From an uncultured Victivallales bacterium (GTDB lineage: Bacteria > Verrucomicrobiota > Lentisphaeria > Victivallales > UBA1829): DNA of 64,000 nucleotides. The notes below the pieces were generated by a model. The model was not told where the DNA came from. It did no database searches and was given only the letters and a program-made list of their open reading frames with translations. The DNA is taken from positions 1,957 to 65,956 of the forward strand of contig CAYWZD010000001.1 in NCBI GenBank assembly GCA_964462755.1. Reading direction: 5' to 3'. The position numbers and the translations under genes were made by a program. Below are positions 1 through 64,000 of this stretch, one piece after another. Position 1 is the first letter of the stretch, and each line of letters begins with the position of its first letter.

Positions 1-543
1 GAAAACAAGTGCCTGAAACATCCGGTCGGAAGCATGTCCCTCGTCCGTAAAAATCAGACTTTTTCCATCCGCGCCGACCTCAAATTTCTCTCCGGATGAA
101 CTCTTGCAGACAATATGTTCTCCGTCGGAATCGTTTTTCAAGACGGAAAATGCATGCAGTGTCGGAAAGGTGAAGTCTACGCTGAAATTTTCCAGGGAAC
201 AGCCGGAACAAGCGATTACGGCGACCGGCAGAATTCCGCCATGAAAATAAAATGAGGAGCCTTTTCCGTCGATTGTCACGTTGCGGAGATTTTCCAGAAG
301 AATCGCCACCCTGCGGGATTTCTCCTGAAAATGGTTGGAGATGAAACAGGTTTTCTCAAAAGCGCCCTCTTCAAAGAAATCATACCGTCCCGGAGGAAAA
401 ACGATCCGAACCGGCGAACTGTCCTTCGGAAGGACGTCGAGAAGCCTCCTGAACGCCGGAACGGCATTCATGCCGGTTCCGGGACCGATTCCGAAAGAAT
501 CCAGGGACAATACGGTTTCCTTCATGGATGTTCCATCCTGCAT
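1..543 (-). CDS. right-handed beta-helix glycosidase-like protein (GH110-like by eye), N-terminal 181 aa only; C-terminus lies beyond the window edge
   Basis: Not in the supplied track because it runs off the window. My reverse-strand translation from ATG at 543 (alternative ATG at 525) stays open to position 1: MQDGTSMKETVLSLDSFGIGPGTGMNAVPAFRRLLDVLPKDSSPVRIVFPPGRYDFFEEGAFEKTCFISNHFQEKSRRVAILLENLRNVTIDGKGSSFYFHGG... The N-terminal layout matches the 54026..55735 protein (FPxGxYxF...NxxxxxKxxxxxLxxxxNxTxxG...FxFHG). It sits 10 nt downstream of the 554..1348 gene on the same strand. Confidence 0.55.
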   Translation of the reverse strand, partial: MQDGTSMKETVLSLDSFGIGPGTGMNAVPAFRRLLDVLPKDSSPVRIVFPPGRYDFFEEGAFEKTCFISNHFQEKSRRVAILLENLRNVTIDGKGSSFYFHGGILPVAVIACSGCSLENFSVDFTFPTLHAFSVLKNDSDGEHIVCKSSSGEKFEVGADGKSLIFTDEGHASDRMFQALVF

Positions 544-553
544 AAAACCGACC

Positions 554-1348
554 TTACCGGAAAGTGGTGGTTCCGTAGAACCAGTCGAGATAATTTTTCA
601 GCCATTGAATCTGTTCGCGGTGATCGTGACGGCAGAACCATCCGTTTTGGAGGATCACCCAGCCGTCGATGTTTTTCCGTTGGATTTCCTCGGAAATCTT
701 GCGGCACTGAAGCTGGAGTTTGTCCATGGGGATCGGATCGCCGTAATCCTCTCCGTAGTTGTGGATGAAAGTGCCTTGAAGAATCGGTTTGTTGAAAAGG
801 CGTTTCATCTTGAGGATATCCGGATGATAAGATGCGCTCCATGCATGTTCGGTGGAAACCCAGATCCAGTAGCAGATGCCGTCAAAGAAATCCGCATAAG
901 GGAGGATGACGTTCTGGTCCTGGTGGTCGTAGCGGACCACGAAGAGTTTCAGAGCCGGATTCCTGCTTTTGAGCTCCCGCTGGATGGTTTTCAGTTCCGC
1001 TACCGTCATGTTCCGGCTGGGACCGATGCCGTCGTAAAAATCGTCGATGATGGCGCCGCAGATATTGGGATGCGTGAGGGAGAACCCGCTGAGCGCCTCC
1101 GCCGATTCGAGATACTGCCCGTGCGTCAATCCACAGAGCACGTTTTGATACTTGGAAACATACTGGAACCTGTTGTCGTGAAGGGCGCCGATGTCAAGGG
1201 AAGAGTCCATGTATACGATGTTCTCCGCCTCCAGATAATCGGCGGCCGTCTCGATGCTGCAATGCGTCGGACGATCCACGAACGGCATTTCCGAGGGGAT
1301 TTTGTCCAGAGTGTATCCCCACACCCACAGATTGCTTTTTTTCATCAT
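554..1348 (-). CDS. hypothetical cytoplasmic protein (264 aa), possibly a glycoside-hydrolase-like TIM-barrel protein
   Basis: Track ORF with protein-like composition and no signal peptide. It is tightly packed in the minus-strand operon, 26 nt after the upstream stop. I do not recognise any catalytic motif. Confidence 0.7.
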   Translation of the reverse strand: MMKKSNLWVWGYTLDKIPSEMPFVDRPTHCSIETAADYLEAENIVYMDSSLDIGALHDNRFQYVSKYQNVLCGLTHGQYLESAEALSGFSLTHPNICGAIIDDFYDGIGPSRNMTVAELKTIQRELKSRNPALKLFVVRYDHQDQNVILPYADFFDGICYWIWVSTEHAWSASYHPDILKMKRLFNKPILQGTFIHNYGEDYGDPIPMDKLQLQCRKISEEIQRKNIDGWVILQNGWFCRHDHREQIQWLKNYLDWFYGTTTFR

Positions 1349-1374
1349 GAGTCCATTTTCCTGTCTGCGTTTGT

Positions 1375-4300
1375 TTATGGCCGGTTCTGAAAGGGAGGAA
1401 CCGGAATCCGGATTCCCGCCGTCAGAATCATGAAATCATTTTTCCCGAGTCTGACTCGGCCGCCGGGGCATTCCTCGCCCGTCTCGGCATTGCAGAAACG
1501 TGTCCCCGGAGCGAGGCCGAGTTTCTTTGCATCTGCGGTGAAGGCAAAATGTTTTTCTTCGCCGGAATTGCCGAAGATCAGCAAGACCTTCCCCGGACGG
1601 CGGTACGTTGCGAAAGTCACCCCTTCCGGGACTCCGGCGATCGCCCCGTCCGTCTCATAATAAGGAACGTATTTGCAATCTGGTTCCCAGATTCGGAATG
1701 CGGCGAGGATAGCGTATGTCCGGTAGAGCGTGGGACGGTGCATCCCGGCATCCGGCGGCATTCGAAGCCACGGTTTGAGATCGTGCGGAAGCATCACGGA
1801 CAATGCGCTCCGGGTGAGCTGTTCGAAAGTGCCGCCATCCCAAGTTTTCTTGTCGATTTTGTTACGGACGATTCCGTCCAGCACGACCCCTTCCGTCCCG
1901 ATCTGGGTGCCGAGCGATTCCGCACGGACGAAGTCATCGGGGAACCGCTTCTGGAAAACCTCTTCCCCGTAATGGTCCTCCCAGTCAAGGGTGCTGGTCG
2001 CGAAAGAGAAAACCGGAACGATCAAGGCATTGGTCATATGAACCTGAAGGAATCGCGGATTCAGGCCTTTTTCATACTGCATGACAGCAGCGCGTTTAAC
2101 CAGTTCCCGCATCTGGAGAAGTCCCGTCTGCGCGTGAAGGATTCCCTCCTCGTCCACTTTTGCCGCCGTATCGGGGTTCCGGCAGGTGAAGAAAAACATG
2201 TCATCGAAGTAAAGTCCTTCCAGCCCCGCATTCAGTTCGTCCCGATAAACGGCAAGGATGTAGTCCATATAGCTTGGGACATAGAACATCCGGCTGGCTC
2301 CGATGTAGTGGGACGGCTGGGAAATCCATTCGGACTTGAAATACTGCACGCCCTCGTCCTTGTATCCGGAAAGACTCGGATCGGAATATCTGACCGGCAG
2401 CGCGGGGCCCTGGAGAATTTTCGCGTCATGGATATAACTTTTCCGGCAGGAAAAATACCATCGGACATAGCTTTCCCTGCCGACATCCGGCAGATCGGAA
2501 TACTCTTTCGACACCTGATTCTTGTGACGATCGTCCCATTTCATTACTTCATTTTCGATTCCGATGTCCCGCCCCGTTTTATATTGACGGACCACGAAAC
2601 GGTACAAATCCCAGTCATCTTTGTAAGGACGCCGCTCCCATGTATTGGCGAATCCCATTGCCGGAGCATGAATCACGCAGATTTTCTTCATGTCCGGAAG
2701 GGCATTGGAAAAATAGGTCTGAAAATATTCCCTCCATTCGCCGCGATACGTTTTGACCGGCGTCGCATGGAGTCCGAAAGCCAGACGGTGCCCGTTCCCG
2801 AGCCGGACCGGACGGTTGATGAAGTCCGCTTCCAGAAACAGCTTTCCCTGTCGCCGGACAATCCGGACGGCGGGATCTTTTTCCGACAGTTTCATCCCGT
2901 AGGAATCCTGAAAGAAAAGACTCAGTCCGCGCTTTTCCGCTCCCAGCCACACATACGGGACAAACTGGGGGAGGACCGTGAGTTCGCCTTTCAGCGTCGG
3001 ACGGTGCAACAGGGTTCCGTCCCAGACGGTTCCCTGCCCGCCCGGCACTTTTCCGGACGGATTCCGGCGGATGGTGTCCGCTGCGATCACGTGAAAAAGC
3101 GGCGCTTCCGCATCCTCCAGAGGGATGACCAGAGTCAGCTTCTCCACCACTTTCCCCGCCACGTTTTCCAGACACAATTCGTTCCAGTAGAATCCGTCAT
3201 ATTCCAGCCGTCCCCTGGATGTCAGCGCCATCCCCTCCGGAGAAACCGCCTTCGATTCGATTTCCGCACAATAGCCGTCGCCCCGGACCGTAATGGCGGG
3301 AACTTTTCCTTCCAGACGGTAATTCTTCCCGCCGACCCGCAGTTCGTAATGCATCGGCTCCGCGAGCATTTCCCGTCCAAGACACTGAAGTGACTTGAGA
3401 AGTCCGTCTCCTCCAAACTCGTATCTCCGCAGAATGACTTCAAGCGCATTGTTCTTGCGGACGATTCCTTTGAATGGAGGAAGAATGATCTCCTTCTTTC
3501 CAAACGAATTGTTCTGCCACGGAAATGTTTTCTTTTCCAGAACCAGCACATTTTCGATGATTTTCCGCTTCCCGTCTTCCATTTCGAAACACAGCGATAC
3601 GGGATACCGTCCCGCGACGGGCGGAGTCCGGATCATTCCATTCCAATCGCCGTTTTTCTTTGACAGCGGATCACTTTTTCCGGCGCAGAGGGCCGTTACG
3701 CTCCGGACTTTCCGGTTCCCGGGGACGGCCAGATTGAGCCGGGCCGAATTCATGGAAGGATACTGGAAGCATTGACCGAACCCGAATTCCTTCAGATCGA
3801 ACTCATGGCTCGGAGGAATCAGACCGGAGGTGCTGCCGCGCTTTGCATAAAAACAGCGATGGAAAAACATCCGGCCGTCGGCGCAATCCCGGGCCGTGAC
3901 CTCCAGCGAGTAGAGGTTACGCCCGTTGACGCCGTATTCAAACGAGAGCGTTCCCGGTTTGGAAAACGTTCCGGATGCCAGTTTCAGAATTTGACCGCTG
4001 TCGTTCCTTGCGGCATGCTCCTTGAGAACAGCGTCGACACGGATTTTCTTCCCGGGAGGCAGAAACCCCACCCGGATTTCCGGAGACCAGAAACCATCCT
4101 GTATATTTCCGGTCCGGACAATCTGGACGGCGGGAGTCTCTTTCCGGAGATTGAATTCCAGCAGGGTCGAAGGATGAAAGTAGTTGGAGGTCGAGTTCAG
4201 GGCGGATGCCCCGGTTCCGGACCAGTTCCGTCCGATATTCATCCGGATTTTCTCCGAGGGAGAACCGATGGACTTGCGGGGAATGCGGAACTCGATCTCC

Positions 4301-4827
4301 CACCACCCGCTTTTGGCTTCACTGCCAATCCTCAGTCCGGGACAGTCCCATGTCAGGTCAAACGAATGCGGAACCCGTGTGAATCTCCGGTCGAAAACGA
4401 CCCCGCTGCTGTTGGCGATGATGTGATATGCTGTATTGGAATCGGAATCGCTCTGAAGGACCAGTTCAATGGAGTCGTCGCTGTAGACATCCCCGTCCCG
4501 CTGCCGTGCGGCCGAGGTCAAGCCTCCGCCCGGATCGTTGTTCTTCGCCATGCTGCGGACCGCCACATACAGATTCTCATCATCGGCGCAAAGATAAACA
4601 TATCCCTCTTTTCCGCTGAGCAGCAGCCCGTCGAAAAGCTGCACAAAACCAGTGGTGCAAAGACTTTTCGACCATTCCCCCGGACGGATTGCGCCGTCTA
4701 TGACGGGAGCCTCTTCCCGTCCGATCAGCGGAATGTCCGTGAAATCGGCGGAAAGAATTTTCCCCGCCCCCGCCCAGAACAATAAAACCAGCATCCATGC
4801 GGCTTTTTTCAAAGGAATGCTTCCCAT
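1375..4827 (-). CDS. large secreted protein (1150 aa) with an N-terminal CBM9/DOMON-like carbohydrate-binding module; catalytic function unknown
   Basis: Signal-peptide-like N-terminus MGSIPLKKAAWMLVLLFWAGAGKILSA. The module PVIDGAIRPGEWSKS...LYVAVRS...YSDDSIELVL...YHIIANSSG resembles family-9 CBM-like domains. The gene starts 3 nt after the stop of the pseudopilin-like gene. Confidence 0.85.
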   Translation of the reverse strand: MGSIPLKKAAWMLVLLFWAGAGKILSADFTDIPLIGREEAPVIDGAIRPGEWSKSLCTTGFVQLFDGLLLSGKEGYVYLCADDENLYVAVRSMAKNNDPGGGLTSAARQRDGDVYSDDSIELVLQSDSDSNTAYHIIANSSGVVFDRRFTRVPHSFDLTWDCPGLRIGSEAKSGWWEIEFRIPRKSIGSPSEKIRMNIGRNWSGTGASALNSTSNYFHPSTLLEFNLRKETPAVQIVRTGNIQDGFWSPEIRVGFLPPGKKIRVDAVLKEHAARNDSGQILKLASGTFSKPGTLSFEYGVNGRNLYSLEVTARDCADGRMFFHRCFYAKRGSTSGLIPPSHEFDLKEFGFGQCFQYPSMNSARLNLAVPGNRKVRSVTALCAGKSDPLSKKNGDWNGMIRTPPVAGRYPVSLCFEMEDGKRKIIENVLVLEKKTFPWQNNSFGKKEIILPPFKGIVRKNNALEVILRRYEFGGDGLLKSLQCLGREMLAEPMHYELRVGGKNYRLEGKVPAITVRGDGYCAEIESKAVSPEGMALTSRGRLEYDGFYWNELCLENVAGKVVEKLTLVIPLEDAEAPLFHVIAADTIRRNPSGKVPGGQGTVWDGTLLHRPTLKGELTVLPQFVPYVWLGAEKRGLSLFFQDSYGMKLSEKDPAVRIVRRQGKLFLEADFINRPVRLGNGHRLAFGLHATPVKTYRGEWREYFQTYFSNALPDMKKICVIHAPAMGFANTWERRPYKDDWDLYRFVVRQYKTGRDIGIENEVMKWDDRHKNQVSKEYSDLPDVGRESYVRWYFSCRKSYIHDAKILQGPALPVRYSDPSLSGYKDEGVQYFKSEWISQPSHYIGASRMFYVPSYMDYILAVYRDELNAGLEGLYFDDMFFFTCRNPDTAAKVDEEGILHAQTGLLQMRELVKRAAVMQYEKGLNPRFLQVHMTNALIVPVFSFATSTLDWEDHYGEEVFQKRFPDDFVRAESLGTQIGTEGVVLDGIVRNKIDKKTWDGGTFEQLTRSALSVMLPHDLKPWLRMPPDAGMHRPTLYRTYAILAAFRIWEPDCKYVPYYETDGAIAGVPEGVTFATYRRPGKVLLIFGNSGEEKHFAFTADAKKLGLAPGTRFCNAETGEECPGGRVRLGKNDFMILTAGIRIPVPPFQNRP

Positions 4828-4830
4828 GTC

Positions 4831-5565
4831 TCAGTCCCTGTCCCAATAGTTGTTTGCGGCCCCGGAATTTGTGGTTTTCCCATTGTCGAGCACCCCCGAA
4901 TAATAACTGATTCCGAGCTGTTTCTGATTCGAGGCGTTCCCCTCCGCCCAGAGAATGTTGCAGGTTCGCCCGTGGCGGTAAAAGGGGATGTTGTCGTTCG
5001 TGGGCGGATTCGTCTGCCAGGAATAAGCGATATACCACCCTTCCTCCCCGGTGGAACTCCCCGTCTTATAGGCGGAATCCACCAGCAGGACAGTGGCGGA
5101 CGGTTTCCGGATATTCTGTATTTTCGGCGGTTTGATCTGTCCCCACGCTCCGCCGTAGTAGGAGGTGAACGTTCCGCCCAGATAACAGGCGTTGTATCCG
5201 TAAATTCCGCCGGTAAAGCTCTCCACGCTGATCCGGTTCCCGGCAGGGTCCGACGGACAGCGCAGCATGTGACGCGTGCTTTTCCAGTTGACCGGTTTGA
5301 AATATCCGAGCGCCAGCAGCATCTTTCCCCAGGGATACTGGGTGGTCAATACCGAATCGTGTACCGGAGGAAAGTAGTCATTCTGGTCCCCGATATACTG
5401 ATGCATCACTATTCCCGCCTGTTTCTGGTTGTTTGTGCAGGCAATCGTCTGAGCCCGGATTTTCGCCGCATTCAGCGCAGGAAGAAGCATCCCTGCCAGT
5501 ATCGCGATGATTGCAATAACGATAAGAAGCTCTATCAGCGTAAAACTGTTCCCGTTTCGTTTCAT
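4831..5565 (-). CDS. prepilin-type N-terminal cleavage/methylation domain protein, H-X9-DG family (DUF1559-like), with a variant H-X9-EG motif
   Basis: N-terminus [35 protein letters not shown]. The C-terminal motif is RHGRTCNILWAEGN (His, nine residues, then EG). A GGAGA RBS lies upstream of the ATG at 5565. Confidence 0.9.
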   Translation of the reverse strand: MKRNGNSFTLIELLIVIAIIAILAGMLLPALNAAKIRAQTIACTNNQKQAGIVMHQYIGDQNDYFPPVHDSVLTTQYPWGKMLLALGYFKPVNWKSTRHMLRCPSDPAGNRISVESFTGGIYGYNACYLGGTFTSYYGGAWGQIKPPKIQNIRKPSATVLLVDSAYKTGSSTGEEGWYIAYSWQTNPPTNDNIPFYRHGRTCNILWAEGNASNQKQLGISYYSGVLDNGKTTNSGAANNYWDRD

Positions 5566-5568
5566 GGT

Positions 5569-6099
5569 TTATTCTCCTTTTTCCGTGATTGAACATCTGA
5601 AATCGCTGAGCGTCACTTCCGAACCGCTCCTTACCTCCATATAAAGAAGCATCTTCGCAATTCCTTTTCCTCCGGACACCGCTTGCAGGGGCATGGCGAT
5701 TTCCACATTTTTCCGGACAGACGACACCGGAAGCCATTTTCCGCATACCCCCAGCGGTTTTCCGTTCTCCGTATAGAGATAGGCCCCCGCGGAAAACGAT
5801 CCTTTTCCGGAAACGTCCGCTCTGATTTTCAGCAAGGCGCCTTCCCGCGCGGGAAAATACTGATAAGTAAAAACAGCACAGGCTTTTCCAGCCGGGGTCA
5901 GTGTGATTCCGGGATTGCCGTCGACCATGACCGGCGTCATGCTTCCGAGCGGCTGGAAACTTTTATCGGGATTCAGACGCCAGCCCGATACACAGCCTTT
6001 TCCATCCGCGGTGAAACGGTTGTCGACTTCCAGAAATTTCTCCCCCGCGGCAAGGCTGAACATTCCCGCCGCGAAAATCACTGCCATAAAACTTCTCAT
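5569..6099 (-). CDS. small secreted protein (176 aa), beta-sandwich/CBM-like by composition
   Basis: Signal-like N-terminus MRSFMAVIFAAGMFSLAAG. The start overlaps the LacI stop (ATGA-type overlap at 6096..6099). The body is Gly/Val/Ser-rich and beta-type. Confidence 0.65.
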   Translation of the reverse strand: MRSFMAVIFAAGMFSLAAGEKFLEVDNRFTADGKGCVSGWRLNPDKSFQPLGSMTPVMVDGNPGITLTPAGKACAVFTYQYFPAREGALLKIRADVSGKGSFSAGAYLYTENGKPLGVCGKWLPVSSVRKNVEIAMPLQAVSGGKGIAKMLLYMEVRSGSEVTLSDFRCSITEKGE

Positions 6100-7124
6100 A
6101 CCGTCATCTCCTCCTTATTTCTGCCGCTGTTATTCCGGGAACAAGGAAACCGCCCCGGTTCCATGCAGGACTCCCGTACAATGAAGTCCGGGACCAGTTT
6201 CCGTATCATGACCTTTCTTTGCTCCGGAAATTCCAGCGTGTTCATCAGCATTCCGACCAGCCTCTCCGAAGCAATATCCGGATTGATTCCATAAGTGGTA
6301 AGCGGAGGCAGCATCAGCGGAGAGTCGTCCGTGTTGTCGAACCCGATCACGGAGACATCTTCCGGGATGCGGAGTCCCGCCTTCGCCAAGGCATGATACA
6401 GGCAGAACGCCACGTTGTCGTTGTGCGCGATGACGGCCGTGATTCCCTTCGCTTCGGGGGAACGGAAAAAGTTCAAGGCGGTCTCCATGATCGTCCGTTT
6501 TTCCGATATCCGCGGAATGAGTATCTTCGTAAGACCGAGTTTCCGCTTTTTCGCATACCCGTCGGTAAAGTCGCACCGGGGGCCTTCCGCCACGCCGAGA
6601 TAGGCGATTTTCGTGTGCCCGAGTTTCTTCAGATAATCGATGCTGTTCCGGACGGAGAATTCCACATCCACGGTCACTGTCGAATTCTTTCCGGACGAAT
6701 CGCCCCATACAACATAAGGAATCCCTTCCGTTTCCAGGGAAGCGTGCGCATACCAGGAGATGATCCCATCCACATTCTGGGAAAAGATTCTTTCCATGAC
6801 CTCGTCGATTTCGTCATCCGCGTGCCAGAAGGAAAACAGCGGCATATATCCGTGACTTTGCAGGGATTTCTGGACCGCCAGAATCATCCGGGAGTAGTAC
6901 GGATTCACCGGTTCCGGCATGGCAACCCCGATGGAGCCGTGCTTTTCCGTACGGAGAGCCTTTCCGAAAAGATTCGGACGATAGTTGTTTTCTCTGGCCA
7001 GGTCGCGGATCATTTTCTGCCTGGCAGGAGAAATCCGTCCGTCGGCTTTCCCGTTCAGGACAAGGGAAACGGCGCAGATGGACATCCCTATTTTCCCCGC
7101 CAATTCTTTGATTGTGATTCCCAT
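6096..7124 (-). CDS. LacI-family transcriptional regulator
   Basis: HTH MGITIKELAGKIGMSICAVSLVLNGK plus a periplasmic-binding-protein-like C-terminal domain. The track ORF begins at a TTG (7130); I prefer the ATG at 7124. Confidence 0.9.
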   Translation of the reverse strand: MGITIKELAGKIGMSICAVSLVLNGKADGRISPARQKMIRDLARENNYRPNLFGKALRTEKHGSIGVAMPEPVNPYYSRMILAVQKSLQSHGYMPLFSFWHADDEIDEVMERIFSQNVDGIISWYAHASLETEGIPYVVWGDSSGKNSTVTVDVEFSVRNSIDYLKKLGHTKIAYLGVAEGPRCDFTDGYAKKRKLGLTKILIPRISEKRTIMETALNFFRSPEAKGITAVIAHNDNVAFCLYHALAKAGLRIPEDVSVIGFDNTDDSPLMLPPLTTYGINPDIASERLVGMLMNTLEFPEQRKVMIRKLVPDFIVRESCMEPGRFPCSRNNSGRNKEEMTV

Positions 7125-7143
7125 GCGCAAGCCCTTCAGAACG

Positions 7144-7155
7144 TTAAACGTTTAA
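7144..7155. promoter_or_regulatory. candidate LacI-type operator: perfect 12-bp palindrome TTAAACGTTTAA with a central CG
   Basis: Read directly from the sequence. The 18-mer ACGTTAAACGTTTAATGT pairs at 8 of 9 positions. It lies 20 nt upstream of the LacI start (7124) and 11 nt downstream of a candidate -10 box. Confidence 0.55.
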
Positions 7156-7166
7156 TGTTTTTAATT

Positions 7167-7194
7167 AAATTATCGTTCATTTTTCATTTGTCAA
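7167..7194 (-). promoter_or_regulatory. candidate sigma70-type promoter, TTGACA-16-TAATTT, for the LacI-led minus-strand operon
   Basis: The reverse strand reads ccTTGACAaatgaaaaatgaacgaTAATTTaatt. This rests on the motif match only. Confidence 0.4.
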
Positions 7195-7663
7195 GGTTTA
7201 AAAATAAAAAAAACAATTTTTTTGCGAAAAGCCAAGGGAAAAAGACAATCGCCCTGCATATATCAGACCCGAATACAGCCTTATCATTTCACAGTCACAT
7301 CTTCCGAAAACATTTCGGAATCTGAACGCCCATATGCGGGACCGCTTTGGAAAATATAAAGCATTCCAAGTTCAGGTGTATTAAGATTCGACCTTTTTCC
7401 AATTCGGATAGGAGTTCCGCAAGACCTGATGCAGGGTGTCCGTTGATACGGCGGAGAACGTCTTTGTGATCGGTCAGTGCGTTGAGGTCCATGTACGGGC
7501 CAGGCTGCCCCAGACTTTTATGACTGTCATTCTGACAGACCATGAAAAAAGTTCGAGAAAGCTTTTTTGCAATCGGTCGTAATGTTTTGTCAAAATTCAG
7601 GAAAAAGCAGGACTTGCCCAGCGTTGATTTTCAGCGGGTAGCAAATTGACTCGTTGACTTCAT

Positions 7664-7698
7664 GCCATTTCCTCTCGGTCGGAGAGCGATGGCTTTTT
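7664..7698 (+). terminator. intrinsic-terminator-like hairpin with a T5 tract (plus strand)
   Basis: GCCAT-ttc-CTCTC ggtcg GAGAG-cg-ATGGC followed by TTTTT. There is no annotated plus-strand gene upstream. Confidence 0.4.
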
Positions 7699-7853
7699 GC
7701 ACCCCAAGGTTGGATTGTGAACGTAACACGTCAAGATTTTTAGTCTCAAAACGGCGAAAGTTTGACCTGGAGTCCGAACGGAAAAACGGATGTCCGTCCG
7801 GGATACGAACCGTTCGGTAAACCATGATGTTTCACCGGTTGATGAAACGTTAG

Positions 7854-7889
7854 CCAACGGGATCTGCCTGAGATTCCTCTTGGTTTTTT
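7854..7889 (+). terminator. intrinsic-terminator-like hairpin with a T6 tract (plus strand)
   Basis: CCAA-c-GGGATCT gcctg AGATTCC-tc-TTGG followed by TTTTTT, about 11 bp including one G-U pair. It lies 18 nt upstream of the candidate -35 box of the LacI/GRE operon. Confidence 0.4.
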
Positions 7890-7906
7890 GAAGACATCCG
7901 ATTCCC

Positions 7907-7934
7907 TTGAAAATGTGGAAAGAACTATTATATT
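7907..7934 (+). promoter_or_regulatory. candidate sigma70-type promoter, TTGAAA-16-TATATT, for the LacI/GRE operon
   Basis: Sequence ccTTGAAAatgtggaaagaactatTATATTcc lies 25 nt upstream of the ATG at 7959, with a GGGAG RBS in between. Confidence 0.4.
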
Positions 7935-7958
7935 CCTTCTATATCGGGAGCGGTATTA

Positions 7959-8948
7959 ATGCAGAAAGTCACAATCAGCGATGTCGCACATGAGGCTGGA
8001 TGTTCCAAAGCCACGGTTTCCTATGTGATCAATCGGACACGGCCGATCAGCGAACAAGTGCGAAAAAAAGTTCTGGATGCGGCGGAGCGTCTTGGGTATC
8101 ACCCTTCCGGAAAACGGAATACACCGCAGAGACGTTCCATTGCCCTGCTGGTCCGCGGAGATTTCCGGGTCGGGGACGAACCGGCGTTTACATTTCATCA
8201 TGAGATTCTCCGCAGAGGTTATATCCCGCAGATTTTCATGTGCGGACCGGATGTGGAATCCTTGAAACTGGTACTCGCCGCGATTGGAAACGACCGGAAT
8301 GTCGCCGGCGTCATCAATGCCGTCCCGACGATTGGAAGCTTGAACCTGCTGAAATATTGCCGGGAACTCCCTTCTTTTGTCTTTGCACGCAACGGATGCA
8401 TGCTTTGCTCCGTCCACTGCAATTATACACATCGAATGCGTCTGGCGCTTTCGCATCTGCATTCCCTCGGACACCGTAAAGTCATATTTTTCATAGACTC
8501 TTCCACCGTGGATAAGCCGCAGATGATCAGCAATATTACATTTCTCCAAGAATATTCTCAATCGGTTGAAATGGGAACGCGAATTGTAACACATCCGGAA
8601 CAGCGGGACAATCGGGCCCTTTTCCCGAAGCTGGATAAAGTATGGAAGGATGGCTTTACCGCGGTTCTTGCATGGAATGATTTTTTTGCCGAAATGATAT
8701 ACCAATGGGCTTATGAACGGAACATTCGAATTCCGGATGCTCTGTCGATCCTGGCTTTCTGCGATGAATTCAGGGCACAGGGATTTGCTCCGCCGCTGAC
8801 TTCCGTGCAGATTCCGCTCGAGAAGCTCGTGCATTATACCGTGGATGCGCTTCTCGCACGGATCGAAGACCGCAAAACGGAAGAAGTCCTTCTGCATCCT
8901 TTCCTTTCTCCCGGTGCCTCCACCGGTCCCGCATTGAAAAAACATTGA
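7959..8948 (+). CDS. LacI-family transcriptional regulator
   Basis: HTH MQKVTISDVAHEAGCSKATVSYVINRTRPISEQVRKKVLDAAERLGYHPS plus a sugar-binding-type C-terminal domain. Confidence 0.9.
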   Translation: MQKVTISDVAHEAGCSKATVSYVINRTRPISEQVRKKVLDAAERLGYHPSGKRNTPQRRSIALLVRGDFRVGDEPAFTFHHEILRRGYIPQIFMCGPDVESLKLVLAAIGNDRNVAGVINAVPTIGSLNLLKYCRELPSFVFARNGCMLCSVHCNYTHRMRLALSHLHSLGHRKVIFFIDSSTVDKPQMISNITFLQEYSQSVEMGTRIVTHPEQRDNRALFPKLDKVWKDGFTAVLAWNDFFAEMIYQWAYERNIRIPDALSILAFCDEFRAQGFAPPLTSVQIPLEKLVHYTVDALLARIEDRKTEEVLLHPFLSPGASTGPALKKH

Positions 8949-8987
8949 ACGAAATCAGATTCTTTTCCATCTCCCCGCCGTTTTCTT

Positions 8988-9036
8988 GAAACCGGTTCGC
9001 TCCTTTGATATTTTATTTCTTCAAAGGAGCGGTTTC
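8988..9036 (+). promoter_or_regulatory. strong hairpin that sequesters the Shine-Dalgarno sequence of the activase gene
   Basis: GAAAC-(cggtt bulge)-CGCTCCTTTGA [tattttatttct] TCAAAGGAGCG-GTTTC gives 11 + 5 perfect base pairs. The 3' arm contains the AAGGAG SD (9024..9029), which ends 8 nt before the ATG at 9038. No U tract follows. Confidence 0.5.
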
Positions 9037-9037
9037 C

Positions 9038-9940
9038 ATGAACGGAATCATTACTGAAATTCAGCATGGGGCGGTGCATGACGGACCCGGCTTGAGAAGC
9101 GTTGTATTCCTCAAGGGGTGCCAGATGCACTGTTTCTGGTGTCACAACCCGGAGACAATTTCATCCGGGCGCCAGCTCTCTCTCGACGAGTTGAAGTGTC
9201 TTGGATGCGGACGATGTTTTTCCCTCTGTTCCGCACACAAACTTCTTGACGGACGACACCGGATCGAACGGGAGCTCTGCAACGGCTGTTTCCATTGTGT
9301 ACAAGAGTGCCTCTCGGGAGCGCTGAGCATTTGCGGATGCGAAATCTCCGTCGATGAAGTTATGAATGACATTCTTGACGACATGGTGTTTTACAAGGAA
9401 TCCGGCGGAGGAGTTACCGTTTCCGGCGGGGAACCGGGATGTCAACCCGGATTTACGGCGGAAATTCTGCGTCGCTGCCGCGAAAAATGGATTCACACAG
9501 CCATCGAAACCAACCTCGGATATTCACTCTCCGTCCTTGAAACGCTTACCGCCGATTGCAATCTGGTGATGGCGGACTTGAAGCATATCGATCCGCAAAA
9601 ACACCGTGCCGGAACAGGATGCGACAACCGGCAGGTAATGGAAAACCTCCGTTCGTTGACGGTGCCGCTGATTCTGCGGACTCCCATCGTTCCCGGATTC
9701 AACGATCATTCCGAAACCATCCGGAAGATCGCGGAATTCGCGGCGGGTCTGGACACCCTCGAATATTATGAACTGCTGACCTATCATCCACTCGGCCGCG
9801 GAAAGGCCGAATGTCTTGGAATGGCGGAGCGGACAACGCGGCTGCCCGCCCTCCGGAAGGAAACAATAGACAATCTGGTGAAAGCCGCTTCCGAAACCGG
9901 AGTGACGCTTTTCCTCAATGGGAGCCCCATTGCAAAATGA
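9038..9940 (+). CDS. glycyl-radical enzyme activating protein (radical SAM with two extra ferredoxin-like 4Fe-4S motifs)
   Basis: MNGIITEIQHGAVHDGPGLRSVVFLKGC28QMHC32FWC35HNPE carries the CX3CX2C motif. Two CX2CX2CX3C motifs follow (CLGCGRCFSLC and CNGCFHCVQEC). The track start at 9005 is a non-ATG extension, and 9038 has the SD. The stop overlaps the GRE start (ATGA at 9937..9940). Confidence 0.9.
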   Translation: MNGIITEIQHGAVHDGPGLRSVVFLKGCQMHCFWCHNPETISSGRQLSLDELKCLGCGRCFSLCSAHKLLDGRHRIERELCNGCFHCVQECLSGALSICGCEISVDEVMNDILDDMVFYKESGGGVTVSGGEPGCQPGFTAEILRRCREKWIHTAIETNLGYSLSVLETLTADCNLVMADLKHIDPQKHRAGTGCDNRQVMENLRSLTVPLILRTPIVPGFNDHSETIRKIAEFAAGLDTLEYYELLTYHPLGRGKAECLGMAERTTRLPALRKETIDNLVKAASETGVTLFLNGSPIAK

Positions 9941-12087
9941 ATAAATTTGAACTCAAAAAATATGCCGGACGAATCGAACGTCTCGTGACGAAAAAAAAAG
10001 AACAGGTGCTGGAGAAATACCGCAGGATCGGAAAAGCGGATGAGGATGACTATGGGTATGTCCTTCCACCGGAGGAGTTCGTAAAGAAGTTCCGTTTTCC
10101 GGTCGTCGATGAAAACGGTTCGTTCCACGGGGTTTCCGCATGGGCGAAAAATTACCGGGCTTTGCTGGAAGCGCATCCGGTTTACGTCGACCCCGACGAC
10201 GCACTCGCGGGACGCTGGATGTTCATGATGTCACGCATGCGCGCAGGCTATAAACTCTCGCTTGCGCCGTTTCCTGTGGATTACTCGTTTCTGCATCACG
10301 ATCAGGAACTTTACGACTTGACCCACGGGATCGGCAAAGACGCCCATTTTGCACCGGACTACCGGATCGGACTCGCTCTCGGATGGGGCGGTCTGGCGCG
10401 AAAAGTGGAAGTGTCGCTCAAGATGCACAAAGACGATCCAGAAGCCGTTGAGCTGCTGAATGCCGAACTGGAGGCGCTGGCCGGAATCCGCAACTGGATT
10501 CACCGCACGGCAATGGCGGCGGACGGCGAAATGCGTCGCATCAACCTCAAACTGGAAACCGATCCGCCGGAAACACTCCGGGAGGCGTGTCAATGGATCG
10601 CATGGTTCAACATGGCGTCGCGCACCTACAACCGCGACGGCGCCGGAGGACAGCTCGACGAGATCCTCCGTCCGTATTATGAACGGGACATCGCCGCCGG
10701 ACGGATCGACGACGAGGATGCCGTTTTTTACATCGCGTGTCTTCTGCTGAACGATCCGCACTATTACCAGATCGGTGGGCCGGACCGCGACGGCGAGGAT
10801 CGGACAAGCCGTATTTCATATTTGATTCTCGAAGCCGCCCATGCACTGAAGATTTCCTGCAATCTGACGATCAGGGTCCATGACAGAATGGACGAAAAAC
10901 TGTTCCGGCGCGGAGTGGAAATCCTGTTGGAAGACAATCTCGGGTATCCACGTTTTTCCGGCGACAACGCATTGATCGAAGGGTTCATGAACAACGGATA
11001 CCCCATCGAGCTGGCCCGTGAACGGATCGCTCTTGGATGCAACTGGATGAGCATTCCGGGACGCGAATATACGCTCAACGACACCGTTAAAGTCAATATG
11101 ATGAAAGTTTTCGAAGTCGCGTTCGATGAATTTTCAGAGACAAAGAATTTTTCGCTCGATCTCCTTCATGAAACCTATAAAAAACATCTGGCCCGCGCCG
11201 CACTCTGCATCGCCAGGGGGCTTGATTTCCATCTGGCGCACCAGTATAAAAACGAGCCTGAACTGTTGTTGAACCTGCTGTGTTACGGCCCGATCGAAAA
11301 GGGACGGGACGCCTCGCACGGCGGCATCGAGTTCTACAACATGTGCTGCGACGGCGCGGGACTTGCCGTAGTCGCGGATTCCTTCGCCGCGATTCAGACT
11401 CAGGTCGTCGAGAAAAAGAGGATTACCTGGGAACAATGCGTTGAAGCCGTTCACAGCGACTTCAAAAATGAAAATGGAGAAATGATCCGCCGTCTGCTTG
11501 CGTCTTCCCCGCGCTTCGGATGCGGAGGGACCTGCGCCGACACATGGGCGGTTACACTGACGCGAGACTTCACGGAAGCATTTCCAAACATCCGTCACAC
11601 GCCGGAGGGACATCTGATCATTCCGGGTCTTTTCTCGTGGGCGGATACGCTCCGTTTCGGAAAAACAGTCGGTGCGACTCCGAACGGCAGACATGCCGGA
11701 GAACCGTCGTCGCACGGGGCGAACCCGTGTCCCGGATTCCGCAAAGACGGCGCGGCAACGGCCGTCGCAAAAGCAGTCGCCTCGGTCCAGTGCGGATACG
11801 GCAACACCTCCCCGCTCCAGCTGGAGATCGATGCCTCATTCGTGAACTGCGGGAATCCGGTCGAAAGACTGATGGCGTTGTTCATCGCGCACTTCAAACT
11901 GGGGGGTACGCTCATCAACGTGAATATCGTCGATGCGAAAACACTCCGGGCGGCACAAAAGGAGCCTGAAAAATTCCCAGACCTGATCGTACGTGTGACG
12001 GGGTTCACTTCCTATTTCATCATGCTTTCTCCCGAATTCCGGGATTTTGTAGTCAAACGCATCATAGAGGAAAAACAATATGCGTAG
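9937..12087 (+). CDS. glycyl-radical enzyme, PFL-like/dehydratase-like fold (716 aa), with a non-canonical Cys loop
   Basis: The C-terminal Gly-radical loop is DLIVRVTG689FTSYF. Family landmarks ATPNGRHAGEP and GLAVVADSFAAI are present. The Cys loop reads ERIALGC368NWMSIPG. The track ORF from 9811 is an upstream extension that would overlap the activase. The ATG at 9937 is in frame and translationally coupled. Confidence 0.9.
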   Translation: MNKFELKKYAGRIERLVTKKKEQVLEKYRRIGKADEDDYGYVLPPEEFVKKFRFPVVDENGSFHGVSAWAKNYRALLEAHPVYVDPDDALAGRWMFMMSRMRAGYKLSLAPFPVDYSFLHHDQELYDLTHGIGKDAHFAPDYRIGLALGWGGLARKVEVSLKMHKDDPEAVELLNAELEALAGIRNWIHRTAMAADGEMRRINLKLETDPPETLREACQWIAWFNMASRTYNRDGAGGQLDEILRPYYERDIAAGRIDDEDAVFYIACLLLNDPHYYQIGGPDRDGEDRTSRISYLILEAAHALKISCNLTIRVHDRMDEKLFRRGVEILLEDNLGYPRFSGDNALIEGFMNNGYPIELARERIALGCNWMSIPGREYTLNDTVKVNMMKVFEVAFDEFSETKNFSLDLLHETYKKHLARAALCIARGLDFHLAHQYKNEPELLLNLLCYGPIEKGRDASHGGIEFYNMCCDGAGLAVVADSFAAIQTQVVEKKRITWEQCVEAVHSDFKNENGEMIRRLLASSPRFGCGGTCADTWAVTLTRDFTEAFPNIRHTPEGHLIIPGLFSWADTLRFGKTVGATPNGRHAGEPSSHGANPCPGFRKDGAATAVAKAVASVQCGYGNTSPLQLEIDASFVNCGNPVERLMALFIAHFKLGGTLINVNIVDAKTLRAAQKEPEKFPDLIVRVTGFTSYFIMLSPEFRDFVVKRIIEEKQYA

Positions 12088-13156
12088 TCAGTCAAAATTG
12101 CGGGTGGCCGTCATCGGCTGCGGAATGATCTATGCGGAACACATGCAGGCTTTCCGGGAATTGGCCGACAAAGTCGAAATCGTGGCGGCTGTGGACAGGG
12201 AACGGCGCTGTCTGGACATCATGCGGGACCGCTGGGGACTGCCGGAAACCTCGTTGTTTTCGGACTGGAAAACGATGCTTGCCGAGGTGAAACCGGATGC
12301 GGTGGACATCTGTCTGCCGAATTACGAGCATTTCCCAGCGGCCATGGATGCCATCGGAGCGGGTTGCCATGTCTATTGTGAAAAACCGCTTGGAATGAAT
12401 GTTTCCGAATGCGAGCGGATAATCGACGCAGCCAAAGAGAAATCGGTAAAACTGGGAGTCGGGTTCCAGCAGGAATACAACCCCGGTACCGAAATACTCG
12501 TCAATGCCCGGAATGCCGGGTTCTTCGGCGACCTGCGGTATGTTCACGGTTCGCTCCTGCGCCGCCGCGGGACCCCGAACTGGGGCACCTATTGCCGACA
12601 CGAACTCGGAGGCGGACCGATTCTCGACATTGCCGTTCATCTGCTGGATGCCGTCACCTACGTCTGCGGCAGACCGGAGCCGAAACGCATTACGGCATCC
12701 TGCTTCTACGGAGAAGGGAAAAATCCATGCAGTGTTTTTTGCGGCACTCCGAACTGGAACAACCACGACTACAATGTGGAAGACCTTGCCGCCGCGCATA
12801 TCACATTCGCGGACGGTCTGGTCGTCCAGCTGGAGACCTCCTATGTCAACCACATCCGGGAAGACTGCGTGTATGACTTCAAATTAAGCGGGGCCAAAGG
12901 CGGCGCCTGGTGGCAGTCCGGAAAAGCGCCGGAACTTTATGCGGATATGTTCGGGGCAATGATGAATATCTCACCGGCGTTCATGCCCTCGCAGGGACGT
13001 CCGGAAATGTTCCGGAAAAAACTCGACAACTGGGTGAATGCCTGCCGGACGGGAAGCGAACTTCTCCTCCCCGGTGAAGTCGGCCTTTACATCCAGCGCA
13101 TCCTGGACGGCATTGCGCTGTCGGCAATAAAGAAGAATGAAATCGAACTCAAATAA
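12080..13156 (+). CDS. Gfo/Idh/MocA-family NAD(P)-dependent oxidoreductase
   Basis: N-terminal Rossmann segment KLRVAVIGCGMIYAEHMQAF, then EKPL...EC and the typical C-terminal alpha/beta domain. It overlaps the GRE stop by 8 nt. Confidence 0.85.
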   Translation: MRSQSKLRVAVIGCGMIYAEHMQAFRELADKVEIVAAVDRERRCLDIMRDRWGLPETSLFSDWKTMLAEVKPDAVDICLPNYEHFPAAMDAIGAGCHVYCEKPLGMNVSECERIIDAAKEKSVKLGVGFQQEYNPGTEILVNARNAGFFGDLRYVHGSLLRRRGTPNWGTYCRHELGGGPILDIAVHLLDAVTYVCGRPEPKRITASCFYGEGKNPCSVFCGTPNWNNHDYNVEDLAAAHITFADGLVVQLETSYVNHIREDCVYDFKLSGAKGGAWWQSGKAPELYADMFGAMMNISPAFMPSQGRPEMFRKKLDNWVNACRTGSELLLPGEVGLYIQRILDGIALSAIKKNEIELK

Positions 13157-13180
13157 CCTCTTATTACGGAAAAAAGCATT

Positions 13181-14419
13181 ATGAAACTCTCACAGTCTTT
13201 CGGCGATGGAATCCACGACGATACCGCAGCAATTCAATCCATGCTGGACAGCCGGGCGTCCTTTGTCTATCTGCCTCCTCCAAAGGCGCATTACCGCATC
13301 AGCAAAACGCTGGTTTTGCATTCCGGCCAGGAATTGAAACTGGACCGTTTCACCCTGATCAGGCTCGCTCCGGCCAGCAACTGTCTCATGCTGACGAATG
13401 ACGACTATGCGAACGGCAACAGGGATATTGCCGTTTCCGGCGGCATCTGGGATTGCAACAACCGGGAACAAGCTCCCAATTACCAGCTTACCGGACGGGC
13501 CCATCCATCCACCCCGGACAAAAAAGTACCGGGCGCCCTCTGCGACTTCCAACAGCCTTATTCTCCCGATCTTTATCATGGAATCGCATTCCTTTTCATC
13601 AATGTCGAAAATTTTACCATGAAGGAACTGACATTCCGTGATCCGGTCACTTACGCTTCGCAGTTTGCCCGTCTGCGGTATTTCACAATTCGAGACATCT
13701 TTTTCGACTACCGGCATTGGAATCCGGCACCGAACAACATGGACGGAATTCATCTCGACGGAGGATGCCGTTTCGGAAAGATATCAAACCTGAAAGGGAC
13801 CTGCTATGACGATCTGGTCGCGCTGAATGCAAACGACAGTCTGAATGAATCCCCTTGCCAGGGACCGATTTCGGACATCGAAATCGACGGCATTTTCGCC
13901 GAGAAATGTCACAGTGCCGTCCGGCTCCTGTCTTTCGAGGCGCCCGTCAAACGGATCCATATCCGCAACGTTTACGGCACATTCTATCGCTATGCCATCG
14001 GCCTTACGCACTGGACCGGCAGCGGCCGAGGCGTTTTCGACGATATTCTACTGGAAAATATTTTCATCGGAAAAGCCATTCCGCGCAAGGAGGATTTCAA
14101 TACGCCGATGCTGCCGGAATACCCGCCTGTGTTCATTGAACGCGGGGGAGATATCGGACGGCTCGACATACGGAATCTGCGGCGGGAGGAATGCACCGTG
14201 GCGGTTCCGACCATCGAGATCGAAAAGGACGTCACGATCGATCGGTTGGCAATTCGGGATTCCGGATGTAAAAACCATTTGCCGAACCCCTTCGATTTCC
14301 TGGTCAACAATGGAAATATTAAGCATCTGGTTCTGAATGAAGTCTCGCTGTCGGACCCCCATGGAAAAACGCTCGCCGGAAGCGGAACCGTTCAAACCTT
14401 GCAGAGCGATGGAGACTGA
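13181..14419 (+). CDS. cytoplasmic right-handed beta-helix protein (pectate-lyase-3 / GH28-related type)
   Basis: The N-terminus FGDGIHDDTAAIQSMLDSRASFVYLPPPKAHYRISKTLVLHSG is typical of the pectate_lyase_3 domain. Repetitive beta-helix-like segments follow. There is no signal peptide. Confidence 0.75.
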   Translation: MKLSQSFGDGIHDDTAAIQSMLDSRASFVYLPPPKAHYRISKTLVLHSGQELKLDRFTLIRLAPASNCLMLTNDDYANGNRDIAVSGGIWDCNNREQAPNYQLTGRAHPSTPDKKVPGALCDFQQPYSPDLYHGIAFLFINVENFTMKELTFRDPVTYASQFARLRYFTIRDIFFDYRHWNPAPNNMDGIHLDGGCRFGKISNLKGTCYDDLVALNANDSLNESPCQGPISDIEIDGIFAEKCHSAVRLLSFEAPVKRIHIRNVYGTFYRYAIGLTHWTGSGRGVFDDILLENIFIGKAIPRKEDFNTPMLPEYPPVFIERGGDIGRLDIRNLRREECTVAVPTIEIEKDVTIDRLAIRDSGCKNHLPNPFDFLVNNGNIKHLVLNEVSLSDPHGKTLAGSGTVQTLQSDGD

Positions 14420-14479
14420 CGACGTTTCAGATCACCGTTTATTCTTGAATATCTCAACAAAAATAAAGGAAATGCAATC

Positions 14480-15565
14480 ATGAAAAGACTCAATGTCGCC
14501 CTTGTCGGGTGCTGGCATCCGCATGTTCCCCGTTACTATCCGATTCTGCAGAAACGTCCGGACACAGCCCTGACTTGTGTCTGGGATTCATCCGCCGAAC
14601 GCGGGAATGAATGGGCGAAAAAACTGGAGGTCCCGTTTTTTGCGGATTATGATGAACTGCTCAAACGTCCCGACGTCGATGCCGTGTGCATCGTCGCGGA
14701 GACAAACCGTCACGCGGAACTGATGAGGAAAGCCGCCGAGGCAGGCAAACATATCTTTACGGAAAAAACGTTCACGATTACGACCGAAGAAGCCGCGGCC
14801 GTCCGCGAGACGGTCATCAAGAACGGCGTTAAATTCGGCATTGCCTACATTCGTGCGACAACGCCCGCATTTGTGCTCGGCAAACAGCTGATGGACGCGG
14901 GATTGCTCGGCGAAGTCAACATGGTCCGCATCCGCAACGGCGTCGATGCCTCCAGAATGAACGATCTGCCGCCGGACTGGTTCGACAGAAAAATCGCGGG
15001 CGGCGGAGCCTGGATCGATCTGGGATGCCACCAGATGTATCTGATGGACTGGATGCTGGGAGAACCGCTGGACATTTCCGTCAACGCGATCCGTTATTAC
15101 GGCCGGGATGTGGAAGACAACGTCTGTGCGGCGGTCCGTTTCAGGAACGGGACTCTCGGAGTCGCGGAGTCAACCTGTTCCACGTTCTATTCTCCTTACA
15201 TGTTCGAAATCTACGGACGGAAGGGCTCTTATATCTGCCGCATCGATGCTCCGGAATCCGAAATACAGCTGGAAGCGGAAAACCTGGAAAAACTCAATGC
15301 TCTTCTGCCCGGAATCCGGCGACAGGAAAAAATTCTTGGAGGAACCGTCAGCAATGCATCCGTCAACTCGCTTTTCGGGGCAAGAGCCGTTGTGCAAGTG
15401 CCGGTTGCCGAATTGCCTCAGGGGAAGGAACCGATCGAACTCTGGCTGGATGAAATCCTTTACGGCAAGAAAAATCCGTTCGGCATCGACTGCGGATATC
15501 GTCTGACACGACTGATGGAGGGCGGCTGCCGTGCCCTTGCGGAAAAGCGAACCATAACGTTTTGA
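14480..15565 (+). CDS. Gfo/Idh/MocA-family oxidoreductase (second copy, divergent)
   Basis: MKRLNVALVGCWHPHVPRYYP...EKTF... follows the family layout. An AAAGGA RBS is present. Confidence 0.8.
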   Translation: MKRLNVALVGCWHPHVPRYYPILQKRPDTALTCVWDSSAERGNEWAKKLEVPFFADYDELLKRPDVDAVCIVAETNRHAELMRKAAEAGKHIFTEKTFTITTEEAAAVRETVIKNGVKFGIAYIRATTPAFVLGKQLMDAGLLGEVNMVRIRNGVDASRMNDLPPDWFDRKIAGGGAWIDLGCHQMYLMDWMLGEPLDISVNAIRYYGRDVEDNVCAAVRFRNGTLGVAESTCSTFYSPYMFEIYGRKGSYICRIDAPESEIQLEAENLEKLNALLPGIRRQEKILGGTVSNASVNSLFGARAVVQVPVAELPQGKEPIELWLDEILYGKKNPFGIDCGYRLTRLMEGGCRALAEKRTITF

Positions 15566-15573
15566 GGAGCCGG

Positions 15574-16497
15574 ATGAAATCTGCCGCGATTCTTTCTGCC
15601 GGAAGTCTTTTTCTGGTGTCGCTTTGCGCCCTTGCTGAGCCATGCACGTCACAGCAGACAAAACTGCTGGAAATGCGTATGAAGTCGCTCCGAATGCAGC
15701 TCAACCGTGCCATTTTGAAACACCCGGAAGACTATTCCGCGGACCGGAAAGAACATGCACTGAAAGATCTTGCCGAAACGCAACGTGACTGGCGGATGGC
15801 AAAAGAGTGGACCCTGCCCGCGCCGGAGTTCACCCTTCCCCGCCTGCCCCGGGCGCCGATCATAGACGGCCGGGCGGAAGAAACGGTCTGGCGTTCGGCA
15901 CGCGTCTGGCGCGGCAGTTTCCCCTGCTCTTCGGACAGGCATTCCGAGGACGGAACTGTCTGGCGGCTCGCATGGCATGGAACTTCTCTTTACGGCAGCG
16001 TATTCTTCCCCGATCGCGACATCACTTTTTACAAAGGACGGCAGGGCGAACCGCGGACACAGAAACGCATCTGGCAGGGGGATTGTCTGGAAGTTTTTAT
16101 TCAGCCGGATGAAAAAATTCCCTATTATGCGGAATTTCTCCTGCGTCCCGACGATACGGCATGGGTTCTGGATCACGTTCTGCCGGAAAGCGGGTTCTGG
16201 ACTACAATCCATTTCCATTTTCAGACGGAAGTGCGGGTCGCAGGACGAATCGTTGACGGAGGGTATGAACTGGAGTTCGGAATCGATCTCGCCGGCCTCG
16301 GTTCACGCTGGCGCAGACAGCCGCCCGGACGCGGGGAAACTCTGCGGATGACCATGGTCCGCATGAATCTGGATCTACGGCATCAGGGGGATCAGCCCCT
16401 TCAAAGTTCCTTTTATCCGCTCCTGCATTCCGGACACAACATTTTCGGATATGCGTCAATGGTTCTTTCCGACGCGGCGCCATTGAAAAATCATTGA
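15574..16497 (+). CDS. secreted CBM9/DOMON-like carbohydrate-binding protein
   Basis: Signal peptide MKSAAILSAGSLFLVSLCALA. Module IIDGRAEETVWRSA...WRLAWHGTSLYGSVFF...GDCLEVFIQP...YYAEFLL. The track start at 15562 is a TTG; the ATG at 15574 has a GAGGAG SD 4 nt upstream. Confidence 0.7.
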   Translation: MKSAAILSAGSLFLVSLCALAEPCTSQQTKLLEMRMKSLRMQLNRAILKHPEDYSADRKEHALKDLAETQRDWRMAKEWTLPAPEFTLPRLPRAPIIDGRAEETVWRSARVWRGSFPCSSDRHSEDGTVWRLAWHGTSLYGSVFFPDRDITFYKGRQGEPRTQKRIWQGDCLEVFIQPDEKIPYYAEFLLRPDDTAWVLDHVLPESGFWTTIHFHFQTEVRVAGRIVDGGYELEFGIDLAGLGSRWRRQPPGRGETLRMTMVRMNLDLRHQGDQPLQSSFYPLLHSGHNIFGYASMVLSDAAPLKNH

Positions 16498-16534
16498 ACA
16501 GAAAAACTTTTTTTCCTAATAGGAAGAACGCGTA

Positions 16535-16563
16535 TTGTAAAAAAACTGTTTCCTGCATATAAT
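16535..16563 (+). promoter_or_regulatory. candidate sigma70-type promoter, TTGTAA-17-TATAAT
   Basis: Read directly: cgtaTTGTAAaaaaactgtttcctgcaTATAATtat. It would give a roughly 290-nt leader before the ATG at 16854. Confidence 0.5.
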
Positions 16564-16853
16564 TATATCATGAGGATGCATTGCAGCCTCCGGCATTCGA
16601 AAGTTTTGTATGGACTAACGGGGGGCCGTTCAAAACATCGTAGTGGAAAAGGGTGATTTCATGTAAACAGGAGGCACCAATGGAATTGCAGACATACAGG
16701 GGAAGGAAAGCAGACACTTGAAAACAGACTTTTTGTGACTTTCCAGGAAAGAAATGGATTTGAGCGGCAATATGGGGCCCGCTTTTAGAATAGGTTTTTT
16801 CAGAAAAAACAAAACATTTGAAATTGGTCCAACAAAGAGAGAAGGAAACGGAA

Positions 16854-17633
16854 ATGAAAAATGTCACTGCGGCAAACCAAGGAAGACACGATCGCGGCAA
16901 TTTCACTCTTATAGAACTCCTCGTTGTCATCGCGATCATTGCGATTCTCGCCGGGATGCTGCTTCCCGCACTGAACGCGGCAAAGGAAAAAGCTCGAACG
17001 ATATCATGCGTAAGTAATAAGAAACAGGTCATGATGGGTCTTCTTTCCTATGACTCGGATTATGGCTATATTCCTTTCTATGTGAGCAGCAAAAGATGGA
17101 ACCAGCATCTGATCAACTACAGAAACTCGACCAGTTTTCCCGCCCCCGGTTATGTTACATGGTCGGCACTGCTCTGTCCCGAAATGGTGGCAAAAGGAGT
17201 TTCCACAAAGCCGACGACCATTCAGGAAATCACGAACAGCGGTTGGTGGGATTGGGGAACTTTCGGAATGTGGGAACCCTTCGGAAATTCAGCGGGAGAA
17301 ACGATATTTCAAACGGATCAGGAGCCTACGGTCGGCGCCATTTATCAGCGCACAAGCGTCACACAGGTATTCAATCTGAAGAGGGCCAAGAAGATTTCCG
17401 ATACCTATATCCTGGCGGATGCCGCAAAACTGAATGTGCTGAATAAGGCCTTGTATTATTTCCGGTCGAACGGGTATGTGGATACACTTCTGCATACAGC
17501 GCATTCCAATCTTTCCACAGTGGCGTTTTTAGACGGGCATGCAAAAACAGTGAGCCCTCAGGAAGCCAAAAGGACCGCCACCGGATGTCTTTTCTATTTG
17601 GACCGTGCGTATGTCAGGAGGAGCACTCCCTGA
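16854..17633 (+). CDS. prepilin-type N-terminal cleavage/methylation domain protein, H-X9-DG family
   Basis: [44 protein letters not shown] at the N-terminus. Canonical C-terminal motif [23 protein letters not shown] is present. The track start at 16818 is an upstream extension. Confidence 0.9.
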
Positions 17634-17680
17634 TTTTTGAATATAGCCGACTCAAAACTCCATTTGCAAAAGGTCATAAC

Positions 17681-20600
17681 ATGAAATACAGGATTACGGG
17701 ATTATTGTATCTGCTCACCCTTTCCCTCTTGGCTGACATCCGCATCGACAAAAATGCATATTCTCTGCGAATCAGTGACGATGGAACCAGATTTCTGGGG
17801 ATCACCGGAAAAACCACGGGTGTAACATTCGCTGAAAACGCCGAGCTTTGGGAGATGCAATTCAACAACGGCATGAAACTGAATGCATCGCAGTTCATGA
17901 AAGCGCCCTTCAACGGCAAATTCTCTTCTGAAAAGACCGGCGACAAACTCACTTTGCACTACACCTCTTCCGCCTGCGGATTCGAGATCGTCTTCAATTT
18001 CCATGAAGAGGCATTCGATTACAGGGTAATGAACCTCAAAAACAGAGAAGCTTCCGTCATGATGATGGCGGTTCCGGCACAGCTGACATTCCCCCTGAAC
18101 AACATGAAACGTTTCCTGTATCCGACGCAGGCCAACTGGTCCATGGGAATCTGTTTCCTTCCATCGTTCTTTGAAAAACGCACCGAAAATGATGCCATCT
18201 ACAAACCTGCCGACGCACCTTTCAATGGCATGCGGAAGCTTTTCGACAGCAAGAACATTCCGCTGAAAAACAATGAATACAAGCAGAAGGACCGCGCGGT
18301 CCCGGCTCGCTTCGGCGAAACGTTCTACAATGCTTCGGAAAAGTCGGAAATCCTGAAGAACGTTATTTTCAGCATTTCGAAAAAGCAGGAAAAAAAAGGA
18401 AGTTTTGAACTTGAATTTCTCTGTCTGCAGAATAATTCCAATCCGCTGCTGGCGGCAACACAATTCGGCGGGAAAGGGTATCTGTTCCAGATGTTCGCCT
18501 CGAACCAGAACGCGGAGCAACGCGTTCCGGGCATGCGGACAATTTTTCAATGCACCGTGAGCGCGCTTCTGCGCCATTCTCCGGAGATGTTCAAAGGAAA
18601 ACACATTGTCCTGCTTGATTATCCGAATATGCCGAGACTCATCACCGGATTCGATCCGGTTTCCAACAATCTTCATGAGTGGAAGGAAAATCTAAGCGCC
18701 TTTTCAAAGAAATTCAACATTCCCGTAAAGTACGCAAAGAATCCGGACGAAATGCGCGTGGCCCTGAACGATGATTCCGTCGGACTCATCGTCAATCCAT
18801 ACGGCAATGTCTTTCCTTCCGACGAACCGGCAAGATTCGCCGCGGACCTCGAGTCCGTCAGAAAATATGTCAAACGCGGCGGGATCTGGTGGGAGGCCGG
18901 TTCCCAGAGCTTCGACACGCTGATCAGGAAACTTTATTATTCCGAATATGACCGTGAGGCGCGTTATCCCTCGGCCGCCGCGGACTATGCCTGTGCGGAA
19001 TATGCAAACGGTTCGATTGCCATGTTCGGAATTCAGCCGACCATGCGTTTCCCGTATGACCGCGAACGCGCCGCCATTCCGGCCTCCTATGATTTGAGAG
19101 GCTCGGACCAGGGCGCCGCTTTCACTCACCGCTGGGTATTGTGGGCAAACAGTGAATCGAAACGCCCCTGGGATTCCTCCCCCTACCGCATCAGCTTCAA
19201 GTATAAAACGCCTCGGGAGGGGCTGGCCGCTTATGAAAAGACGCTTGAACTTCATGCCAAACTGACGGATAAAGTCAAACCTGAAACTCTGGATAAGCTG
19301 AAAAGCGCCATGCTGGTCTGTATCTGGCACGAAACCGCCGCGGACAACATCAAGTCGTTCAAGATCATGCCTCCAAACAATATTGCGCACTTCATCGGCG
19401 CGCTGGCGAGCCGTTTCGACGCCAATTATCCGGAACATCTGCCGCCGGACCCGAAATGGGGAACGCTTGAGGATCTGCGCAATATGGTTGAGGAGGGACA
19501 CAAATCCGGACATCTTCTCATGCCCTACACAAATACGACATGGTGGCTGCCGCATGAAAACGGAACGCCGTCTCCCAGCCAGCAGAAATGGATGAACAAA
19601 AAAGAGGAGGTCATGAAATTAACCGTCGCCGGAACTCCTGAATTTCGGCGGGGGCGTACCGGGATCGGCTGGGCGCTCAACTTCTACCACCCTTACGTTC
19701 AGGAAGCCAGCTTGAAAGTCACCAAACAATTTACCTCTTACGGCTGCGATATGATTTTCATGGACGAAATGGGGGGCCACCCGTGGACATATGACTTCAG
19801 CCCGCGGGAACCGCGGCCCGCGACGGCGCTCGACGGACGGATTTCCATGTGCTGGGACTCCTCGAAGGTTCTGCCGACCGCAACGGAAGAAGGCCATGAC
19901 CGTCTGTTGAACTTCAACACCCTGTTCTGCGGCGGCACATGGAAGACGTTTCCCAACGGCAATTTTGAAACACAGCGCTACGTGCATCAATACCGTCCGC
20001 AGGACTGGCAGTACTGGCCGGTTTTCATCTATCTCGGACATGACAAAGCCCTCTTCACGATTCATGATCTGCTGGTGCGTTATGCGGGATTTGAAGAAAT
20101 CTCTCTGGCCTTGTCGCTCGGGTATAAAATGAAAGATGTCTTCGGATGGAGGAGCCCGGAATCCCGCCTCGATTGGCTGCACTATCTGGATGCGATCCAG
20201 AAAACGGTCGCAAAAGAATACGAAGGGCAGTCCCTCCTGAAATTCGTCTATCCGTTTGAAGCGGAAAAGCTCCCATACAGCAATCAGGTGGTCTATTCCG
20301 AATTTGCCGGAGGTGTGCGCATGATCTGCAATCACAGCGACAAGGAAGTACCTCTGAAAAACATCGATCTGCCGTTCCCCGCAACGGAACTTGAATGGCT
20401 GCGCGGACAGTCACTCCCGCCATACGGCTTCTATGTCTCGACCGCCAACGGGAAATGCGCCTATCTGAATCAGAATAAAAACCTCTTCGGATTTGCTCTC
20501 GCCATGGAAAAGGGAACATACCGCGGAGTCTTCTTCACCCGTTCAAAAGAGTCCGTCTACACACTGCCGGACACCCCAGCATGGCAAACCGGATCGTTTG

Positions 20601-21313
20601 CCGGGAGCTCCGGGAAATTGAATATTCACCGACGCGGGGGACGCCTGGAATTCACCGTTCCCTTTGCCGGCACTCCGGAGAAAATTTCCTGGTGGTTCTC
20701 CCATTATGATCCGAATAAGGCAAAAGCGGCGTGGACTCTGCCACTTATCCTGAACGGCAAGGCAGACACATCGGACAAGAAAATCTCCGTTTTGTCACGG
20801 AACGGCGTAAAAGAGGAGAACGGAGCCATGATTTTCGGCGATATACCGAAACGGAAATTGCTTCTGCGTCTGCCGGAAAACTTTGGAACGATGACGCTGG
20901 CGGCGGATATAACGGTGTCCGCACTGCCTGAAAAGGGACTTGCGCCCATTGTCGTCCGCCCGGGATGCAACAGCATCTTCGGCATCAACACCTACGGACA
21001 AGTGATGCTCTCCATATGGTATGCCGACCGGAAAACACAGAACCATGTCATTTCAGGAATCCGTTTGAAATCCGGAGAGAAAGCACGGATCGCCGCCGTG
21101 GTCGATTGCAAAGATCAACAGACGACTTTGAAGCTGATCGTCAACGGGAGAGAGGAAGCCTCACTGACAACAGCGCAGAAACCGTATCCTTACGGTCCGC
21201 TGTTGAATATCGCCCCATGGGGCCGGAAAGAGAACTCTTTCATCGGGTCCGTCAGGAATTTATTCATTTCAAACCAGGCGTTGAGTCCGGAAGCGGTCAT
21301 GGCATTGCAGTGA
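17681..21313 (+). CDS. giant secreted protein (1210 aa) of unknown function with a C-terminal LamG/concanavalin-like module
   Basis: Signal peptide MKYRITGLLYLLTLSLLA from the ATG at 17681 (in frame with the track ORF). The C-terminal roughly 170 aa (…LKLIVNGREEASL…NSFIGSVRNLFISNQALS) are LamG-like. I recognise no catalytic signature. Confidence 0.85.
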   Translation: MKYRITGLLYLLTLSLLADIRIDKNAYSLRISDDGTRFLGITGKTTGVTFAENAELWEMQFNNGMKLNASQFMKAPFNGKFSSEKTGDKLTLHYTSSACGFEIVFNFHEEAFDYRVMNLKNREASVMMMAVPAQLTFPLNNMKRFLYPTQANWSMGICFLPSFFEKRTENDAIYKPADAPFNGMRKLFDSKNIPLKNNEYKQKDRAVPARFGETFYNASEKSEILKNVIFSISKKQEKKGSFELEFLCLQNNSNPLLAATQFGGKGYLFQMFASNQNAEQRVPGMRTIFQCTVSALLRHSPEMFKGKHIVLLDYPNMPRLITGFDPVSNNLHEWKENLSAFSKKFNIPVKYAKNPDEMRVALNDDSVGLIVNPYGNVFPSDEPARFAADLESVRKYVKRGGIWWEAGSQSFDTLIRKLYYSEYDREARYPSAAADYACAEYANGSIAMFGIQPTMRFPYDRERAAIPASYDLRGSDQGAAFTHRWVLWANSESKRPWDSSPYRISFKYKTPREGLAAYEKTLELHAKLTDKVKPETLDKLKSAMLVCIWHETAADNIKSFKIMPPNNIAHFIGALASRFDANYPEHLPPDPKWGTLEDLRNMVEEGHKSGHLLMPYTNTTWWLPHENGTPSPSQQKWMNKKEEVMKLTVAGTPEFRRGRTGIGWALNFYHPYVQEASLKVTKQFTSYGCDMIFMDEMGGHPWTYDFSPREPRPATALDGRISMCWDSSKVLPTATEEGHDRLLNFNTLFCGGTWKTFPNGNFETQRYVHQYRPQDWQYWPVFIYLGHDKALFTIHDLLVRYAGFEEISLALSLGYKMKDVFGWRSPESRLDWLHYLDAIQKTVAKEYEGQSLLKFVYPFEAEKLPYSNQVVYSEFAGGVRMICNHSDKEVPLKNIDLPFPATELEWLRGQSLPPYGFYVSTANGKCAYLNQNKNLFGFALAMEKGTYRGVFFTRSKESVYTLPDTPAWQTGSFAGSSGKLNIHRRGGRLEFTVPFAGTPEKISWWFSHYDPNKAKAAWTLPLILNGKADTSDKKISVLSRNGVKEENGAMIFGDIPKRKLLLRLPENFGTMTLAADITVSALPEKGLAPIVVRPGCNSIFGINTYGQVMLSIWYADRKTQNHVISGIRLKSGEKARIAAVVDCKDQQTTLKLIVNGREEASLTTAQKPYPYGPLLNIAPWGRKENSFIGSVRNLFISNQALSPEAVMALQ

Positions 21314-21322
21314 GACTGCCGT

Positions 21323-22543
21323 ATGGAGAACTACAATATGAACGACTATGATATTGCTGTGGTTGGCGGCGGAGTCGCCGGTGTTGCGGCCGCCGTGCAG
21401 GCAGCCCGGCTCGGAATGAAAACCGCGCTGATCGAAAAAACGGCGCTGGTCGGCGGACTCGCCACAAGCGGACTGATCAACGTTTTCCTGCCGCTCTGCG
21501 ACGGAAACGGGCATCAGGTCACGTTCGGCATCTGCGAAGAAATGATCCGCAAGAGCATTGAATACGGCCCGGGCGAAATCCCGCCCGGCTGGAAAAATGA
21601 AAGGAACGGAACCGAGCGCCGCCGTTTCATCAGCGTGTTTTCCCCGGCCTCATTTGTGCTGGCTCTCGATGAAATGCTCGAAGCGGCGGGCGTCGACATC
21701 TGGCTCGATACGCTGGTCTGCGATGCACTGGAGGAGAATGGGAAAGTCACCGCCGTTACCGTGGAAAATGAAAGCGGCCGCCATACCGTCCGGGCCAAAC
21801 AGTTCATCGATGCCAGCGGCGGCGCGATCCTTGCACGCCGTCTCGGAATTCCGTGCTTCGAGGACGACAACTATCTTTCGCTCTGGTCCCTGGAATTCGT
21901 GCGTGACAAAGTCGACATGTTCATCGGAGCGGTTTACGGCGACGGCAAACCGACCGGAAAGGTCGGAAACGACGCCCTCGCGTCGGTCGGCCTTTCTCTT
22001 GAAAAGCTCGCACGGGTTGTCCAGCGCGGCATTTCAGGGAAGCAGGTTTCTGAATATCTCATGACGACCCGGCGCTATCTGCGGGCCTACTACCGGAATT
22101 GTTATGAAAGCGGGAAATCCGACCGACGCACCCACTACCCGCTCAAACTGCCGATCATGCCGCAATACCGGAAAATCTGTGCCATCAAAGGGAAACACCT
22201 CATGGCGGACGGTGAATACGGGAAATACGCAGAGGATTCGATCGGCCTGACAGCCGACTGGCGGAAAGCCGGATTCGTCTGGGAAGTCCCGTTTTCCGCA
22301 CTGTATCCTTCAGACGGTCCGGACGGAATTCTGTTCGCCGGACGCTGCATTTCTGCCGTCGGCGACGCATGGGAAGTCATGCGCGTCATTCCCGCCGCGG
22401 CCATGACCGGACAAGCCGCCGGCCTTGCCGCCGCTCTTGCCGTCGGGCAGGATGCGGAACCACGGCTACTGAATGTACATCAGATCCAGCGGGAACTTCA
22501 CGACAGGAAAATCCCGGTTCACTTGGACGAGGTTGGACTGTAA
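21323..22543 (+). CDS. FAD-dependent oxidoreductase (GIDA/FAD_oxidored-like)
   Basis: Dinucleotide fold YDIAVVGGGVAGVAAAVQAARLGMKTALIEKTALVGG. An alternative start at 21338 (MNDYD) has a GGAGA SD 8 nt upstream. Confidence 0.85.
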   Translation: MENYNMNDYDIAVVGGGVAGVAAAVQAARLGMKTALIEKTALVGGLATSGLINVFLPLCDGNGHQVTFGICEEMIRKSIEYGPGEIPPGWKNERNGTERRRFISVFSPASFVLALDEMLEAAGVDIWLDTLVCDALEENGKVTAVTVENESGRHTVRAKQFIDASGGAILARRLGIPCFEDDNYLSLWSLEFVRDKVDMFIGAVYGDGKPTGKVGNDALASVGLSLEKLARVVQRGISGKQVSEYLMTTRRYLRAYYRNCYESGKSDRRTHYPLKLPIMPQYRKICAIKGKHLMADGEYGKYAEDSIGLTADWRKAGFVWEVPFSALYPSDGPDGILFAGRCISAVGDAWEVMRVIPAAAMTGQAAGLAAALAVGQDAEPRLLNVHQIQRELHDRKIPVHLDEVGL

Positions 22544-22544
22544 C

Positions 22545-25500
22545 ATGCCGGAACGTCTTCTGAAAAAACTGCGGACCCTTCCGGCCGAAACACGCGGAAT
22601 CCCCTTCTGGGCGTGGAACAGCCGTCTTGAGCCGGAGCGTCTCCGGGAACAGATCCGTTCCATGGGGCAAATGGGATTCGGCGGGTTCTTCATGCATTCC
22701 CGGTTCGGGCTGAAGACGCAATATCTCGGAAAGGAGTGGTTCGACTGCGTCCGGGCATGCATTGACGAAGCGGAAAAAACGGGTATGCACGCGTGGCTTT
22801 ACGACGAGGACCGCTGGCCGTCCGGAACAGCAGGCGGAAAAGTGACCGCAAACCGGGAATACGCCATGCGCGGACTGGACTATGAAATTCTCGACCGGGC
22901 GGATTTCCATTCCGGCGACCTGGCTCATTTTGCCTTGTCCTACCGGAACGGCGCTGTCGATTCATGGCGCCGTATAACACATGAAAATGAAATGCGTCCG
23001 GAAGAAAAATTCATCCGTTTCACCGTCAGGACCGCGCCTTCTTCGCCGGCCGGCAACCGACAGCCTTATCTGGACACCATGAATCCGGAAGCGGTAAGGG
23101 AATTCATTCACATTACTCATGAAACCTATAAAGCGAAACTGGGAGAGGCTTTCAGGAAGATCCCCGGCATCTTCACCGATGAACCGACTTACAGTTCTTT
23201 CCATTTCAAGCAAATCTGGACGGCTTCCTTGCCGGAACTCTTCCGGGCAAGATACGGGTATGAGCTGCTGGATCATCTGCCGGAACTTTTTTTCGAACCG
23301 CACGGATGCAGGACATCCAGAGTCCGTCTGAATTTCTACAACCTCGCCGCGGAACTGTTCGTAAATGCCTACGCAAGGCAGATGGGGAAATGGTGCGAAA
23401 GGAATGGACTTGCATTCACCGGACATGTTCTCGGGGAAGATAATCTGTTTTCTCAGATGCAATCCGTGGGGTCAGCCATGCGTTTTTATGAACATATGCA
23501 GATCCCCGGCATGGATGTTTTGAGCGAGCGCTGGAACCTTTACGCTGCGGCTAAACAATGTTCTTCCGTCGCGCACCAGATGGGACGTCCTCAACGGCTA
23601 TGCGAGCTTTACGGCTGCACCGGCTGGGATTTTCCCTTCGAAGGACACAAGGCCGTCGGCGACTGGCTGGCCGCACTGGGGATCAATCTCCGGGTGCATC
23701 ATCATTACTGGTATTCGATGGAAGGCGAATCGAAACGGGATTATCCCGCCAGCATTTCACCGCATTCCCCGTGGCATGGGAAATACCGTTTCGTGGAGGA
23801 TTATTTTGCCCGGATCAACGCGGTCCTTTCCGAAGGGGAGGAGGTCCGTCACATTCTTGTCATTCATCCGATCGAATCGACATGGTTCGGGCGGCCGCTC
23901 GAATGCTACGGGAAAGAGGAACAGATCAATGTGAACGGATATTTTGTTCACACCGGAGAGGAAAAGCGGAAGGAGATGTCGCGTCTCCAGTCAATCACGG
24001 ACCTTCTTCTGCGGGAGCATCTCGACTTTGACTACGGCGATGAAGAACTTCTGACGCGTCACGCAAAGGTCGGGAAGAAAACTTTCCGGGTGGGAACAGC
24101 CGCCTATGGAACCGTCGTTCTTCCGGAACTTCTGACGGTCAGAAAAACAACCCTCGAGTTGCTCCGGCAATTCGCCGGGAATGGAGGCTCCGTTTTTTAC
24201 CTCGGGCAAATCCCGGAATTCGCGGACGGGGAACCTTCGCTGCTTCCCTTGAAATATTATGCTCTTTTCCGTCATGTGAATCTGACCGGCCTCCCGGCAG
24301 AACTGCATGCCGGTTTTCGCGAAGTTTCACTTCTATCGGAAAACAGGGAAGCCGGAGCCCTGTTGTATAACCTGCACCGGACACCTGGAATGGAATCGCT
24401 TTTCATCTGCAATACTTCCATGCTCCCGTCTGCGGATATTCATCAGTCTCCGCGAACGGCGGAACGACGGATCGAGTATCCCGATGTAAGGATTGCGTGG
24501 AAAATTTCCCGGTCCAGATCTGTTTACGAACTGGATTTGAATACAGGAAATTTCAGAACGGTATCATTTGACTTTACGGAAGGACGTGCCGTTTTTCATG
24601 TCCCGTTCCCGCGTCTGGCGTCCCGACTTTTTATTGCTTTGGAAGAAAAGATTCCGACGGGGCCGGTTCTTCTGGAAAATTCCGGTTCCGTATGGAACAT
24701 CCTGTCCGGAAATTTTGAGTATGAAATGAGCGAGGACAACCTGCTGGTTCTGGATTCGCCGGAATCCTCGTTCAACGGCGAGGAATACCGTGAGAAGGAA
24801 TACTTTCTCCGTCTTGATGAAAAAATCCGGCATACACTGAATCTGCCTCTCCGCAGCATCATGGCCCCACAGCCATGGGTTGAATGTGAAAAGAGTCGAA
24901 AAACGCTCTTTCTCCGTCTGCGCTATCGCTTCCGCTGTCGGAAAATTCCTGAAAAAGTGTTTCTGGGAGTTGAAAATCCTTCCCTATGGAAATTCTTTCT
25001 GAATGGAGTCCCATTCCAGCATATGGATTGCGGCTGGTGGTGCGATCCGGCGATCCGGAAAATCGCCCTGCCCCGTTTGTCCGAAGGCGAAAACCGGTTG
25101 GAGATGGAATCGGAATACGGCAATGATTCCGGACTGGAGTCCTTGTTTCTGCTCGGACGCTTCAGTGTCGATGACAAAGAGGTTCTGGACCCGCTGCCGA
25201 CGACATTGAAGTATGGGAGCTGGACGTTGCAGGGCTTTCCATATTACGCGGGAAACATGACCTATCAGACTGTTTTCAACTCGGGAGGGGAACCGCTCTT
25301 ATTGAAGTTTACGGAATGGAACGGTTCGGCGCTGGGAGTCCGCGTTAATGGCGGCAGTGAAAGCCTTTTGGGGTGGCCGCCATATGAGTTGCAGATATAT
25401 CCGGAAAAAGGAAAGAATGAGTTGCGGATCACGGTTTACGGACATCGCCGGAATGCGCTGGGCCCGTTTTACGCGGAACGGAATCCGTATCTGATTACCC

Positions 25501-25601
25501 CGAGGACATTTCGAATCTGGGAAAACGGACGGAAGCAATTGGTCCCCTGCGGACTGATGGCCCCTGTGGTATTTTACGGGATGGCGACAAGCAAAACCTG
25601 A
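22545..25601 (+). CDS. cytoplasmic putative glycoside hydrolase (1018 aa) of the 'PFWAWN...GGFFMH' jelly-roll type, often annotated GH106-like
   Basis: MPERLLKKLRTLPAETRGIPFWAWNSRLEPERLREQIRSMGQMGFGGFFMHSRFGL...WLYDEDRWPSGTAGG. The ATG at 22545 lies 1 nt after the upstream stop. The family assignment is from memory of similar N-termini. Confidence 0.75.
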   Translation: MPERLLKKLRTLPAETRGIPFWAWNSRLEPERLREQIRSMGQMGFGGFFMHSRFGLKTQYLGKEWFDCVRACIDEAEKTGMHAWLYDEDRWPSGTAGGKVTANREYAMRGLDYEILDRADFHSGDLAHFALSYRNGAVDSWRRITHENEMRPEEKFIRFTVRTAPSSPAGNRQPYLDTMNPEAVREFIHITHETYKAKLGEAFRKIPGIFTDEPTYSSFHFKQIWTASLPELFRARYGYELLDHLPELFFEPHGCRTSRVRLNFYNLAAELFVNAYARQMGKWCERNGLAFTGHVLGEDNLFSQMQSVGSAMRFYEHMQIPGMDVLSERWNLYAAAKQCSSVAHQMGRPQRLCELYGCTGWDFPFEGHKAVGDWLAALGINLRVHHHYWYSMEGESKRDYPASISPHSPWHGKYRFVEDYFARINAVLSEGEEVRHILVIHPIESTWFGRPLECYGKEEQINVNGYFVHTGEEKRKEMSRLQSITDLLLREHLDFDYGDEELLTRHAKVGKKTFRVGTAAYGTVVLPELLTVRKTTLELLRQFAGNGGSVFYLGQIPEFADGEPSLLPLKYYALFRHVNLTGLPAELHAGFREVSLLSENREAGALLYNLHRTPGMESLFICNTSMLPSADIHQSPRTAERRIEYPDVRIAWKISRSRSVYELDLNTGNFRTVSFDFTEGRAVFHVPFPRLASRLFIALEEKIPTGPVLLENSGSVWNILSGNFEYEMSEDNLLVLDSPESSFNGEEYREKEYFLRLDEKIRHTLNLPLRSIMAPQPWVECEKSRKTLFLRLRYRFRCRKIPEKVFLGVENPSLWKFFLNGVPFQHMDCGWWCDPAIRKIALPRLSEGENRLEMESEYGNDSGLESLFLLGRFSVDDKEVLDPLPTTLKYGSWTLQGFPYYAGNMTYQTVFNSGGEPLLLKFTEWNGSALGVRVNGGSESLLGWPPYELQIYPEKGKNELRITVYGHRRNALGPFYAERNPYLITPRTFRIWENGRKQLVPCGLMAPVVFYGMATSKT

Positions 25602-25677
25602 CCGGTTCAAGTTTCAGATAGGCTGAACGGGTTTTGCGTCCATCGCAAAAAGGAAATCTGAACGGGAGTTCTAAATC

Positions 25678-26034
25678 ATGGAAATCTTATTCCGCTTTTT
25701 ATTTGGACTGTCTCTGTCGGCCTCTCACGCATGGGGCGCGGAGGGACGGAAAGGAGCACCGGCAAAACGTTTCCCAAAGTATATACAAACAGTCTGGCAT
25801 TATTTCTCCGGCGAGCCGGATTGCATCGGAACAGCGGCGCTGCCGCATGGCTTTCCTGAAGTCGCAGGAATAAAGGACAAGGTCGGGTCCGCATCGTGGC
25901 CGACGGTTCCGATGAAGGGTTTCATCCGCGTACCGTTTTCCGAGCGTGTCAGAGAATCTGCTATTGTTCCTGAACTGGGAAAGCTGCGTTCACGCAGGAT
26001 GAAACGGGGCGGATTCAACCTCACCTGCGATTGA
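25678..26034 (+). CDS. possible small secreted protein (118 aa), weakly supported
   Basis: Signal-like start MEILFRFLFGLSLSASHAWGA, with GGGAG 9 nt upstream of the ATG. It is the only plausible ORF in a 511-bp gap. No recognisable domain. Confidence 0.3.
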   Translation: MEILFRFLFGLSLSASHAWGAEGRKGAPAKRFPKYIQTVWHYFSGEPDCIGTAALPHGFPEVAGIKDKVGSASWPTVPMKGFIRVPFSERVRESAIVPELGKLRSRRMKRGGFNLTCD

Positions 26035-26112
26035 CCTGGAATCCGTTGCGGTGATTGATGCAAAGGGTGTTTTGAGATTCAAAAGGAAGATACAGAAAGT
26101 GGAGAATGAAAA

Positions 26113-28080
26113 ATGAGACTTGTCAGCATTGCCCCAATGTTCATTGAGCATAAAACCCCCGTCTGTCTGGACCTGGCGGAACTCGAACGGAACGGGAGCA
26201 TTACGGAAACGGCCTTCATGATGAAACTGAATCCGGAAGGCACGCCTCCTGCGGATGCGGTGACTCCTGCGGGCCAACGGTTCACGGAAATGCGCGATGA
26301 ATTGCGTAAGTATTCTTCCATGCCGGTCGGAATTCTGATTCAGGCGACCATCGGGCATGGATACTGGCGGGATACGCCGCCGGATAACTTCCAACGCATG
26401 GTCACGCTTGCGCCGGAGAATCCGGAAGGATTGAGACATATCGTCTGTCCGCTCGATCCCGGATTCAGGAAATATTTTCAGGAGGTGGCGCGTAAGCTGT
26501 CCGCCTTGAACCCGGATTTCTTGATGATCGATGACGATTACAGAATCTTTACCGGGCGTTTCGGCTGTCTCTGCCCCCTGCATATTGCAGAATACAACCG
26601 TCTGCGGAAAACGCGGTATACGAGAGAAACGCTTTCCGAAGTAATACGAAAAGACCGGGAAACGGCGCTGGACTACGAGGGCTTCCTCGGCGTGACGTTT
26701 GCCGAGGTCTTGAGCGACTTCCGGGCGGCACTGAACGAACAGACTCCCGATATGAATGTTTATTACTGTTCGTGCACCAAGGATGTCAAGGTCGCCGCGG
26801 ATTTTGCCGAACGGCTTGCCGCCAACGGCGGGAAACCGGTAATCAGACTGAACAACGGGAGGTATTCCCGCGAAACCATGCGCGATTTTCCGTTGAAAAT
26901 GTACACTTCGGCGGCGATGATCGCGTATCTGGGAGGAACGGATCGATTTGAACTGTTGTCTGAAGCGGACACCTGTCCGCACAATCAATATGCGACTTCC
27001 GCGGCACTGCTGAACTGTCACATGGCGGGATCGATCGCGGAGGGCTGCAGCGGCGCCAAGCATTGGCTCACCACCCTGACGGCTCATGAACCGGAAAGCG
27101 GCCTTGCCTACCGGAGAATTCTGGCGGAATATCGAGGTTTTTACCGGGAACTTGCAGAACTCCGGTCCCAAAAAAGCGATCTTGGAATCACAATTCCCGT
27201 GCCGGGGAAACTTTTCCGGGAACATTCTGTTTTTCAGAATGAAACGATCGATGCACAAGCGGAGTTCATTGTCGCATTGACGCGTCTGGGGGTGCCGGCA
27301 AATTACGGCATCGCTGCGAAAACCCCGGTCGTAATCAACCGGGAATTCGCGGACAGCTGGTCCGATGACGAGATACGCGTCATGCTCTCCCACGGCGCGA
27401 TTCTGGAAGGCAGTATGGCGTTGTTGCTGGCAAAACGCGGATTTTCGGAACTGATGGGAGTAGAGGTCACACCGTTTCCCGCGATCAAGGCCACGGTTGA
27501 AAAATTGAACGATGGCCGGAATCTGCGTCCACAGGCGGGCAGTGAACTGGTGTTCCTGAAGTCTTTGTCTGACAAAACGGAGGTCCTGTCCGTCCTTTAT
27601 GTGGAAGGGTTGAACGGGGTTGAACGGGGAACGAAAGCGGTTGCTCCAGGCATGACATTCTTCCGGAATGCCGGAGGCGGGTATGTGCTGGTCTTCGCCG
27701 GTTCTCCCGTACGCCATGTTCACTGGCCGGATTCCACGGCATTTCTGACCCTGACCCGAAAGGAAATCCTGCTCAAACAGCTGAAGATTATGGCGGACCT
27801 GCCGGCGATCTATGCCGGTCCGGACGACATTTACAGCAAACTGTGGCGGTGCGGAGACGAGGTCGTCATGCCGTTGATCACTCTGGGACGTGATGACATT
27901 CCGGAGCTGGAACTGGATGTAAAATGCCACCCCGTCAAGGTGGAATTCCTGCTGCCATCCGGGACCTGGAAGAAAATTCCGTTCCGGGAAAAGGGGGACC
28001 GGCGAATCATACTGGAACAGGAATTCCGCGCGACCCGCCCCTTTGTCCTGAAGTTTTTCTTTCCGGAAGTCCGGAAATGA
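26113..28080 (+). CDS. hypothetical cytoplasmic protein (655 aa), function unknown
   Basis: Track ORF with ordinary protein composition and a GGAGA RBS. It lies directly upstream of the symporter. The 646-aa antisense ORF (25990..27930) is Arg-rich shadow. Confidence 0.8.
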   Translation: MRLVSIAPMFIEHKTPVCLDLAELERNGSITETAFMMKLNPEGTPPADAVTPAGQRFTEMRDELRKYSSMPVGILIQATIGHGYWRDTPPDNFQRMVTLAPENPEGLRHIVCPLDPGFRKYFQEVARKLSALNPDFLMIDDDYRIFTGRFGCLCPLHIAEYNRLRKTRYTRETLSEVIRKDRETALDYEGFLGVTFAEVLSDFRAALNEQTPDMNVYYCSCTKDVKVAADFAERLAANGGKPVIRLNNGRYSRETMRDFPLKMYTSAAMIAYLGGTDRFELLSEADTCPHNQYATSAALLNCHMAGSIAEGCSGAKHWLTTLTAHEPESGLAYRRILAEYRGFYRELAELRSQKSDLGITIPVPGKLFREHSVFQNETIDAQAEFIVALTRLGVPANYGIAAKTPVVINREFADSWSDDEIRVMLSHGAILEGSMALLLAKRGFSELMGVEVTPFPAIKATVEKLNDGRNLRPQAGSELVFLKSLSDKTEVLSVLYVEGLNGVERGTKAVAPGMTFFRNAGGGYVLVFAGSPVRHVHWPDSTAFLTLTRKEILLKQLKIMADLPAIYAGPDDIYSKLWRCGDEVVMPLITLGRDDIPELELDVKCHPVKVEFLLPSGTWKKIPFREKGDRRIILEQEFRATRPFVLKFFFPEVRK

Positions 28081-28126
28081 ACAGCAATAACAATAATAAT
28101 GACAGGCCGTTGGAAAAGGGATTGTA

Positions 28127-30409
28127 ATGAGTTGGATCGATTATCTGATTGTGCTTCTTCCCGTTGCCGGAGTTCTCCGGCTGGCATTTTACTCGCGAAA
28201 ATATGTGCGGGGAGTGGTTGACTTTCTGGCCGCGGGCCGCGTCGCCGGACGCTATGTCATATCCGTCGGAGATATGGCTTCATCCCTTTCGGTCATCTCG
28301 CTGGTGGCGATCTGCGAACAGAACTACCAGACCGGTTTCGGAATCGCCTTCTGGAACAATATCATGTTCCCGATTGGAATTGTCCTCGCCCTGACCGGAT
28401 ATTGCACCTACCGCTGGCGTCAGACGCGCTGTCTCTCCAAGGGACAATTCATTGAAATGCGCTATGGGAGCAGGAGTTTCCGCATTGTGACCGCTGTCAT
28501 CAGCAATATGTCCGAGATGATCGCCAACGCCATCGGTCCGGCGATTGCGGCAAAATTTTTCATCTACTATCTCGGACTGCCGCACAAAGTCATGTTTCTG
28601 GGAATCAGCCTGCCGTGCTACGGCATTATTGTCACGATGTGTCTCTGTCTGGCCTTATTGCTGATCTTGCCGGGCGGACGCATTTCTCTGCTTGTCACGG
28701 ACTGCGTCCAGGGGCTCATTTCATATCCGATCTTTGTCATCTTCGTCGGTTTCATCCTTTTGAAATTCGGATGGAACGTCAATCTCATGCCGATTCTTTG
28801 TGATCGTGTGCCGCAACAAAGCTTTCTCAACCCGTATGATGTCGCTCAACTCAGGGACTTCAATCTTTTCGCATTGGTTGTCACGCTGACGACCACCATT
28901 TTGAATCGTGCCAGCTGGATCGGCAACGACACATGCAATTCAGGACGCTCCCCGCACGAACAGAAGATGGCAGGAGTGCTCGGCACCTGGCGCAACGGCT
29001 TCTCCTGGATCATCATCGTCCTGCTCGGCGTAATGGTTTATGCATTCATGAACAGCGCCAACTTTTCAGGACACGACAGCCGGAACCGCTTCAAAGTTAC
29101 CAATAACGAAATCCGGCAGGAACTTTCAAAACGCGTCCTCGCGGAAGTCGTCCCCGAGAAGAGCCGTTACGATGAGCTTGCCGCCGCCGTTGGAAAAATT
29201 CCTCCGGCCGGACATGTCATCGGAAAGGATGCGCCGCTGTCACAGCAGAAAAACCTTGATACCCGGTATTTTTCCGTCGTGCGCGGAGAACTGGGAGATA
29301 CCCCCGAAGCCAGACGCGAATTTCAGCAGTACCGTTCCATCTACCGCCAGATGCTGATGCCGACGGTCATGCGGAAAATCCTGCCCGTCGGGCTGGCGGG
29401 GCTGTTCTGTCTGCTGATGGTTATGTTGCTGGTCTCCACGGATGACTCCCGTATCTTCAACGCCGCCAGCGGCATCGTTCAGGACATCATCCTGCCTTTC
29501 ATGAAGAAACGGCTTTCCCCGGAAAAACATCTGGCTCTCCTGCGTTGGACATCGGTCTGCGTATGCATTTTCTTTTTCATCGTCTCGTGTTTCTTTTCCC
29601 AGATGGACTACATCGTCATGTTTACGACGATCGTATGCGCCCTGTGGCTGGGCGGCGCGGGTCCGATCATGGTATTCGGACTTTACAGCCGTTTCGGAAA
29701 CCTGACCGGAGCCTGGTGTTCCATCATCTTCGGCACGGGAACCTCCCTGTTCGGCATGATCTGTCAGTACAACTGGGCGCAGACGATCTATCCTTTTCTG
29801 GAGAGCCGGGAGTGGGTTTTGCCGCTGGAGAATTTTTTGCATGCCGTCAGTTCTCCATTCGAACCGTGGATTCACTGGCAGATGGATTCCGTAAGGTTCC
29901 CGATCAATTCCTATGAGATTTTTTTCATCGCCATGCTCCTGGCAGTGAGCGGTTACATCATCGGTTCTTATGCAACCTATCAGCCGTTTGACCTTGACAG
30001 GCTTCTGCACCGGGGAAAATACAGCGACGGAGAAAGCAATTTGAAGCCGTCCGCAAGCTGGAGCCCGCTGGCGCTGGTCAAAAGAGTGGTCGGCATCGAT
30101 TCGGAATACACGCTGGGAGACAAGATCATTGCCTGGTCGGTGTCCATCTATTCGTTCGGCTATGTCTTCGGTTTGAACTTCATCACGGTCCTGACATGGA
30201 ATGCCTTTGACAGATGGCCGCTTCCCTGGTGGAGCCGATATTTCTTCATCACATCTCTTGTCATACCGGGAATCATCGGGGTTATTTCCACCGTTTGGTT
30301 CATGATCGGCGGCGCAAGGGACACCATACGTCTGTTCAAGGAGTTGAAAATCCAGGTGGAAGACCAATCCGACAATGGACAGATCATCCATACCGGAACG
30401 GAAAACTAA
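28127..30409 (+). CDS. sodium:solute symporter (SSF)-type transporter (760 aa) with a large hydrophilic insert
   Basis: At least 13 hydrophobic segments and an N-terminal SSF-like FLAAGRVAGRY segment. Residues ~309-417 are hydrophilic, lying between GFSWIIIVLLGVMVYAF and ILPVGLAGLFCLLMVML. Confidence 0.8.
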   Translation: MSWIDYLIVLLPVAGVLRLAFYSRKYVRGVVDFLAAGRVAGRYVISVGDMASSLSVISLVAICEQNYQTGFGIAFWNNIMFPIGIVLALTGYCTYRWRQTRCLSKGQFIEMRYGSRSFRIVTAVISNMSEMIANAIGPAIAAKFFIYYLGLPHKVMFLGISLPCYGIIVTMCLCLALLLILPGGRISLLVTDCVQGLISYPIFVIFVGFILLKFGWNVNLMPILCDRVPQQSFLNPYDVAQLRDFNLFALVVTLTTTILNRASWIGNDTCNSGRSPHEQKMAGVLGTWRNGFSWIIIVLLGVMVYAFMNSANFSGHDSRNRFKVTNNEIRQELSKRVLAEVVPEKSRYDELAAAVGKIPPAGHVIGKDAPLSQQKNLDTRYFSVVRGELGDTPEARREFQQYRSIYRQMLMPTVMRKILPVGLAGLFCLLMVMLLVSTDDSRIFNAASGIVQDIILPFMKKRLSPEKHLALLRWTSVCVCIFFFIVSCFFSQMDYIVMFTTIVCALWLGGAGPIMVFGLYSRFGNLTGAWCSIIFGTGTSLFGMICQYNWAQTIYPFLESREWVLPLENFLHAVSSPFEPWIHWQMDSVRFPINSYEIFFIAMLLAVSGYIIGSYATYQPFDLDRLLHRGKYSDGESNLKPSASWSPLALVKRVVGIDSEYTLGDKIIAWSVSIYSFGYVFGLNFITVLTWNAFDRWPLPWWSRYFFITSLVIPGIIGVISTVWFMIGGARDTIRLFKELKIQVEDQSDNGQIIHTGTEN

Positions 30410-30499
30410 ATTTGCATTCACCGTACGGATGATCCAAAGTCGAGAGATGTCCCTTGTCCATGCGGAACCCCGCATTATGCAGCGGAAACTCACATCCGC

Positions 30500-31585
30500 T
30501 TATTCATTTTGTCTGCGGAAGGCCGCATTGTATTTCAGCAGGAGGGTCGGTTCGACTTCGATGGAGGATGCGGGCGGTTTTCCGAGCGTGAGGTATTGAA
30601 AAACAGCATTCATTCCAACGCGGCCCTGCTGGAAAAGATTCTCATCGATGGCAAACTGAACGGCATCGTTGCGGAGAGCGGCAAGGACCGGTTTCGAATA
30701 ACCGGTTGCGATACACCGGACTTTTCCCGTCAGAGAGTGTTCTTCAAAGTAGGAAAGCACTCCGGAGATGTTCTCGGTCCCGATGTACAGCAGAGAAATG
30801 TCCGGGGCGGCCCGGAAAAGGTTCTCTACCGCACGATACGCGTCATTCTCCCGGTCAAGGGACTCTCCGATCCCGGCGAAATGCACCGGGGTTTTCCGCA
30901 GGACATCCCGGAATCCTTCGATTTTCCGGCGGTGGTCCTCCAAATCCATCCGGCCGATGATGACGGCGGCCGTTCCCCCTTCTGGAAACAACACGGCGGC
31001 CAGATTTCCGGCCATACTTCCACAGTGGAAGCTGTTCTGCTTCACATGACACAAAATTTTGCAATCAGGAACGAATCCCCCACCCAGCAGCAGAACCGGA
31101 CACGCCATGCGTGCCGCCTGATCGGTCAAGGCGGCGGATTCTTCTTGCGGGAATGTGCCTGTCAATAGAATCAGCGCATCGAGTTTGTGCATGGAAGCGT
31201 CAGCTAACGCCGCCGTGCAGCCGCGACTGTCGGAAAAATCAGAGTAATGGAACGAGATTACTTCGATGCGGTAATCCTGCAATTCCTTCGCTCTGTCGAA
31301 AACTCCCCGAATGATATTTTTATAGTAGCTCGGCCAGGCTTCTGGAGAAATGACGGCAATCCGCAACGGATTCCGTGCCATGGAACGGGCCAGCAGATTG
31401 GGCCGGTATCCAAGCTTTTTGGACAATTCCATTACTCTGGCCCGCATAGCGGGACTTACTTTCGGTTTATCATGCAGCGCCTTGCTGACCGTGCATTCCG
31501 ACGTGCCAAGCAACTCCGCAAGTTTTTTCAAGGAAACCCGGCAACCGGGATCCGAATCGGGGGAAACAGGTTTTTCTTTTTTCAT
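30500..31585 (-). CDS. LacI-family transcriptional regulator (with a ~15-aa N-terminal extension)
   Basis: VSLKKLAELLGTSECTVSKALHDKPKVSPAMRARVMELSKKLGYRPN plus a sugar-binding domain. It is divergent from the 31754 operon. Confidence 0.9.
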   Translation of the reverse strand: MKKEKPVSPDSDPGCRVSLKKLAELLGTSECTVSKALHDKPKVSPAMRARVMELSKKLGYRPNLLARSMARNPLRIAVISPEAWPSYYKNIIRGVFDRAKELQDYRIEVISFHYSDFSDSRGCTAALADASMHKLDALILLTGTFPQEESAALTDQAARMACPVLLLGGGFVPDCKILCHVKQNSFHCGSMAGNLAAVLFPEGGTAAVIIGRMDLEDHRRKIEGFRDVLRKTPVHFAGIGESLDRENDAYRAVENLFRAAPDISLLYIGTENISGVLSYFEEHSLTGKVRCIATGYSKPVLAALRNDAVQFAIDENLFQQGRVGMNAVFQYLTLGKPPASSIEVEPTLLLKYNAAFRRQNE

Positions 31586-31653
31586 TCAGCCTCTTTTCAC
31601 TTTCTTTAAAATTACTGCCGTTCTTATGCTTTTTCAAGTCATCCGCATTGAAA

Positions 31654-31669
31654 GGATAAGCGATTATTC
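31654..31669. promoter_or_regulatory. candidate LacI operator O1, GGATAAGCGATTATTC (CG-centred pseudo-palindrome)
   Basis: 6 of 8 half-site pairs match. It shares a 13-nt core (GGATAAGCGATTA) with O2, 58 bp downstream, and abuts the candidate -35 box. Confidence 0.55.
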
Positions 31670-31670
31670 C

Positions 31671-31698
31671 TTGACTTTTGATTTTCGTGGTTTATATT
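31671..31698 (+). promoter_or_regulatory. candidate sigma70-type promoter, TTGACT-16-TATATT, for the transketolase operon
   Basis: Sequence TTGACTtttgattttcgtggttTATATT lies between the two operator copies, about 55 nt upstream of the ATG at 31754. Confidence 0.45.
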
Positions 31699-31711
31699 TA
31701 TAAAAAGAGAA

Positions 31712-31727
31712 GGATAAGCGATTACCC
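31712..31727. promoter_or_regulatory. candidate LacI operator O2, GGATAAGCGATTACCC
   Basis: 6 of 8 half-site pairs match, with a central CG. It lies 14 nt downstream of the candidate -10 box, a classic roadblock position. Confidence 0.55.
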
Positions 31728-31753
31728 TTCTTAAACACAAGGAAATTCATTAA

Positions 31754-32710
31754 ATGAAAAGTTTTCCGGCGATTATCAGCGAATCCTCTTACAAGGATAT
31801 TCCGTCCGTCTTATTTGAGAACGAATTTATCCGGTTGCTTTTCCTTCCGGAACACGGCGGGAAAGCCGCCTCCCTTCTGGACAGGAAATCCGGACGGGAA
31901 TTTCTACTTCAGGCCCCCAATGCGGCATACAGGAAACAGCCGTATGATGGCGACTACACCACCGGAGAATGCAGCGGATTCGACGATATGTTTCCAACAA
32001 TCGATCCCGTTCCATATCCGGACTTTCCCTGGAAGGGAGCCGGTATGCCGGACCACGGCGAAGTCTGTGCGCTTCCGTGGCAATGGCGGCGGAACGGCGA
32101 CAGTTTGGAGATCTCCGTCGACGGAGTCCGGTTCCCTTACACGTTGACCAAACGTATTTCCTTCATTGGCGAACGCCGGATTCGAATCGCCTATTGTGCG
32201 CAAAACCGGAGCGGATATCCGTTCGAATACATTTACGCTTCCCATTTGATGCTCAATGTGGAAGACGGCGGGGAAATCCTTCTGCCCGGCGCCGGAAAGG
32301 CGACATGGGGCTTCTCCCGTTTTCCAAAAGGCGCTTCTTATGGCGACAAGCTGGAATGGCCGATCGCCATACTGCCGGACGGTCGTGCAAGTCTTGACCG
32401 AACCCCGGAATTAAATCCGGACGGCAATAACTATAAGTTCTTTCTGGAGGGTGCATTGAATTCCGGATGGTGCGGATATCGGTATCCGGACGGAACGCTT
32501 TTCCGTCTGAATTTTTCTCCGGAGGAGCTGCCGGCATTCTGCCTGTGGGTAAACGAAGGTTCCTTCCACGGGTTCCGCAACATCGCACTGGAGCCGTGCA
32601 GCGCCGCCTATGACCGGATTGACATTGCGAGGCTTCACGGTCAACGGAGCATCATAGCTCCTTTCGGATGCCGGGAATGGACGCTGGAACTAGAGATATC
32701 CGCTCAATGA
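31754..32710 (+). CDS. aldose 1-epimerase (galactose mutarotase)-like fold protein
   Basis: FENEFIRLLFLPEHGGKAASLLDRKSGREFLLQ...MPDHGEVCALPW...YASHLMLN follows the mutarotase-superfamily pattern. An AAGGAA RBS is present. Confidence 0.65.
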   Translation: MKSFPAIISESSYKDIPSVLFENEFIRLLFLPEHGGKAASLLDRKSGREFLLQAPNAAYRKQPYDGDYTTGECSGFDDMFPTIDPVPYPDFPWKGAGMPDHGEVCALPWQWRRNGDSLEISVDGVRFPYTLTKRISFIGERRIRIAYCAQNRSGYPFEYIYASHLMLNVEDGGEILLPGAGKATWGFSRFPKGASYGDKLEWPIAILPDGRASLDRTPELNPDGNNYKFFLEGALNSGWCGYRYPDGTLFRLNFSPEELPAFCLWVNEGSFHGFRNIALEPCSAAYDRIDIARLHGQRSIIAPFGCREWTLELEISAQ

Positions 32711-34527
32711 ACTCCGTGGAATTGAATGCGTTGGCAGGGAAATGCCGTATCGATCTTCTCCGGATGATTCAGAACGCAGGTTCCGGACACACAGGCGGCT
32801 CGCTTTCATCCGTCGATCTGCTGCTCGCTCTCTTTACGGATTGTCCGGATGACCGGATTGTCGTCAGTCACGGGCATATCGCGGCAGCGCTCTATTCCGT
32901 GCTGGGGAATACGGGTTTTTTCGACATTGAGGAGACCATCCGCGGTTTCAGACGCGCCGGGAGCCGGTTTGAAGGGCATCCGAACCCCAAGATTCCGGGC
33001 GTGGAATGGTGCAGCGGCGCTCTTGGACAGGGGGTATCGGTCGGGACCGGACTGGCTGCTGGGGAACGGCTTGCCGGAAGCGGAAAGCATGTGTGGGTCG
33101 TCACTGGCGACGGAGAACAGAATAAAGGCCAGATTCAGGAAGCACGCTGTCTTGCCGCAAAGTTCGGATTGTCGAACCTCAGCGTGATCGTTGACGCAAA
33201 CGGCTTGCAAGCCTCCGGAACAACGGCGGAAATTATGCCGTCCGATCCGGCAGAAGCATACAGGCTTGCCGGATGGTTCGTTCTCGAAACGGACGGCCAT
33301 GATTTTGCCGGACTGGAAAGGGCCCTTTCACTTTGTCGCACGGCAAAACAGCCTTCAATGATTTGGGCGCATACCGTGATGGGCAAAGGAGTCCCGGAAA
33401 TTGAAAACCGATATGAATATCATGGCAAAGTTCTTTCATCGTCCCTTTTCGAAGCGGCTGTAAAGCGACTGGAACCTGTCGCCGCGCAGGCCCCGACGCC
33501 GATTCCCCGTGAATCCAGAACGGAAAATTCCCCACAGCCGCTTTCCCTCCCGCCTTTTCTGGAATACGGCGGCCCCACTGAATGCCGGAGCGCATTCGGT
33601 GCGGCGCTGGCTGAAATTGCGACGACGAATCCCGGACGCACCGCCGCCATCGATTGCGATCTGGCCGCATCCGTCAAGCTCGACCATTACGCACAGGTTT
33701 CTCCGGATACTTTTTTCGAATGCGGCATTGCGGAGCATAACGCAGCCTCGTTCGCCGCCGGACTTTCCCGATTGGAACCGTCCACATTCTTTGCGGATTT
33801 CGGCGTGTTCGGCATGACGGAAGTTCTCAGCCAGTTGCGGATGGCCGACTTCAATCATACATCGCTCAAGGTCATATGCACGCACTGCGGCGCAGATGTC
33901 GGCGAGGACGGCAAAACACATCAGGCCGTGGACTATCTGGCGCTTGCCAGAACGTTGCCGTCGTTCCGGCTTTTGGCCCCGGCGGATGCCAATCAGTGCG
34001 AACATCTGGTCCGGTATGCCGCCTCGCAAACCGGGAATTTTTTCATCGTCATGGGACGTTCCATACAGCCAGTCATCCGAAAACCGAACGGCAAACTGTT
34101 TTTCGGTGCGGATTATCGTTTCCAATACGGCAGAGCGGACATTCTCAGAATGTCTGATGAGGATTGCGGGACGATTATCACCTATGGGAATTTTGCTCCG
34201 GCGGCAGTGATTCTTTCCGACAAATTGAAAAGCGGCCGGAACATGGCTTTGCGCGTGATCTGCTTGAGCAATCCGCTGGAATTTGATGAAAGGGCTCTTG
34301 GTCTGGCGGCGGAAACAGGAAACATTGCCGTGTGGGAAGATCACCGTACCGCAGGCGGGCTGGGAACGAGCTTGGGCAACTGGTTTTTTGAACACACCAT
34401 CCACTGCCGCTTCCGCATTTTCGGCCTGACCCTGAACGGAATTTCAGCTTCTCCCGCCGAACATTACCGTTATCAGAAAATAGCTCCTGAATACATAGAA
34501 CAATACTTCATCAATCAAGAAAGGTAA
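32707..34527 (+). CDS. transketolase-family protein (single 606-aa chain: TPP-binding N-terminal part fused to Pyr/C-terminal part)
   Basis: GSGHTGGSLSSVDLLLALF and GDGEQNKGQIQEA (the GDG...N TPP motif), then ...ECGIAEHNAASFAAGL in the second half. The ATG at 32707 overlaps the upstream stop (ATGA). Confidence 0.85.
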   Translation: MNSVELNALAGKCRIDLLRMIQNAGSGHTGGSLSSVDLLLALFTDCPDDRIVVSHGHIAAALYSVLGNTGFFDIEETIRGFRRAGSRFEGHPNPKIPGVEWCSGALGQGVSVGTGLAAGERLAGSGKHVWVVTGDGEQNKGQIQEARCLAAKFGLSNLSVIVDANGLQASGTTAEIMPSDPAEAYRLAGWFVLETDGHDFAGLERALSLCRTAKQPSMIWAHTVMGKGVPEIENRYEYHGKVLSSSLFEAAVKRLEPVAAQAPTPIPRESRTENSPQPLSLPPFLEYGGPTECRSAFGAALAEIATTNPGRTAAIDCDLAASVKLDHYAQVSPDTFFECGIAEHNAASFAAGLSRLEPSTFFADFGVFGMTEVLSQLRMADFNHTSLKVICTHCGADVGEDGKTHQAVDYLALARTLPSFRLLAPADANQCEHLVRYAASQTGNFFIVMGRSIQPVIRKPNGKLFFGADYRFQYGRADILRMSDEDCGTIITYGNFAPAAVILSDKLKSGRNMALRVICLSNPLEFDERALGLAAETGNIAVWEDHRTAGGLGTSLGNWFFEHTIHCRFRIFGLTLNGISASPAEHYRYQKIAPEYIEQYFINQER

Positions 34528-34529
34528 AC

Positions 34530-35954
34530 ATGATGCTGACAACGAAAATTGGTTTTCTGCCCTCCAACTGGGAATCATGGGACGGGAATGCCGCGACAGG
34601 GAAATGGGCGGGTAAAATGCGCGACCGCTGTGTGACAGCCCTGAAAAAGATTCCCGGACTGGATCTGGTTGTTCCGGGAACGGAATTGACGGAGGATGGC
34701 TGTGTAGGCAGTTATGAAGATGCGCTCAAAACCGCCGAACTTTTCCTGAAAGAGAACATTCAGGGACTGATCATCGGCAATATGACCTTCGGAATGGAAA
34801 CCGCCGTGGGAACCTTGCTGAGCAAAATGCGTAAAGATCTGCCGATTCTTCATTTTGCCACCAAAAGCGGGCCCATCGGTGAAGACGGCTCCCGTTCGAC
34901 TGATACATGGTGCGGCAGTTTCATGACCGCAAGTGCAATCAAGCGGAGAGGGTTCAAGTTCATCCATATTCTGCCGTGCAATCCGGAAGAGGAAACCTTT
35001 GTTTCTCAAGTGTCGCTGTTCTCCCGGGCGGTCAACGCCATTGTCCGATTCAAAGGAGCAAGATTTGCCCAGATCGGGACACGCCCCACGTTGTTTGAAT
35101 CGCAGTTTTTCAGCGAGGAAAATCTCCAGCGGCAGTTCATGCAAATGCTGGTGCCGATGGATCTGGCGACCGCCTTCTCCCGTCTGGATGCGGTCAGGGA
35201 CGATGACCCGGAAGTGCTGGCAACGATTGCGGAAATCCGGGAGGGTGCGGAGATCGGAGATGAATATACGGACCGTTCCATTCTCAATCAGGCACGCTAT
35301 GAGATTTCTTTGCAGCGCATTATGAAAGAGCTGAATGCCGACGCAATGACAGTGAACTGCTGGACCGAAATCCAATCCCGCTACGGGATTTCCGCCTGTT
35401 CCACCTTTGCCCGGCTGAACGAAAAAGGGTTTACGACCGCCTGCGAAGTCGATTTGCTGGGCGCCGCAACCATGTATGTGATGAATTGTCTGGCGCTGAA
35501 TGAGTCAAAAACCGACTTCATCGACTGGACGGATCTGCATCCGTCCGAGAAGAATGTGTGGCTGGCCTGGCATTGCGGCAACGCGGCTCCGAGTCTCTGC
35601 GCCTGCAGCTGCAAGAAGAAACTGTTGCGCAATGAACGCATGATCCAGTGGAATCCCGCTTGTCACGGAGCCTTGGAATTCCGCCTGAAAGAAGGACCGG
35701 TCACCTGTTCACGCATGGTGGAATATGACGGACAGTACACCTTCTTTACCGGAACCGGAACCGTCATCAATATTCCGCCCTTTGTCCGGGGCGGATACGG
35801 ATGGGTCAAGGTGAATGATCTGGCGGATTGGGAAATGAAGATGGTGGATTGCGGCATTATTCACCATGGAACGCTGATCCATGATCCCATAGTCGCAGAC
35901 GCGCTTGAAATGTTCTGCAAATTCCTGAATATCAATTATGTGAGAGGGAAGTAA
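34530..35954 (+). CDS. L-fucose/L-arabinose isomerase-family protein (~470-aa type)
   Basis: Size and layout fit (MMLTTKIGFLPSNWESW...; C-terminal ...HHGTLIHDPIVADALEMFCKFLNI). Assigned by resemblance from memory only. Confidence 0.65.
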   Translation: MMLTTKIGFLPSNWESWDGNAATGKWAGKMRDRCVTALKKIPGLDLVVPGTELTEDGCVGSYEDALKTAELFLKENIQGLIIGNMTFGMETAVGTLLSKMRKDLPILHFATKSGPIGEDGSRSTDTWCGSFMTASAIKRRGFKFIHILPCNPEEETFVSQVSLFSRAVNAIVRFKGARFAQIGTRPTLFESQFFSEENLQRQFMQMLVPMDLATAFSRLDAVRDDDPEVLATIAEIREGAEIGDEYTDRSILNQARYEISLQRIMKELNADAMTVNCWTEIQSRYGISACSTFARLNEKGFTTACEVDLLGAATMYVMNCLALNESKTDFIDWTDLHPSEKNVWLAWHCGNAAPSLCACSCKKKLLRNERMIQWNPACHGALEFRLKEGPVTCSRMVEYDGQYTFFTGTGTVINIPPFVRGGYGWVKVNDLADWEMKMVDCGIIHHGTLIHDPIVADALEMFCKFLNINYVRGK

Positions 35955-35955
35955 A

Positions 35956-36993
35956 ATGTTTCGTATTGTTCTGACGGCTCCCCGTGAACTTAGAAAAGAG
36001 CTGGTTTCCGTGCCGGAACCGAAACCGGGGGAAATCCGGGTGGCGGTCCGCCGGGTAGGAGTCTGCGGCTCCGATCCGACCATCTTCCGTGGATTGCATC
36101 CATATGTAAAGTATCCGGTGGTTATGGGGCATGAGTTTTCCGGCTATGTGGATAAATTGGGCGCGGAAGTGATTGCCCCGGCGGTCGGCAGCCGAGTGAC
36201 GGTTATTCCGCATCTGGTTTGCGGTCACTGTCCGGCCTGCAAAAAAAAGATATACAATTTCTGCGAATCGCTGCGCTGTACGGGTGCGGAGGCAGACGGC
36301 GCCCATTGTGAATACATTTGTATGCCGCAGGAAATGGTAATGTCTGTTCCGGATGCCATGTCATTGGAAGATGCCGCCATGGTGGAACCTGCCAGTGTCG
36401 CCTGGCATGGAGCCAAACGGGGAGAGGTGCGGAAGGACGACGTCGCGCTGATTGTAGGCGCGGGGCCTATCGGCCTGTTCTGCATGCAGAGTGTCAAGGC
36501 TTTGGGGGCGGAAAAAGTGCTGATCGCAGATCTGGACGCATGGCGCCTTGGGTTGGCGCAAAAACTGGGCGCGGACGGAATCATTGATCTGAATCAGGAA
36601 ACACTGGATCAGGGAGTGGCGCGACTGGCGGGATCGATAAAAGACATATCGCTCTTTTATGATTGTGTCGGCGGCAAAGGGCAGATACTCAATCAGTTGA
36701 TCGTTATGGCACGGCGCGGCAGCCGCATTGTCATGATCGGAGTTTTGCAGAAAGAATATGTCATTCCAAACCTGCCGGACTTTGTTCAGCATGAACTGCG
36801 ACTGTCCGGAACAACCATGTACACACCGGCGGATTACCGGGAGGTGATTCAGCGGATGGGACAAAAAATCATCCGGACCACCGGAATGGTCACCCATCAT
36901 TTTCCACTTTCCGAAACTCCGCAGGTGTTTGAAATGATGATCAAGAAACGCAAGGAGCCGTATTTCAAAATCATGCTGGTCAATGGAGATTGA
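35956..36993 (+). CDS. zinc-dependent medium-chain dehydrogenase (sorbitol/threonine dehydrogenase-like)
   Basis: GVCGSD...GHEFSG catalytic zinc motif, CGHCPACKKKIYNFC structural zinc lobe and GAGPIGL NAD fold. Confidence 0.9.
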   Translation: MFRIVLTAPRELRKELVSVPEPKPGEIRVAVRRVGVCGSDPTIFRGLHPYVKYPVVMGHEFSGYVDKLGAEVIAPAVGSRVTVIPHLVCGHCPACKKKIYNFCESLRCTGAEADGAHCEYICMPQEMVMSVPDAMSLEDAAMVEPASVAWHGAKRGEVRKDDVALIVGAGPIGLFCMQSVKALGAEKVLIADLDAWRLGLAQKLGADGIIDLNQETLDQGVARLAGSIKDISLFYDCVGGKGQILNQLIVMARRGSRIVMIGVLQKEYVIPNLPDFVQHELRLSGTTMYTPADYREVIQRMGQKIIRTTGMVTHHFPLSETPQVFEMMIKKRKEPYFKIMLVNGD

Positions 36994-36998
36994 ATCCG

Positions 36999-38453
36999 AT
37001 GAGTCTGTTGGGAATTGACATTGGAACCTCCGGATGCAAAGCCGTATTGTTCAATGAACAAGGAGGAATGCTCCACCGAGCATACCGTGAATATCCGGTT
37101 CTGCGTCCATTCCCCGGCGTGGCGGAGCTGGAAATCACTGTCGTGGAAACGGCGGTGATGGAAACCATCCGTGAATGTGCGGATCATGCGGACAGAGATC
37201 TTCCGGCCGCATTGGCAGTCACCTCTTTCGGCGAGAGCTGTTTACCAGTAACAGCGGACGGACGGGTTGCCTGCCGTTGCTGTATATTGCCGGAGGATCG
37301 GCGGTCGGAGGAAGTCAAAGAGGCTCTGATCCGTCCATTTTCCAGCGATGCCATGCAGCAGCGTACCGGAATCCGGCCTGAATCCTGTTATTCACTCCCT
37401 CTTCTGATGCGGCAATTCCGGAATTCCCGGGAGTTGCGGGAACACTGTGCGATATTGCTGGACTGGAGCGATTATATTGCTTTCCGGTTGAGCGGCGAAG
37501 CGGTATTCAACACCTCTTCGGCTTCGCGGACTCTGGCCCTGGATGTTCATACGATGCAATGGATTCCGGAATACATTGAGGCGGCGGGACTGGAAAGCAA
37601 CCTGTTTCCGCCATTGGTCAGTCCGGGTACTGTTTTGAGAACCATCCGTCTGGAGATGGCACAGCAGCTGGGATTGCCGCGACAGACAAAGGTCGTTGCG
37701 GGAACCCATGATCAATGTGCCGCCGCCATTGGGTGCGGCGCCGCTTCCGGTTCGGATATGATGCTTGGCTTGGGCAGTTATGCCTGTGCGGTCTTCTGCC
37801 GAAAAAATGGATCGCAACCACCGGAAGCATTCAGACATGCGCTCAATATAGAACCCCATGCCATGCCGGGACACTTTGCCAGTTTTCTGTTTCACAGCGG
37901 GTGCGGGATGTTGCTGGAATGGCTTGCGTCCACCCTTTTTCCGGAATACACCGGACCGGACCGTTTTCAGCGCATCTTCCGCTTGGTTCCGGACTGGGAG
38001 CCGCGTCCGACGCCGGTCGTGCTGCCGGAATTCGGACAGGGACGGGGGATGATCGGCGGAATTTCTTTCGGAAATGACCGGACCGATATTCTGCGGGGAG
38101 CCTGCGAAGGCATACTCTTCTATTTCCGCGAATGCGTCGGCCGGGAAAAATGCGAACATCATCTGCGGCGAATTCTGGCTTCCGGAGGAGGCAGCCGCAC
38201 CCCGGAAATCCTGCAACTGGCCGCGAACATTCTGGAACTGCCGGTCCGACTGAATGATACACCCGAGGCCGGCGCACTCGGCTGTGCCATGCTGGCCGGG
38301 AGTGGCTGCGGTATCTATACGTCCATCATGGAAGCGTCGGAGCAGCTGCCGCGTTGTCTGGCGATTTTCGAGCCGAAACGTGACTTTGCGGAACCATATC
38401 GCAAATGGCATTCTGTTTTTCAACCCATGCTTGCCGGGAAGTTTTCCATATGA
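36999..38453 (+). CDS. FGGY-family carbohydrate kinase (xylulokinase-like)
   Basis: MSLLGIDIGTSGCKAVLF at the N-terminus and ...GGGSRTPEILQLAANIL... near the C-terminus. The track start at 36990 is a TTG; the ATG at 36999 has a GGAGA SD 9 nt upstream. Confidence 0.9.
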   Translation: MSLLGIDIGTSGCKAVLFNEQGGMLHRAYREYPVLRPFPGVAELEITVVETAVMETIRECADHADRDLPAALAVTSFGESCLPVTADGRVACRCCILPEDRRSEEVKEALIRPFSSDAMQQRTGIRPESCYSLPLLMRQFRNSRELREHCAILLDWSDYIAFRLSGEAVFNTSSASRTLALDVHTMQWIPEYIEAAGLESNLFPPLVSPGTVLRTIRLEMAQQLGLPRQTKVVAGTHDQCAAAIGCGAASGSDMMLGLGSYACAVFCRKNGSQPPEAFRHALNIEPHAMPGHFASFLFHSGCGMLLEWLASTLFPEYTGPDRFQRIFRLVPDWEPRPTPVVLPEFGQGRGMIGGISFGNDRTDILRGACEGILFYFRECVGREKCEHHLRRILASGGGSRTPEILQLAANILELPVRLNDTPEAGALGCAMLAGSGCGIYTSIMEASEQLPRCLAIFEPKRDFAEPYRKWHSVFQPMLAGKFSI

Positions 38454-38630
38454 CCGGATGTTATCATCGTATGTACCGGCGACTTGGAAAACCTGAAAAT
38501 CAACGACATTGACATCAACACACGAGTCATGAAGAGGGTATGCGAAGAGTTTTCCCCTTGCCGATTTCAGTCACGAAATGAGGGATTCCGGAATCATTTC
38601 TGATATCCGAAAAATCCGACGGGAAGTCTT

Positions 38631-39992
38631 TCAGTTGAAAAACCGGGGATCGATTTCATCGCGAAGGACGTCGAAAAGTTCATCCGTCATCACTTGAATC
38701 TCCCGGAGGGAACAGACCGCCGCTGTCAGAGGGTCTACGGCGATGGCCTGAAAAATTCTCCGCCGGCTGCACGCAAGGGCGCCTTCCGCCGCCACCATCT
38801 GAACATTGATCATTCCGCGGTTGAGTGCGGCAAGAGATTCCGGGTAGTTTTCGATCCGTCCCGGGAAAATACCGGCGCCGTTGACCAGACAGGGGACTTC
38901 GACCGCGCATTCCGGGGGAAGAGTCGGAATCAAGCCGTGGTTGATGACATTCAAGTTTGCGGAGAAAGGAATATTGTTTTCAATTGCGGCGACAAGACGC
39001 ATGGCATATTCCGCACTGGGCGTCAGATCCGGCTTTGTCTTTCCGGACAGCAGATCGTTCAACTGTTTCTCATATCCCGCCTGAAGCTGACGGTTGATGC
39101 CTACAGCAGCTCCGCTGACGCCTGAAACCATCGTTCCGTAGTCAATGCCGTCCGCTTCGAAAGGGACATCGCAGCGGCAGAACTTTTCCAACAGGTCCCG
39201 GCGTTTGCGGAAATAAGGAACATATTCGCTGGCATGTCCGCTGGATTCCGTCGGAAAATAATCGAAGTGACGCATCAGTTCGAACCGCACCTTTTCCATC
39301 TTATATTCGCGGCAGTCCGGATCGTTCATGATCCGCCGGAGGCGCGGATACAGATCGATCCCGTCCGCTTCCAGTTTCAGCATGAACGCCTGATGGTTCA
39401 CGCCCGCGCAGAGAAAATGCAGTTTCTCCGGGGGGACCCCGGCAAATGCAGCCAATCGGCGGCTGGTTCCCTGAACTCCGTGACAAAGTCCGAACACCTG
39501 AACTGTTTTCGCCCGTCTGGAGAGCGCAATGGTGTTCAACGACATCGGGTTGACATAGTTGAAAAGATATGCGCCGGGACAATGGGTTTCCATGGAATCC
39601 ACGATCGGGAACAAGGCTTTGAGTGTGCGCAACCCGCGGAAAACCCCGCCCGGTCCGAGGGAGTCGGCAACCACCTGATCGACCCCGTATTTCATGGGGA
39701 TTTCATATTCGGCAATCTGATGTTTCAGTTCTCCCGTCCGAATGACCGTGACCACATACTTCGCTCCGTCGAGGGCTTCCGCCAAATCGGTGGTTGCGCG
39801 ACAGCGGAACTCCGCATGCAACGTTCCGGCGAACATCCGGGCAAATTCGGACGCTTGCGCCAGCCGCTCTTTCGAGATGTCCATGAGGGTGATTTCCGTT
39901 GTCTCGCGTAGAGATTCATCCTGCAGGAAGTCTTTGAGGAAATTTCTTGTAAATCCAACACTTCCGGCTCCGATCAATGTGATTTTTGTCAT
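38631..39992 (-). CDS. GH4-family NAD/Mn-dependent glycosidase (alpha-galactosidase/alpha-glucosidase type)
   Basis: MTKITLIGAGSVGFTRNFLKDF and the FGLCHGV motif. The track ORF to 40097 is an extension that would overlap the upstream gene. Confidence 0.85.
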   Translation of the reverse strand: MTKITLIGAGSVGFTRNFLKDFLQDESLRETTEITLMDISKERLAQASEFARMFAGTLHAEFRCRATTDLAEALDGAKYVVTVIRTGELKHQIAEYEIPMKYGVDQVVADSLGPGGVFRGLRTLKALFPIVDSMETHCPGAYLFNYVNPMSLNTIALSRRAKTVQVFGLCHGVQGTSRRLAAFAGVPPEKLHFLCAGVNHQAFMLKLEADGIDLYPRLRRIMNDPDCREYKMEKVRFELMRHFDYFPTESSGHASEYVPYFRKRRDLLEKFCRCDVPFEADGIDYGTMVSGVSGAAVGINRQLQAGYEKQLNDLLSGKTKPDLTPSAEYAMRLVAAIENNIPFSANLNVINHGLIPTLPPECAVEVPCLVNGAGIFPGRIENYPESLAALNRGMINVQMVAAEGALACSRRRIFQAIAVDPLTAAVCSLREIQVMTDELFDVLRDEIDPRFFN

Positions 39993-40003
39993 TTTCACAA
40001 TCC

Positions 40004-42595
40004 TTATTTCTGAACAAATATTCCGGTGTATGTCGGATGGTGATAACGCAATTCCAGACGGAGTATGGATTTCCGGTCCCCGGGACGGCGCGGCCATGCA
40101 TCGTAGAGATATTCGAAATCGTGAGGCCCCTCCGCACAGGAAACGCTTCCGGAAAGTTCGGGATAAGGGGATAAAAATTCCGCTTCAAACAGGGTATCGC
40201 TGCTCCATCGTGCATAAAAGCATCCCAGATGATCCCGAATCACTCCGGATTTTTTGAAGGACAGAAATCGAACCGCTTCCGAAAGGGATCGGTCGCAAAG
40301 GGCCAGTTCGAATACGCGCGGTTCATTGCCGCCCATCGTTTCCAGAAAGAATTTAAGATGTCCCTTTCCGGAAAGTTTTTCCAGTTTCCAGCGAAAGGTG
40401 CGGTTCTGCATCCGCTGTCCGAAAACGGCTTGTCGCCGCGGCGGCATCCGCGGAACAGGGGAAGGACCGCTCAGTTGCACCAACAGCTTTTCCATGGGAG
40501 GAATGCTCTCGACGAGCATTTCCCGAGTATAAAGATACCCTTCCGCCTCGGGATGGAAGCCGAGACAGGGGTTTCGATCACACAAGTCCGCCAGTTCCCG
40601 GCGTCCGGCAATTTCTTCCGAGACAAGAATCCGCATGACGGGAAGTGCTTCCGGGATGAAATGCCTTCTCAGTTCGTAAAACCGGAGGACGCGGGCGGTC
40701 GATGCAAACTGGATTTCGAGTGCGTGAGCCGATTCCAGAGAGGCTTCCCGGTCCCGGTCATACGGAAGCGATTGTACCGCATCTCGCAATTTCCGAACCC
40801 CTTCCGTCCATTTTTCCGACAGGGTTTGTGTCAGGACGACAGCCTCGCACAGAGTGTGCTCCCGCAGGCATTCCCCGATGGCGTCACCCTCACGGGAATT
40901 ACTGGGATGCCAGGTCGGCGCCAGCGGTTTCAGCCGGAAATCGAACTGCCACTCCCATACCGTACCGGCATGGGCCGGGCCATAATATTGGAACATGTTT
41001 GAAAGCGGATAGTTTTCATAGGCCTCCGCGAAGAGGGTCCAGGCTTCGACCACCGTTTCCGTCGCATTTCCCCAGACCGGCCGTGCGAGTTCACGCAGAA
41101 AATCCATTTCCGTTCCGGAGAATTCCTCGAAGGCCAGATGTCCGGCCGCTCCGTTCATGAGTCCCGGATGGTTTCCGAAATACCAGCACTGCATGACGTG
41201 GGTTACATTCATTTCGCGCATTTTCCGGTATTTTCGGTAGAGAATGCCGGGGACGGGAACGACGGGAACCGTTACGACTTCATGCGAACATCCGACCTGA
41301 AGTTTGGCGGAAAACCCGGAATGGTGTTCCTTTGCGGAAAGGGCCATTTTTTCAAAGTCGCGGGAAGGTCCGACTTGAGAGAGCCAATAGTCTCCGCCGT
41401 TTCGAAGTTTCCCGAGCTGGACAGCATCGATATTCGATTCGAAATTGTATTGGAGAATCACTCCCTCCGGGATATTTTGAGCGAGCGAGAACACCCACTC
41501 CGCCCGTTCTTTTCCCTGCGGCATATAGAGCCAGGAAATGAGATCCGCGTCCGGGGAAGATTCTTTCATTCCATCACGCATGGTTTCGACGGCGCGTATC
41601 CAGAGGTCCGTGTTTGAAAAACCGCAAGTCTCCCCGCAGACCGGGCGGACCTCCTGCGTGCAGGGACATGCGCTCAAACAGGTGGTCGGCCGTTCGCCGT
41701 GGGAGATATTGATCATTCCGCCCAGTTCCGGAACGGCCCGGAAAATCGATCCGACGCTCTCCCGGATATATTGCAGGGCGCCGTCGGTTTTCAGGCAGAA
41801 AGAGCGTTTCCCGAAAACTTCGCATCCGCCGAATTCGGGATGTTCTTTCAAAAAGGATGAATCCGGAGCAAACGCGGCCGGTTCGATGCAGAATACGAAA
41901 ATCCGGATTCCGTATTCCAGGCACCGGGCCGCAACGGATCGGAGCTTTGAAAGTCTGCGTTCCCTGTCCGCGGACGGCTTTGTGAAGGAAGTCGAGGCGA
42001 GTTCCTTCCATTCGATCGTGATCCAGAGTCCATTGATTCCTTCCGAAGCCAGCCGCTCAAGATAGGCTTCCGGATAATAATCAAAATCATCCGCCAGTTC
42101 ATCCCGGAAATGGGGGGCGCGCTTGATCGGGGAAAAAAAACAGCGTGAAATCCGGTTTTTCAGCCATGGTTTCCGGGAGAATGCTCCCGTTTTCAGGTAG
42201 GGGGCGTCCGCGGAAAGGAAAAGAGACTCCAGATGGTAGAGCGCACGCCGGATTCCTTCGGAGTCCCCCGCCCGAACCTCGATGCCGTGCCCGGAAACAG
42301 CAATCTCGTATGATTCGAACAAGGATTCTTCCTGAATGGAAAAACGGAGCGGGAGAGAGTTTCCAGAAGACCTTGCGGGCCAGCTTTCAAGAAACCGCTT
42401 GAAATTTTTCCAGACTGTTGCCAGACGTGGAAACGGAGCTTGTTCCGGGAAAAGGATTCCGGAGGAAAAATCGATTTCTTCCGCCAATGGTTCACGGTCG
42501 TGCCAGCGAAACTCGAAAGATGGTTCATGGCGGAGCTCTTCGACAAATTTCCATTCGGGTTCGTTGCGTTCTTTCATTAACTCTGCTTTCTTCAT
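40004..42595 (-). CDS. hypothetical cytoplasmic protein (863 aa): GH20b-like N-terminal domain plus a putative TIM barrel, with a Cys-rich cluster
   Basis: There is no signal peptide. The segment GHGIEVRAGDSEGIRRALYHLESL resembles the small N-domain of GH20/67/115-type enzymes. The Cys-rich cluster is C306LSAC310PC312TQEVRPVC320GETC324. It overlaps the upstream gene by 4 nt. Confidence 0.8.
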   Translation of the reverse strand: MKKAELMKERNEPEWKFVEELRHEPSFEFRWHDREPLAEEIDFSSGILFPEQAPFPRLATVWKNFKRFLESWPARSSGNSLPLRFSIQEESLFESYEIAVSGHGIEVRAGDSEGIRRALYHLESLFLSADAPYLKTGAFSRKPWLKNRISRCFFSPIKRAPHFRDELADDFDYYPEAYLERLASEGINGLWITIEWKELASTSFTKPSADRERRLSKLRSVAARCLEYGIRIFVFCIEPAAFAPDSSFLKEHPEFGGCEVFGKRSFCLKTDGALQYIRESVGSIFRAVPELGGMINISHGERPTTCLSACPCTQEVRPVCGETCGFSNTDLWIRAVETMRDGMKESSPDADLISWLYMPQGKERAEWVFSLAQNIPEGVILQYNFESNIDAVQLGKLRNGGDYWLSQVGPSRDFEKMALSAKEHHSGFSAKLQVGCSHEVVTVPVVPVPGILYRKYRKMREMNVTHVMQCWYFGNHPGLMNGAAGHLAFEEFSGTEMDFLRELARPVWGNATETVVEAWTLFAEAYENYPLSNMFQYYGPAHAGTVWEWQFDFRLKPLAPTWHPSNSREGDAIGECLREHTLCEAVVLTQTLSEKWTEGVRKLRDAVQSLPYDRDREASLESAHALEIQFASTARVLRFYELRRHFIPEALPVMRILVSEEIAGRRELADLCDRNPCLGFHPEAEGYLYTREMLVESIPPMEKLLVQLSGPSPVPRMPPRRQAVFGQRMQNRTFRWKLEKLSGKGHLKFFLETMGGNEPRVFELALCDRSLSEAVRFLSFKKSGVIRDHLGCFYARWSSDTLFEAEFLSPYPELSGSVSCAEGPHDFEYLYDAWPRRPGDRKSILRLELRYHHPTYTGIFVQK

Positions 42596-45105
42596 TTCCC
42601 GCGTTCAGAAGAATGACGGTCGAGGAAATCGCCGATCCGGTTTCGGAGCGTCGCCATTTTTTCCCCGTTCTGAATGGGGGAGAAGAGGTTTCCCCATGAT
42701 GAAGAAAGCCGCCGGACCTCGGCAAGCAGAGTTCCCGCTTCGGCGGCGGCCTTTGCGTCGCCGTTTTTTCGGAGCGCATCCTGTGATTTCTCCAGCAGGA
42801 CAAGCATCTCGAAATCTTCTCCACCCGCACGGCTCATTTCCATCCGCATGGTCGAACGCAAACCGTCCGTCTGCGGGATCATCCAGGTGGCGTTGTTGAA
42901 GGCATTCCAGCCGGGGGCGTTGTCGAAGGACGGCCACAGGGTGACGCACCATTGGAGCATCCCCCGGGCTCCGGAACGCCACATCCACCAGTAGAGGCCG
43001 CGCATTCCCGAATAAGCGGAGATATTTTCATAGAAGCCGGGGTTGTAGACCATCAGTTCGGCGTTCGTGGATTTGAGGTGCCGCAGGAGTTCCGGCGAAC
43101 ATGCCGTTGCCTCCGGGTACAGAAGAATCATCCAGATGTCGATCAGACCGTCCAGACGAGGAGTATAGTGCATGGGCGCGGAAAGTTTCACACCGGGGGC
43201 GTTTGCCCGGAAAACAGTCAGGTTTTCCCGAAGGTATCCGATCCATTCATCAGAGGGTTCGTCGAAAACATCCAGGACGATGGTGTCCAGCAGATTTTTT
43301 TCTTTCAGGTAAGCGTGAAAAGCTTTCGCGAAACCGGCGACGCGCTTTTTCCAGACTTCCGTACCGACTTCCTCCTTCGTTCCCCAGAAGCTTTTTTTCT
43401 GCGGAACGCCTCCCACTCCGAAACGGGCAAAGGAATTGAACACGCGGGGGGCTTTGGACTGTTTCAACACTTCCTGAAGTTCCGCTTCGAAAGCACGAGT
43501 ATCCATTTTCACAACATTGCCGTCTTTATCCCATTCCACCTCCGGCCCCTTGCGACAGTACCATGTGCCGCGGGCGTCCGCCACATAGCGGAAAACATTT
43601 TTCCCAGCCTCCTTCGCCATTTCCGGATTTTTCGGATAGGCCTTCGAAGTCCGGAAGCACCATGGATTCAGAATGGAGGTAATTGTATTTTTATCTGGGA
43701 GGGCAAACTTCCAGACTTTCAGCCGAAGAGGTATATCCGCCAGTTTTTTTCCGTCGGATAAGACACGGATGTGACCGTCATACACTCCTGACGGGGCATC
43801 GGGAGGCACCTGAAGCCGGATCAGGAACGGTTGAGTTTTCCCGGCCGGACAGTCGATGGGAAGCATCTTCCCGAGGATGTCGCCGACTTCCCCTTCCAGC
43901 GTCGGTCCGGAGAGGATGTCCGCCTCGTTGCGGACGAACTCCAGCGGATGCCATGAAAATCCGCCTGTCTTGATTTTCCTTCCGCCGGTCGTAACGAGAT
44001 CGCTGATTTCCAGACTTACCTTCGGGAGCGTTTTTTCTCCGGCTCTGACCGCTGTCTGGAAAATTACGCTCGCATTTTTTGCCGTATTGAGGACAATCGC
44101 GGATTCTCTGGAGCGGGGTGCTTTTTCATCGCGGAAAATCCAGGTGTCCGCACGGTCGAACCAGATATCCGCCTCTCCGGTTCTCCTCACGAGACGCCCC
44201 GTGTCCTGTTTATATGGGATGATATCCGCTGTTTTGAGTTTTTCCAGGTAACCGTCCGACAGCAATTTTTCCGCATTCTGCCGGATGTCTCCATGGAAAG
44301 GAGTGATGCAGAAATGTGCGGAGCGTGAGACCCATTTGTCTTTGCCGGGCCCCATACCGCCGCAACGCAATCCGATGAATGTGTTTTCCGTTCCGCCTCC
44401 CATCAGCAGGGAATCGGTTCCCGCGTCGGGCAGGAGGGTGAAGACGATTCCCGTGCCGATTGTTTTGTCATACTGTCCGATCAGCGCAAATGAATTCCAT
44501 GTTGAGAACTCTCCGGAAACGGTTTTCCTTTTTTTGAGTTTGCGGTCATAGAACGGAGATTCTTCGAAGATTCTCACCTTATATTGAATCCCGCCGTTTT
44601 CTTCGACCGGATTCAGGCGGAACCAGGTCCGCGCATCATTTTTCATGTTGAAGAGGGAAAGATACCCCCATTCGGCCATGATAAGTCCGCGTGTTTCAAG
44701 GCGGACAGAGGTTTCCAGCGATGGGCTGTCTTTCCGGACCGTGCGGATTCTTGTGAAACGGAGATTTTTCCCTTCTGAAATGGCCTTGACCGTGATGCTT
44801 TCCTGAGATTTTTCGATGCGGATTTGAATGGGTCCCGCATTTTCTTTCCATGGGATGGAGGATTCGGTCCACCATTTATAGCTGTCTCTTGTACGCAATG
44901 CGACTTCCTCATTTTCCAGCCAGAGTTTTTTCCCGTCGAATGAAGAACTTTTGAGGCGGATCATTTGTTTTTTATCGAGAACGTATTCGGAGCCGCCGCT
45001 TCGGAGAATGACCGCATCGGCATTCTCCGAGACCTGCGGTTCTGTGGAAAATACCGCCGCCGCGAGGGAAAAAAGAACAAAAGAGAGCTTGAATGTGCCG
45101 GGCAT
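42592..45105 (-). CDS. secreted protein (837 aa) of unknown function, possibly DUF4091/GH123-like
   Basis: Signal peptide MPGTFKLSFVLFSLAAAVFS. The segment ...LRLKVWKFALPDKNTITS... recalls DUF4091-type proteins (memory only). It lies immediately downstream of a pseudopilin-like gene. Confidence 0.8.
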   Translation of the reverse strand: MPGTFKLSFVLFSLAAAVFSTEPQVSENADAVILRSGGSEYVLDKKQMIRLKSSSFDGKKLWLENEEVALRTRDSYKWWTESSIPWKENAGPIQIRIEKSQESITVKAISEGKNLRFTRIRTVRKDSPSLETSVRLETRGLIMAEWGYLSLFNMKNDARTWFRLNPVEENGGIQYKVRIFEESPFYDRKLKKRKTVSGEFSTWNSFALIGQYDKTIGTGIVFTLLPDAGTDSLLMGGGTENTFIGLRCGGMGPGKDKWVSRSAHFCITPFHGDIRQNAEKLLSDGYLEKLKTADIIPYKQDTGRLVRRTGEADIWFDRADTWIFRDEKAPRSRESAIVLNTAKNASVIFQTAVRAGEKTLPKVSLEISDLVTTGGRKIKTGGFSWHPLEFVRNEADILSGPTLEGEVGDILGKMLPIDCPAGKTQPFLIRLQVPPDAPSGVYDGHIRVLSDGKKLADIPLRLKVWKFALPDKNTITSILNPWCFRTSKAYPKNPEMAKEAGKNVFRYVADARGTWYCRKGPEVEWDKDGNVVKMDTRAFEAELQEVLKQSKAPRVFNSFARFGVGGVPQKKSFWGTKEEVGTEVWKKRVAGFAKAFHAYLKEKNLLDTIVLDVFDEPSDEWIGYLRENLTVFRANAPGVKLSAPMHYTPRLDGLIDIWMILLYPEATACSPELLRHLKSTNAELMVYNPGFYENISAYSGMRGLYWWMWRSGARGMLQWCVTLWPSFDNAPGWNAFNNATWMIPQTDGLRSTMRMEMSRAGGEDFEMLVLLEKSQDALRKNGDAKAAAEAGTLLAEVRRLSSSWGNLFSPIQNGEKMATLRNRIGDFLDRHSSERGK

Positions 45106-45120
45106 GATGCATTCCTTTCT

Positions 45121-45846
45121 TTAGCGTGTCGTCTGTGTGAAAATATTCGGGTAAGCCACGGCGCTGATATAGGTCAGAAACCGGCTTGCCTCATAGGCAA
45201 CATAGGTTTTGTGTCGTGCGATAGAAGTTGCGGGAAACGCTTCGGCATGACCGTCGGCCATGATGCCGTTTGCAATCTGATTGTGCACAAGATAGAGAGA
45301 GCCGAAAGAATTCGGGGTGGACGTCTTGTAGGTCAGGAAATTGTGCCATTGCACATCCTGTTCAATGGAACGCACATCCCCTGCCAGAATGATTTGAGAC
45401 GGAGCGACAGGGTTGCCAAGCTGATCCGTCCTGTAATAAGCAGCGCGCAAATGAGCCCCGACGGTTCCCGTGGAAGGCGTCCCGTAGGTGCTGGCATAAT
45501 CCCAATCCCCGCCATAAACGGCGACAGGAGTCACCGGACAGCGGATGGACTTGATATTGTTCAGCATTCCGGAGCGCTTCAGTTTCAACCCCCAGTAAAC
45601 CTTGTTGTCAAGGTCGGTAATGCCGGCCACCCCGCAGAAGACCCAGTCGTCGTAAGAATCGCGGTAAAGCTGGAAGGCGAGTCCGGTCTGTTTCAGGTTG
45701 GAAGTGCAGCTGATGGCCTGCGCCTTTTGTTTTGCCTTGTTCAGAGCGGGCAGCAGCATTCCCGCCAGAATCGCGATGATCGCAACAACAACGAGGAGTT
45801 CGATCAATGTAAAACTCATGGCATTCCAAATTTTTCCGGCTTTCAT
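45121..45846 (-). CDS. prepilin-type N-terminal cleavage/methylation domain protein, H-X9-DG family
   Basis: [39 protein letters not shown] at the N-terminus. Canonical motif [13 protein letters not shown]. In-frame alternative starts exist at 45876 and 45819. Confidence 0.9.
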
Positions 45847-46069
45847 AACAGCGACCTCCCTGCAGAATGATTTCATGTTTTTCTGTTAATCAATTATACC
45901 AAAACGGAGAGGATTTGCAATTCGAACAAGCGGGGAAAATACTTTTTTTTTGAATAAGTTCAGAATTTCAGAGAATCTATTTGCCGGAGGAAGATTTCCC
46001 GAGGATATTGGATTTGACAGGAGGCTCATGAAAAACTATATTTTCAGGAGAACACAGGGAACCGGTAAA

Positions 46070-47203
46070 ATGAATATCGCTGCGACGAAAATCTACAGGA
46101 CCTTGCTGGGCAGAATCCGGGAAGGCGTCTATCCGCCCGGAAGCCGTCTGCCGTTCGAAAAGGAACTGGCCGCCTCATTCAAAACCAACCGGATGAACGC
46201 GAAACGGGCGGTTGAACGTCTGGCGGGGGAAGGACTGGCTGTCCGGATTCGCCGCAAGGGCTCCTTTGTAACATCATCCGGCGCCGTATCGGCTCAGGCG
46301 GAAGAATTGCTCTCCTTGAGTGAAAAGCGGGTCGTGTTTCTGTATTCGGAACATCCAACGAACATTCATTGGAACAAAGCCACGCTTCAGAGTTTCCGTG
46401 AATGCGCAGACAGCTTCGGGTATGACGTTCATTATGAGGCCGTGCCGATTGACCGGGGACGCGGCGCCCTTGCAGACATGATGCGTTCCATTGCCAGACT
46501 GCGTCCGGCGGGTCTTGTCATGTTTCTCGATAATTTTGAATATCTTTTCATGAGCGCGAATTCGGATCTCTTCGGACTTTTCACGTGTCCGGTAATATCC
46601 CTGAACCGCACGGGAGCCCCCATCTGCATCAAGGATATCATCACGATCGATCTGGACCATTACGGCGACGGAGTCCAGGCGGCGGAACTTCTGCTGGCGA
46701 ATCAGATTTCGGAAGTCATGTTTTACTATACAGAATCTTTTAAAGCACTTTCGTGGTTTCAGCAGCGCAGGGAAGGCATAGTAAAAACGCTGTCCTTTTC
46801 CGGAGTCAGAACGGAACTGTTTGAAGCAGGGCGTCACGATGCTTCCAGACTGAAGAATTTCGTGCTTAAAAACGGTCCCGGGAGCATGGTCGTCGCCATC
46901 AACAACGATCATGCCGAACAGATAGTCAAAATGCTTGCGCTTTCCAGTCTGGCCGCGGGAAAAGACTATCGATTGCTGGCTTTCGATGATTATCCGCCTT
47001 TTCACAAATACCGTCTGACCTCGTTCGGAATCGATACGGAACGTCTGGGGGTTCTTGCCGCCAAACTGATATGTTCCAATCGGCGGAATCGGGAAATGTC
47101 CGGAAATTGTTCCATCCGTGTGAAGTCGATTCTTTTCATCAGGGATTCCTTCCGTCCCGCCGTTCTCCCCGCGGATCTCCGGAATGGAATGGCAGACGCC
47201 TGA
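46070..47203 (+). CDS. GntR-HTH regulator with a LacI/PBP-like sugar-binding C-terminal domain (AraR-type architecture)
   Basis: MNIAATKIYRTLLGRIREGVYPPGSRLPFEKELAASFKTNRMNAKRAVERLAGEGLAVRIRRKGSFV followed by a ~300-aa PBP-like domain. The track ORF from 45950 starts at a TTG. ATG options are 46028 and 46070. Confidence 0.8.
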   Translation: MNIAATKIYRTLLGRIREGVYPPGSRLPFEKELAASFKTNRMNAKRAVERLAGEGLAVRIRRKGSFVTSSGAVSAQAEELLSLSEKRVVFLYSEHPTNIHWNKATLQSFRECADSFGYDVHYEAVPIDRGRGALADMMRSIARLRPAGLVMFLDNFEYLFMSANSDLFGLFTCPVISLNRTGAPICIKDIITIDLDHYGDGVQAAELLLANQISEVMFYYTESFKALSWFQQRREGIVKTLSFSGVRTELFEAGRHDASRLKNFVLKNGPGSMVVAINNDHAEQIVKMLALSSLAAGKDYRLLAFDDYPPFHKYRLTSFGIDTERLGVLAAKLICSNRRNREMSGNCSIRVKSILFIRDSFRPAVLPADLRNGMADA

Positions 47204-47276
47204 TTTCAGGAAAGACGGACAGGACCGTCGAAAATCTGCGCCGGATGGAAAAAACCTATATCTGTTGAGAAGGAAG

Positions 47277-47305
47277 AGATTATTCTGCCTGAAGCTGAAT
47301 AATCT
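47277..47305. terminator. AT-rich hairpin between convergent genes (candidate bidirectional terminator)
   Basis: AGATTATTC [tgcctgaagct] GAATAATCT forms 9 perfect base pairs. Flanks are T-rich on the plus strand and T/C-rich on the minus strand. Confidence 0.35.
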
Positions 47306-47311
47306 TTCTTC

Positions 47312-48535
47312 TTACTTAAGAGGAAAATTCAACCGTTTCAGGAGGTCTGCTTTCGTCAGAACTTTCCCTGCCCCATTCCGGAAAATGATCCGGAGATGAG
47401 GATCATTCACTTCTTTGCGGAAGACGAGTTCCTGTGCAAATTCTTTTTCAGGAGCAAGTGTTCCCGGTGTAAAATGTATTTTTTCCACAGGATTACCGTT
47501 GTCCAGCAGTTCAGCCTCTGCGGTTACGTTCTTCAGAATGGTGATTCCGCCGATAGAGAGAATCGCCTTTTTCTTTCCGGACCATTCACAGGAAATGACC
47601 GCATTTTTGTCCAGATAGTCCACGGGATGTGTCCATTCCCGGACTAGAAGTGTCTGATGATGAAATCGCTTCGTTCCCTGCGGGAGTTCCCGTCCCCCGT
47701 AGACCGTTTCGAGACTCAGGTCTCCTGCCTTGTTCAGCCCGATATAGTTGTAAAAAAGACCGTCTGGCGAAAGTTCTTCCAGCGGCGTAATAGAGCCGAG
47801 AAGAAGTCCGTTCACAGCATAAGCCCGCCACGGTTGAGCGGGCAGAAACATATCGCTCATGCTCTCCGGCATGACAACCGCCATTCGGCTCACAATACAG
47901 TCATAAGGGACCTGCTGCATCAGTGTCCCGGAACGCTGATGCTTTTCCTCAGGCTTCCGGGTGGGCAGATAAAGCCGGACTTTATTGTGGTCGCCTGTCC
48001 GGTCCGGATCGATCATGATATGAGACCAGTAGGAAACCGTATTCTTTTTGATATCCTTCTGAGGGACCCCCGTCAAAATCGTTTCAATTTCCATAGCGGC
48101 AGAACCAGTCCGGAGGGTCATTACCCTTTCAAGAAGTCCGGCCCCTTTCCGGCAGCGGACCGAAAGGGAACACTCTTCCGGACTTTTTTTCAAAATCCTG
48201 ACCTGATACACCACATACTGTTTAATGGAGCCTTCTTCCCAGATCCAGTCTTCATACCCGGCAAAGTTGCTTCTGGAAACAACGAAAACCCCTTCTGTCA
48301 GTTCCAGCGCCTTATACTCCAGCGCCGGAAAGCAGTGCCGCTCCCCCTTTTTCAGCATGAACTCGGCAATGCGTCCGCTGGAGGACGGCGTTATGACCGC
48401 ACGGATGTATTCATTTTCCAGGACAAATACCTCTCGTCCGGAGTCATCTTCTTTTGTATCCAGCGTACATTGCGCCCGGAGAGGCAGAGCAATCCCGCAG
48501 CAGACGGCAAAAAGGAACAGACAGAATTTTTTCAT
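47312..48535 (-). CDS. secreted hypothetical protein (407 aa), mutarotase-like beta-sandwich by eye
   Basis: Signal peptide MKKFCLFLFAVCCGIALPLRA from the ATG at 48535, 1 nt after the upstream stop. The segment VFVLENEYIRAVITPSSSGRIAEFMLK recalls the aldose-epimerase-like fold. Confidence 0.75.
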   Translation of the reverse strand: MKKFCLFLFAVCCGIALPLRAQCTLDTKEDDSGREVFVLENEYIRAVITPSSSGRIAEFMLKKGERHCFPALEYKALELTEGVFVVSRSNFAGYEDWIWEEGSIKQYVVYQVRILKKSPEECSLSVRCRKGAGLLERVMTLRTGSAAMEIETILTGVPQKDIKKNTVSYWSHIMIDPDRTGDHNKVRLYLPTRKPEEKHQRSGTLMQQVPYDCIVSRMAVVMPESMSDMFLPAQPWRAYAVNGLLLGSITPLEELSPDGLFYNYIGLNKAGDLSLETVYGGRELPQGTKRFHHQTLLVREWTHPVDYLDKNAVISCEWSGKKKAILSIGGITILKNVTAEAELLDNGNPVEKIHFTPGTLAPEKEFAQELVFRKEVNDPHLRIIFRNGAGKVLTKADLLKRLNFPLK

Positions 48536-48536
48536 T

Positions 48537-49355
48537 TTATTTTCCTGGAATAAAATCAGTTTTGCAGCGGACGTTATCAGAAATCCGCAATTCGTCAATC
48601 AGACAGGGCAGCGCATAGTTCCCGGCGCCGTAACTGCCGCCGATGAAGAGCCGGTTGGCTGGTTCTTTCAGAATGCCGTCGAAACGGGTATTCTGGGAAT
48701 TCACCAGTTTCCCGTCCACAAAGAGTTGGATTTGTTTCTTGTTCCAGGTCAAAGCGACATGATGCCACTCTTTTTCAGTCCATGACTCAATGGGGCATTT
48801 GCCCCGGACCGCCCGAATACTATTTTTGTTCCAGTCGGAGCCCTTGAATTCCCGGGGAGTGTCTTTGTCATTGATTTCGAATTCCAGATACCATTTCGTT
48901 TTAATGGTTGACCAGTGGTTATACACCAGACGAAGGGTCGCCCATTCCGCTATCTGTCCAAAGTTATCGCCTCGTGCCAGAAGAAAGAGAACGGTAAAAA
49001 GTTCAGCCTTGGGCATTTGGTTTTTTCTTGCTTCTCCCAGTTTGACCCACATTTCCACCGTGCCGGTCTTTGCATTGTAATTCCCTTTGGGCTGAGCCTG
49101 CAGGAACTTGTACGGGCCGTTTATTTCGGAGGGGCTGACGCATTCCGCATTGCGAACGATCAAGGCTTCTCCGGCCTTTCCTCCCTTGTTTTCCGTTATG
49201 GCGGCATGTCCTTTCAGAGAGGTGCCCCCAGCGGCGCTGTCCGCTTCCAGTTTCTGGTCGAAAGAACAGTAGAAAAGGGTGTGTTCATCGATCCCATCCG
49301 CGCAGACTTCAAGTCCCGCACAGAAGGCGCACATGGTCAAAAATTTTTTAATCAT
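48537..49355 (-). CDS. secreted LamG/concanavalin-like domain protein (272 aa)
   Basis: Signal peptide MIKKFLTMCAFCAGLEVCA. LamG hallmarks GTVEMWVKL...EWHHVALTWNKKQIQLFVDGKLV...LFIGG...LIDELRISD. Confidence 0.8.
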   Translation of the reverse strand: MIKKFLTMCAFCAGLEVCADGIDEHTLFYCSFDQKLEADSAAGGTSLKGHAAITENKGGKAGEALIVRNAECVSPSEINGPYKFLQAQPKGNYNAKTGTVEMWVKLGEARKNQMPKAELFTVLFLLARGDNFGQIAEWATLRLVYNHWSTIKTKWYLEFEINDKDTPREFKGSDWNKNSIRAVRGKCPIESWTEKEWHHVALTWNKKQIQLFVDGKLVNSQNTRFDGILKEPANRLFIGGSYGAGNYALPCLIDELRISDNVRCKTDFIPGK

Positions 49356-49390
49356 TTTCAGTTTCCTCCCGGTTGATTTTTTTGAATTCA

Positions 49391-52087
49391 TCACATTCCG
49401 GGCCAATTGGCCCCTTTGCCTATTCCGCCTTTCGTCCGCATTTCCTGTGTGGCCGGGTCCCGGGCATAGGCAGATCCGGGATCAGCGAATTTGCCGAAGT
49501 AGAAATACTTCCGGTCCAGAAGACGCATCACTTTGAAGGTAAGTTCAAACCGATCTTTTGCCGTGGGGCCTGAGATCAGCAGAGACTTGTCCGGAGAAAG
49601 CGTAACCCCCGGATTCCCGGTAATAAAACGGATGGCTCCGGGGACCGGATTTGTCCCCGGCATGATCTGCGGAGCCCCCATTGTCCCGCCTGTGACTTTA
49701 TCATAAAATTTGAAATACTCCGCCAGATGCTTTGCCGCGTACCGGTCATATTTATCAGCGTTGGTGGGAAGGTAGATGAGCGCTTTCCCGAATGGGAAAT
49801 CCAACAGTTCCTTTACGCTTAACCGATAGATCGAGGACTTCCAGATAAATTCCAGTTTTCCGGAAGAGGCAGACTGAAGAGTCCAATGGTCCGTGCCTTC
49901 AGCCACCGTTTTTCCGTTGAAGCGGATCTCCACACCTTCACATGCTTCCGGAAGGCGGAAGGTGATTTTTCCGGAAACCGGTTTCCCAGCAGTAAATTCC
50001 ACCGTGGAGGTTCCCCCGGTAAAATCCGCTTTAAAGAAGGCTTTCGCACGGACATCTTTCACGCCGGCGGGGAAGGCCATCACCGGACGGAACAGGAAAA
50101 TCTCCTTGCTGGACATTCTTTTTTCCAGCTTTGTAAAACGTTCGTTCAATGTATTATCCAGCGCTTTCCCATCCATGCAGGCAAAGGCATAGTCGTCATT
50201 TCCAAGATACTTGCAGTCCACCGTCGCAACCGCTTCTTTCGCCTTCAGGGACTGATTGCCGATGAAGAAGCAGGTGTTCAGGCCTTTGCCGTATCGGCTG
50301 AACCAGAGTTTTCCGGATACACGGATCGCCGGAATTGTCTGATATCCCTGATTGATAACCTCCTGTGCAATGGGCAGATACCGAACAATCTTTTCACAGC
50401 CCCATGCGCCGTTGGGATATGGGTAATAGGCATAGCGGAACATGAAAAGAATGACATTGTCCCGGAGGGCATTGTAGACTTCACGAATCTTTTCCGGTGA
50501 ATAATCACGCCATGGCATGACGGTTCCGTATTTTTCCGCATCGAAGTCATTACAGTAGTTGAACGGCTTGTTTCCGCACATGAATCGCATCACCTCCTGA
50601 TCCCCCGGAGAAGTGAAGGCATCGGAGAAGGAGCCGTCGTTGTTGAGTGCGTCAGAACGGATGGAGGTATAGTAAAGGCTCTTGCCGCCGCCCGCCATAT
50701 TGCCTACCGTCCCAAGAATATAGGGTCCTTTCCGGAGGGAGTGGACCACATCCATCCACATAGCGGTTGCTACTGCCTCCCTGACAAAGACCCCCTCTTT
50801 GTCCCAGGCGCGTCCCGGAGATGTCTGGACCCCCGGCTGTTTCCGGGCAATCCCCGGCGCAGCGGAACAGTCAAACGCAAACCCTCGAACATCAAGATTA
50901 TCATTGATCTGCTTTATCGCCTTGACTGTATCCTCGCCAAACTTGTTATTCCAACCCCAGATCCGGCACTCTACACTTTTCCCGAAGACCCATGGCGTGA
51001 TCCGGTTACTTGTGTTTTTATCCGTAATCCAGCAGTCCGGATAGGAATGTTTCATCAATTTTTCATCGCAGAAGGTAATGATGTAGTAAAAGAATGCCTG
51101 ATTGTATTCTTCGTGCATGTCAATAGCCTTTTTCCGGCGAGCGATGAATTCGTCATAGTCGGGGATTTCCAGAGTGTTTGTATGAAGATTCTTGTCTTCG
51201 GTCACTTCCCGCCGTCCATACCAATCTCCGGTGGCATGGAATGGCGCATATCCCCAGACCCAAGAACCGCTCTGACGTCGTACATATTCCCGAACAATAT
51301 CGCCACGGTTCCAAAGTTTTTCATAGTAGATCCGATCTCCGCTCAAAGATCCCTTGGTGAGGCGGGGGTCCACCTTCGGATTGATTGCATAGTTTCCGTC
51401 GGAAGCATCCTGAAATTCCGCAACGGCATTGCGATAGCCATAATCCGGTACAAAATCAAAGGCAAGGAACTCGACTTTCTCACTCTTCTTCGGGTCCACC
51501 ACAAGTTTGACGCCATAGTAGACTCTGCGGGACCCGCCATTGACCTGGACTCCATTTTCTATATGGTTGAAAATCTGCATCGGTTCAATTCCAATGGCAA
51601 AGCCTTGCTTTTCTGTATATACACACCCCATTGGGAAAGAGTTGTAAAGTTCACTATTCTCTGAATTACGGGATACCTTTTCCAGAAGCTGACGGCCATT
51701 CCAATACCGGAACCCCGTTTCAGGAAGTCCCATATTTTGACGGACCAACAGAAAAAGCTGATCGTCGGAAAGGTTTTTCACCGTGACGATATTCCGCAGA
51801 ATTTTACCGGTATTACACCATGAACTTGTGATCTCCATGGCAGGGGAAACGGTTTTATATCGGAGAATTGTATTTCCATTCATCCGGCTGATTTCCGGTT
51901 TTCCAAGCGTAACGATGGCATTTCCGGCCTTGCCATTCATGATCTCCAACGGAATCATGGTTGGAAAAGCCGTTTTTCCCGAAGTCTGATAAAGAACTTT
52001 TCCGTCCGGCTGGAAGATCGCCTCAAGGGCCATCAGTCCGGTGGCGGTCAGCATCATTGCCGCTGCTGTCAATAGTTTTTGTTTCAT
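49391..52087 (-). CDS. giant secreted protein (898 aa) of unknown function
   Basis: Signal peptide MKQKLLTAAAMMLTATGLMA from the ATG at 52087. No motif I recognise. It is flanked on both sides by LamG genes. Confidence 0.85.
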   Translation of the reverse strand: MKQKLLTAAAMMLTATGLMALEAIFQPDGKVLYQTSGKTAFPTMIPLEIMNGKAGNAIVTLGKPEISRMNGNTILRYKTVSPAMEITSSWCNTGKILRNIVTVKNLSDDQLFLLVRQNMGLPETGFRYWNGRQLLEKVSRNSENSELYNSFPMGCVYTEKQGFAIGIEPMQIFNHIENGVQVNGGSRRVYYGVKLVVDPKKSEKVEFLAFDFVPDYGYRNAVAEFQDASDGNYAINPKVDPRLTKGSLSGDRIYYEKLWNRGDIVREYVRRQSGSWVWGYAPFHATGDWYGRREVTEDKNLHTNTLEIPDYDEFIARRKKAIDMHEEYNQAFFYYIITFCDEKLMKHSYPDCWITDKNTSNRITPWVFGKSVECRIWGWNNKFGEDTVKAIKQINDNLDVRGFAFDCSAAPGIARKQPGVQTSPGRAWDKEGVFVREAVATAMWMDVVHSLRKGPYILGTVGNMAGGGKSLYYTSIRSDALNNDGSFSDAFTSPGDQEVMRFMCGNKPFNYCNDFDAEKYGTVMPWRDYSPEKIREVYNALRDNVILFMFRYAYYPYPNGAWGCEKIVRYLPIAQEVINQGYQTIPAIRVSGKLWFSRYGKGLNTCFFIGNQSLKAKEAVATVDCKYLGNDDYAFACMDGKALDNTLNERFTKLEKRMSSKEIFLFRPVMAFPAGVKDVRAKAFFKADFTGGTSTVEFTAGKPVSGKITFRLPEACEGVEIRFNGKTVAEGTDHWTLQSASSGKLEFIWKSSIYRLSVKELLDFPFGKALIYLPTNADKYDRYAAKHLAEYFKFYDKVTGGTMGAPQIMPGTNPVPGAIRFITGNPGVTLSPDKSLLISGPTAKDRFELTFKVMRLLDRKYFYFGKFADPGSAYARDPATQEMRTKGGIGKGANWPGM

Positions 52088-52106
52088 GTTTTTCTCCTGA
52101 TGTATG

Positions 52107-52925
52107 TTATTGAAGAAGTGAATCAGCAACGTTGTCTGTGTCAAGAATTTGAAAATCGTCCAGAACGCAGCGGAATAGCGGTTGTTGACGGCGCATGACA
52201 CCGCCTACCGCAAGCTGGCGCGCTCCCGGAACCAGCGAGGGATCATTCAAAGGACAGGTCCCTCTGGCGGCAAGTTTGCCATCCAGGTAGAGACAACGGT
52301 CTTTGCCGCCGTTTGTCCAGGAAACCGCCGCATGATGCCATTCTCCGTCTTTCCAGCGGACGGGAGCAGAAATCATATATTTTTCATGGTCGGGAGAAAC
52401 AAAACCGCCGAGATCATATTTGACTCTGCCCCGGTATTCGGCAAACAAAAATTTCAAAACTCCTTTTTTCCGCTCCAGTGCAAGGAATGCATAAGCATTG
52501 CATCCTTCCAGAGCCCACTCAGCACCGGGAAGGACCACCCAGTCAGTCACTCCGGCGAAGGGCAGCAGGAAATCCCGTCCATCCTCCGGAATGCCGCACA
52601 ATTTAACATAAAATCCAATTCGCCCTTTTTGCGAGAAGAAGTTCCCTTGGGTCTTGAAAAGAAGAGGAGAATAGAGAACCTGACTGCCGTTTTCCGTTTC
52701 CGTCATGCCGGGGGTCATATTGAGACCCGGTGTTCCGTTACGCCCGTCCTTTCCTTCAGTCATCCCGGCGGTGATGAGAGTCTCCCCGCTGCCGTCCCGG
52801 GATTCCGCGCAAACCGTTTCATTGAAATCCGCCCTGAGCAAGACGTGTTTTTCTGTATCCGAAGCAGACAGTTCAGAAAGAATCGCCAGCAGCAATAGGG
52901 ATGTCAGCAATTTTTCGATACGCAT
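52107..52925 (-). CDS. secreted LamG/concanavalin-like domain protein (272 aa), a divergent paralogue of 48537..49355
   Basis: Signal peptide MRIEKLLTSLLLLAILSELSA. LamG hallmarks GRIGFYVKL...EWHHAAVSWTNGGKDRCLYLDGKLA...LAVGG...VLDDFQILD. It has the same length (819 nt) as the other LamG gene. Confidence 0.8.
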   Translation of the reverse strand: MRIEKLLTSLLLLAILSELSASDTEKHVLLRADFNETVCAESRDGSGETLITAGMTEGKDGRNGTPGLNMTPGMTETENGSQVLYSPLLFKTQGNFFSQKGRIGFYVKLCGIPEDGRDFLLPFAGVTDWVVLPGAEWALEGCNAYAFLALERKKGVLKFLFAEYRGRVKYDLGGFVSPDHEKYMISAPVRWKDGEWHHAAVSWTNGGKDRCLYLDGKLAARGTCPLNDPSLVPGARQLAVGGVMRRQQPLFRCVLDDFQILDTDNVADSLLQ

Positions 52926-52967
52926 AGAACTTATCTCCTCCTTTTAAAGAAATTGAAGAAGTATCTT

Positions 52968-53729
52968 TTATTGTTTGTAGAAGAAGCAGACATTGTAAAA
53001 ACCTACATCATCAACTGTATTTTTATAAGTTGCGCTGAGTTCTGCTCCGCTCATCGGTTGGACGTGTCCGTCGATCATCAACAGATGCGCCCGTTTAGAA
53101 TGGGCAAGCAAAGAACCCGGGTAGTTTCCAAAGGAACCTCCGTTCAGCGGAGAAAGGCGGGCAAGGTCTTTGTCCAGTTCGATACAATGCGCTTGTATTG
53201 CTTTGCTTCCACTCCAGGAATCAGAAATCCACCCGAAGGAGGAGGGACGAGTGATCGCCCTCACCAAAATACCGTACCGGTTGCCCGAATACATCTGATA
53301 ATTAACCGTCTGAACTTTCACATTGCTGATCCCGTACCATGAGAACATTCCGTAAGAAGCCAGTTGAAGATTTGTGGTTCCTTTATTCTCAATATCCGGA
53401 CAGGTGAGCTGAGATTTCTGGAGTTTTGCCCAGATCGCTGATCCACTGCCGTAGCCCCACTTACCGGTCTTGCTCAAGTATCCCGTTTCAAAGAGACCAT
53501 GGGCCCAGGAGCTTGCGGCATAGAAACCGCGGTCGGGGACGGAATAGCCGTTATTTTCATCCGCATAGTTATTGAGGGCGAGAAAGACCTGTTTCTGCCG
53601 TCCGATGCAATCAGCGGCTTTTGCCTTGTTTCTGGCATTGTTCAGTGCGGGCAGGAGCAATCCAGCCAGAATCGCAATGATGGCGATGACAACCAGGAGC
53701 TCGATCAGTGAGAAAGTTTTTTTCTTCAT
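52968..53729 (-). CDS. prepilin-type N-terminal cleavage/methylation domain protein, H-X9-DG family
   Basis: [36 protein letters not shown] at the N-terminus. Canonical motif [13 protein letters not shown]. The track start at 53840 is an upstream extension. Confidence 0.9.
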
Positions 53730-53777
53730 CTTCCGTGTTTCCTTAATTAAAGTTTTCCTGTTTTTCAGATTTGTTTT

Positions 53778-53808
53778 TGAACAGTCTCCGCTGATCGGAG
53801 ACTGTTCA
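53778..53808. repeat. perfect 13-bp inverted repeat with a 5-nt loop (operator or U-less terminator)
   Basis: TGAACAGTCTCCG ctgat CGGAGACTGTTCA, read directly. It lies between the GH110-like gene end (54026) and the pseudopilin-like gene start (53729). Confidence 0.6.
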
Positions 53809-54025
53809 CGAATTTTGCGCCTGTTCCGGCATCGTTCCAAGAAAATAATTGCTTTTTTTCAGATGAAAAATCGTGGACAAAACGGACAATATTTCCGGTT
53901 CGCATACTGTTGTCCATTCTGCGTCATGTTCTTGCCATTCCGGCGCATTTTGTAGCATCTTTCTCAATTCCTCCAGCATTGCCACTGCCGTTCCTTTTGG
54001 TTTCTTTCTATATATCTTCGAAAAA

Positions 54026-55735
54026 CTAAAATTCAACATCACAGAGGGGGAAACGGCTTTCCTGCGGAAGAATATTGTTCGTCAAAGTTATTTCCCCGCA
54101 GTTGGAAAGTTCTATTGCTTTGCCCGGTTTCTGGCTGTGATAGGTATCGTCTTTTATCCAGCGGTTTCCAGCAAATACGAGATCGTCAGTCCAACTGGCT
54201 TTCAGCATTCGCCCGTGGGAGTCTTTGAATTCGTTGTCCAGAATTCGGATATGACGATGATAGAAACTGTCCAACATATCCATTGAGGGATGAAATGCTA
54301 TGACCGCCTGGGCGGCTCCGGAACAGCCGAGGTAAAAACAATTATCAAAGAGATTGTTCCGGATCAGCATATCATTCACCGGCCCCGCCTCAAACCAGTA
54401 ACTGGAATCTCCCGCGACATAAATGGCGGCCCCCGGAGTATGAAAAACATTGTTTTCTATGACAGCATGTCCTCCACTGGAACAGAGAACCCCGCGAGGC
54501 TGATTTCCCCGAAACACACAGTCCCGGATCAGCACATCGGGTTGTCGGTCCAGATTCAGAACTGGAGCCGCAAAAGGGGTATCTTCCGGAATGGGTTCGG
54601 CGGTATCAAACCAGGCATACTGTTTACCGTCTTCGAGAAAACTCACGGTATAACATCTGCCGTCAATCAGCAGGTGTTCCCCCACTTCCGCAAAAGGGAC
54701 CCCGAACTGCTGGTAATGTCCCGCACGCAGAAAATGAACCTTATTTTCCCGGGGGATGTATGAACGATAGACTCCGTGGATATTGACAGCATCGTCCCAC
54801 TGATTCTCAAAACAGCAATTCCGCAGGACGATCCGTCCGCCGCAGTTGGCAAAATGAACGGCATCATCGGAAACGGAGACGGATCTGCCGCTTCCGGGGC
54901 GGCCCCCCACACGGACTTGCTCCAGTGCAATGTCAAAGGAGTTCTGGGCCACCACCCCCATGCCGCTGGCTGAATGGATTGTCAGATCTCTGATCGCCAC
55001 CTGACGACAGGCATCCAGAACGATTCCGGGCGTCAGACGAGCTTCCGGCTTCATGACAATCCGTTCTCCCGGAAAAGCTTTACCATACCGGTTGGGGAAA
55101 CGGACCAATCCGGGCGCGATCTCCTGAACGGTAATGTCAACCAAGCCGGATTCCCGCCCTTCCATCCGTTCCCGGCGGACCGTATCGAAGACCTCCCAAG
55201 GGAAGGAGTCCTTCATGAATTTGAAGTCATCATTGATGAAACATATCTTGCCGTCAAGAATCCAGTAGGGGCGTTCCTTTGGGAAACGGAGGGTAATAGA
55301 ACTGTCATCACAGGATTCCACGTCGGCTTCCACCATGGAGGGGATCGCAAAATCAATGGTGATTCCGCTGAGTCTGAGGTTCAGGACACGGAAAAAGCGA
55401 AACGGAACCACTCGTCCGTGAAAGATAAATTCCGCATGATCGCCTTCAAGGGTAAAACCGTCCCTGTCTTCGACATGAAAGATCAGTTTTTTCAGACCTT
55501 CATCATTATTGGTGACATAGACATACCTTGTCTCCGCGCCCTCCGGATAAAAATGATAAGCCCCTTCCGGAAAAAAGATTCCCTCTTTTTCCGAACGGAG
55601 CGCTTCTGCAACGGCAGGGGTCCAGTTCTCCCCGGATTTGAAACTGCTGAAGTCCTGAATATTTTTCTTCAATATCGTCATTTCTGCACTGTTCCCGGTA
55701 TAATTTTTAAACGCGGAAGAGCTGTCCTTCTGCAT
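54026..55735 (-). CDS. cytoplasmic right-handed beta-helix glycosidase (GH110-like alpha-galactosidase type, tentative)
   Basis: IFFPEGAYHFYPEGAETRYVYVTNNDEGLKKLIFHVEDRDGFTLEGDHAEFIFHGRV, followed by repeated beta-helix turns (NNVFHTPG...IRNNLFDNC). An alternative start at 55681 (MTILKK) would remove the 29-nt overlap with the upstream gene. Confidence 0.8.
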   Translation of the reverse strand: MQKDSSSAFKNYTGNSAEMTILKKNIQDFSSFKSGENWTPAVAEALRSEKEGIFFPEGAYHFYPEGAETRYVYVTNNDEGLKKLIFHVEDRDGFTLEGDHAEFIFHGRVVPFRFFRVLNLRLSGITIDFAIPSMVEADVESCDDSSITLRFPKERPYWILDGKICFINDDFKFMKDSFPWEVFDTVRRERMEGRESGLVDITVQEIAPGLVRFPNRYGKAFPGERIVMKPEARLTPGIVLDACRQVAIRDLTIHSASGMGVVAQNSFDIALEQVRVGGRPGSGRSVSVSDDAVHFANCGGRIVLRNCCFENQWDDAVNIHGVYRSYIPRENKVHFLRAGHYQQFGVPFAEVGEHLLIDGRCYTVSFLEDGKQYAWFDTAEPIPEDTPFAAPVLNLDRQPDVLIRDCVFRGNQPRGVLCSSGGHAVIENNVFHTPGAAIYVAGDSSYWFEAGPVNDMLIRNNLFDNCFYLGCSGAAQAVIAFHPSMDMLDSFYHRHIRILDNEFKDSHGRMLKASWTDDLVFAGNRWIKDDTYHSQKPGKAIELSNCGEITLTNNILPQESRFPLCDVEF

Positions 55736-57884
55736 CCGTTCGGAGTGTAGCTGTTTCTCCTTTCCGGAGCGGAATCGTCAGCAAATTTTCTGAATCCGCT
55801 GTACGGATGCGGATCTCCGTATTTCTGGAAGCCGTCAGAACAAGGGATTTTGTATGCCCTTTTTCATATCGTCCGGAAGCCCGAATGCCGCCCGGCAATC
55901 TCATCTCTTTCATCTCCGCATAGGTCCATTTTTTGGGAATCCCGTAGAAGAAATGCAATTCTCCATCCTCGGAATTGGTCAGAAGGTCCTGAACCGCCGT
56001 GACCGCCCCCATGGCTCCGTCCATCTGCATGATTTCCCCCCGGAGATCGGCGATGAAGGTCAGTCCCGGAAACCACGCGTCATGGAGGGAACCGCCGCCT
56101 TCATTGTTGAAACATTTCTTCCAGAGTTCCAAAATCAGTACCGCCATCTCGGAGTGCTTCATCCGGCTGCGGATTTGAGAAGCCCAAGGCATACACCAGC
56201 CGGTCCAGGTTCCCATCCCGCTTTTGGTCCATTGGAAAATTGAGTTGTCGATGACTTTTTTCCAGTAGGGGTCGCGAATATTCAAAATGTCAAAAGGAAC
56301 CAGTCCGCCCAAATGGGAATGATGGCGGTGGCTTTCCCGCAGTTTCAGTCCTTTCCATAATGCGATCTCCGCTTGGTCTCCCCGGCCGGAAATCGCGCAG
56401 AGTGGAAGTTTTTCCTCCACTTCAAGCCAGAAAGGATCCGGCTCGACATCAAGCCACCGGGCCGCTGTCAGCAGGTTTCTGGCCAGCCGGTGAACAGCGG
56501 CCAGCTGAAAACTGGAATTAATGCCCCATGCATTCATTCCTGCATCCCGGTACTCCGGAGAAACGCTGACGGGAAGTTCCAGCGTCCCGTTCTTTTTCCG
56601 GATGATCATTTTCCGGAAGACCCGCATCGTGCCGCACATGAAATCAAAGACTTTATCCCGGAGATAATCCCGATCGCTGTTCATATCGCAGTAGTCGAAC
56701 ATCATTTGAGAAATCCATGCGGCGCAGGCATGATTGATGCTGCCGGTCCAGAAATTGCCCATGCAAGTGCAGCGGTCATCCACCGCATGGGGCAGCATGT
56801 ATCCGTCATTGATTCCCGCAAAACACTTTGCGTTGTGCCGAAGGATCTCCCTCCAGGAGAAGATCATCTCGAAGAGAAGTTTCAGATGGTCTCCGAGCCC
56901 CGCCTTCAATCCGGGAGAATTGCACAACTGCACATTGATATTGAAATGGTAGTCCCCCTGCCATGGCGGCAACCGGTCATCTTCTATCCATGGCCCCTGA
57001 AGTCCGGGGGAAGTCCCCGCGGGATTTGTCATAATGCCGTATTTATACATTCCGTGATAATAGATTTCCTCCAGATCGGGATGGTCAAGAGCGATCATGG
57101 GGACCCGTTCCCAGTAATTGTTCCACCAGGAACTTCCCGAGGCGAAGATTTCAGCAAAAGAGGGAAGAGATTTTTCCGCGTAATCTTTCAGCGGCGCATT
57201 CCCCCGAAACAGCGAAAAAGCAAACTCATCTCCATTTTGTTTCATGACCGCAATACAAGCCGGATCTTCCGGGAGCTCCTGACGGAATCCCTGGACCGAT
57301 CCGGCATTCAGCCGTTCCGGAGGGGAAAACCCGTGTTCTTCCAGTGAATTGTGCTCACAAAGTTCATGTTGTTTAAAATCCCGGCCGCGGAAAATATCCC
57401 AGGAGGGAATCAGTCGGACTTCGGCTTTCTCGGGAACCCCCTGACAGACGAGTCCGTCCCGGCACAACATGTCGCAGCAGAAACGGAGGCATTTCTCTAT
57501 TTCCTCCGGAGTTTTGAAGATGACTTCAGTCATCCCGGTTTCCAAAGTCAATTCATGACGCAAGAGAACGGAACCTTCCGGCAGGGTGATGCTGATGCGT
57601 CCCACCGGGATCAGACTCGGACAAGTCACGGTTCCGGCCTTATCCCGAGCAAAAATCCGGTTTATCTCCGCCTGATCTTTGCGTTGCAATGCCTCGCAGA
57701 CAGCCTCCCAGTTCTGCCGATCCCGGATAGGCATGCCGCCCCGATGATCCCACAGATCCCCGCAGCCCGCCGTTATATGGAGTGTATTGTTTTCTCCCCA
57801 TAAAAGAAAGCCGAGTTTTCCGTTGCCCAGCATGGCACCGCACTGAATCCTCGGAAGAGGAAAAGCTTTTGTGATGACAGTCAT
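55707..57884 (-). CDS. cytoplasmic GH95-like six-hairpin glycosidase (alpha-L-fucosidase/galactosidase type, tentative), 725 aa
   Basis: MTVITKAFPLPRIQCGAMLGNGKLGFLLWGENNTLHI at the N-terminus, and GDYHFNINVQLCNSP, which resembles the GH95 (D/N)xNINxxMNYW segment. The ATG at 57884 has an AAGGAGG SD. The track ORF to 58172 is an Arg/Ser-rich extension overlapping the upstream gene. Confidence 0.75.
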   Translation of the reverse strand: MTVITKAFPLPRIQCGAMLGNGKLGFLLWGENNTLHITAGCGDLWDHRGGMPIRDRQNWEAVCEALQRKDQAEINRIFARDKAGTVTCPSLIPVGRISITLPEGSVLLRHELTLETGMTEVIFKTPEEIEKCLRFCCDMLCRDGLVCQGVPEKAEVRLIPSWDIFRGRDFKQHELCEHNSLEEHGFSPPERLNAGSVQGFRQELPEDPACIAVMKQNGDEFAFSLFRGNAPLKDYAEKSLPSFAEIFASGSSWWNNYWERVPMIALDHPDLEEIYYHGMYKYGIMTNPAGTSPGLQGPWIEDDRLPPWQGDYHFNINVQLCNSPGLKAGLGDHLKLLFEMIFSWREILRHNAKCFAGINDGYMLPHAVDDRCTCMGNFWTGSINHACAAWISQMMFDYCDMNSDRDYLRDKVFDFMCGTMRVFRKMIIRKKNGTLELPVSVSPEYRDAGMNAWGINSSFQLAAVHRLARNLLTAARWLDVEPDPFWLEVEEKLPLCAISGRGDQAEIALWKGLKLRESHRHHSHLGGLVPFDILNIRDPYWKKVIDNSIFQWTKSGMGTWTGWCMPWASQIRSRMKHSEMAVLILELWKKCFNNEGGGSLHDAWFPGLTFIADLRGEIMQMDGAMGAVTAVQDLLTNSEDGELHFFYGIPKKWTYAEMKEMRLPGGIRASGRYEKGHTKSLVLTASRNTEIRIRTADSENLLTIPLRKGETATLRTDAEGQLFRV

Positions 57885-57981
57885 CGGAAAACACCTCCTT
57901 TCTGAAGGTTCTGCTGTTTTTAATTTCCATGGGATCGCGGATTGATGCCGTATCGCAAAATACAGAAAAATGTCCTTCCCG

Positions 57982-59004
57982 TTAGAAATCGTAATGGATG
58001 CGCTCCGGCGTGCCGGTTTCCGCCGAACGGATGGCGGCTTCCGCGAAGGCGACGGTACAAGTTCCTTCGCGTTCATCGGTCGGAAATGGCTTTCCGGCGG
58101 CGATGTGATCGACGAAATCCGCCAGTTCGTCCCGGACATTGTGCGACTGAACCCGGACCGGTATTTCGGCAAATGCCGCTTCTCCTGACGCCATCGTCAC
58201 GGACTCTTCGCAAATTTGAATTTTGCTGCTTGTATTGTCGCAGATGATGGTTCCGGCGGTGCCGTAAATCACCGTCCGCATCGTATAGGGACGTTTGACG
58301 CCGATGGAAACGAAGAGACGCCCGATGACGGAATCCGGAAATTTGACGACGGCTTCCGCCGTGTCCGCCGTCGGCCACGACGGGAGGAATTTATGGTTCA
58401 TGTAGGCGAACACCTCCAGCGGGTTTCCGGCAAGCCAGCGCATCAGATCGAGCGCATGACATCCGCCGCCGAGGAATCCCTGCCGGCGGATGTCCGGGGA
58501 ACAGCGCCAGTTCTGCCATCCGGGGCAGAGGGAATAATCATGAGCGTATTCACTTTCCAGCGCAACCAGTTCCCCGATTCGTCCGGAACCGAGTAACTGT
58601 TTCGCCAGCTTGAAGCCCGGAGCATACCGGCAGACCTGTCCTGTCATGAAGGAACGGGAGGTCTTTTTTACCGCCGCGAGGATTTCCCGGCATTCAGCCA
58701 CCGTCGGCGCCAACGGCTTTTCACAGATGACATGTTTGCCGGCATGCAGGGCCCGGACAGCCTGTTTCATGTGAAGGTGATCCGGCGTGGCAACCACGAT
58801 GATATCGGCGTCGGAATTATAAATCTCCTCTTCCGAAGCGGCCAGCGGAATTCTCTTTTCCCTGAAATATTCGCGGTTGATCCGCGGATTCGAATCGAAG
58901 GCCGGATCAAAAACTTTAATAAGCCGTGTTTGCGGCAAGTCAACCGCCGCTTGTCCCCACGCATCCCCCATGCCCAATCCAAGAACCGCCACGCGGTATT
59001 CCAT
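57982..59004 (-). CDS. Gfo/Idh/MocA-family oxidoreductase (third copy)
   Basis: MEYRVAVLGLGMGDAWGQAAV...ICEKPLA... follows the family layout. The ATG at 59004 has a GGAGGA SD 9 nt upstream (alternative start 59019). The track start at 59157 is an extension. Confidence 0.85.
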   Translation of the reverse strand: MEYRVAVLGLGMGDAWGQAAVDLPQTRLIKVFDPAFDSNPRINREYFREKRIPLAASEEEIYNSDADIIVVATPDHLHMKQAVRALHAGKHVICEKPLAPTVAECREILAAVKKTSRSFMTGQVCRYAPGFKLAKQLLGSGRIGELVALESEYAHDYSLCPGWQNWRCSPDIRRQGFLGGGCHALDLMRWLAGNPLEVFAYMNHKFLPSWPTADTAEAVVKFPDSVIGRLFVSIGVKRPYTMRTVIYGTAGTIICDNTSSKIQICEESVTMASGEAAFAEIPVRVQSHNVRDELADFVDHIAAGKPFPTDEREGTCTVAFAEAAIRSAETGTPERIHYDF

Positions 59005-59156
59005 GCCGACATCCTCCATGCTTTCTTTCTGTTTCCCGATTTCCCATGTCCGAATCCGGAAAGAAGTCTCTTCGGATTCATTCTGGGTATAAGGTAGTCC
59101 GGCACGGGAATGAATGCAACCATTTCCGATTGTATTATATTCCTTTTTTATTGCCA

Positions 59157-59184
59157 TTGATTATGACTGAAAAACGTGTATATT
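59157..59184 (+). promoter_or_regulatory. candidate sigma70-type promoter, TTGATT-16-TATATT, for the AraC gene
   Basis: Sequence caTTGATTatgactgaaaaacgtgTATATTtt lies about 40 nt upstream of the ATG at 59225. Confidence 0.4.
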
Positions 59185-59224
59185 TTATAATATCAACGAA
59201 AAAGAAGGATTTATTGATTTGCTT

Positions 59225-60097
59225 ATGTTATCAGATTCAGTAAAAGTCAGGAATTACCGGAGGGTTCGGCATCCCTTCAACGGGTCCAACGCTTTTGAAC
59301 TGCTGGACATCGTGGAAAACGGTCCGCTGGAACCACAGGGAGACACCCATTTCGATCCGCAGATCATTCTTGTGCTGTCGGGGGAATTCGAAATGCGTTA
59401 TCAGGATTTCAGCCGGGTCTGCCGCAGCGGCGAACTCTGTCTGACCGGGATCTGGGAGCCGCATTCGGCCAGACTGAGGCCGGGCCGGGTAAGATACCTG
59501 GTCATTACCATGGATTTGAATCTGATCGGAACGGTTTCTCCGTTTCACGACATCGATTGGCTTCGTCCGTTTCTGCTGAAACCTTCGGAACGTCCCGGAA
59601 CCGGTTCCCGCCGGGAACGTGCCGGATTACTGTTGACCGCTCGAAGATTATTGCATCTGCGGCGAAGCCGGATTGCCGGGTATCGGACCGGGCAATGGCT
59701 GGAGATTCACCGTCTGCTCTGGCAGTTGACGACCCAAATACCGCCAGTGGAAAACGTGTCAGCGACGTCCCTGCTGCAAATCTATCCGGCTCTGCTTTTA
59801 GCCAGAAACGAAGTGAATCGGGTCATTCCTCTGAATGAGGCGGCAGGTGTCTGCGGACTGAGCCGCAGTCGTTTCTGTGCCGTATTCAAATCTCACATGG
59901 GATTGTCGTTCTGGAATTTTGCCCTGCATGGAAGAGTTGTTTGCGCCGCCCGGAAATTGTTGACCTGTTCCGGAATTTCCATGAAACAGATTGCCTTCGA
60001 GCACGGGTTTACCGATGTCAGTCATTTCTACCGGTCATTCCGGAAGATATTTGGCTGTACTCCAAAACGCTTCATCGTCCGCGGCAACGGAAAATGA
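59225..60097 (+). CDS. AraC-family transcriptional regulator (cupin sensor domain plus two HTH motifs)
   Basis: The C-terminal segment EAAGVCGLSRSRFCAVFKSHMGLSFWNFALHGRVVCAARKLLTCSGISMKQIAFEHGFTDVSHFYRSFRKIFGCTPKRF is the AraC signature. The track start at 59219 is a TTG. Confidence 0.9.
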   Translation: MLSDSVKVRNYRRVRHPFNGSNAFELLDIVENGPLEPQGDTHFDPQIILVLSGEFEMRYQDFSRVCRSGELCLTGIWEPHSARLRPGRVRYLVITMDLNLIGTVSPFHDIDWLRPFLLKPSERPGTGSRRERAGLLLTARRLLHLRRSRIAGYRTGQWLEIHRLLWQLTTQIPPVENVSATSLLQIYPALLLARNEVNRVIPLNEAAGVCGLSRSRFCAVFKSHMGLSFWNFALHGRVVCAARKLLTCSGISMKQIAFEHGFTDVSHFYRSFRKIFGCTPKRFIVRGNGK

Positions 60098-60233
60098 CCA
60101 TTCATTTTTAAATTGTCCCTTGACGGTTAGGTTGCGGCAAAGCCATGGACATCGGCGCACGGAATGTATTTGAATTTGATACAGTGTTTGTTCCGCTCCA
60201 GAACATTATCGACATTTTTTTCAAGAATCAACT

Positions 60234-60261
60234 TTGACAAGACAGATCCCCCGGATATAAT
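60234..60261 (+). promoter_or_regulatory. near-consensus sigma70-type promoter, TTGACA-16-TATAAT, for the GH9 gene
   Basis: Read directly: cTTGACAagacagatcccccggaTATAATag, about 50 nt upstream of the ATG at 60313. Confidence 0.5.
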
Positions 60262-60312
60262 AGTGCTCATGGAAAACCAATGCTGAATGCTCAACGAAAA
60301 AGGGGATACTAC

Positions 60313-63300
60313 ATGCAAACCTCAGTCAAAAAAAGATTCATCGCCATTCTTTGGACGTGTGTTACGTTTTCCGTGACGGCGGCGCCGAACCTGGTTCTCA
60401 ACCCATCCATCGACAAGGAGGCTCTCGCGCCGGAATTCGCGATTGTGGAAGATCCAGGCAGCTGCAAACTCACCAGATTCGTCGAGGAAAACGGAAATTC
60501 TGCGCTGAAGTTTGAACTCACAAAAATCCGTGCCAAGGACAACCGCCGGATGGTGAATGTAAGTTTCCGGATCGGCGGCGACAAACAGGGAGACGGTTTT
60601 CCATGCAAGCCGGACACGGTTTACAACATCTCCTTCTCCATGAAAGGCACGATCAACCGCTGCATGGGATGTTTCTTCGAGTGGGACGGACTGCCAACCT
60701 CGTGGAAAAACCGCAAGAAAATCCGCATCCAGCAAATTCACCTGATGCATCCGAAAGACGGCTGGGTCACCTGCAAAGCCTCCTTCAAGACGGGTCCGAA
60801 CGCAAAACGCGTTGCGCCGGGTCTCTGTTTCTGGGCCGACGCCCCCTCCATTCAGGAAAAGGAAGGCGACTACATTCTCGTTGACAACATCGTCGTCGAA
60901 GAGGCCGAGAGCGCCGCGGCATCCCCTGCTCCGGCTCCGGGAAAACCGCCGACGGCTGCCGGAAACGCACAGAAGGCCGTGGAGGAAAATCTTGTTCAAA
61001 ATCCGTCTTTCGATGGAACGGCTCCGGGGGTGCCCCCGACCGGCTGGCAGATTTCCAAAGCCAACCTTTCCTTTTTGACGGTTCGGGACGGCATTGCACA
61101 CATCGTCATGCCGAATGAAAAGGAGTTCAACTTACGTAGTTCCCTGATTACGCTCAATCAAAAAGTTCCGAAACCGATCCGGTTCGGGCTCACGATGAAG
61201 GGAGAAACCGCCCCTTCCGATTGGCGGTACGGTCTGATTCTGGATGCGCTGGAATATCAGGACGGGAGCAAAGGCGGCTGGTCGGACACCCATTTCATAT
61301 TCCAGACGTCTTCCAGAGCATGGCTTCCGCAAACCACTATTTTTGAACCGAAAAAGCCGATAAAATCGTTTCGTCTTCTGTTTCTCTGTTCCAATGCGAC
61401 CGACCTTCAGATCAAGGATATCTTTGCGAAGGAAATCGAGCCTCTTCGTTCCACCCCCAACGCCGGACTGAATTATGACGGCAGCCATCCGACAAACCTC
61501 GTCTCCAACGGCAATTTCGAGATCGTTTCCAAAGGCACTCCCAAAAACTGGATTCCCTTTTTCAACACGCATCCGCTCTACCGCCAGCTTCCGGCGCGGA
61601 TCAATGCCGCGGTGGATGACAAGACACGGCATTCCGGCGACTCATCCCTGCTCCTTTCAGATTCCGGACAGTCTATCGCGGGCGTTGAAAACTACATTTT
61701 CTCGACCATCGACTCCACCCGGAAATTCCGGCTGTCCGGCTGGGTCAAAGCCGACAACGCCACCGGCATGACCTTTCTGGAAGTTCTTTTTTACCGCTGC
61801 TGGCTTCCAATGGGATTCGGGTCCCTTACCGAACACCGGAATTACGGCTCTTACTGGAATATGATCGAACTCGCCGGCTCCCTCCGGACTCCGGTCACGT
61901 CCGGTACTCACGACTGGAAAGAACTGTCCGTCGAGGGCTCGGCTCCGGCGGGGGCGAATCTGGTCCGTTTCCGCATTTACAGCATCAACAATACAGGCAA
62001 AGTCTGGGTGGACGACCTTTTCTTCGACGGTTTCGGCATTGCCCCCATGGAGCTCGTCATGAATCAGTCCGGCTTCCCGGAAAACGGTGAAAAACGGGCA
62101 TTCGTCCGCACCTCTCTGCCGGACACGGAAGGAACATTCCAGCTGAAACAGAACGCCAAAACAGTCTACAGCGGAAATCTGCTTCCGCTCGGAAGAGGGG
62201 AATGGGGACGGAACAACTTTGCCGCCGATTTCTCCAAATTCCGGAAAGAAGGAACCTATACGATCGAGTTCAAAATCGGCAGGGAATGCCTTGAATCAGG
62301 ACCGTTCACCATCTCGAAGGACTTTTTCCGCCAGTTTGCGGAGGAAAGCCGTAAAATGATGTTTTTCCAGCGCTGCGGCTGCGAGGTTCCGGGCGTCCAC
62401 AAGGCCTGCCATCTGGACGACGGACAGCTCCGAAGCAAGCGCGATCTCACAAAAGGCGGAAAGGTCACGGGACACCTCGATCTTTCCGGCGGCTGGCACG
62501 ATGCGGGCGATTATGACAAGTATGTCGCCTGCGAAGTTCTCCCGGTCATCACCCTGCTCCGGCTTTCCGAACGATTCCACTCACCGGAATTTTATGACGA
62601 GGCCTCCTGGGGCGCGGCGCACATCATGAAAGCAGTCCAGCCCGACGGAAAAATCTATTGGGCGGTCGAACGGACCAACCGTTTCGGCGATATCCGGATG
62701 GATCAGATCTCTCCCGACAAGGAAACGGACAATATCGTCGGCAACGAGGATGACCGGCTGGCGATCGGTCCCGGCTACTGTATCCGCACCCCGTTGGCGC
62801 TCACGGAATATCACCTTTATGCCAAAGACAGGAACAAGTCGAAAGCCGAAGAAGCTCTCCGCAAAGCGTTTCTGTCACGCAACGCCTTCATGAAGAATTT
62901 CCGGTTCAATGAGAAGAGCACATGGGTCCTCCACATGCCGCTGGTCGTCCAGACCGAATGCAACTTCTACAAAATCACCGGCAAGAAAGAATATCTGGAC
63001 TCCGCCCGGAAATACCTCAAAATCATTCTGGACAACATCGAACGGTGCAACCGGACGGGAGACTGGAAAAACGTGGAACTGGACTCCCATTATTATCCAT
63101 ATGCCGCCCTTGGCGTTCCGATGCGTTTTGCGCTGGCATATCCGGACGATCCGCTCGTGCCTGAAATCAAAAAAGCGGTCAGGGGATACATCGACCTCGA
63201 AATTCTGCCGTCGGTGAAAAGCACGACTTTCGGAATTCTGGACGCCCGTAAAAAAATGGAACAGGGAAGAACCACCAATCACACCTCGATCTGGCAGCTC

Positions 63301-63750
63301 GGCGCGGCTTCGACTATGGCCGTCGCGGCGGAGCTTTTCCGCGATAAGGATTATCTGACAGATGCCGAACGGCTTTATCAATATGTGTTCGGGGTGAATC
63401 CGGCGGGAATGTCTCTCGTTACCGGACACGGCTGGAAAGCCATGCCGATCATGTCCGCCGCCAGCGGAATTCCCGGACGCACCAACGGAACGGTTGTGCC
63501 GGGCGCGATTTACAAGGGAATCCGCCGCGGACTCGGCAATGCGCCCTATGCAAGCGCGGCCAATCTCAATAACGGGTTCTTCTACAATAATCTGGACCAT
63601 CCGCGCGGATACCCTGTCTCGGCTGTCGCGCACAACATGCCGATCTGGGGAATTGACTTCGGACAGGAATTGTGGGAAGCCACCAACGCCGTCTTCATGA
63701 TGGCGACCGATGATATTCTTTCCGCCCGGAAAGCCTTGAACATTCAATAG
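60313..63750 (+). CDS. secreted multi-modular GH9-family glycoside hydrolase (1145 aa): three CBM4/9/22-like modules, an Ig-like (CelD_N-type) module and a GH9 catalytic domain
   Basis: Signal peptide MQTSVKKRFIAILWTCVTFSVTA. Three module starts NLVLNPSID.., NLVQNPSFDGT.., NLVSNGNFE.., and a Pro/Ala linker AAASPAPAPGKPPTAAG. GH9 signature DLSGGWHDAGDYDKY, with the C-terminal acid region GQELWEATNAVF. An AGGGGA RBS is present. Confidence 0.85.
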   Translation: MQTSVKKRFIAILWTCVTFSVTAAPNLVLNPSIDKEALAPEFAIVEDPGSCKLTRFVEENGNSALKFELTKIRAKDNRRMVNVSFRIGGDKQGDGFPCKPDTVYNISFSMKGTINRCMGCFFEWDGLPTSWKNRKKIRIQQIHLMHPKDGWVTCKASFKTGPNAKRVAPGLCFWADAPSIQEKEGDYILVDNIVVEEAESAAASPAPAPGKPPTAAGNAQKAVEENLVQNPSFDGTAPGVPPTGWQISKANLSFLTVRDGIAHIVMPNEKEFNLRSSLITLNQKVPKPIRFGLTMKGETAPSDWRYGLILDALEYQDGSKGGWSDTHFIFQTSSRAWLPQTTIFEPKKPIKSFRLLFLCSNATDLQIKDIFAKEIEPLRSTPNAGLNYDGSHPTNLVSNGNFEIVSKGTPKNWIPFFNTHPLYRQLPARINAAVDDKTRHSGDSSLLLSDSGQSIAGVENYIFSTIDSTRKFRLSGWVKADNATGMTFLEVLFYRCWLPMGFGSLTEHRNYGSYWNMIELAGSLRTPVTSGTHDWKELSVEGSAPAGANLVRFRIYSINNTGKVWVDDLFFDGFGIAPMELVMNQSGFPENGEKRAFVRTSLPDTEGTFQLKQNAKTVYSGNLLPLGRGEWGRNNFAADFSKFRKEGTYTIEFKIGRECLESGPFTISKDFFRQFAEESRKMMFFQRCGCEVPGVHKACHLDDGQLRSKRDLTKGGKVTGHLDLSGGWHDAGDYDKYVACEVLPVITLLRLSERFHSPEFYDEASWGAAHIMKAVQPDGKIYWAVERTNRFGDIRMDQISPDKETDNIVGNEDDRLAIGPGYCIRTPLALTEYHLYAKDRNKSKAEEALRKAFLSRNAFMKNFRFNEKSTWVLHMPLVVQTECNFYKITGKKEYLDSARKYLKIILDNIERCNRTGDWKNVELDSHYYPYAALGVPMRFALAYPDDPLVPEIKKAVRGYIDLEILPSVKSTTFGILDARKKMEQGRTTNHTSIWQLGAASTMAVAAELFRDKDYLTDAERLYQYVFGVNPAGMSLVTGHGWKAMPIMSAASGIPGRTNGTVVPGAIYKGIRRGLGNAPYASAANLNNGFFYNNLDHPRGYPVSAVAHNMPIWGIDFGQELWEATNAVFMMATDDILSARKALNIQ

Positions 63751-63764
63751 CTTCCGACAGACAA

Positions 63765-63792
63765 GGCCGCAAGCCGTCAGATTCTTGCGGCC
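63765..63792. terminator. GC-rich hairpin between convergent genes (candidate bidirectional terminator)
   Basis: GGCCGCAAG [ccgtcagatt] CTTGCGGCC forms 9 perfect base pairs. The loop contains the stop codon of the minus-strand gene. There is no strong U tract. Confidence 0.4.
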
Positions 63793-64000
63793 TGTTCCAG
63801 ATGACAGAGGGACAGCGCCTTCCGCAATTCTTCGGCGGATACCTTTTCCTTCGATTCAAAGAAAAGAATCACCTCGCGTCCGGGCATCACAGGAAGGCTG
63901 TTGTCGCTGAAGCGGCCCGGAATTCCGGCAGTCTCGAGCGTAACGAAAAAGGCGGGGGCATTTGAAGTCAGCCGTACGGCGGGACGGTCTTCCAGAATCA
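63777..64000 (-). CDS. C-terminal fragment of a glycosidase (GH2 beta-mannosidase-like tail, tentative); N-terminus lies beyond the window edge
   Basis: Not in the track. My reverse-strand translation is ...ILEDRPAVRLTSNAPAFFVTLETAGIPGRFSDNSLPVMPGREVILFFESKEKVSAEELRKALSLCHLEQAARI*. The pattern 'G.FSDN.L...PGE' is typical of the last domain of GH2 beta-mannosidases (from memory). Confidence 0.45.
   Translation of the reverse strand, partial: ILEDRPAVRLTSNAPAFFVTLETAGIPGRFSDNSLPVMPGREVILFFESKEKVSAEELRKALSLCHLEQAARI

What the first reader, a model, noticed from the sequence alone, without database searches (positions are those of the whole stretch)
9937..12087. Short glycyl-radical enzyme with an intact Gly loop but a Cys loop (G-C-N-W-M) unlike any characterised GRE class
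- Seen in sequence: the 716-aa protein keeps the radical-storage loop (DLIVRVTG689FTSYF; Gly codon 12001..12003). It also keeps family landmarks ATPNGRHAGEP and GLAVVADSFAAI.
- Seen in sequence: the thiyl loop reads ERIALG-C368-N-W-M-S-I-P-G (Cys codon 11038..11040).
- Established knowledge (from memory): PFL has Cys-Cys in this loop. The 1,2-eliminases (glycerol and propanediol dehydratases, choline TMA-lyase, Hyp dehydratase, isethionate and DHPS sulfolyases) have G-C-x-E, with Glu at Cys+2 acting as general base. X-succinate synthases and the decarboxylases differ again and need extra subunits or other residues.
- Here Cys+2 is Trp. The first acidic residue after the Cys is Glu377.
- The protein is also shorter than the ~760-850-aa enzymes I know of.
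- Inference: this may be a distinct GRE subfamily with different proton handling, and therefore probably a new substrate or reaction.
Basis: partly seen in the sequence, partly recalled or inferred. Interest (0 to 1): 0.8.

Follow-up and report, generated by a model that had tools for sequence, protein, structure and literature searches.

The report
Glycyl-radical enzyme clade lacking catalytic glutamate
This Victivallis-like gene encodes an intact oxygen-sensitive radical enzyme from a large, uncharacterised branch of its superfamily that has a conserved tryptophan where the sugar-, diol- and choline-cleaving relatives have their catalytic glutamate, and it sits among sugar-modifying genes, so it probably carries out sugar chemistry not yet described for this family.

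Summary
Window 9937..12087 encodes a 716-aa glycyl radical enzyme (GRE) with an intact Gly loop (RVTG689F). HMMER alignment to solved GREs puts Cys368 on the catalytic Cys and Trp370 on the Glu of the C-x-E motif.

It is not an oddity of one genome.
- C-[NHQS]-W-M occurs in all 85 related loci examined.
- At least 587 stretches in species-representative genomes encode relatives (PVC phyla, Clostridia, Bacteroidales and others).
- Among 102 full-length representatives, the C-x-W sequences form a monophyletic clade (50/50 NJ bootstraps), at most 30% identical to C-x-E enzymes.
- The protein falls below every NCBIfam cut-off.
- A 2026 review lists no class with this loop.

The gene is translationally coupled to an activase upstream and to a DgpA-like Gfo/Idh/MocA sugar oxidoreductase downstream. 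Across the family the partner is either Gfo/Idh/MocA (34 loci) or a GlcNAc-2-epimerase-like protein (18), plus sugar transporters.

His137 and Asp382 (equivalents of glycerol dehydratase His164 and Asp447) are kept. Clade-specific Glu442, Glu377 and Trp568 appear.

Best reading: a functional GRE of a new subfamily acting on a free sugar or sugar derivative, probably by radical C-O cleavage. Substrate and reaction are unknown.

The parts
7959..8948 (+). LacI-family transcriptional regulator, the likely sugar-responsive repressor of the operon
   Evidence: Pfam gives LacI plus Peripla_BP_3. The best NCBIfam match is RbsR-like, below its cut-off. The gene is syntenic in V. vadensis DSM 14823 (L008) and in L010, L011 and L013.
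8986..9014 (+). Sigma-70-like promoter candidate (TTGAAA, 17-nt spacer, TATTTT, with extended TG) upstream of the activase. An AACCGGTT palindrome at 8990-8997 overlaps the -35 hexamer.
   Evidence: Consensus scan and direct reading of the sequence. These are consensus matches only; function was not shown.
9038..9940 (+). Glycyl-radical-enzyme activating enzyme (radical SAM, 300 aa)
   Evidence: NCBIfam TIGR02494 scores 305 bits, above its 174-bit cut-off. The translation shows CQMHCFWC (CxxxCxxC) and two ferredoxin-like Cys clusters. A aaaggag RBS precedes the ATG. Its stop overlaps the GRE start as ATGA. An activase homologue lies next to the GRE in 78 of 87 loci.
9937..12087 (+). 716-aa glycyl radical enzyme of the C-x-W clade
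   Evidence: Translation and domains. Alignments to solved GREs. AF2 model has pLDDT 86 and pTM 0.89. Foldseek TM is about 0.8 to GRE eliminases. dN/dS is 0.05.
10345..10347 (+). His137 codon, equivalent to glycerol dehydratase His164 (proposed general acid)
   Evidence: The profile alignment pairs family 'HfapDY' with GDH 'H164vsvDY'. His is kept in 34/37 C-x-W and 48/52 C-x-E representatives. The role of His164 is taken from the review.
11035..11061 (+). Cys loop G367-C368-N-W370-M-S-I-P-G375. It holds the catalytic Cys, and Trp replaces the C-x-E glutamate.
   Evidence: Alignment. G367, C368 and W370 are invariant. Trp is present in 37/37 C-x-W representatives and 0/52 C-x-E representatives.
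11065..11082 (+). Start of the strand after the Cys loop: E377-Y378-T-L-N-D382. Asp382 is equivalent to glycerol dehydratase Asp447.
   Evidence: Alignment. D382 is in 37/37, E377 in 35/37 and Y378 in 35/37 clade members; these positions are variable in C-x-E enzymes. The strand spans 377-387 in the model.
11260..11262 (+). Glu442 codon, a clade signature of unknown role
   Evidence: Present in 100% of C-x-W representatives and 2% of C-x-E representatives. Whether it reaches the active site could not be checked.
11623..11646 (+). P563-G-L-F566-S-W568-A-D570, the strand that carries substrate-binding residues in other GREs. It holds a second clade-specific Trp.
   Evidence: F566 aligns with GDH Tyr640. 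By offset, IslA Arg678 and Val680 map to I562 and G564 (table; review). W568 is present in 30/37 clade members and 0/52 C-x-E representatives.
11992..12006 (+). Gly loop R686-V-T-G689-F690, the glycyl radical site
   Evidence: Pfam Gly_radical. R686, V687, T688, G689 and F690 are invariant in the family. G689 is present in 89/89 representatives.
12080..13156 (+). Gfo/Idh/MocA NAD-dependent sugar oxidoreductase (Gfo1), DgpA-like. Its start overlaps the GRE stop by 8 nt.
   Evidence: Pfam. The best solved relative is DgpA (7xr9), E 2.2e-41 over the full length. Overlap. Gfo homologues are present in 34 of 86 loci.
13181..14419 (+). 412-aa protein of unknown function (weak pectate-lyase-like N-terminus). 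It is found only in the Victivallis operons.
   Evidence: Pfam E 1.2e-4, below the cut-off. No PDB sequence match. Present in L008 only.
14480..15565 (+). Second Gfo/Idh/MocA oxidoreductase (Gfo2)
   Evidence: Pfam. The best solved relative is 6a3f, E 1.8e-20; NCBIfam matches levoglucosan dehydrogenase and inositol 2-dehydrogenase weakly, below cut-off. Conserved after Gfo1 in L008-L011 and L013.
15562..16497 (+). 311-aa protein of unknown function (weak CBM9-like match), the last gene of the tight cluster
   Evidence: Pfam E 4.6e-4, below the cut-off. No PDB match. Present in L008 and L011.
21323..25601 (+). PF12831 FAD-dependent oxidoreductase (21323-22543) and a GH106-like protein (22473-25601). 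Possibly part of the same pathway.
   Evidence: Pfam. In L009 these two genes lie directly upstream of activase-GRE-Gfo1-Gfo2. PF12831 homologues are present in 10 of 86 loci.
28127..30409 (+). 760-aa SSF-type transporter, the candidate importer
   Evidence: Pfam SSF. Homologues lie near the GRE in L001 (Opitutaceae) and L006.

Best explanation
The gene encodes a functional glycyl radical enzyme.

Proposed mechanism:
- The co-translated radical-SAM activase (9038..9940) installs a radical on Gly689.
- That radical is passed to Cys368.
- The thiyl radical abstracts a hydrogen atom from a sugar-derived substrate.

Clade: the enzyme belongs to a deep, monophyletic and so far uncharacterised 'C-x-W' clade. 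The Glu that deprotonates the substrate hydroxyl in all GRE 1,2-eliminases and isomerases is replaced by an invariant Trp.

Likely substrate (inferred): a free, non-phosphorylated hexose, hexosamine, deoxy- or anhydro-sugar, or its keto form, released during glycan breakdown. The partner enzymes set its C2/C3 configuration or oxidation state. The partner is a DgpA-like Gfo/Idh/MocA oxidoreductase here, and a GlcNAc-2-epimerase-like enzyme in other lineages.

Likely reaction (inferred): radical-initiated C-O bond cleavage, meaning dehydration, ring opening or ether/glycoside elimination.
- Retained His137 (GDH His164) would act as the acid for the leaving group.
- Retained Asp382 (GDH Asp447) would bind substrate.
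- Trp370, and probably Trp568, would stack on the sugar ring.
- The base function would either be unnecessary, for example for a keto-sugar whose alpha-hydroxy radical is acidic, or be supplied by clade-specific carboxylates (Glu442, Glu377, Glu630).

Shown: gene integrity, clade membership, loop register, conservation and genomic associations. Inferred: sugar substrate, reaction type and residue roles.
For: Intact catalytic apparatus:
- Pfam domains are present.
- The Gly loop and Cys are invariant.
- The activase scores above its NCBIfam cut-off and carries a CxxxCxxC motif.
- ATGA coupling links the activase to the GRE, and an activase is adjacent in 78/87 loci.
- One family member is an activase-GRE fusion.
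- dN/dS is 0.05.
- The fold is that of a GRE.

Separate clade:
- C-x-W sequences are monophyletic in 50/50 bootstraps and at most 30% identical to C-x-E representatives.
- Signature residues are W370, E442, D382, W150, T688, N596, R229, E377, Y378 and W568.
- The protein is below all NCBIfam cut-offs.
- At least 587 stretches in species-representative genomes encode relatives.

Not described: the 2026 review states that all eliminases and isomerases keep C-x-E and lists no C-x-W class. Nine literature searches found nothing on the clade.

Sugar context:
- The GRE stop overlaps the start of a Gfo/Idh/MocA gene whose best solved relative is the C-glycoside 3''-oxidoreductase DgpA (E 2e-41).
- A LacI regulator lies upstream, and GH-like proteins and an SSF transporter lie in the same cluster.
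- Across 86 loci: Gfo 34, AGE-like 18, SSF 17, MFS 14, PF12831 10, AP_endonuc_2 5, GH130 4, HpcH aldolase 3.
- Gfo and AGE are almost mutually exclusive, with only one locus having both. This suggests interchangeable partners.
- No sugar kinase or PTS component was among the genes annotated next to the GRE.

Eliminase-like acid side retained: H137 = GDH H164, D382 = D447, Y277 = Y339, F566 = Y640.
Against: - No substrate, product or radical has been observed.
- Neighbourhoods are heterogeneous and the Gfo partners are not orthologous between lineages (25-38% identity). Different subclades may use different substrates.
- Conserved basic residues (R229, R233, R363, K385) could indicate an anionic substrate such as a sugar acid rather than a neutral sugar.
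- I could not obtain model coordinates. The orientation of Trp370 and the location of Glu442, Glu377 and Glu630 relative to Cys368 are therefore untested.
- pLDDT in the Cys loop is only about 72.
- C-O cleavage is proposed by analogy with the nearest classes, which all use the Glu that is missing here.
- My gene calls in the fetched loci are crude.
Confidence: 0.5

Rival explanations
1. It is a divergent orthologue of an already characterised GRE reaction. The most likely candidates are a PflD/YbiW-type anhydro-alditol ring-opening isomerase working on the non-phosphorylated sugar, or a glycerol/diol-type dehydratase. The general base would be supplied from another position. The chemistry would be known; only the scaffold and loop would differ.
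For: - PflD is the top sequence match in both PDB searches (E 2.4e-49; E 4.2e-79).
- His164, Asp447 and Tyr339 equivalents are retained.
- The context is carbohydrate-related.
- Gfo/Idh/MocA enzymes include 1,5-anhydro-D-fructose reductases, which appear among the weaker PDB matches of both neighbours.
Against: - The lead of PflD over glycerol dehydratase and CutC is marginal.
- Identity is at most 22% by structure alignment.
- The PflD-type equivalog model scores 196 bits against a 1109-bit cut-off.
- Both characterised isomerases use the C-x-E Glu to deprotonate C2-OH.
- No PTS component or kinase lies next to the GRE in the loci examined.
- The clade is separated from all C-x-E representatives with full bootstrap support.
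Confidence: 0.15
2. It acts on an anionic sugar acid. One option is a radical aldonate or 6-deoxy-aldonate dehydratase producing a 2-keto-3-deoxy acid for an HpcH/HpaI aldolase, in a non-phosphorylative oxidative sugar pathway (aldose 1-dehydrogenase, lactonase, GRE, aldolase). Another option is a different reaction type such as C-C cleavage or decarboxylation of a sugar acid.
For: - An HpcH/HpaI aldolase lies directly upstream of activase-GRE in Opitutaceae TAV strains and an Armatimonadota MAG. It resembles HpaI, GarL and 2-keto-3-deoxy-L-rhamnonate aldolases.
- An Amidohydro_2 protein follows the activase in one planctomycete. From memory, this family includes sugar lactonases.
- Gfo/Idh/MocA members include aldose 1-dehydrogenases, for example the XylDh_Gfo6 matches.
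- There is a rhamnose thread: a GH106-like gene, a Bac_rhamnosid gene in L003 and RhaT-like transporters in Bacteroidales operons.
- Clade-enriched Arg/Lys residues (R229, R363, K385) and loss of an active-site Glu would suit a carboxylate substrate.
Against: - The aldolase is present in only 3 of 86 loci and the Amidohydro_2 protein in 1.
- Aldonate dehydration needs no radical chemistry.
- The associated transporters (SSF, nucleoside/oligosaccharide-type MFS, RhaT-like, ABC) are types usually used for neutral sugars.
- The best-matching relative of the coupled Gfo is a 3-oxidoreductase (DgpA), not a 1-dehydrogenase.
Confidence: 0.2
3. The protein is a catalytically dead or non-radical relic of a GRE, or the unusual loop is an alignment or sequencing artefact.
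For: The canonical catalytic Glu is absent. No experimental data exist.
Against: - The loop register is confirmed by two HMMER alignments.
- The motif is invariant across 85 loci from many phyla.
- The Gly loop, Cys and a coupled activase are conserved.
- dN/dS is 0.05.
- An activase-GRE fusion exists.
Confidence: 0.02

Closest known systems
GRE isomerases PflD and YbiW (1,5-anhydromannitol-6-phosphate and 1,5-anhydroglucitol-6-phosphate C-O lyases of 'anhydroglycolysis')
   Same: - Same superfamily and fold.
- PflD is the best sequence match among solved structures.
- They act on a sugar ring.
- The strand after the Cys loop is similar (PGRTYGLHD against PGREYTLND), with the Asp conserved.
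- The His of the HxxxDY motif is shared.
   Different: - They keep C-x-E, and the Glu deprotonates C2-OH. Here that residue is Trp.
- Identity is only about 20%.
- The PflD-type equivalog model scores 196 bits against a 1109-bit cut-off.
- Their substrates are sugar phosphates. Here no kinase or PTS gene is nearby.
- They are 765-810 aa against 716 aa here.
GRE 1,2-eliminases (B12-independent glycerol dehydratase, propanediol dehydratase, CutC, HypD, IslA/HpsG)
   Same: - Best structural matches, with TM about 0.8.
- His164, Tyr339 and Asp447 of glycerol dehydratase have identical counterparts (H137, Y277, D382).
- The activase is of the same TIGR02494 type, with auxiliary clusters.
   Different: - The defining C-x-E Glu is absent.
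- GDH Tyr640 is Phe here.
- The NxKF strand motif is replaced by LQLELD.
- TIGR01774 scores 230 bits against a 678-bit cut-off.
- No microcompartment genes are present.
- The C-x-W clade is separate, with full bootstrap support.
Phenylacetate decarboxylase (PhdB/PAD), a characterised GRE without Glu at Cys+2
   Same: It shows that a GRE can work without the C-x-E Glu. Gln484, Trp495 and Tyr691 are reported as essential (review).
   Different: - It is a decarboxylase of an arylacetate, in a different clade and context.
- Representatives with a G-C-G-Q-V loop fall outside the C-x-W clade. That these are PAD-like is my guess.
- NCBIfam decarboxylase models score at most 109 bits against cut-offs of about 1100.
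DgpA-type glycoside 3-oxidoreductase pathways (C-glycoside deglycosylation, 3-keto-glycoside routes)
   Same: The gene translationally coupled to the GRE is most similar to DgpA. Some family loci also carry AP_endonuc_2 (xylose-isomerase-like) proteins, as those pathways do.
   Different: As far as I know, those pathways cleave bonds by metal-dependent beta-elimination (DgpBC-type lyases) and contain no GRE. The window has no AP_endonuc_2 gene next to the GRE.

Membership tests
Glycyl radical enzyme superfamily (PFL-like division) | PFL-like barrel domain plus a C-terminal glycine radical domain | tested here: met
   Pfam PF02901 E 1.3e-82 and PF01228 E 2.9e-13, both above their cut-offs.
Glycyl radical enzyme superfamily (PFL-like division) | Radical-storage Gly in an RVxG[FY] loop | tested here: met
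   R686-V-T-G689-F. Invariant in the family. Gly is present in 89/89 representatives.
Glycyl radical enzyme superfamily (PFL-like division) | Catalytic Cys on the Cys loop | tested here: met
   Cys368 aligns with PflD and GDH Cys433. It is invariant.
Glycyl radical enzyme superfamily (PFL-like division) | Ten-stranded barrel fold | tested here: met
   AF2 model has pLDDT 86 and pTM 0.89. Foldseek query-normalised TM is 0.73-0.82 to the 50 listed solved GRE chains, with probability 1.00.
Glycyl radical enzyme superfamily (PFL-like division) | Dedicated radical-SAM activating enzyme | tested here: met
   TIGR02494 scores 305 bits against a 174-bit cut-off. A CxxxCxxC motif is present. The genes overlap as ATGA. 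An activase is adjacent in 78/87 loci.
Glycyl radical enzyme superfamily (PFL-like division) | Formation of a stable glycyl radical | not testable with these tools
   Needs anaerobic activation and EPR.
GRE 1,2-eliminases and GRE isomerases | C-x-E motif, with a Glu two residues after the catalytic Cys that hydrogen-bonds and deprotonates the substrate hydroxyl | tested here: not met
   The residue is Trp370. The review states that all eliminases and isomerases retain C-x-E.
GRE 1,2-eliminases and GRE isomerases | Membership of NCBIfam TIGR01774 (PFL2 / glycerol dehydratase subfamily) or any equivalog model | tested here: not met
   TIGR01774 scores 230 against 678. PflD-type scores 196 against 1109, HypD 182 against 1100, CutC 170 against 1050 and HpsG 187 against 1000.
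GRE 1,2-eliminases and GRE isomerases | His on the first barrel strand (GDH His164) as the acid for the leaving group | tested here: met
   His137 aligns with His164. It is conserved in 34/37 clade members. Its catalytic role was not tested.
Formate lyases (PFL, TdcE) | Two adjacent Cys on the Cys loop | tested here: not met
   The loop reads G-C-N-W. TIGR01255 scores 78 against 994. The review says only PFL and TdcE have Cys-Cys.
GRE decarboxylases and X-succinate synthases | Equivalog model match and, for HPAD and XSS, small accessory subunits encoded nearby | tested here: not met
   Indoleacetate decarboxylase scores 109 against 1100 and the HPAD large subunit 104 against 1150. The GRE is flanked without gaps by the activase and Gfo1, so no small-subunit gene lies immediately next to it.
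Aminoacyl radical enzymes (AAREs) | Ala, Ser or Thr instead of Gly at the radical site | tested here: not met
   The residue is Gly689. The AARE definition comes from the review.
Proposed 'C-x-W' GRE clade (defined here) | C-x-W on the Cys loop, P-G-x-E-Y-x-x-x-D after it, Glu at position 442 and Thr before the radical Gly | tested here: met
   All features are present in the window protein. Frequencies in C-x-W against C-x-E representatives are given. The clade is monophyletic in 50/50 bootstraps.

The most novel reading that the evidence does not exclude
The C-x-W proteins form a new functional class of glycyl radical enzymes, distinct from the seven listed in the 2026 review. They would perform a radical transformation of free sugars or keto-sugars not yet known for GREs. 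Examples are ring opening, deoxygenation or ether/glycosidic C-O cleavage of a 3-keto- or 2-keto-sugar made by the coupled Gfo/Idh/MocA enzyme, on a Trp platform and without the Cys-loop general base. That would reveal an unrecognised anaerobic route of carbohydrate catabolism, widespread in PVC bacteria, Clostridia and Bacteroidales of guts and digesters.
Probability: 0.4. Interest if true: 0.8.

Novelty: new variant of a known kind. Interest (0 to 1): 0.65.

Why it matters
GREs carry out chemically difficult anaerobic reactions that shape gut and sediment metabolism, such as TMA, H2S and p-cresol formation and anhydro-sugar glycolysis. New classes have repeatedly revealed new pathways.

This clade has four features that make it a good target.
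- It is large: at least 587 stretches in species-representative genomes encode relatives.
- It is phylogenetically deep.
- It lacks the residue regarded as mechanistically central in its nearest classes.
- It is consistently wired to sugar oxidoreductases or epimerases and to sugar transporters in polysaccharide-degrading anaerobes, including the cultured human-gut isolate Victivallis vadensis DSM 14823, which has the same operon.

The finding turns 'an unannotated PFL-family protein' into a concrete, testable target. It supplies a defined operon, a defined activase, signature residues to mutate and a shortlist of substrate types. The payoff could be a new GRE reaction and a missing step in anaerobic glycan catabolism.

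Tried and rejected
- **Reading the active site from the AF2 model.** The tool returns only confidence and secondary structure, and no coordinate file is exposed. 'What sits opposite Cys368' could only be approached through sequence alignment to solved GREs.
- **Foldseek against afdb50.** The library was not available.
- **Literature.** Nine searches returned nothing on this clade (one search supplied the 2026 GRE review). They combined 'glycyl radical' with PflD/YbiW, Victivallis, Verrucomicrobia, anhydroglucitol, inositol, Planctomycetes, rhamnose, Opitutaceae and sugar/dehydrogenase/gut terms. The Levin 2017 SSN paper is not held. A GH130 paper that matched only cites GREs in passing.
- **Longer ORF from ATG 9811 (758 aa).** Rejected. 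Homologues start at the 9937 equivalent, and the ATGA overlap with the activase fits 9937.
- **First neighbourhood clustering with six-frame greedy ORFs.** It produced spurious antisense ORFs in high-GC loci (Arg/Ala-rich clusters). I replaced it with same-strand operon extraction and tblastn with seed proteins.
- **Rosetta-stone fusion.** The 1052-aa relative P0130 carries only the activase, so it gives no substrate clue.
- **Correlation of the Cys+1 residue (N, H, Q or S) with partner type (Gfo or AGE).** None was found.
- **Orthology of Gfo partners across lineages.** They are only 25-38% identical, so they are not one orthologous group.
- **Riboswitch or other RNA element.** No Rfam hit in 6000-32000.
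- **orf412 and orf311.** Neither has a PDB sequence relative.
- **Small accessory subunits as in HPAD/BSS.** There is no room next to the GRE, because it overlaps both neighbouring genes.

Full report
**1.

Translating window 9937..12087 (+) gives a 716-aa protein ending in a stop.
- DLIVRVTG689F, with the Gly codon at 12001-12003;
- ATPNGRHAGEP at residues 580-590;
- GLAVVADSFAAI at 475-486;
- ERIALG-C368-N-W370-M-S-I-P-G, with the Cys codon at 11038-11040;
- Glu377 as the first acidic residue after the Cys.

Pfam finds PFL-like (E 1.3e-82) and Gly_radical (E 2.9e-13).

ORF listing also offers an upstream ATG at 9811 (758 aa). Homologues begin at the equivalent of 9937. The 9937 ATG overlaps the stop of the upstream gene as ATGA. 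So 716 aa is the right product.

**2. The Cys-loop register is right**
- phmmer against all PDB chains aligns GCNWMSIPGREY with E. coli PflD GCVELSIPGRTY and with C. butyricum glycerol dehydratase GCVEPQKPGKTE.
- A profile built from 37 family members gives the same register.
- Cys368 is therefore the catalytic Cys, and Trp370 occupies the position of the Glu in the C-x-E motif.
- A June 2026 review of the superfamily states that all 1,2-eliminases and all isomerases keep C-x-E, with the Glu hydrogen-bonded to substrate. It also states that only PFL and TdcE have Cys-Cys, and it lists seven classes, none with a Trp at this position.

**3. It is a family, not a one-off**
- The 5.8-billion-protein search returned an identical protein, about 89% relatives including Victivallis vadensis, and 60-64% relatives in Opitutaceae, Chthoniobacteraceae, Armatimonadota and Lentisphaeria, all about 715-730 aa.
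- In an alignment of 37 of these, G367, C368 and W370 are invariant. N369 and M371 are at least 90% conserved. P374, G375, E377, Y378, N381, D382 and the R686-V-T-G-F Gly loop are also invariant.
They lie in Victivallales, Opitutaceae, Kiritimatiellae, Planctomycetota (Thermoguttaceae, Pirellulales), Oscillospiraceae, Acutalibacteraceae, Lachnoclostridium, Bacteroidales, Spirochaetota, Chlorobiota, Anaerolineales and Armatimonadota. Most come from guts, rumen and digesters.
- All 85 GREs I could extract from those loci read C-[NHQS]-W-M.
- Against the V. vadensis DSM 14823 orthologue, dN/dS is 0.05.

**4. Position in the superfamily**
- A full HMMER pass over 1.84 billion cluster representatives gave 4721 hits. 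The closest full-length ones (40-51% identity) keep C-[NH]-W.
- A second tier of short GREs (23-33% identity, about 680-765 aa) has C-F-W-Y, C-Q-W, C-G-W or C-P-W. Canonical C-[VI]-E enzymes follow at about 30%.
- In a MAFFT alignment of 102 full-length sequences there are 37 C-x-W, 52 C-x-E and 13 with other loops.
- The C-x-W sequences form one clade in the NJ tree and in 50 of 50 bootstrap replicates. The window protein is on average 27% (maximum 30%) identical to the C-x-E set.
- It misses every NCBIfam cut-off. It scores 230 bits against 678 for the broad PFL2/glycerol-dehydratase subfamily, and about 80-200 bits against about 1000-1150 for the full-length equivalog models.
- The AF2 model (pLDDT 86, pTM 0.89) has the GRE fold (TM about 0.8). 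It is at most 22% identical to any solved structure.
- Caveat: the comparison set consists of the GREs most similar to the query, not the whole superfamily.

**5. What changed and what did not**

The family profile aligns four positions with glycerol dehydratase residues:
- His137 (motif HfapDY) with His164, which the review describes as the acid that protonates the leaving hydroxyl;
- Asp382 with Asp447;
- Tyr277 with Tyr339;
- Phe566 with Tyr640.

His137 is conserved in both groups (34/37 and 48/52). Residues that separate C-x-W from C-x-E representatives are listed below:

| Residue | C-x-W | C-x-E |
|---|---|---|
| W370 | 100% | 0% |
| E442 | 100% | 2% |
| D382 | 100% | 15% |
| W150 | 91% | 2% |
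| T688 | 91% | 8% |
| N596 | 87% | 4% |
| R229 | 83% | 6% |
| E377 and Y378 | 91% | 21% |
| W568 | 70% | 0% |

- The eliminase strand motif N-x-K-F is L-Q-L-E-L-D here, with Glu630 in place of the Lys.
- By offset in the profile alignment, IslA's essential Arg678 and Val680 fall on I562 and G564. The P563-G-L-F-S-W568-A-D segment is therefore probably first-shell.
- Inference: the acid side of an eliminase-type site is kept and the Cys-loop base is lost. Two clade-specific Trp residues (370 and 568) likely line the pocket, which would suit stacking on a pyranose ring.
- Several clade-specific carboxylates (442, 377, 630) are candidates for a relocated base.
- I could not verify any of this in three dimensions, because model coordinates are not exposed.

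**6. The operon**
- A LacI-family regulator lies at 7959..8948.
- A promoter-like site lies at 8986..9014. An AACCGGTT palindrome overlaps its -35 hexamer.
- The activase is 9038..9940. TIGR02494 scores 305 bits against a 174-bit cut-off, and the protein has CxxxCxxC plus two ferredoxin-like Cys clusters.
- The GRE follows. Then comes a Gfo/Idh/MocA oxidoreductase at 12080..13156, whose ATG lies 8 nt inside the GRE reading frame.
- After that come a 412-aa unknown, a second Gfo/Idh/MocA (14480..15565) and a 311-aa unknown.
- The first Gfo's best solved relative is DgpA, the C-glycoside 3''-oxidoreductase of gut bacteria (E 2.2e-41, full length). The second's best solved relative is 6a3f (E 1.8e-20); NCBIfam gives weak, below-cut-off matches to inositol 2-dehydrogenase and levoglucosan dehydrogenase.
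- Further downstream on the same strand are a DUF1559/N-methyl protein, a 1242-aa DUF6259/laminin-G protein, a PF12831 FAD oxidoreductase, a GH106-like protein and a 760-aa SSF-type transporter.
- V. vadensis DSM 14823 has the same gene order (L008). In another Victivallaceae MAG (L009), the FAD oxidoreductase and GH106-like genes sit directly upstream of activase-GRE-Gfo-Gfo.
- No Rfam element is present.

**7. Neighbourhoods across the family**

Six loci with called genes show carbohydrate contexts throughout:
- an HpcH/HpaI aldolase before activase-GRE in Opitutaceae TAV strains and in an Armatimonadota MAG;
- GH130 before the activase in a Chthoniobacteraceae genome;
- a GlcNAc-2-epimerase-like gene directly before the GRE in three loci (a planctomycete genome and two unnamed metagenome contigs);
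- SusC/D, GH2, GH92, GH94, BNR sialidase-like and DUF5696/DUF6259 proteins nearby.

Using same-strand operon extraction and tblastn seeds over 86 non-duplicate loci, I count:

| Neighbour | Loci |
|---|---|
| Gfo/Idh/MocA | 34 |
| AGE-like (best NCBIfam match N-acyl-D-glucosamine 2-epimerase, 332 bits, cut-off 600) | 18 |
| SSF transporters | 17 |
| Nucleoside/oligosaccharide-type MFS | 14 |
| PF12831 FAD oxidoreductase | 10 |
| AP_endonuc_2 | 5 |
| GH130 | 4 |
| HpcH aldolase | 3 |

- An activase homologue is present in 78 of the 87 fetched loci.
- RhaT-like transporters and ABC sugar permeases also occur in some operons.
- Gfo and AGE partners are almost mutually exclusive; only L005 has both.
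- No sugar kinase or PTS component was among the genes annotated next to the GRE.
- The Gfo partners are not one orthologous group (25-38% identity).
- My reading: the constant partner function is adjustment of configuration or oxidation state at C2/C3 of a free sugar. The exact substrate may differ between subclades.

**8. Most likely mechanism**

Shown: an intact, selected, activase-coupled GRE of a distinct clade in sugar operons.

Inferred: Gly689 radical, then Cys368 thiyl radical, then H-abstraction from a sugar-derived substrate, then C-O cleavage assisted by His137, with Trp370/Trp568 as a binding platform.
- The missing base may be dispensable because the substrate is a keto-sugar whose alpha-hydroxy radical is acidic.
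- Or it may be supplied by Glu442, Glu630 or Glu377.

| Claim | Confidence |
|---|---|
| Functional GRE of an uncharacterised clade | about 0.9 |
| Carbohydrate-derived substrate | about 0.7 |
| C-O-cleaving elimination or isomerisation | about 0.4 |
| Overall, as stated | 0.5 |

Rivals:
- a known reaction in a divergent scaffold, such as PflD/YbiW-like ring opening of non-phosphorylated anhydro-alditols (0.15);
- a sugar-acid substrate feeding an HpcH aldolase, or another reaction type, supported by a minority of contexts and by the conserved basic residues (0.2);
- a dead enzyme or an artefact (0.02).

**9. Comparison with the known, and novelty**
- The protein meets all sequence- and fold-level criteria of the GRE superfamily.
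- It fails the defining C-x-E test of eliminases and isomerases and the Cys-Cys test of formate lyases.
- It fails the model cut-offs of decarboxylases and X-succinate synthases, and the non-Gly criterion of AAREs.
- It works most like an eliminase or isomerase, since the acid, Asp and Tyr positions are kept, but it is not a member of either by their own definition.
- Loss of the Glu alone is not unprecedented. Phenylacetate decarboxylase has an essential Gln484, two residues after its catalytic Cys as I recall the numbering.
- The review acknowledges that whole clades remain unannotated. This is therefore a 'known unknown' made specific.
- I rate it a new variant of a known kind, with a 0.4 chance that it represents a genuinely new reaction class.

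**10. Limits**
- There is no biochemical evidence and no 3-D inspection of the pocket.
- Neighbourhood counts rest on crude ORF calls and on tblastn with seed proteins.
- Several fetched loci are short contigs, so absences are weak evidence.
- The literature library lacks many subscription papers, so an existing characterisation cannot be fully excluded.

Noticed in passing
window 8986-9014 and 8990-8997: The promoter-like site upstream of the activase (TTGAAA, 17-nt spacer, TATTTT, with TG) has a perfect 8-bp palindrome AACCGGTT overlapping its -35 hexamer. This could be the operator of the adjacent LacI-family regulator (7959-8948).
   Followed up: partly
window 7956-8945 (-) versus 7959-8948 (+): The ORF list shows a 329-aa ORF on the minus strand almost exactly mirroring the 329-aa LacI gene on the plus strand. 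Only the plus-strand ORF has Pfam or NCBIfam matches, so the antisense ORF is an artefact of mechanical ORF listing.
   Followed up: yes
P0130 (1052 aa; library representative): A member of the C-x-W clade (loop C-N-W-F) is a single polypeptide fusing the radical-SAM activase (N-terminal about 310 aa, with CxxxCxxC and ferredoxin-like motifs) to the GRE.
   Followed up: partly
L085:about 1500-5995: A Victivallales MAG contig appears to carry two GRE genes of this family in tandem (a 781-aa ORF directly upstream of the matched GRE).
   Followed up: no
P0157, P0159, P0162, P0175, P0206, P0174, P0165, P0161: A more distant sister subfamily of short GREs (about 680-765 aa, 23-33% identity) has the loop C-[FQGP]-W-Y followed by P-G-[KR]-E-[YW]. 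It shares Trp at Cys+2, Asp382 and Glu442 with the window protein. Its genomic context was not examined.
   Followed up: no
window 4831-5565 (-) and 16818-17633 (+): Two proteins carry the N-terminal prepilin-type methylation motif, one also with DUF1559. This protein type also appears with an N_methyl match next to the GRE in several other PVC loci (L001, L003, L004).
   Followed up: no
window 16818-30409 (+): After the tight GRE cluster there is a long same-strand run of glycan-utilisation genes. It includes a DUF6259/laminin-G 1242-aa protein, a PF12831 FAD oxidoreductase, a GH106-like protein, a 655-aa protein with no family match and a 760-aa SSF-like transporter. A second LacI-type regulator follows on the opposite strand (30500-31585). 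DUF6259/DUF5696 proteins recur next to the GRE in Verrucomicrobia and Kiritimatiellae loci.
   Followed up: partly
L075, L079, L080, L084 (Bacteroidales/Salinivirgaceae) and L061: A conserved protein of about 140 aa lies near the GRE, immediately downstream of it in the Bacteroidales/Salinivirgaceae operons. It has no Pfam match and only a weak WbuC cupin similarity. A RhaT-like transporter follows it in two loci. It could be an accessory protein or a sugar isomerase/mutarotase.
   Followed up: partly
window 1375-4827 (-): An 1150-aa protein with a weak GH123 N-terminal domain match lies upstream on the opposite strand. Together with a second LacI-family gene (6096-7130, -), it suggests an adjacent, separately regulated glycan locus.
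   Followed up: no
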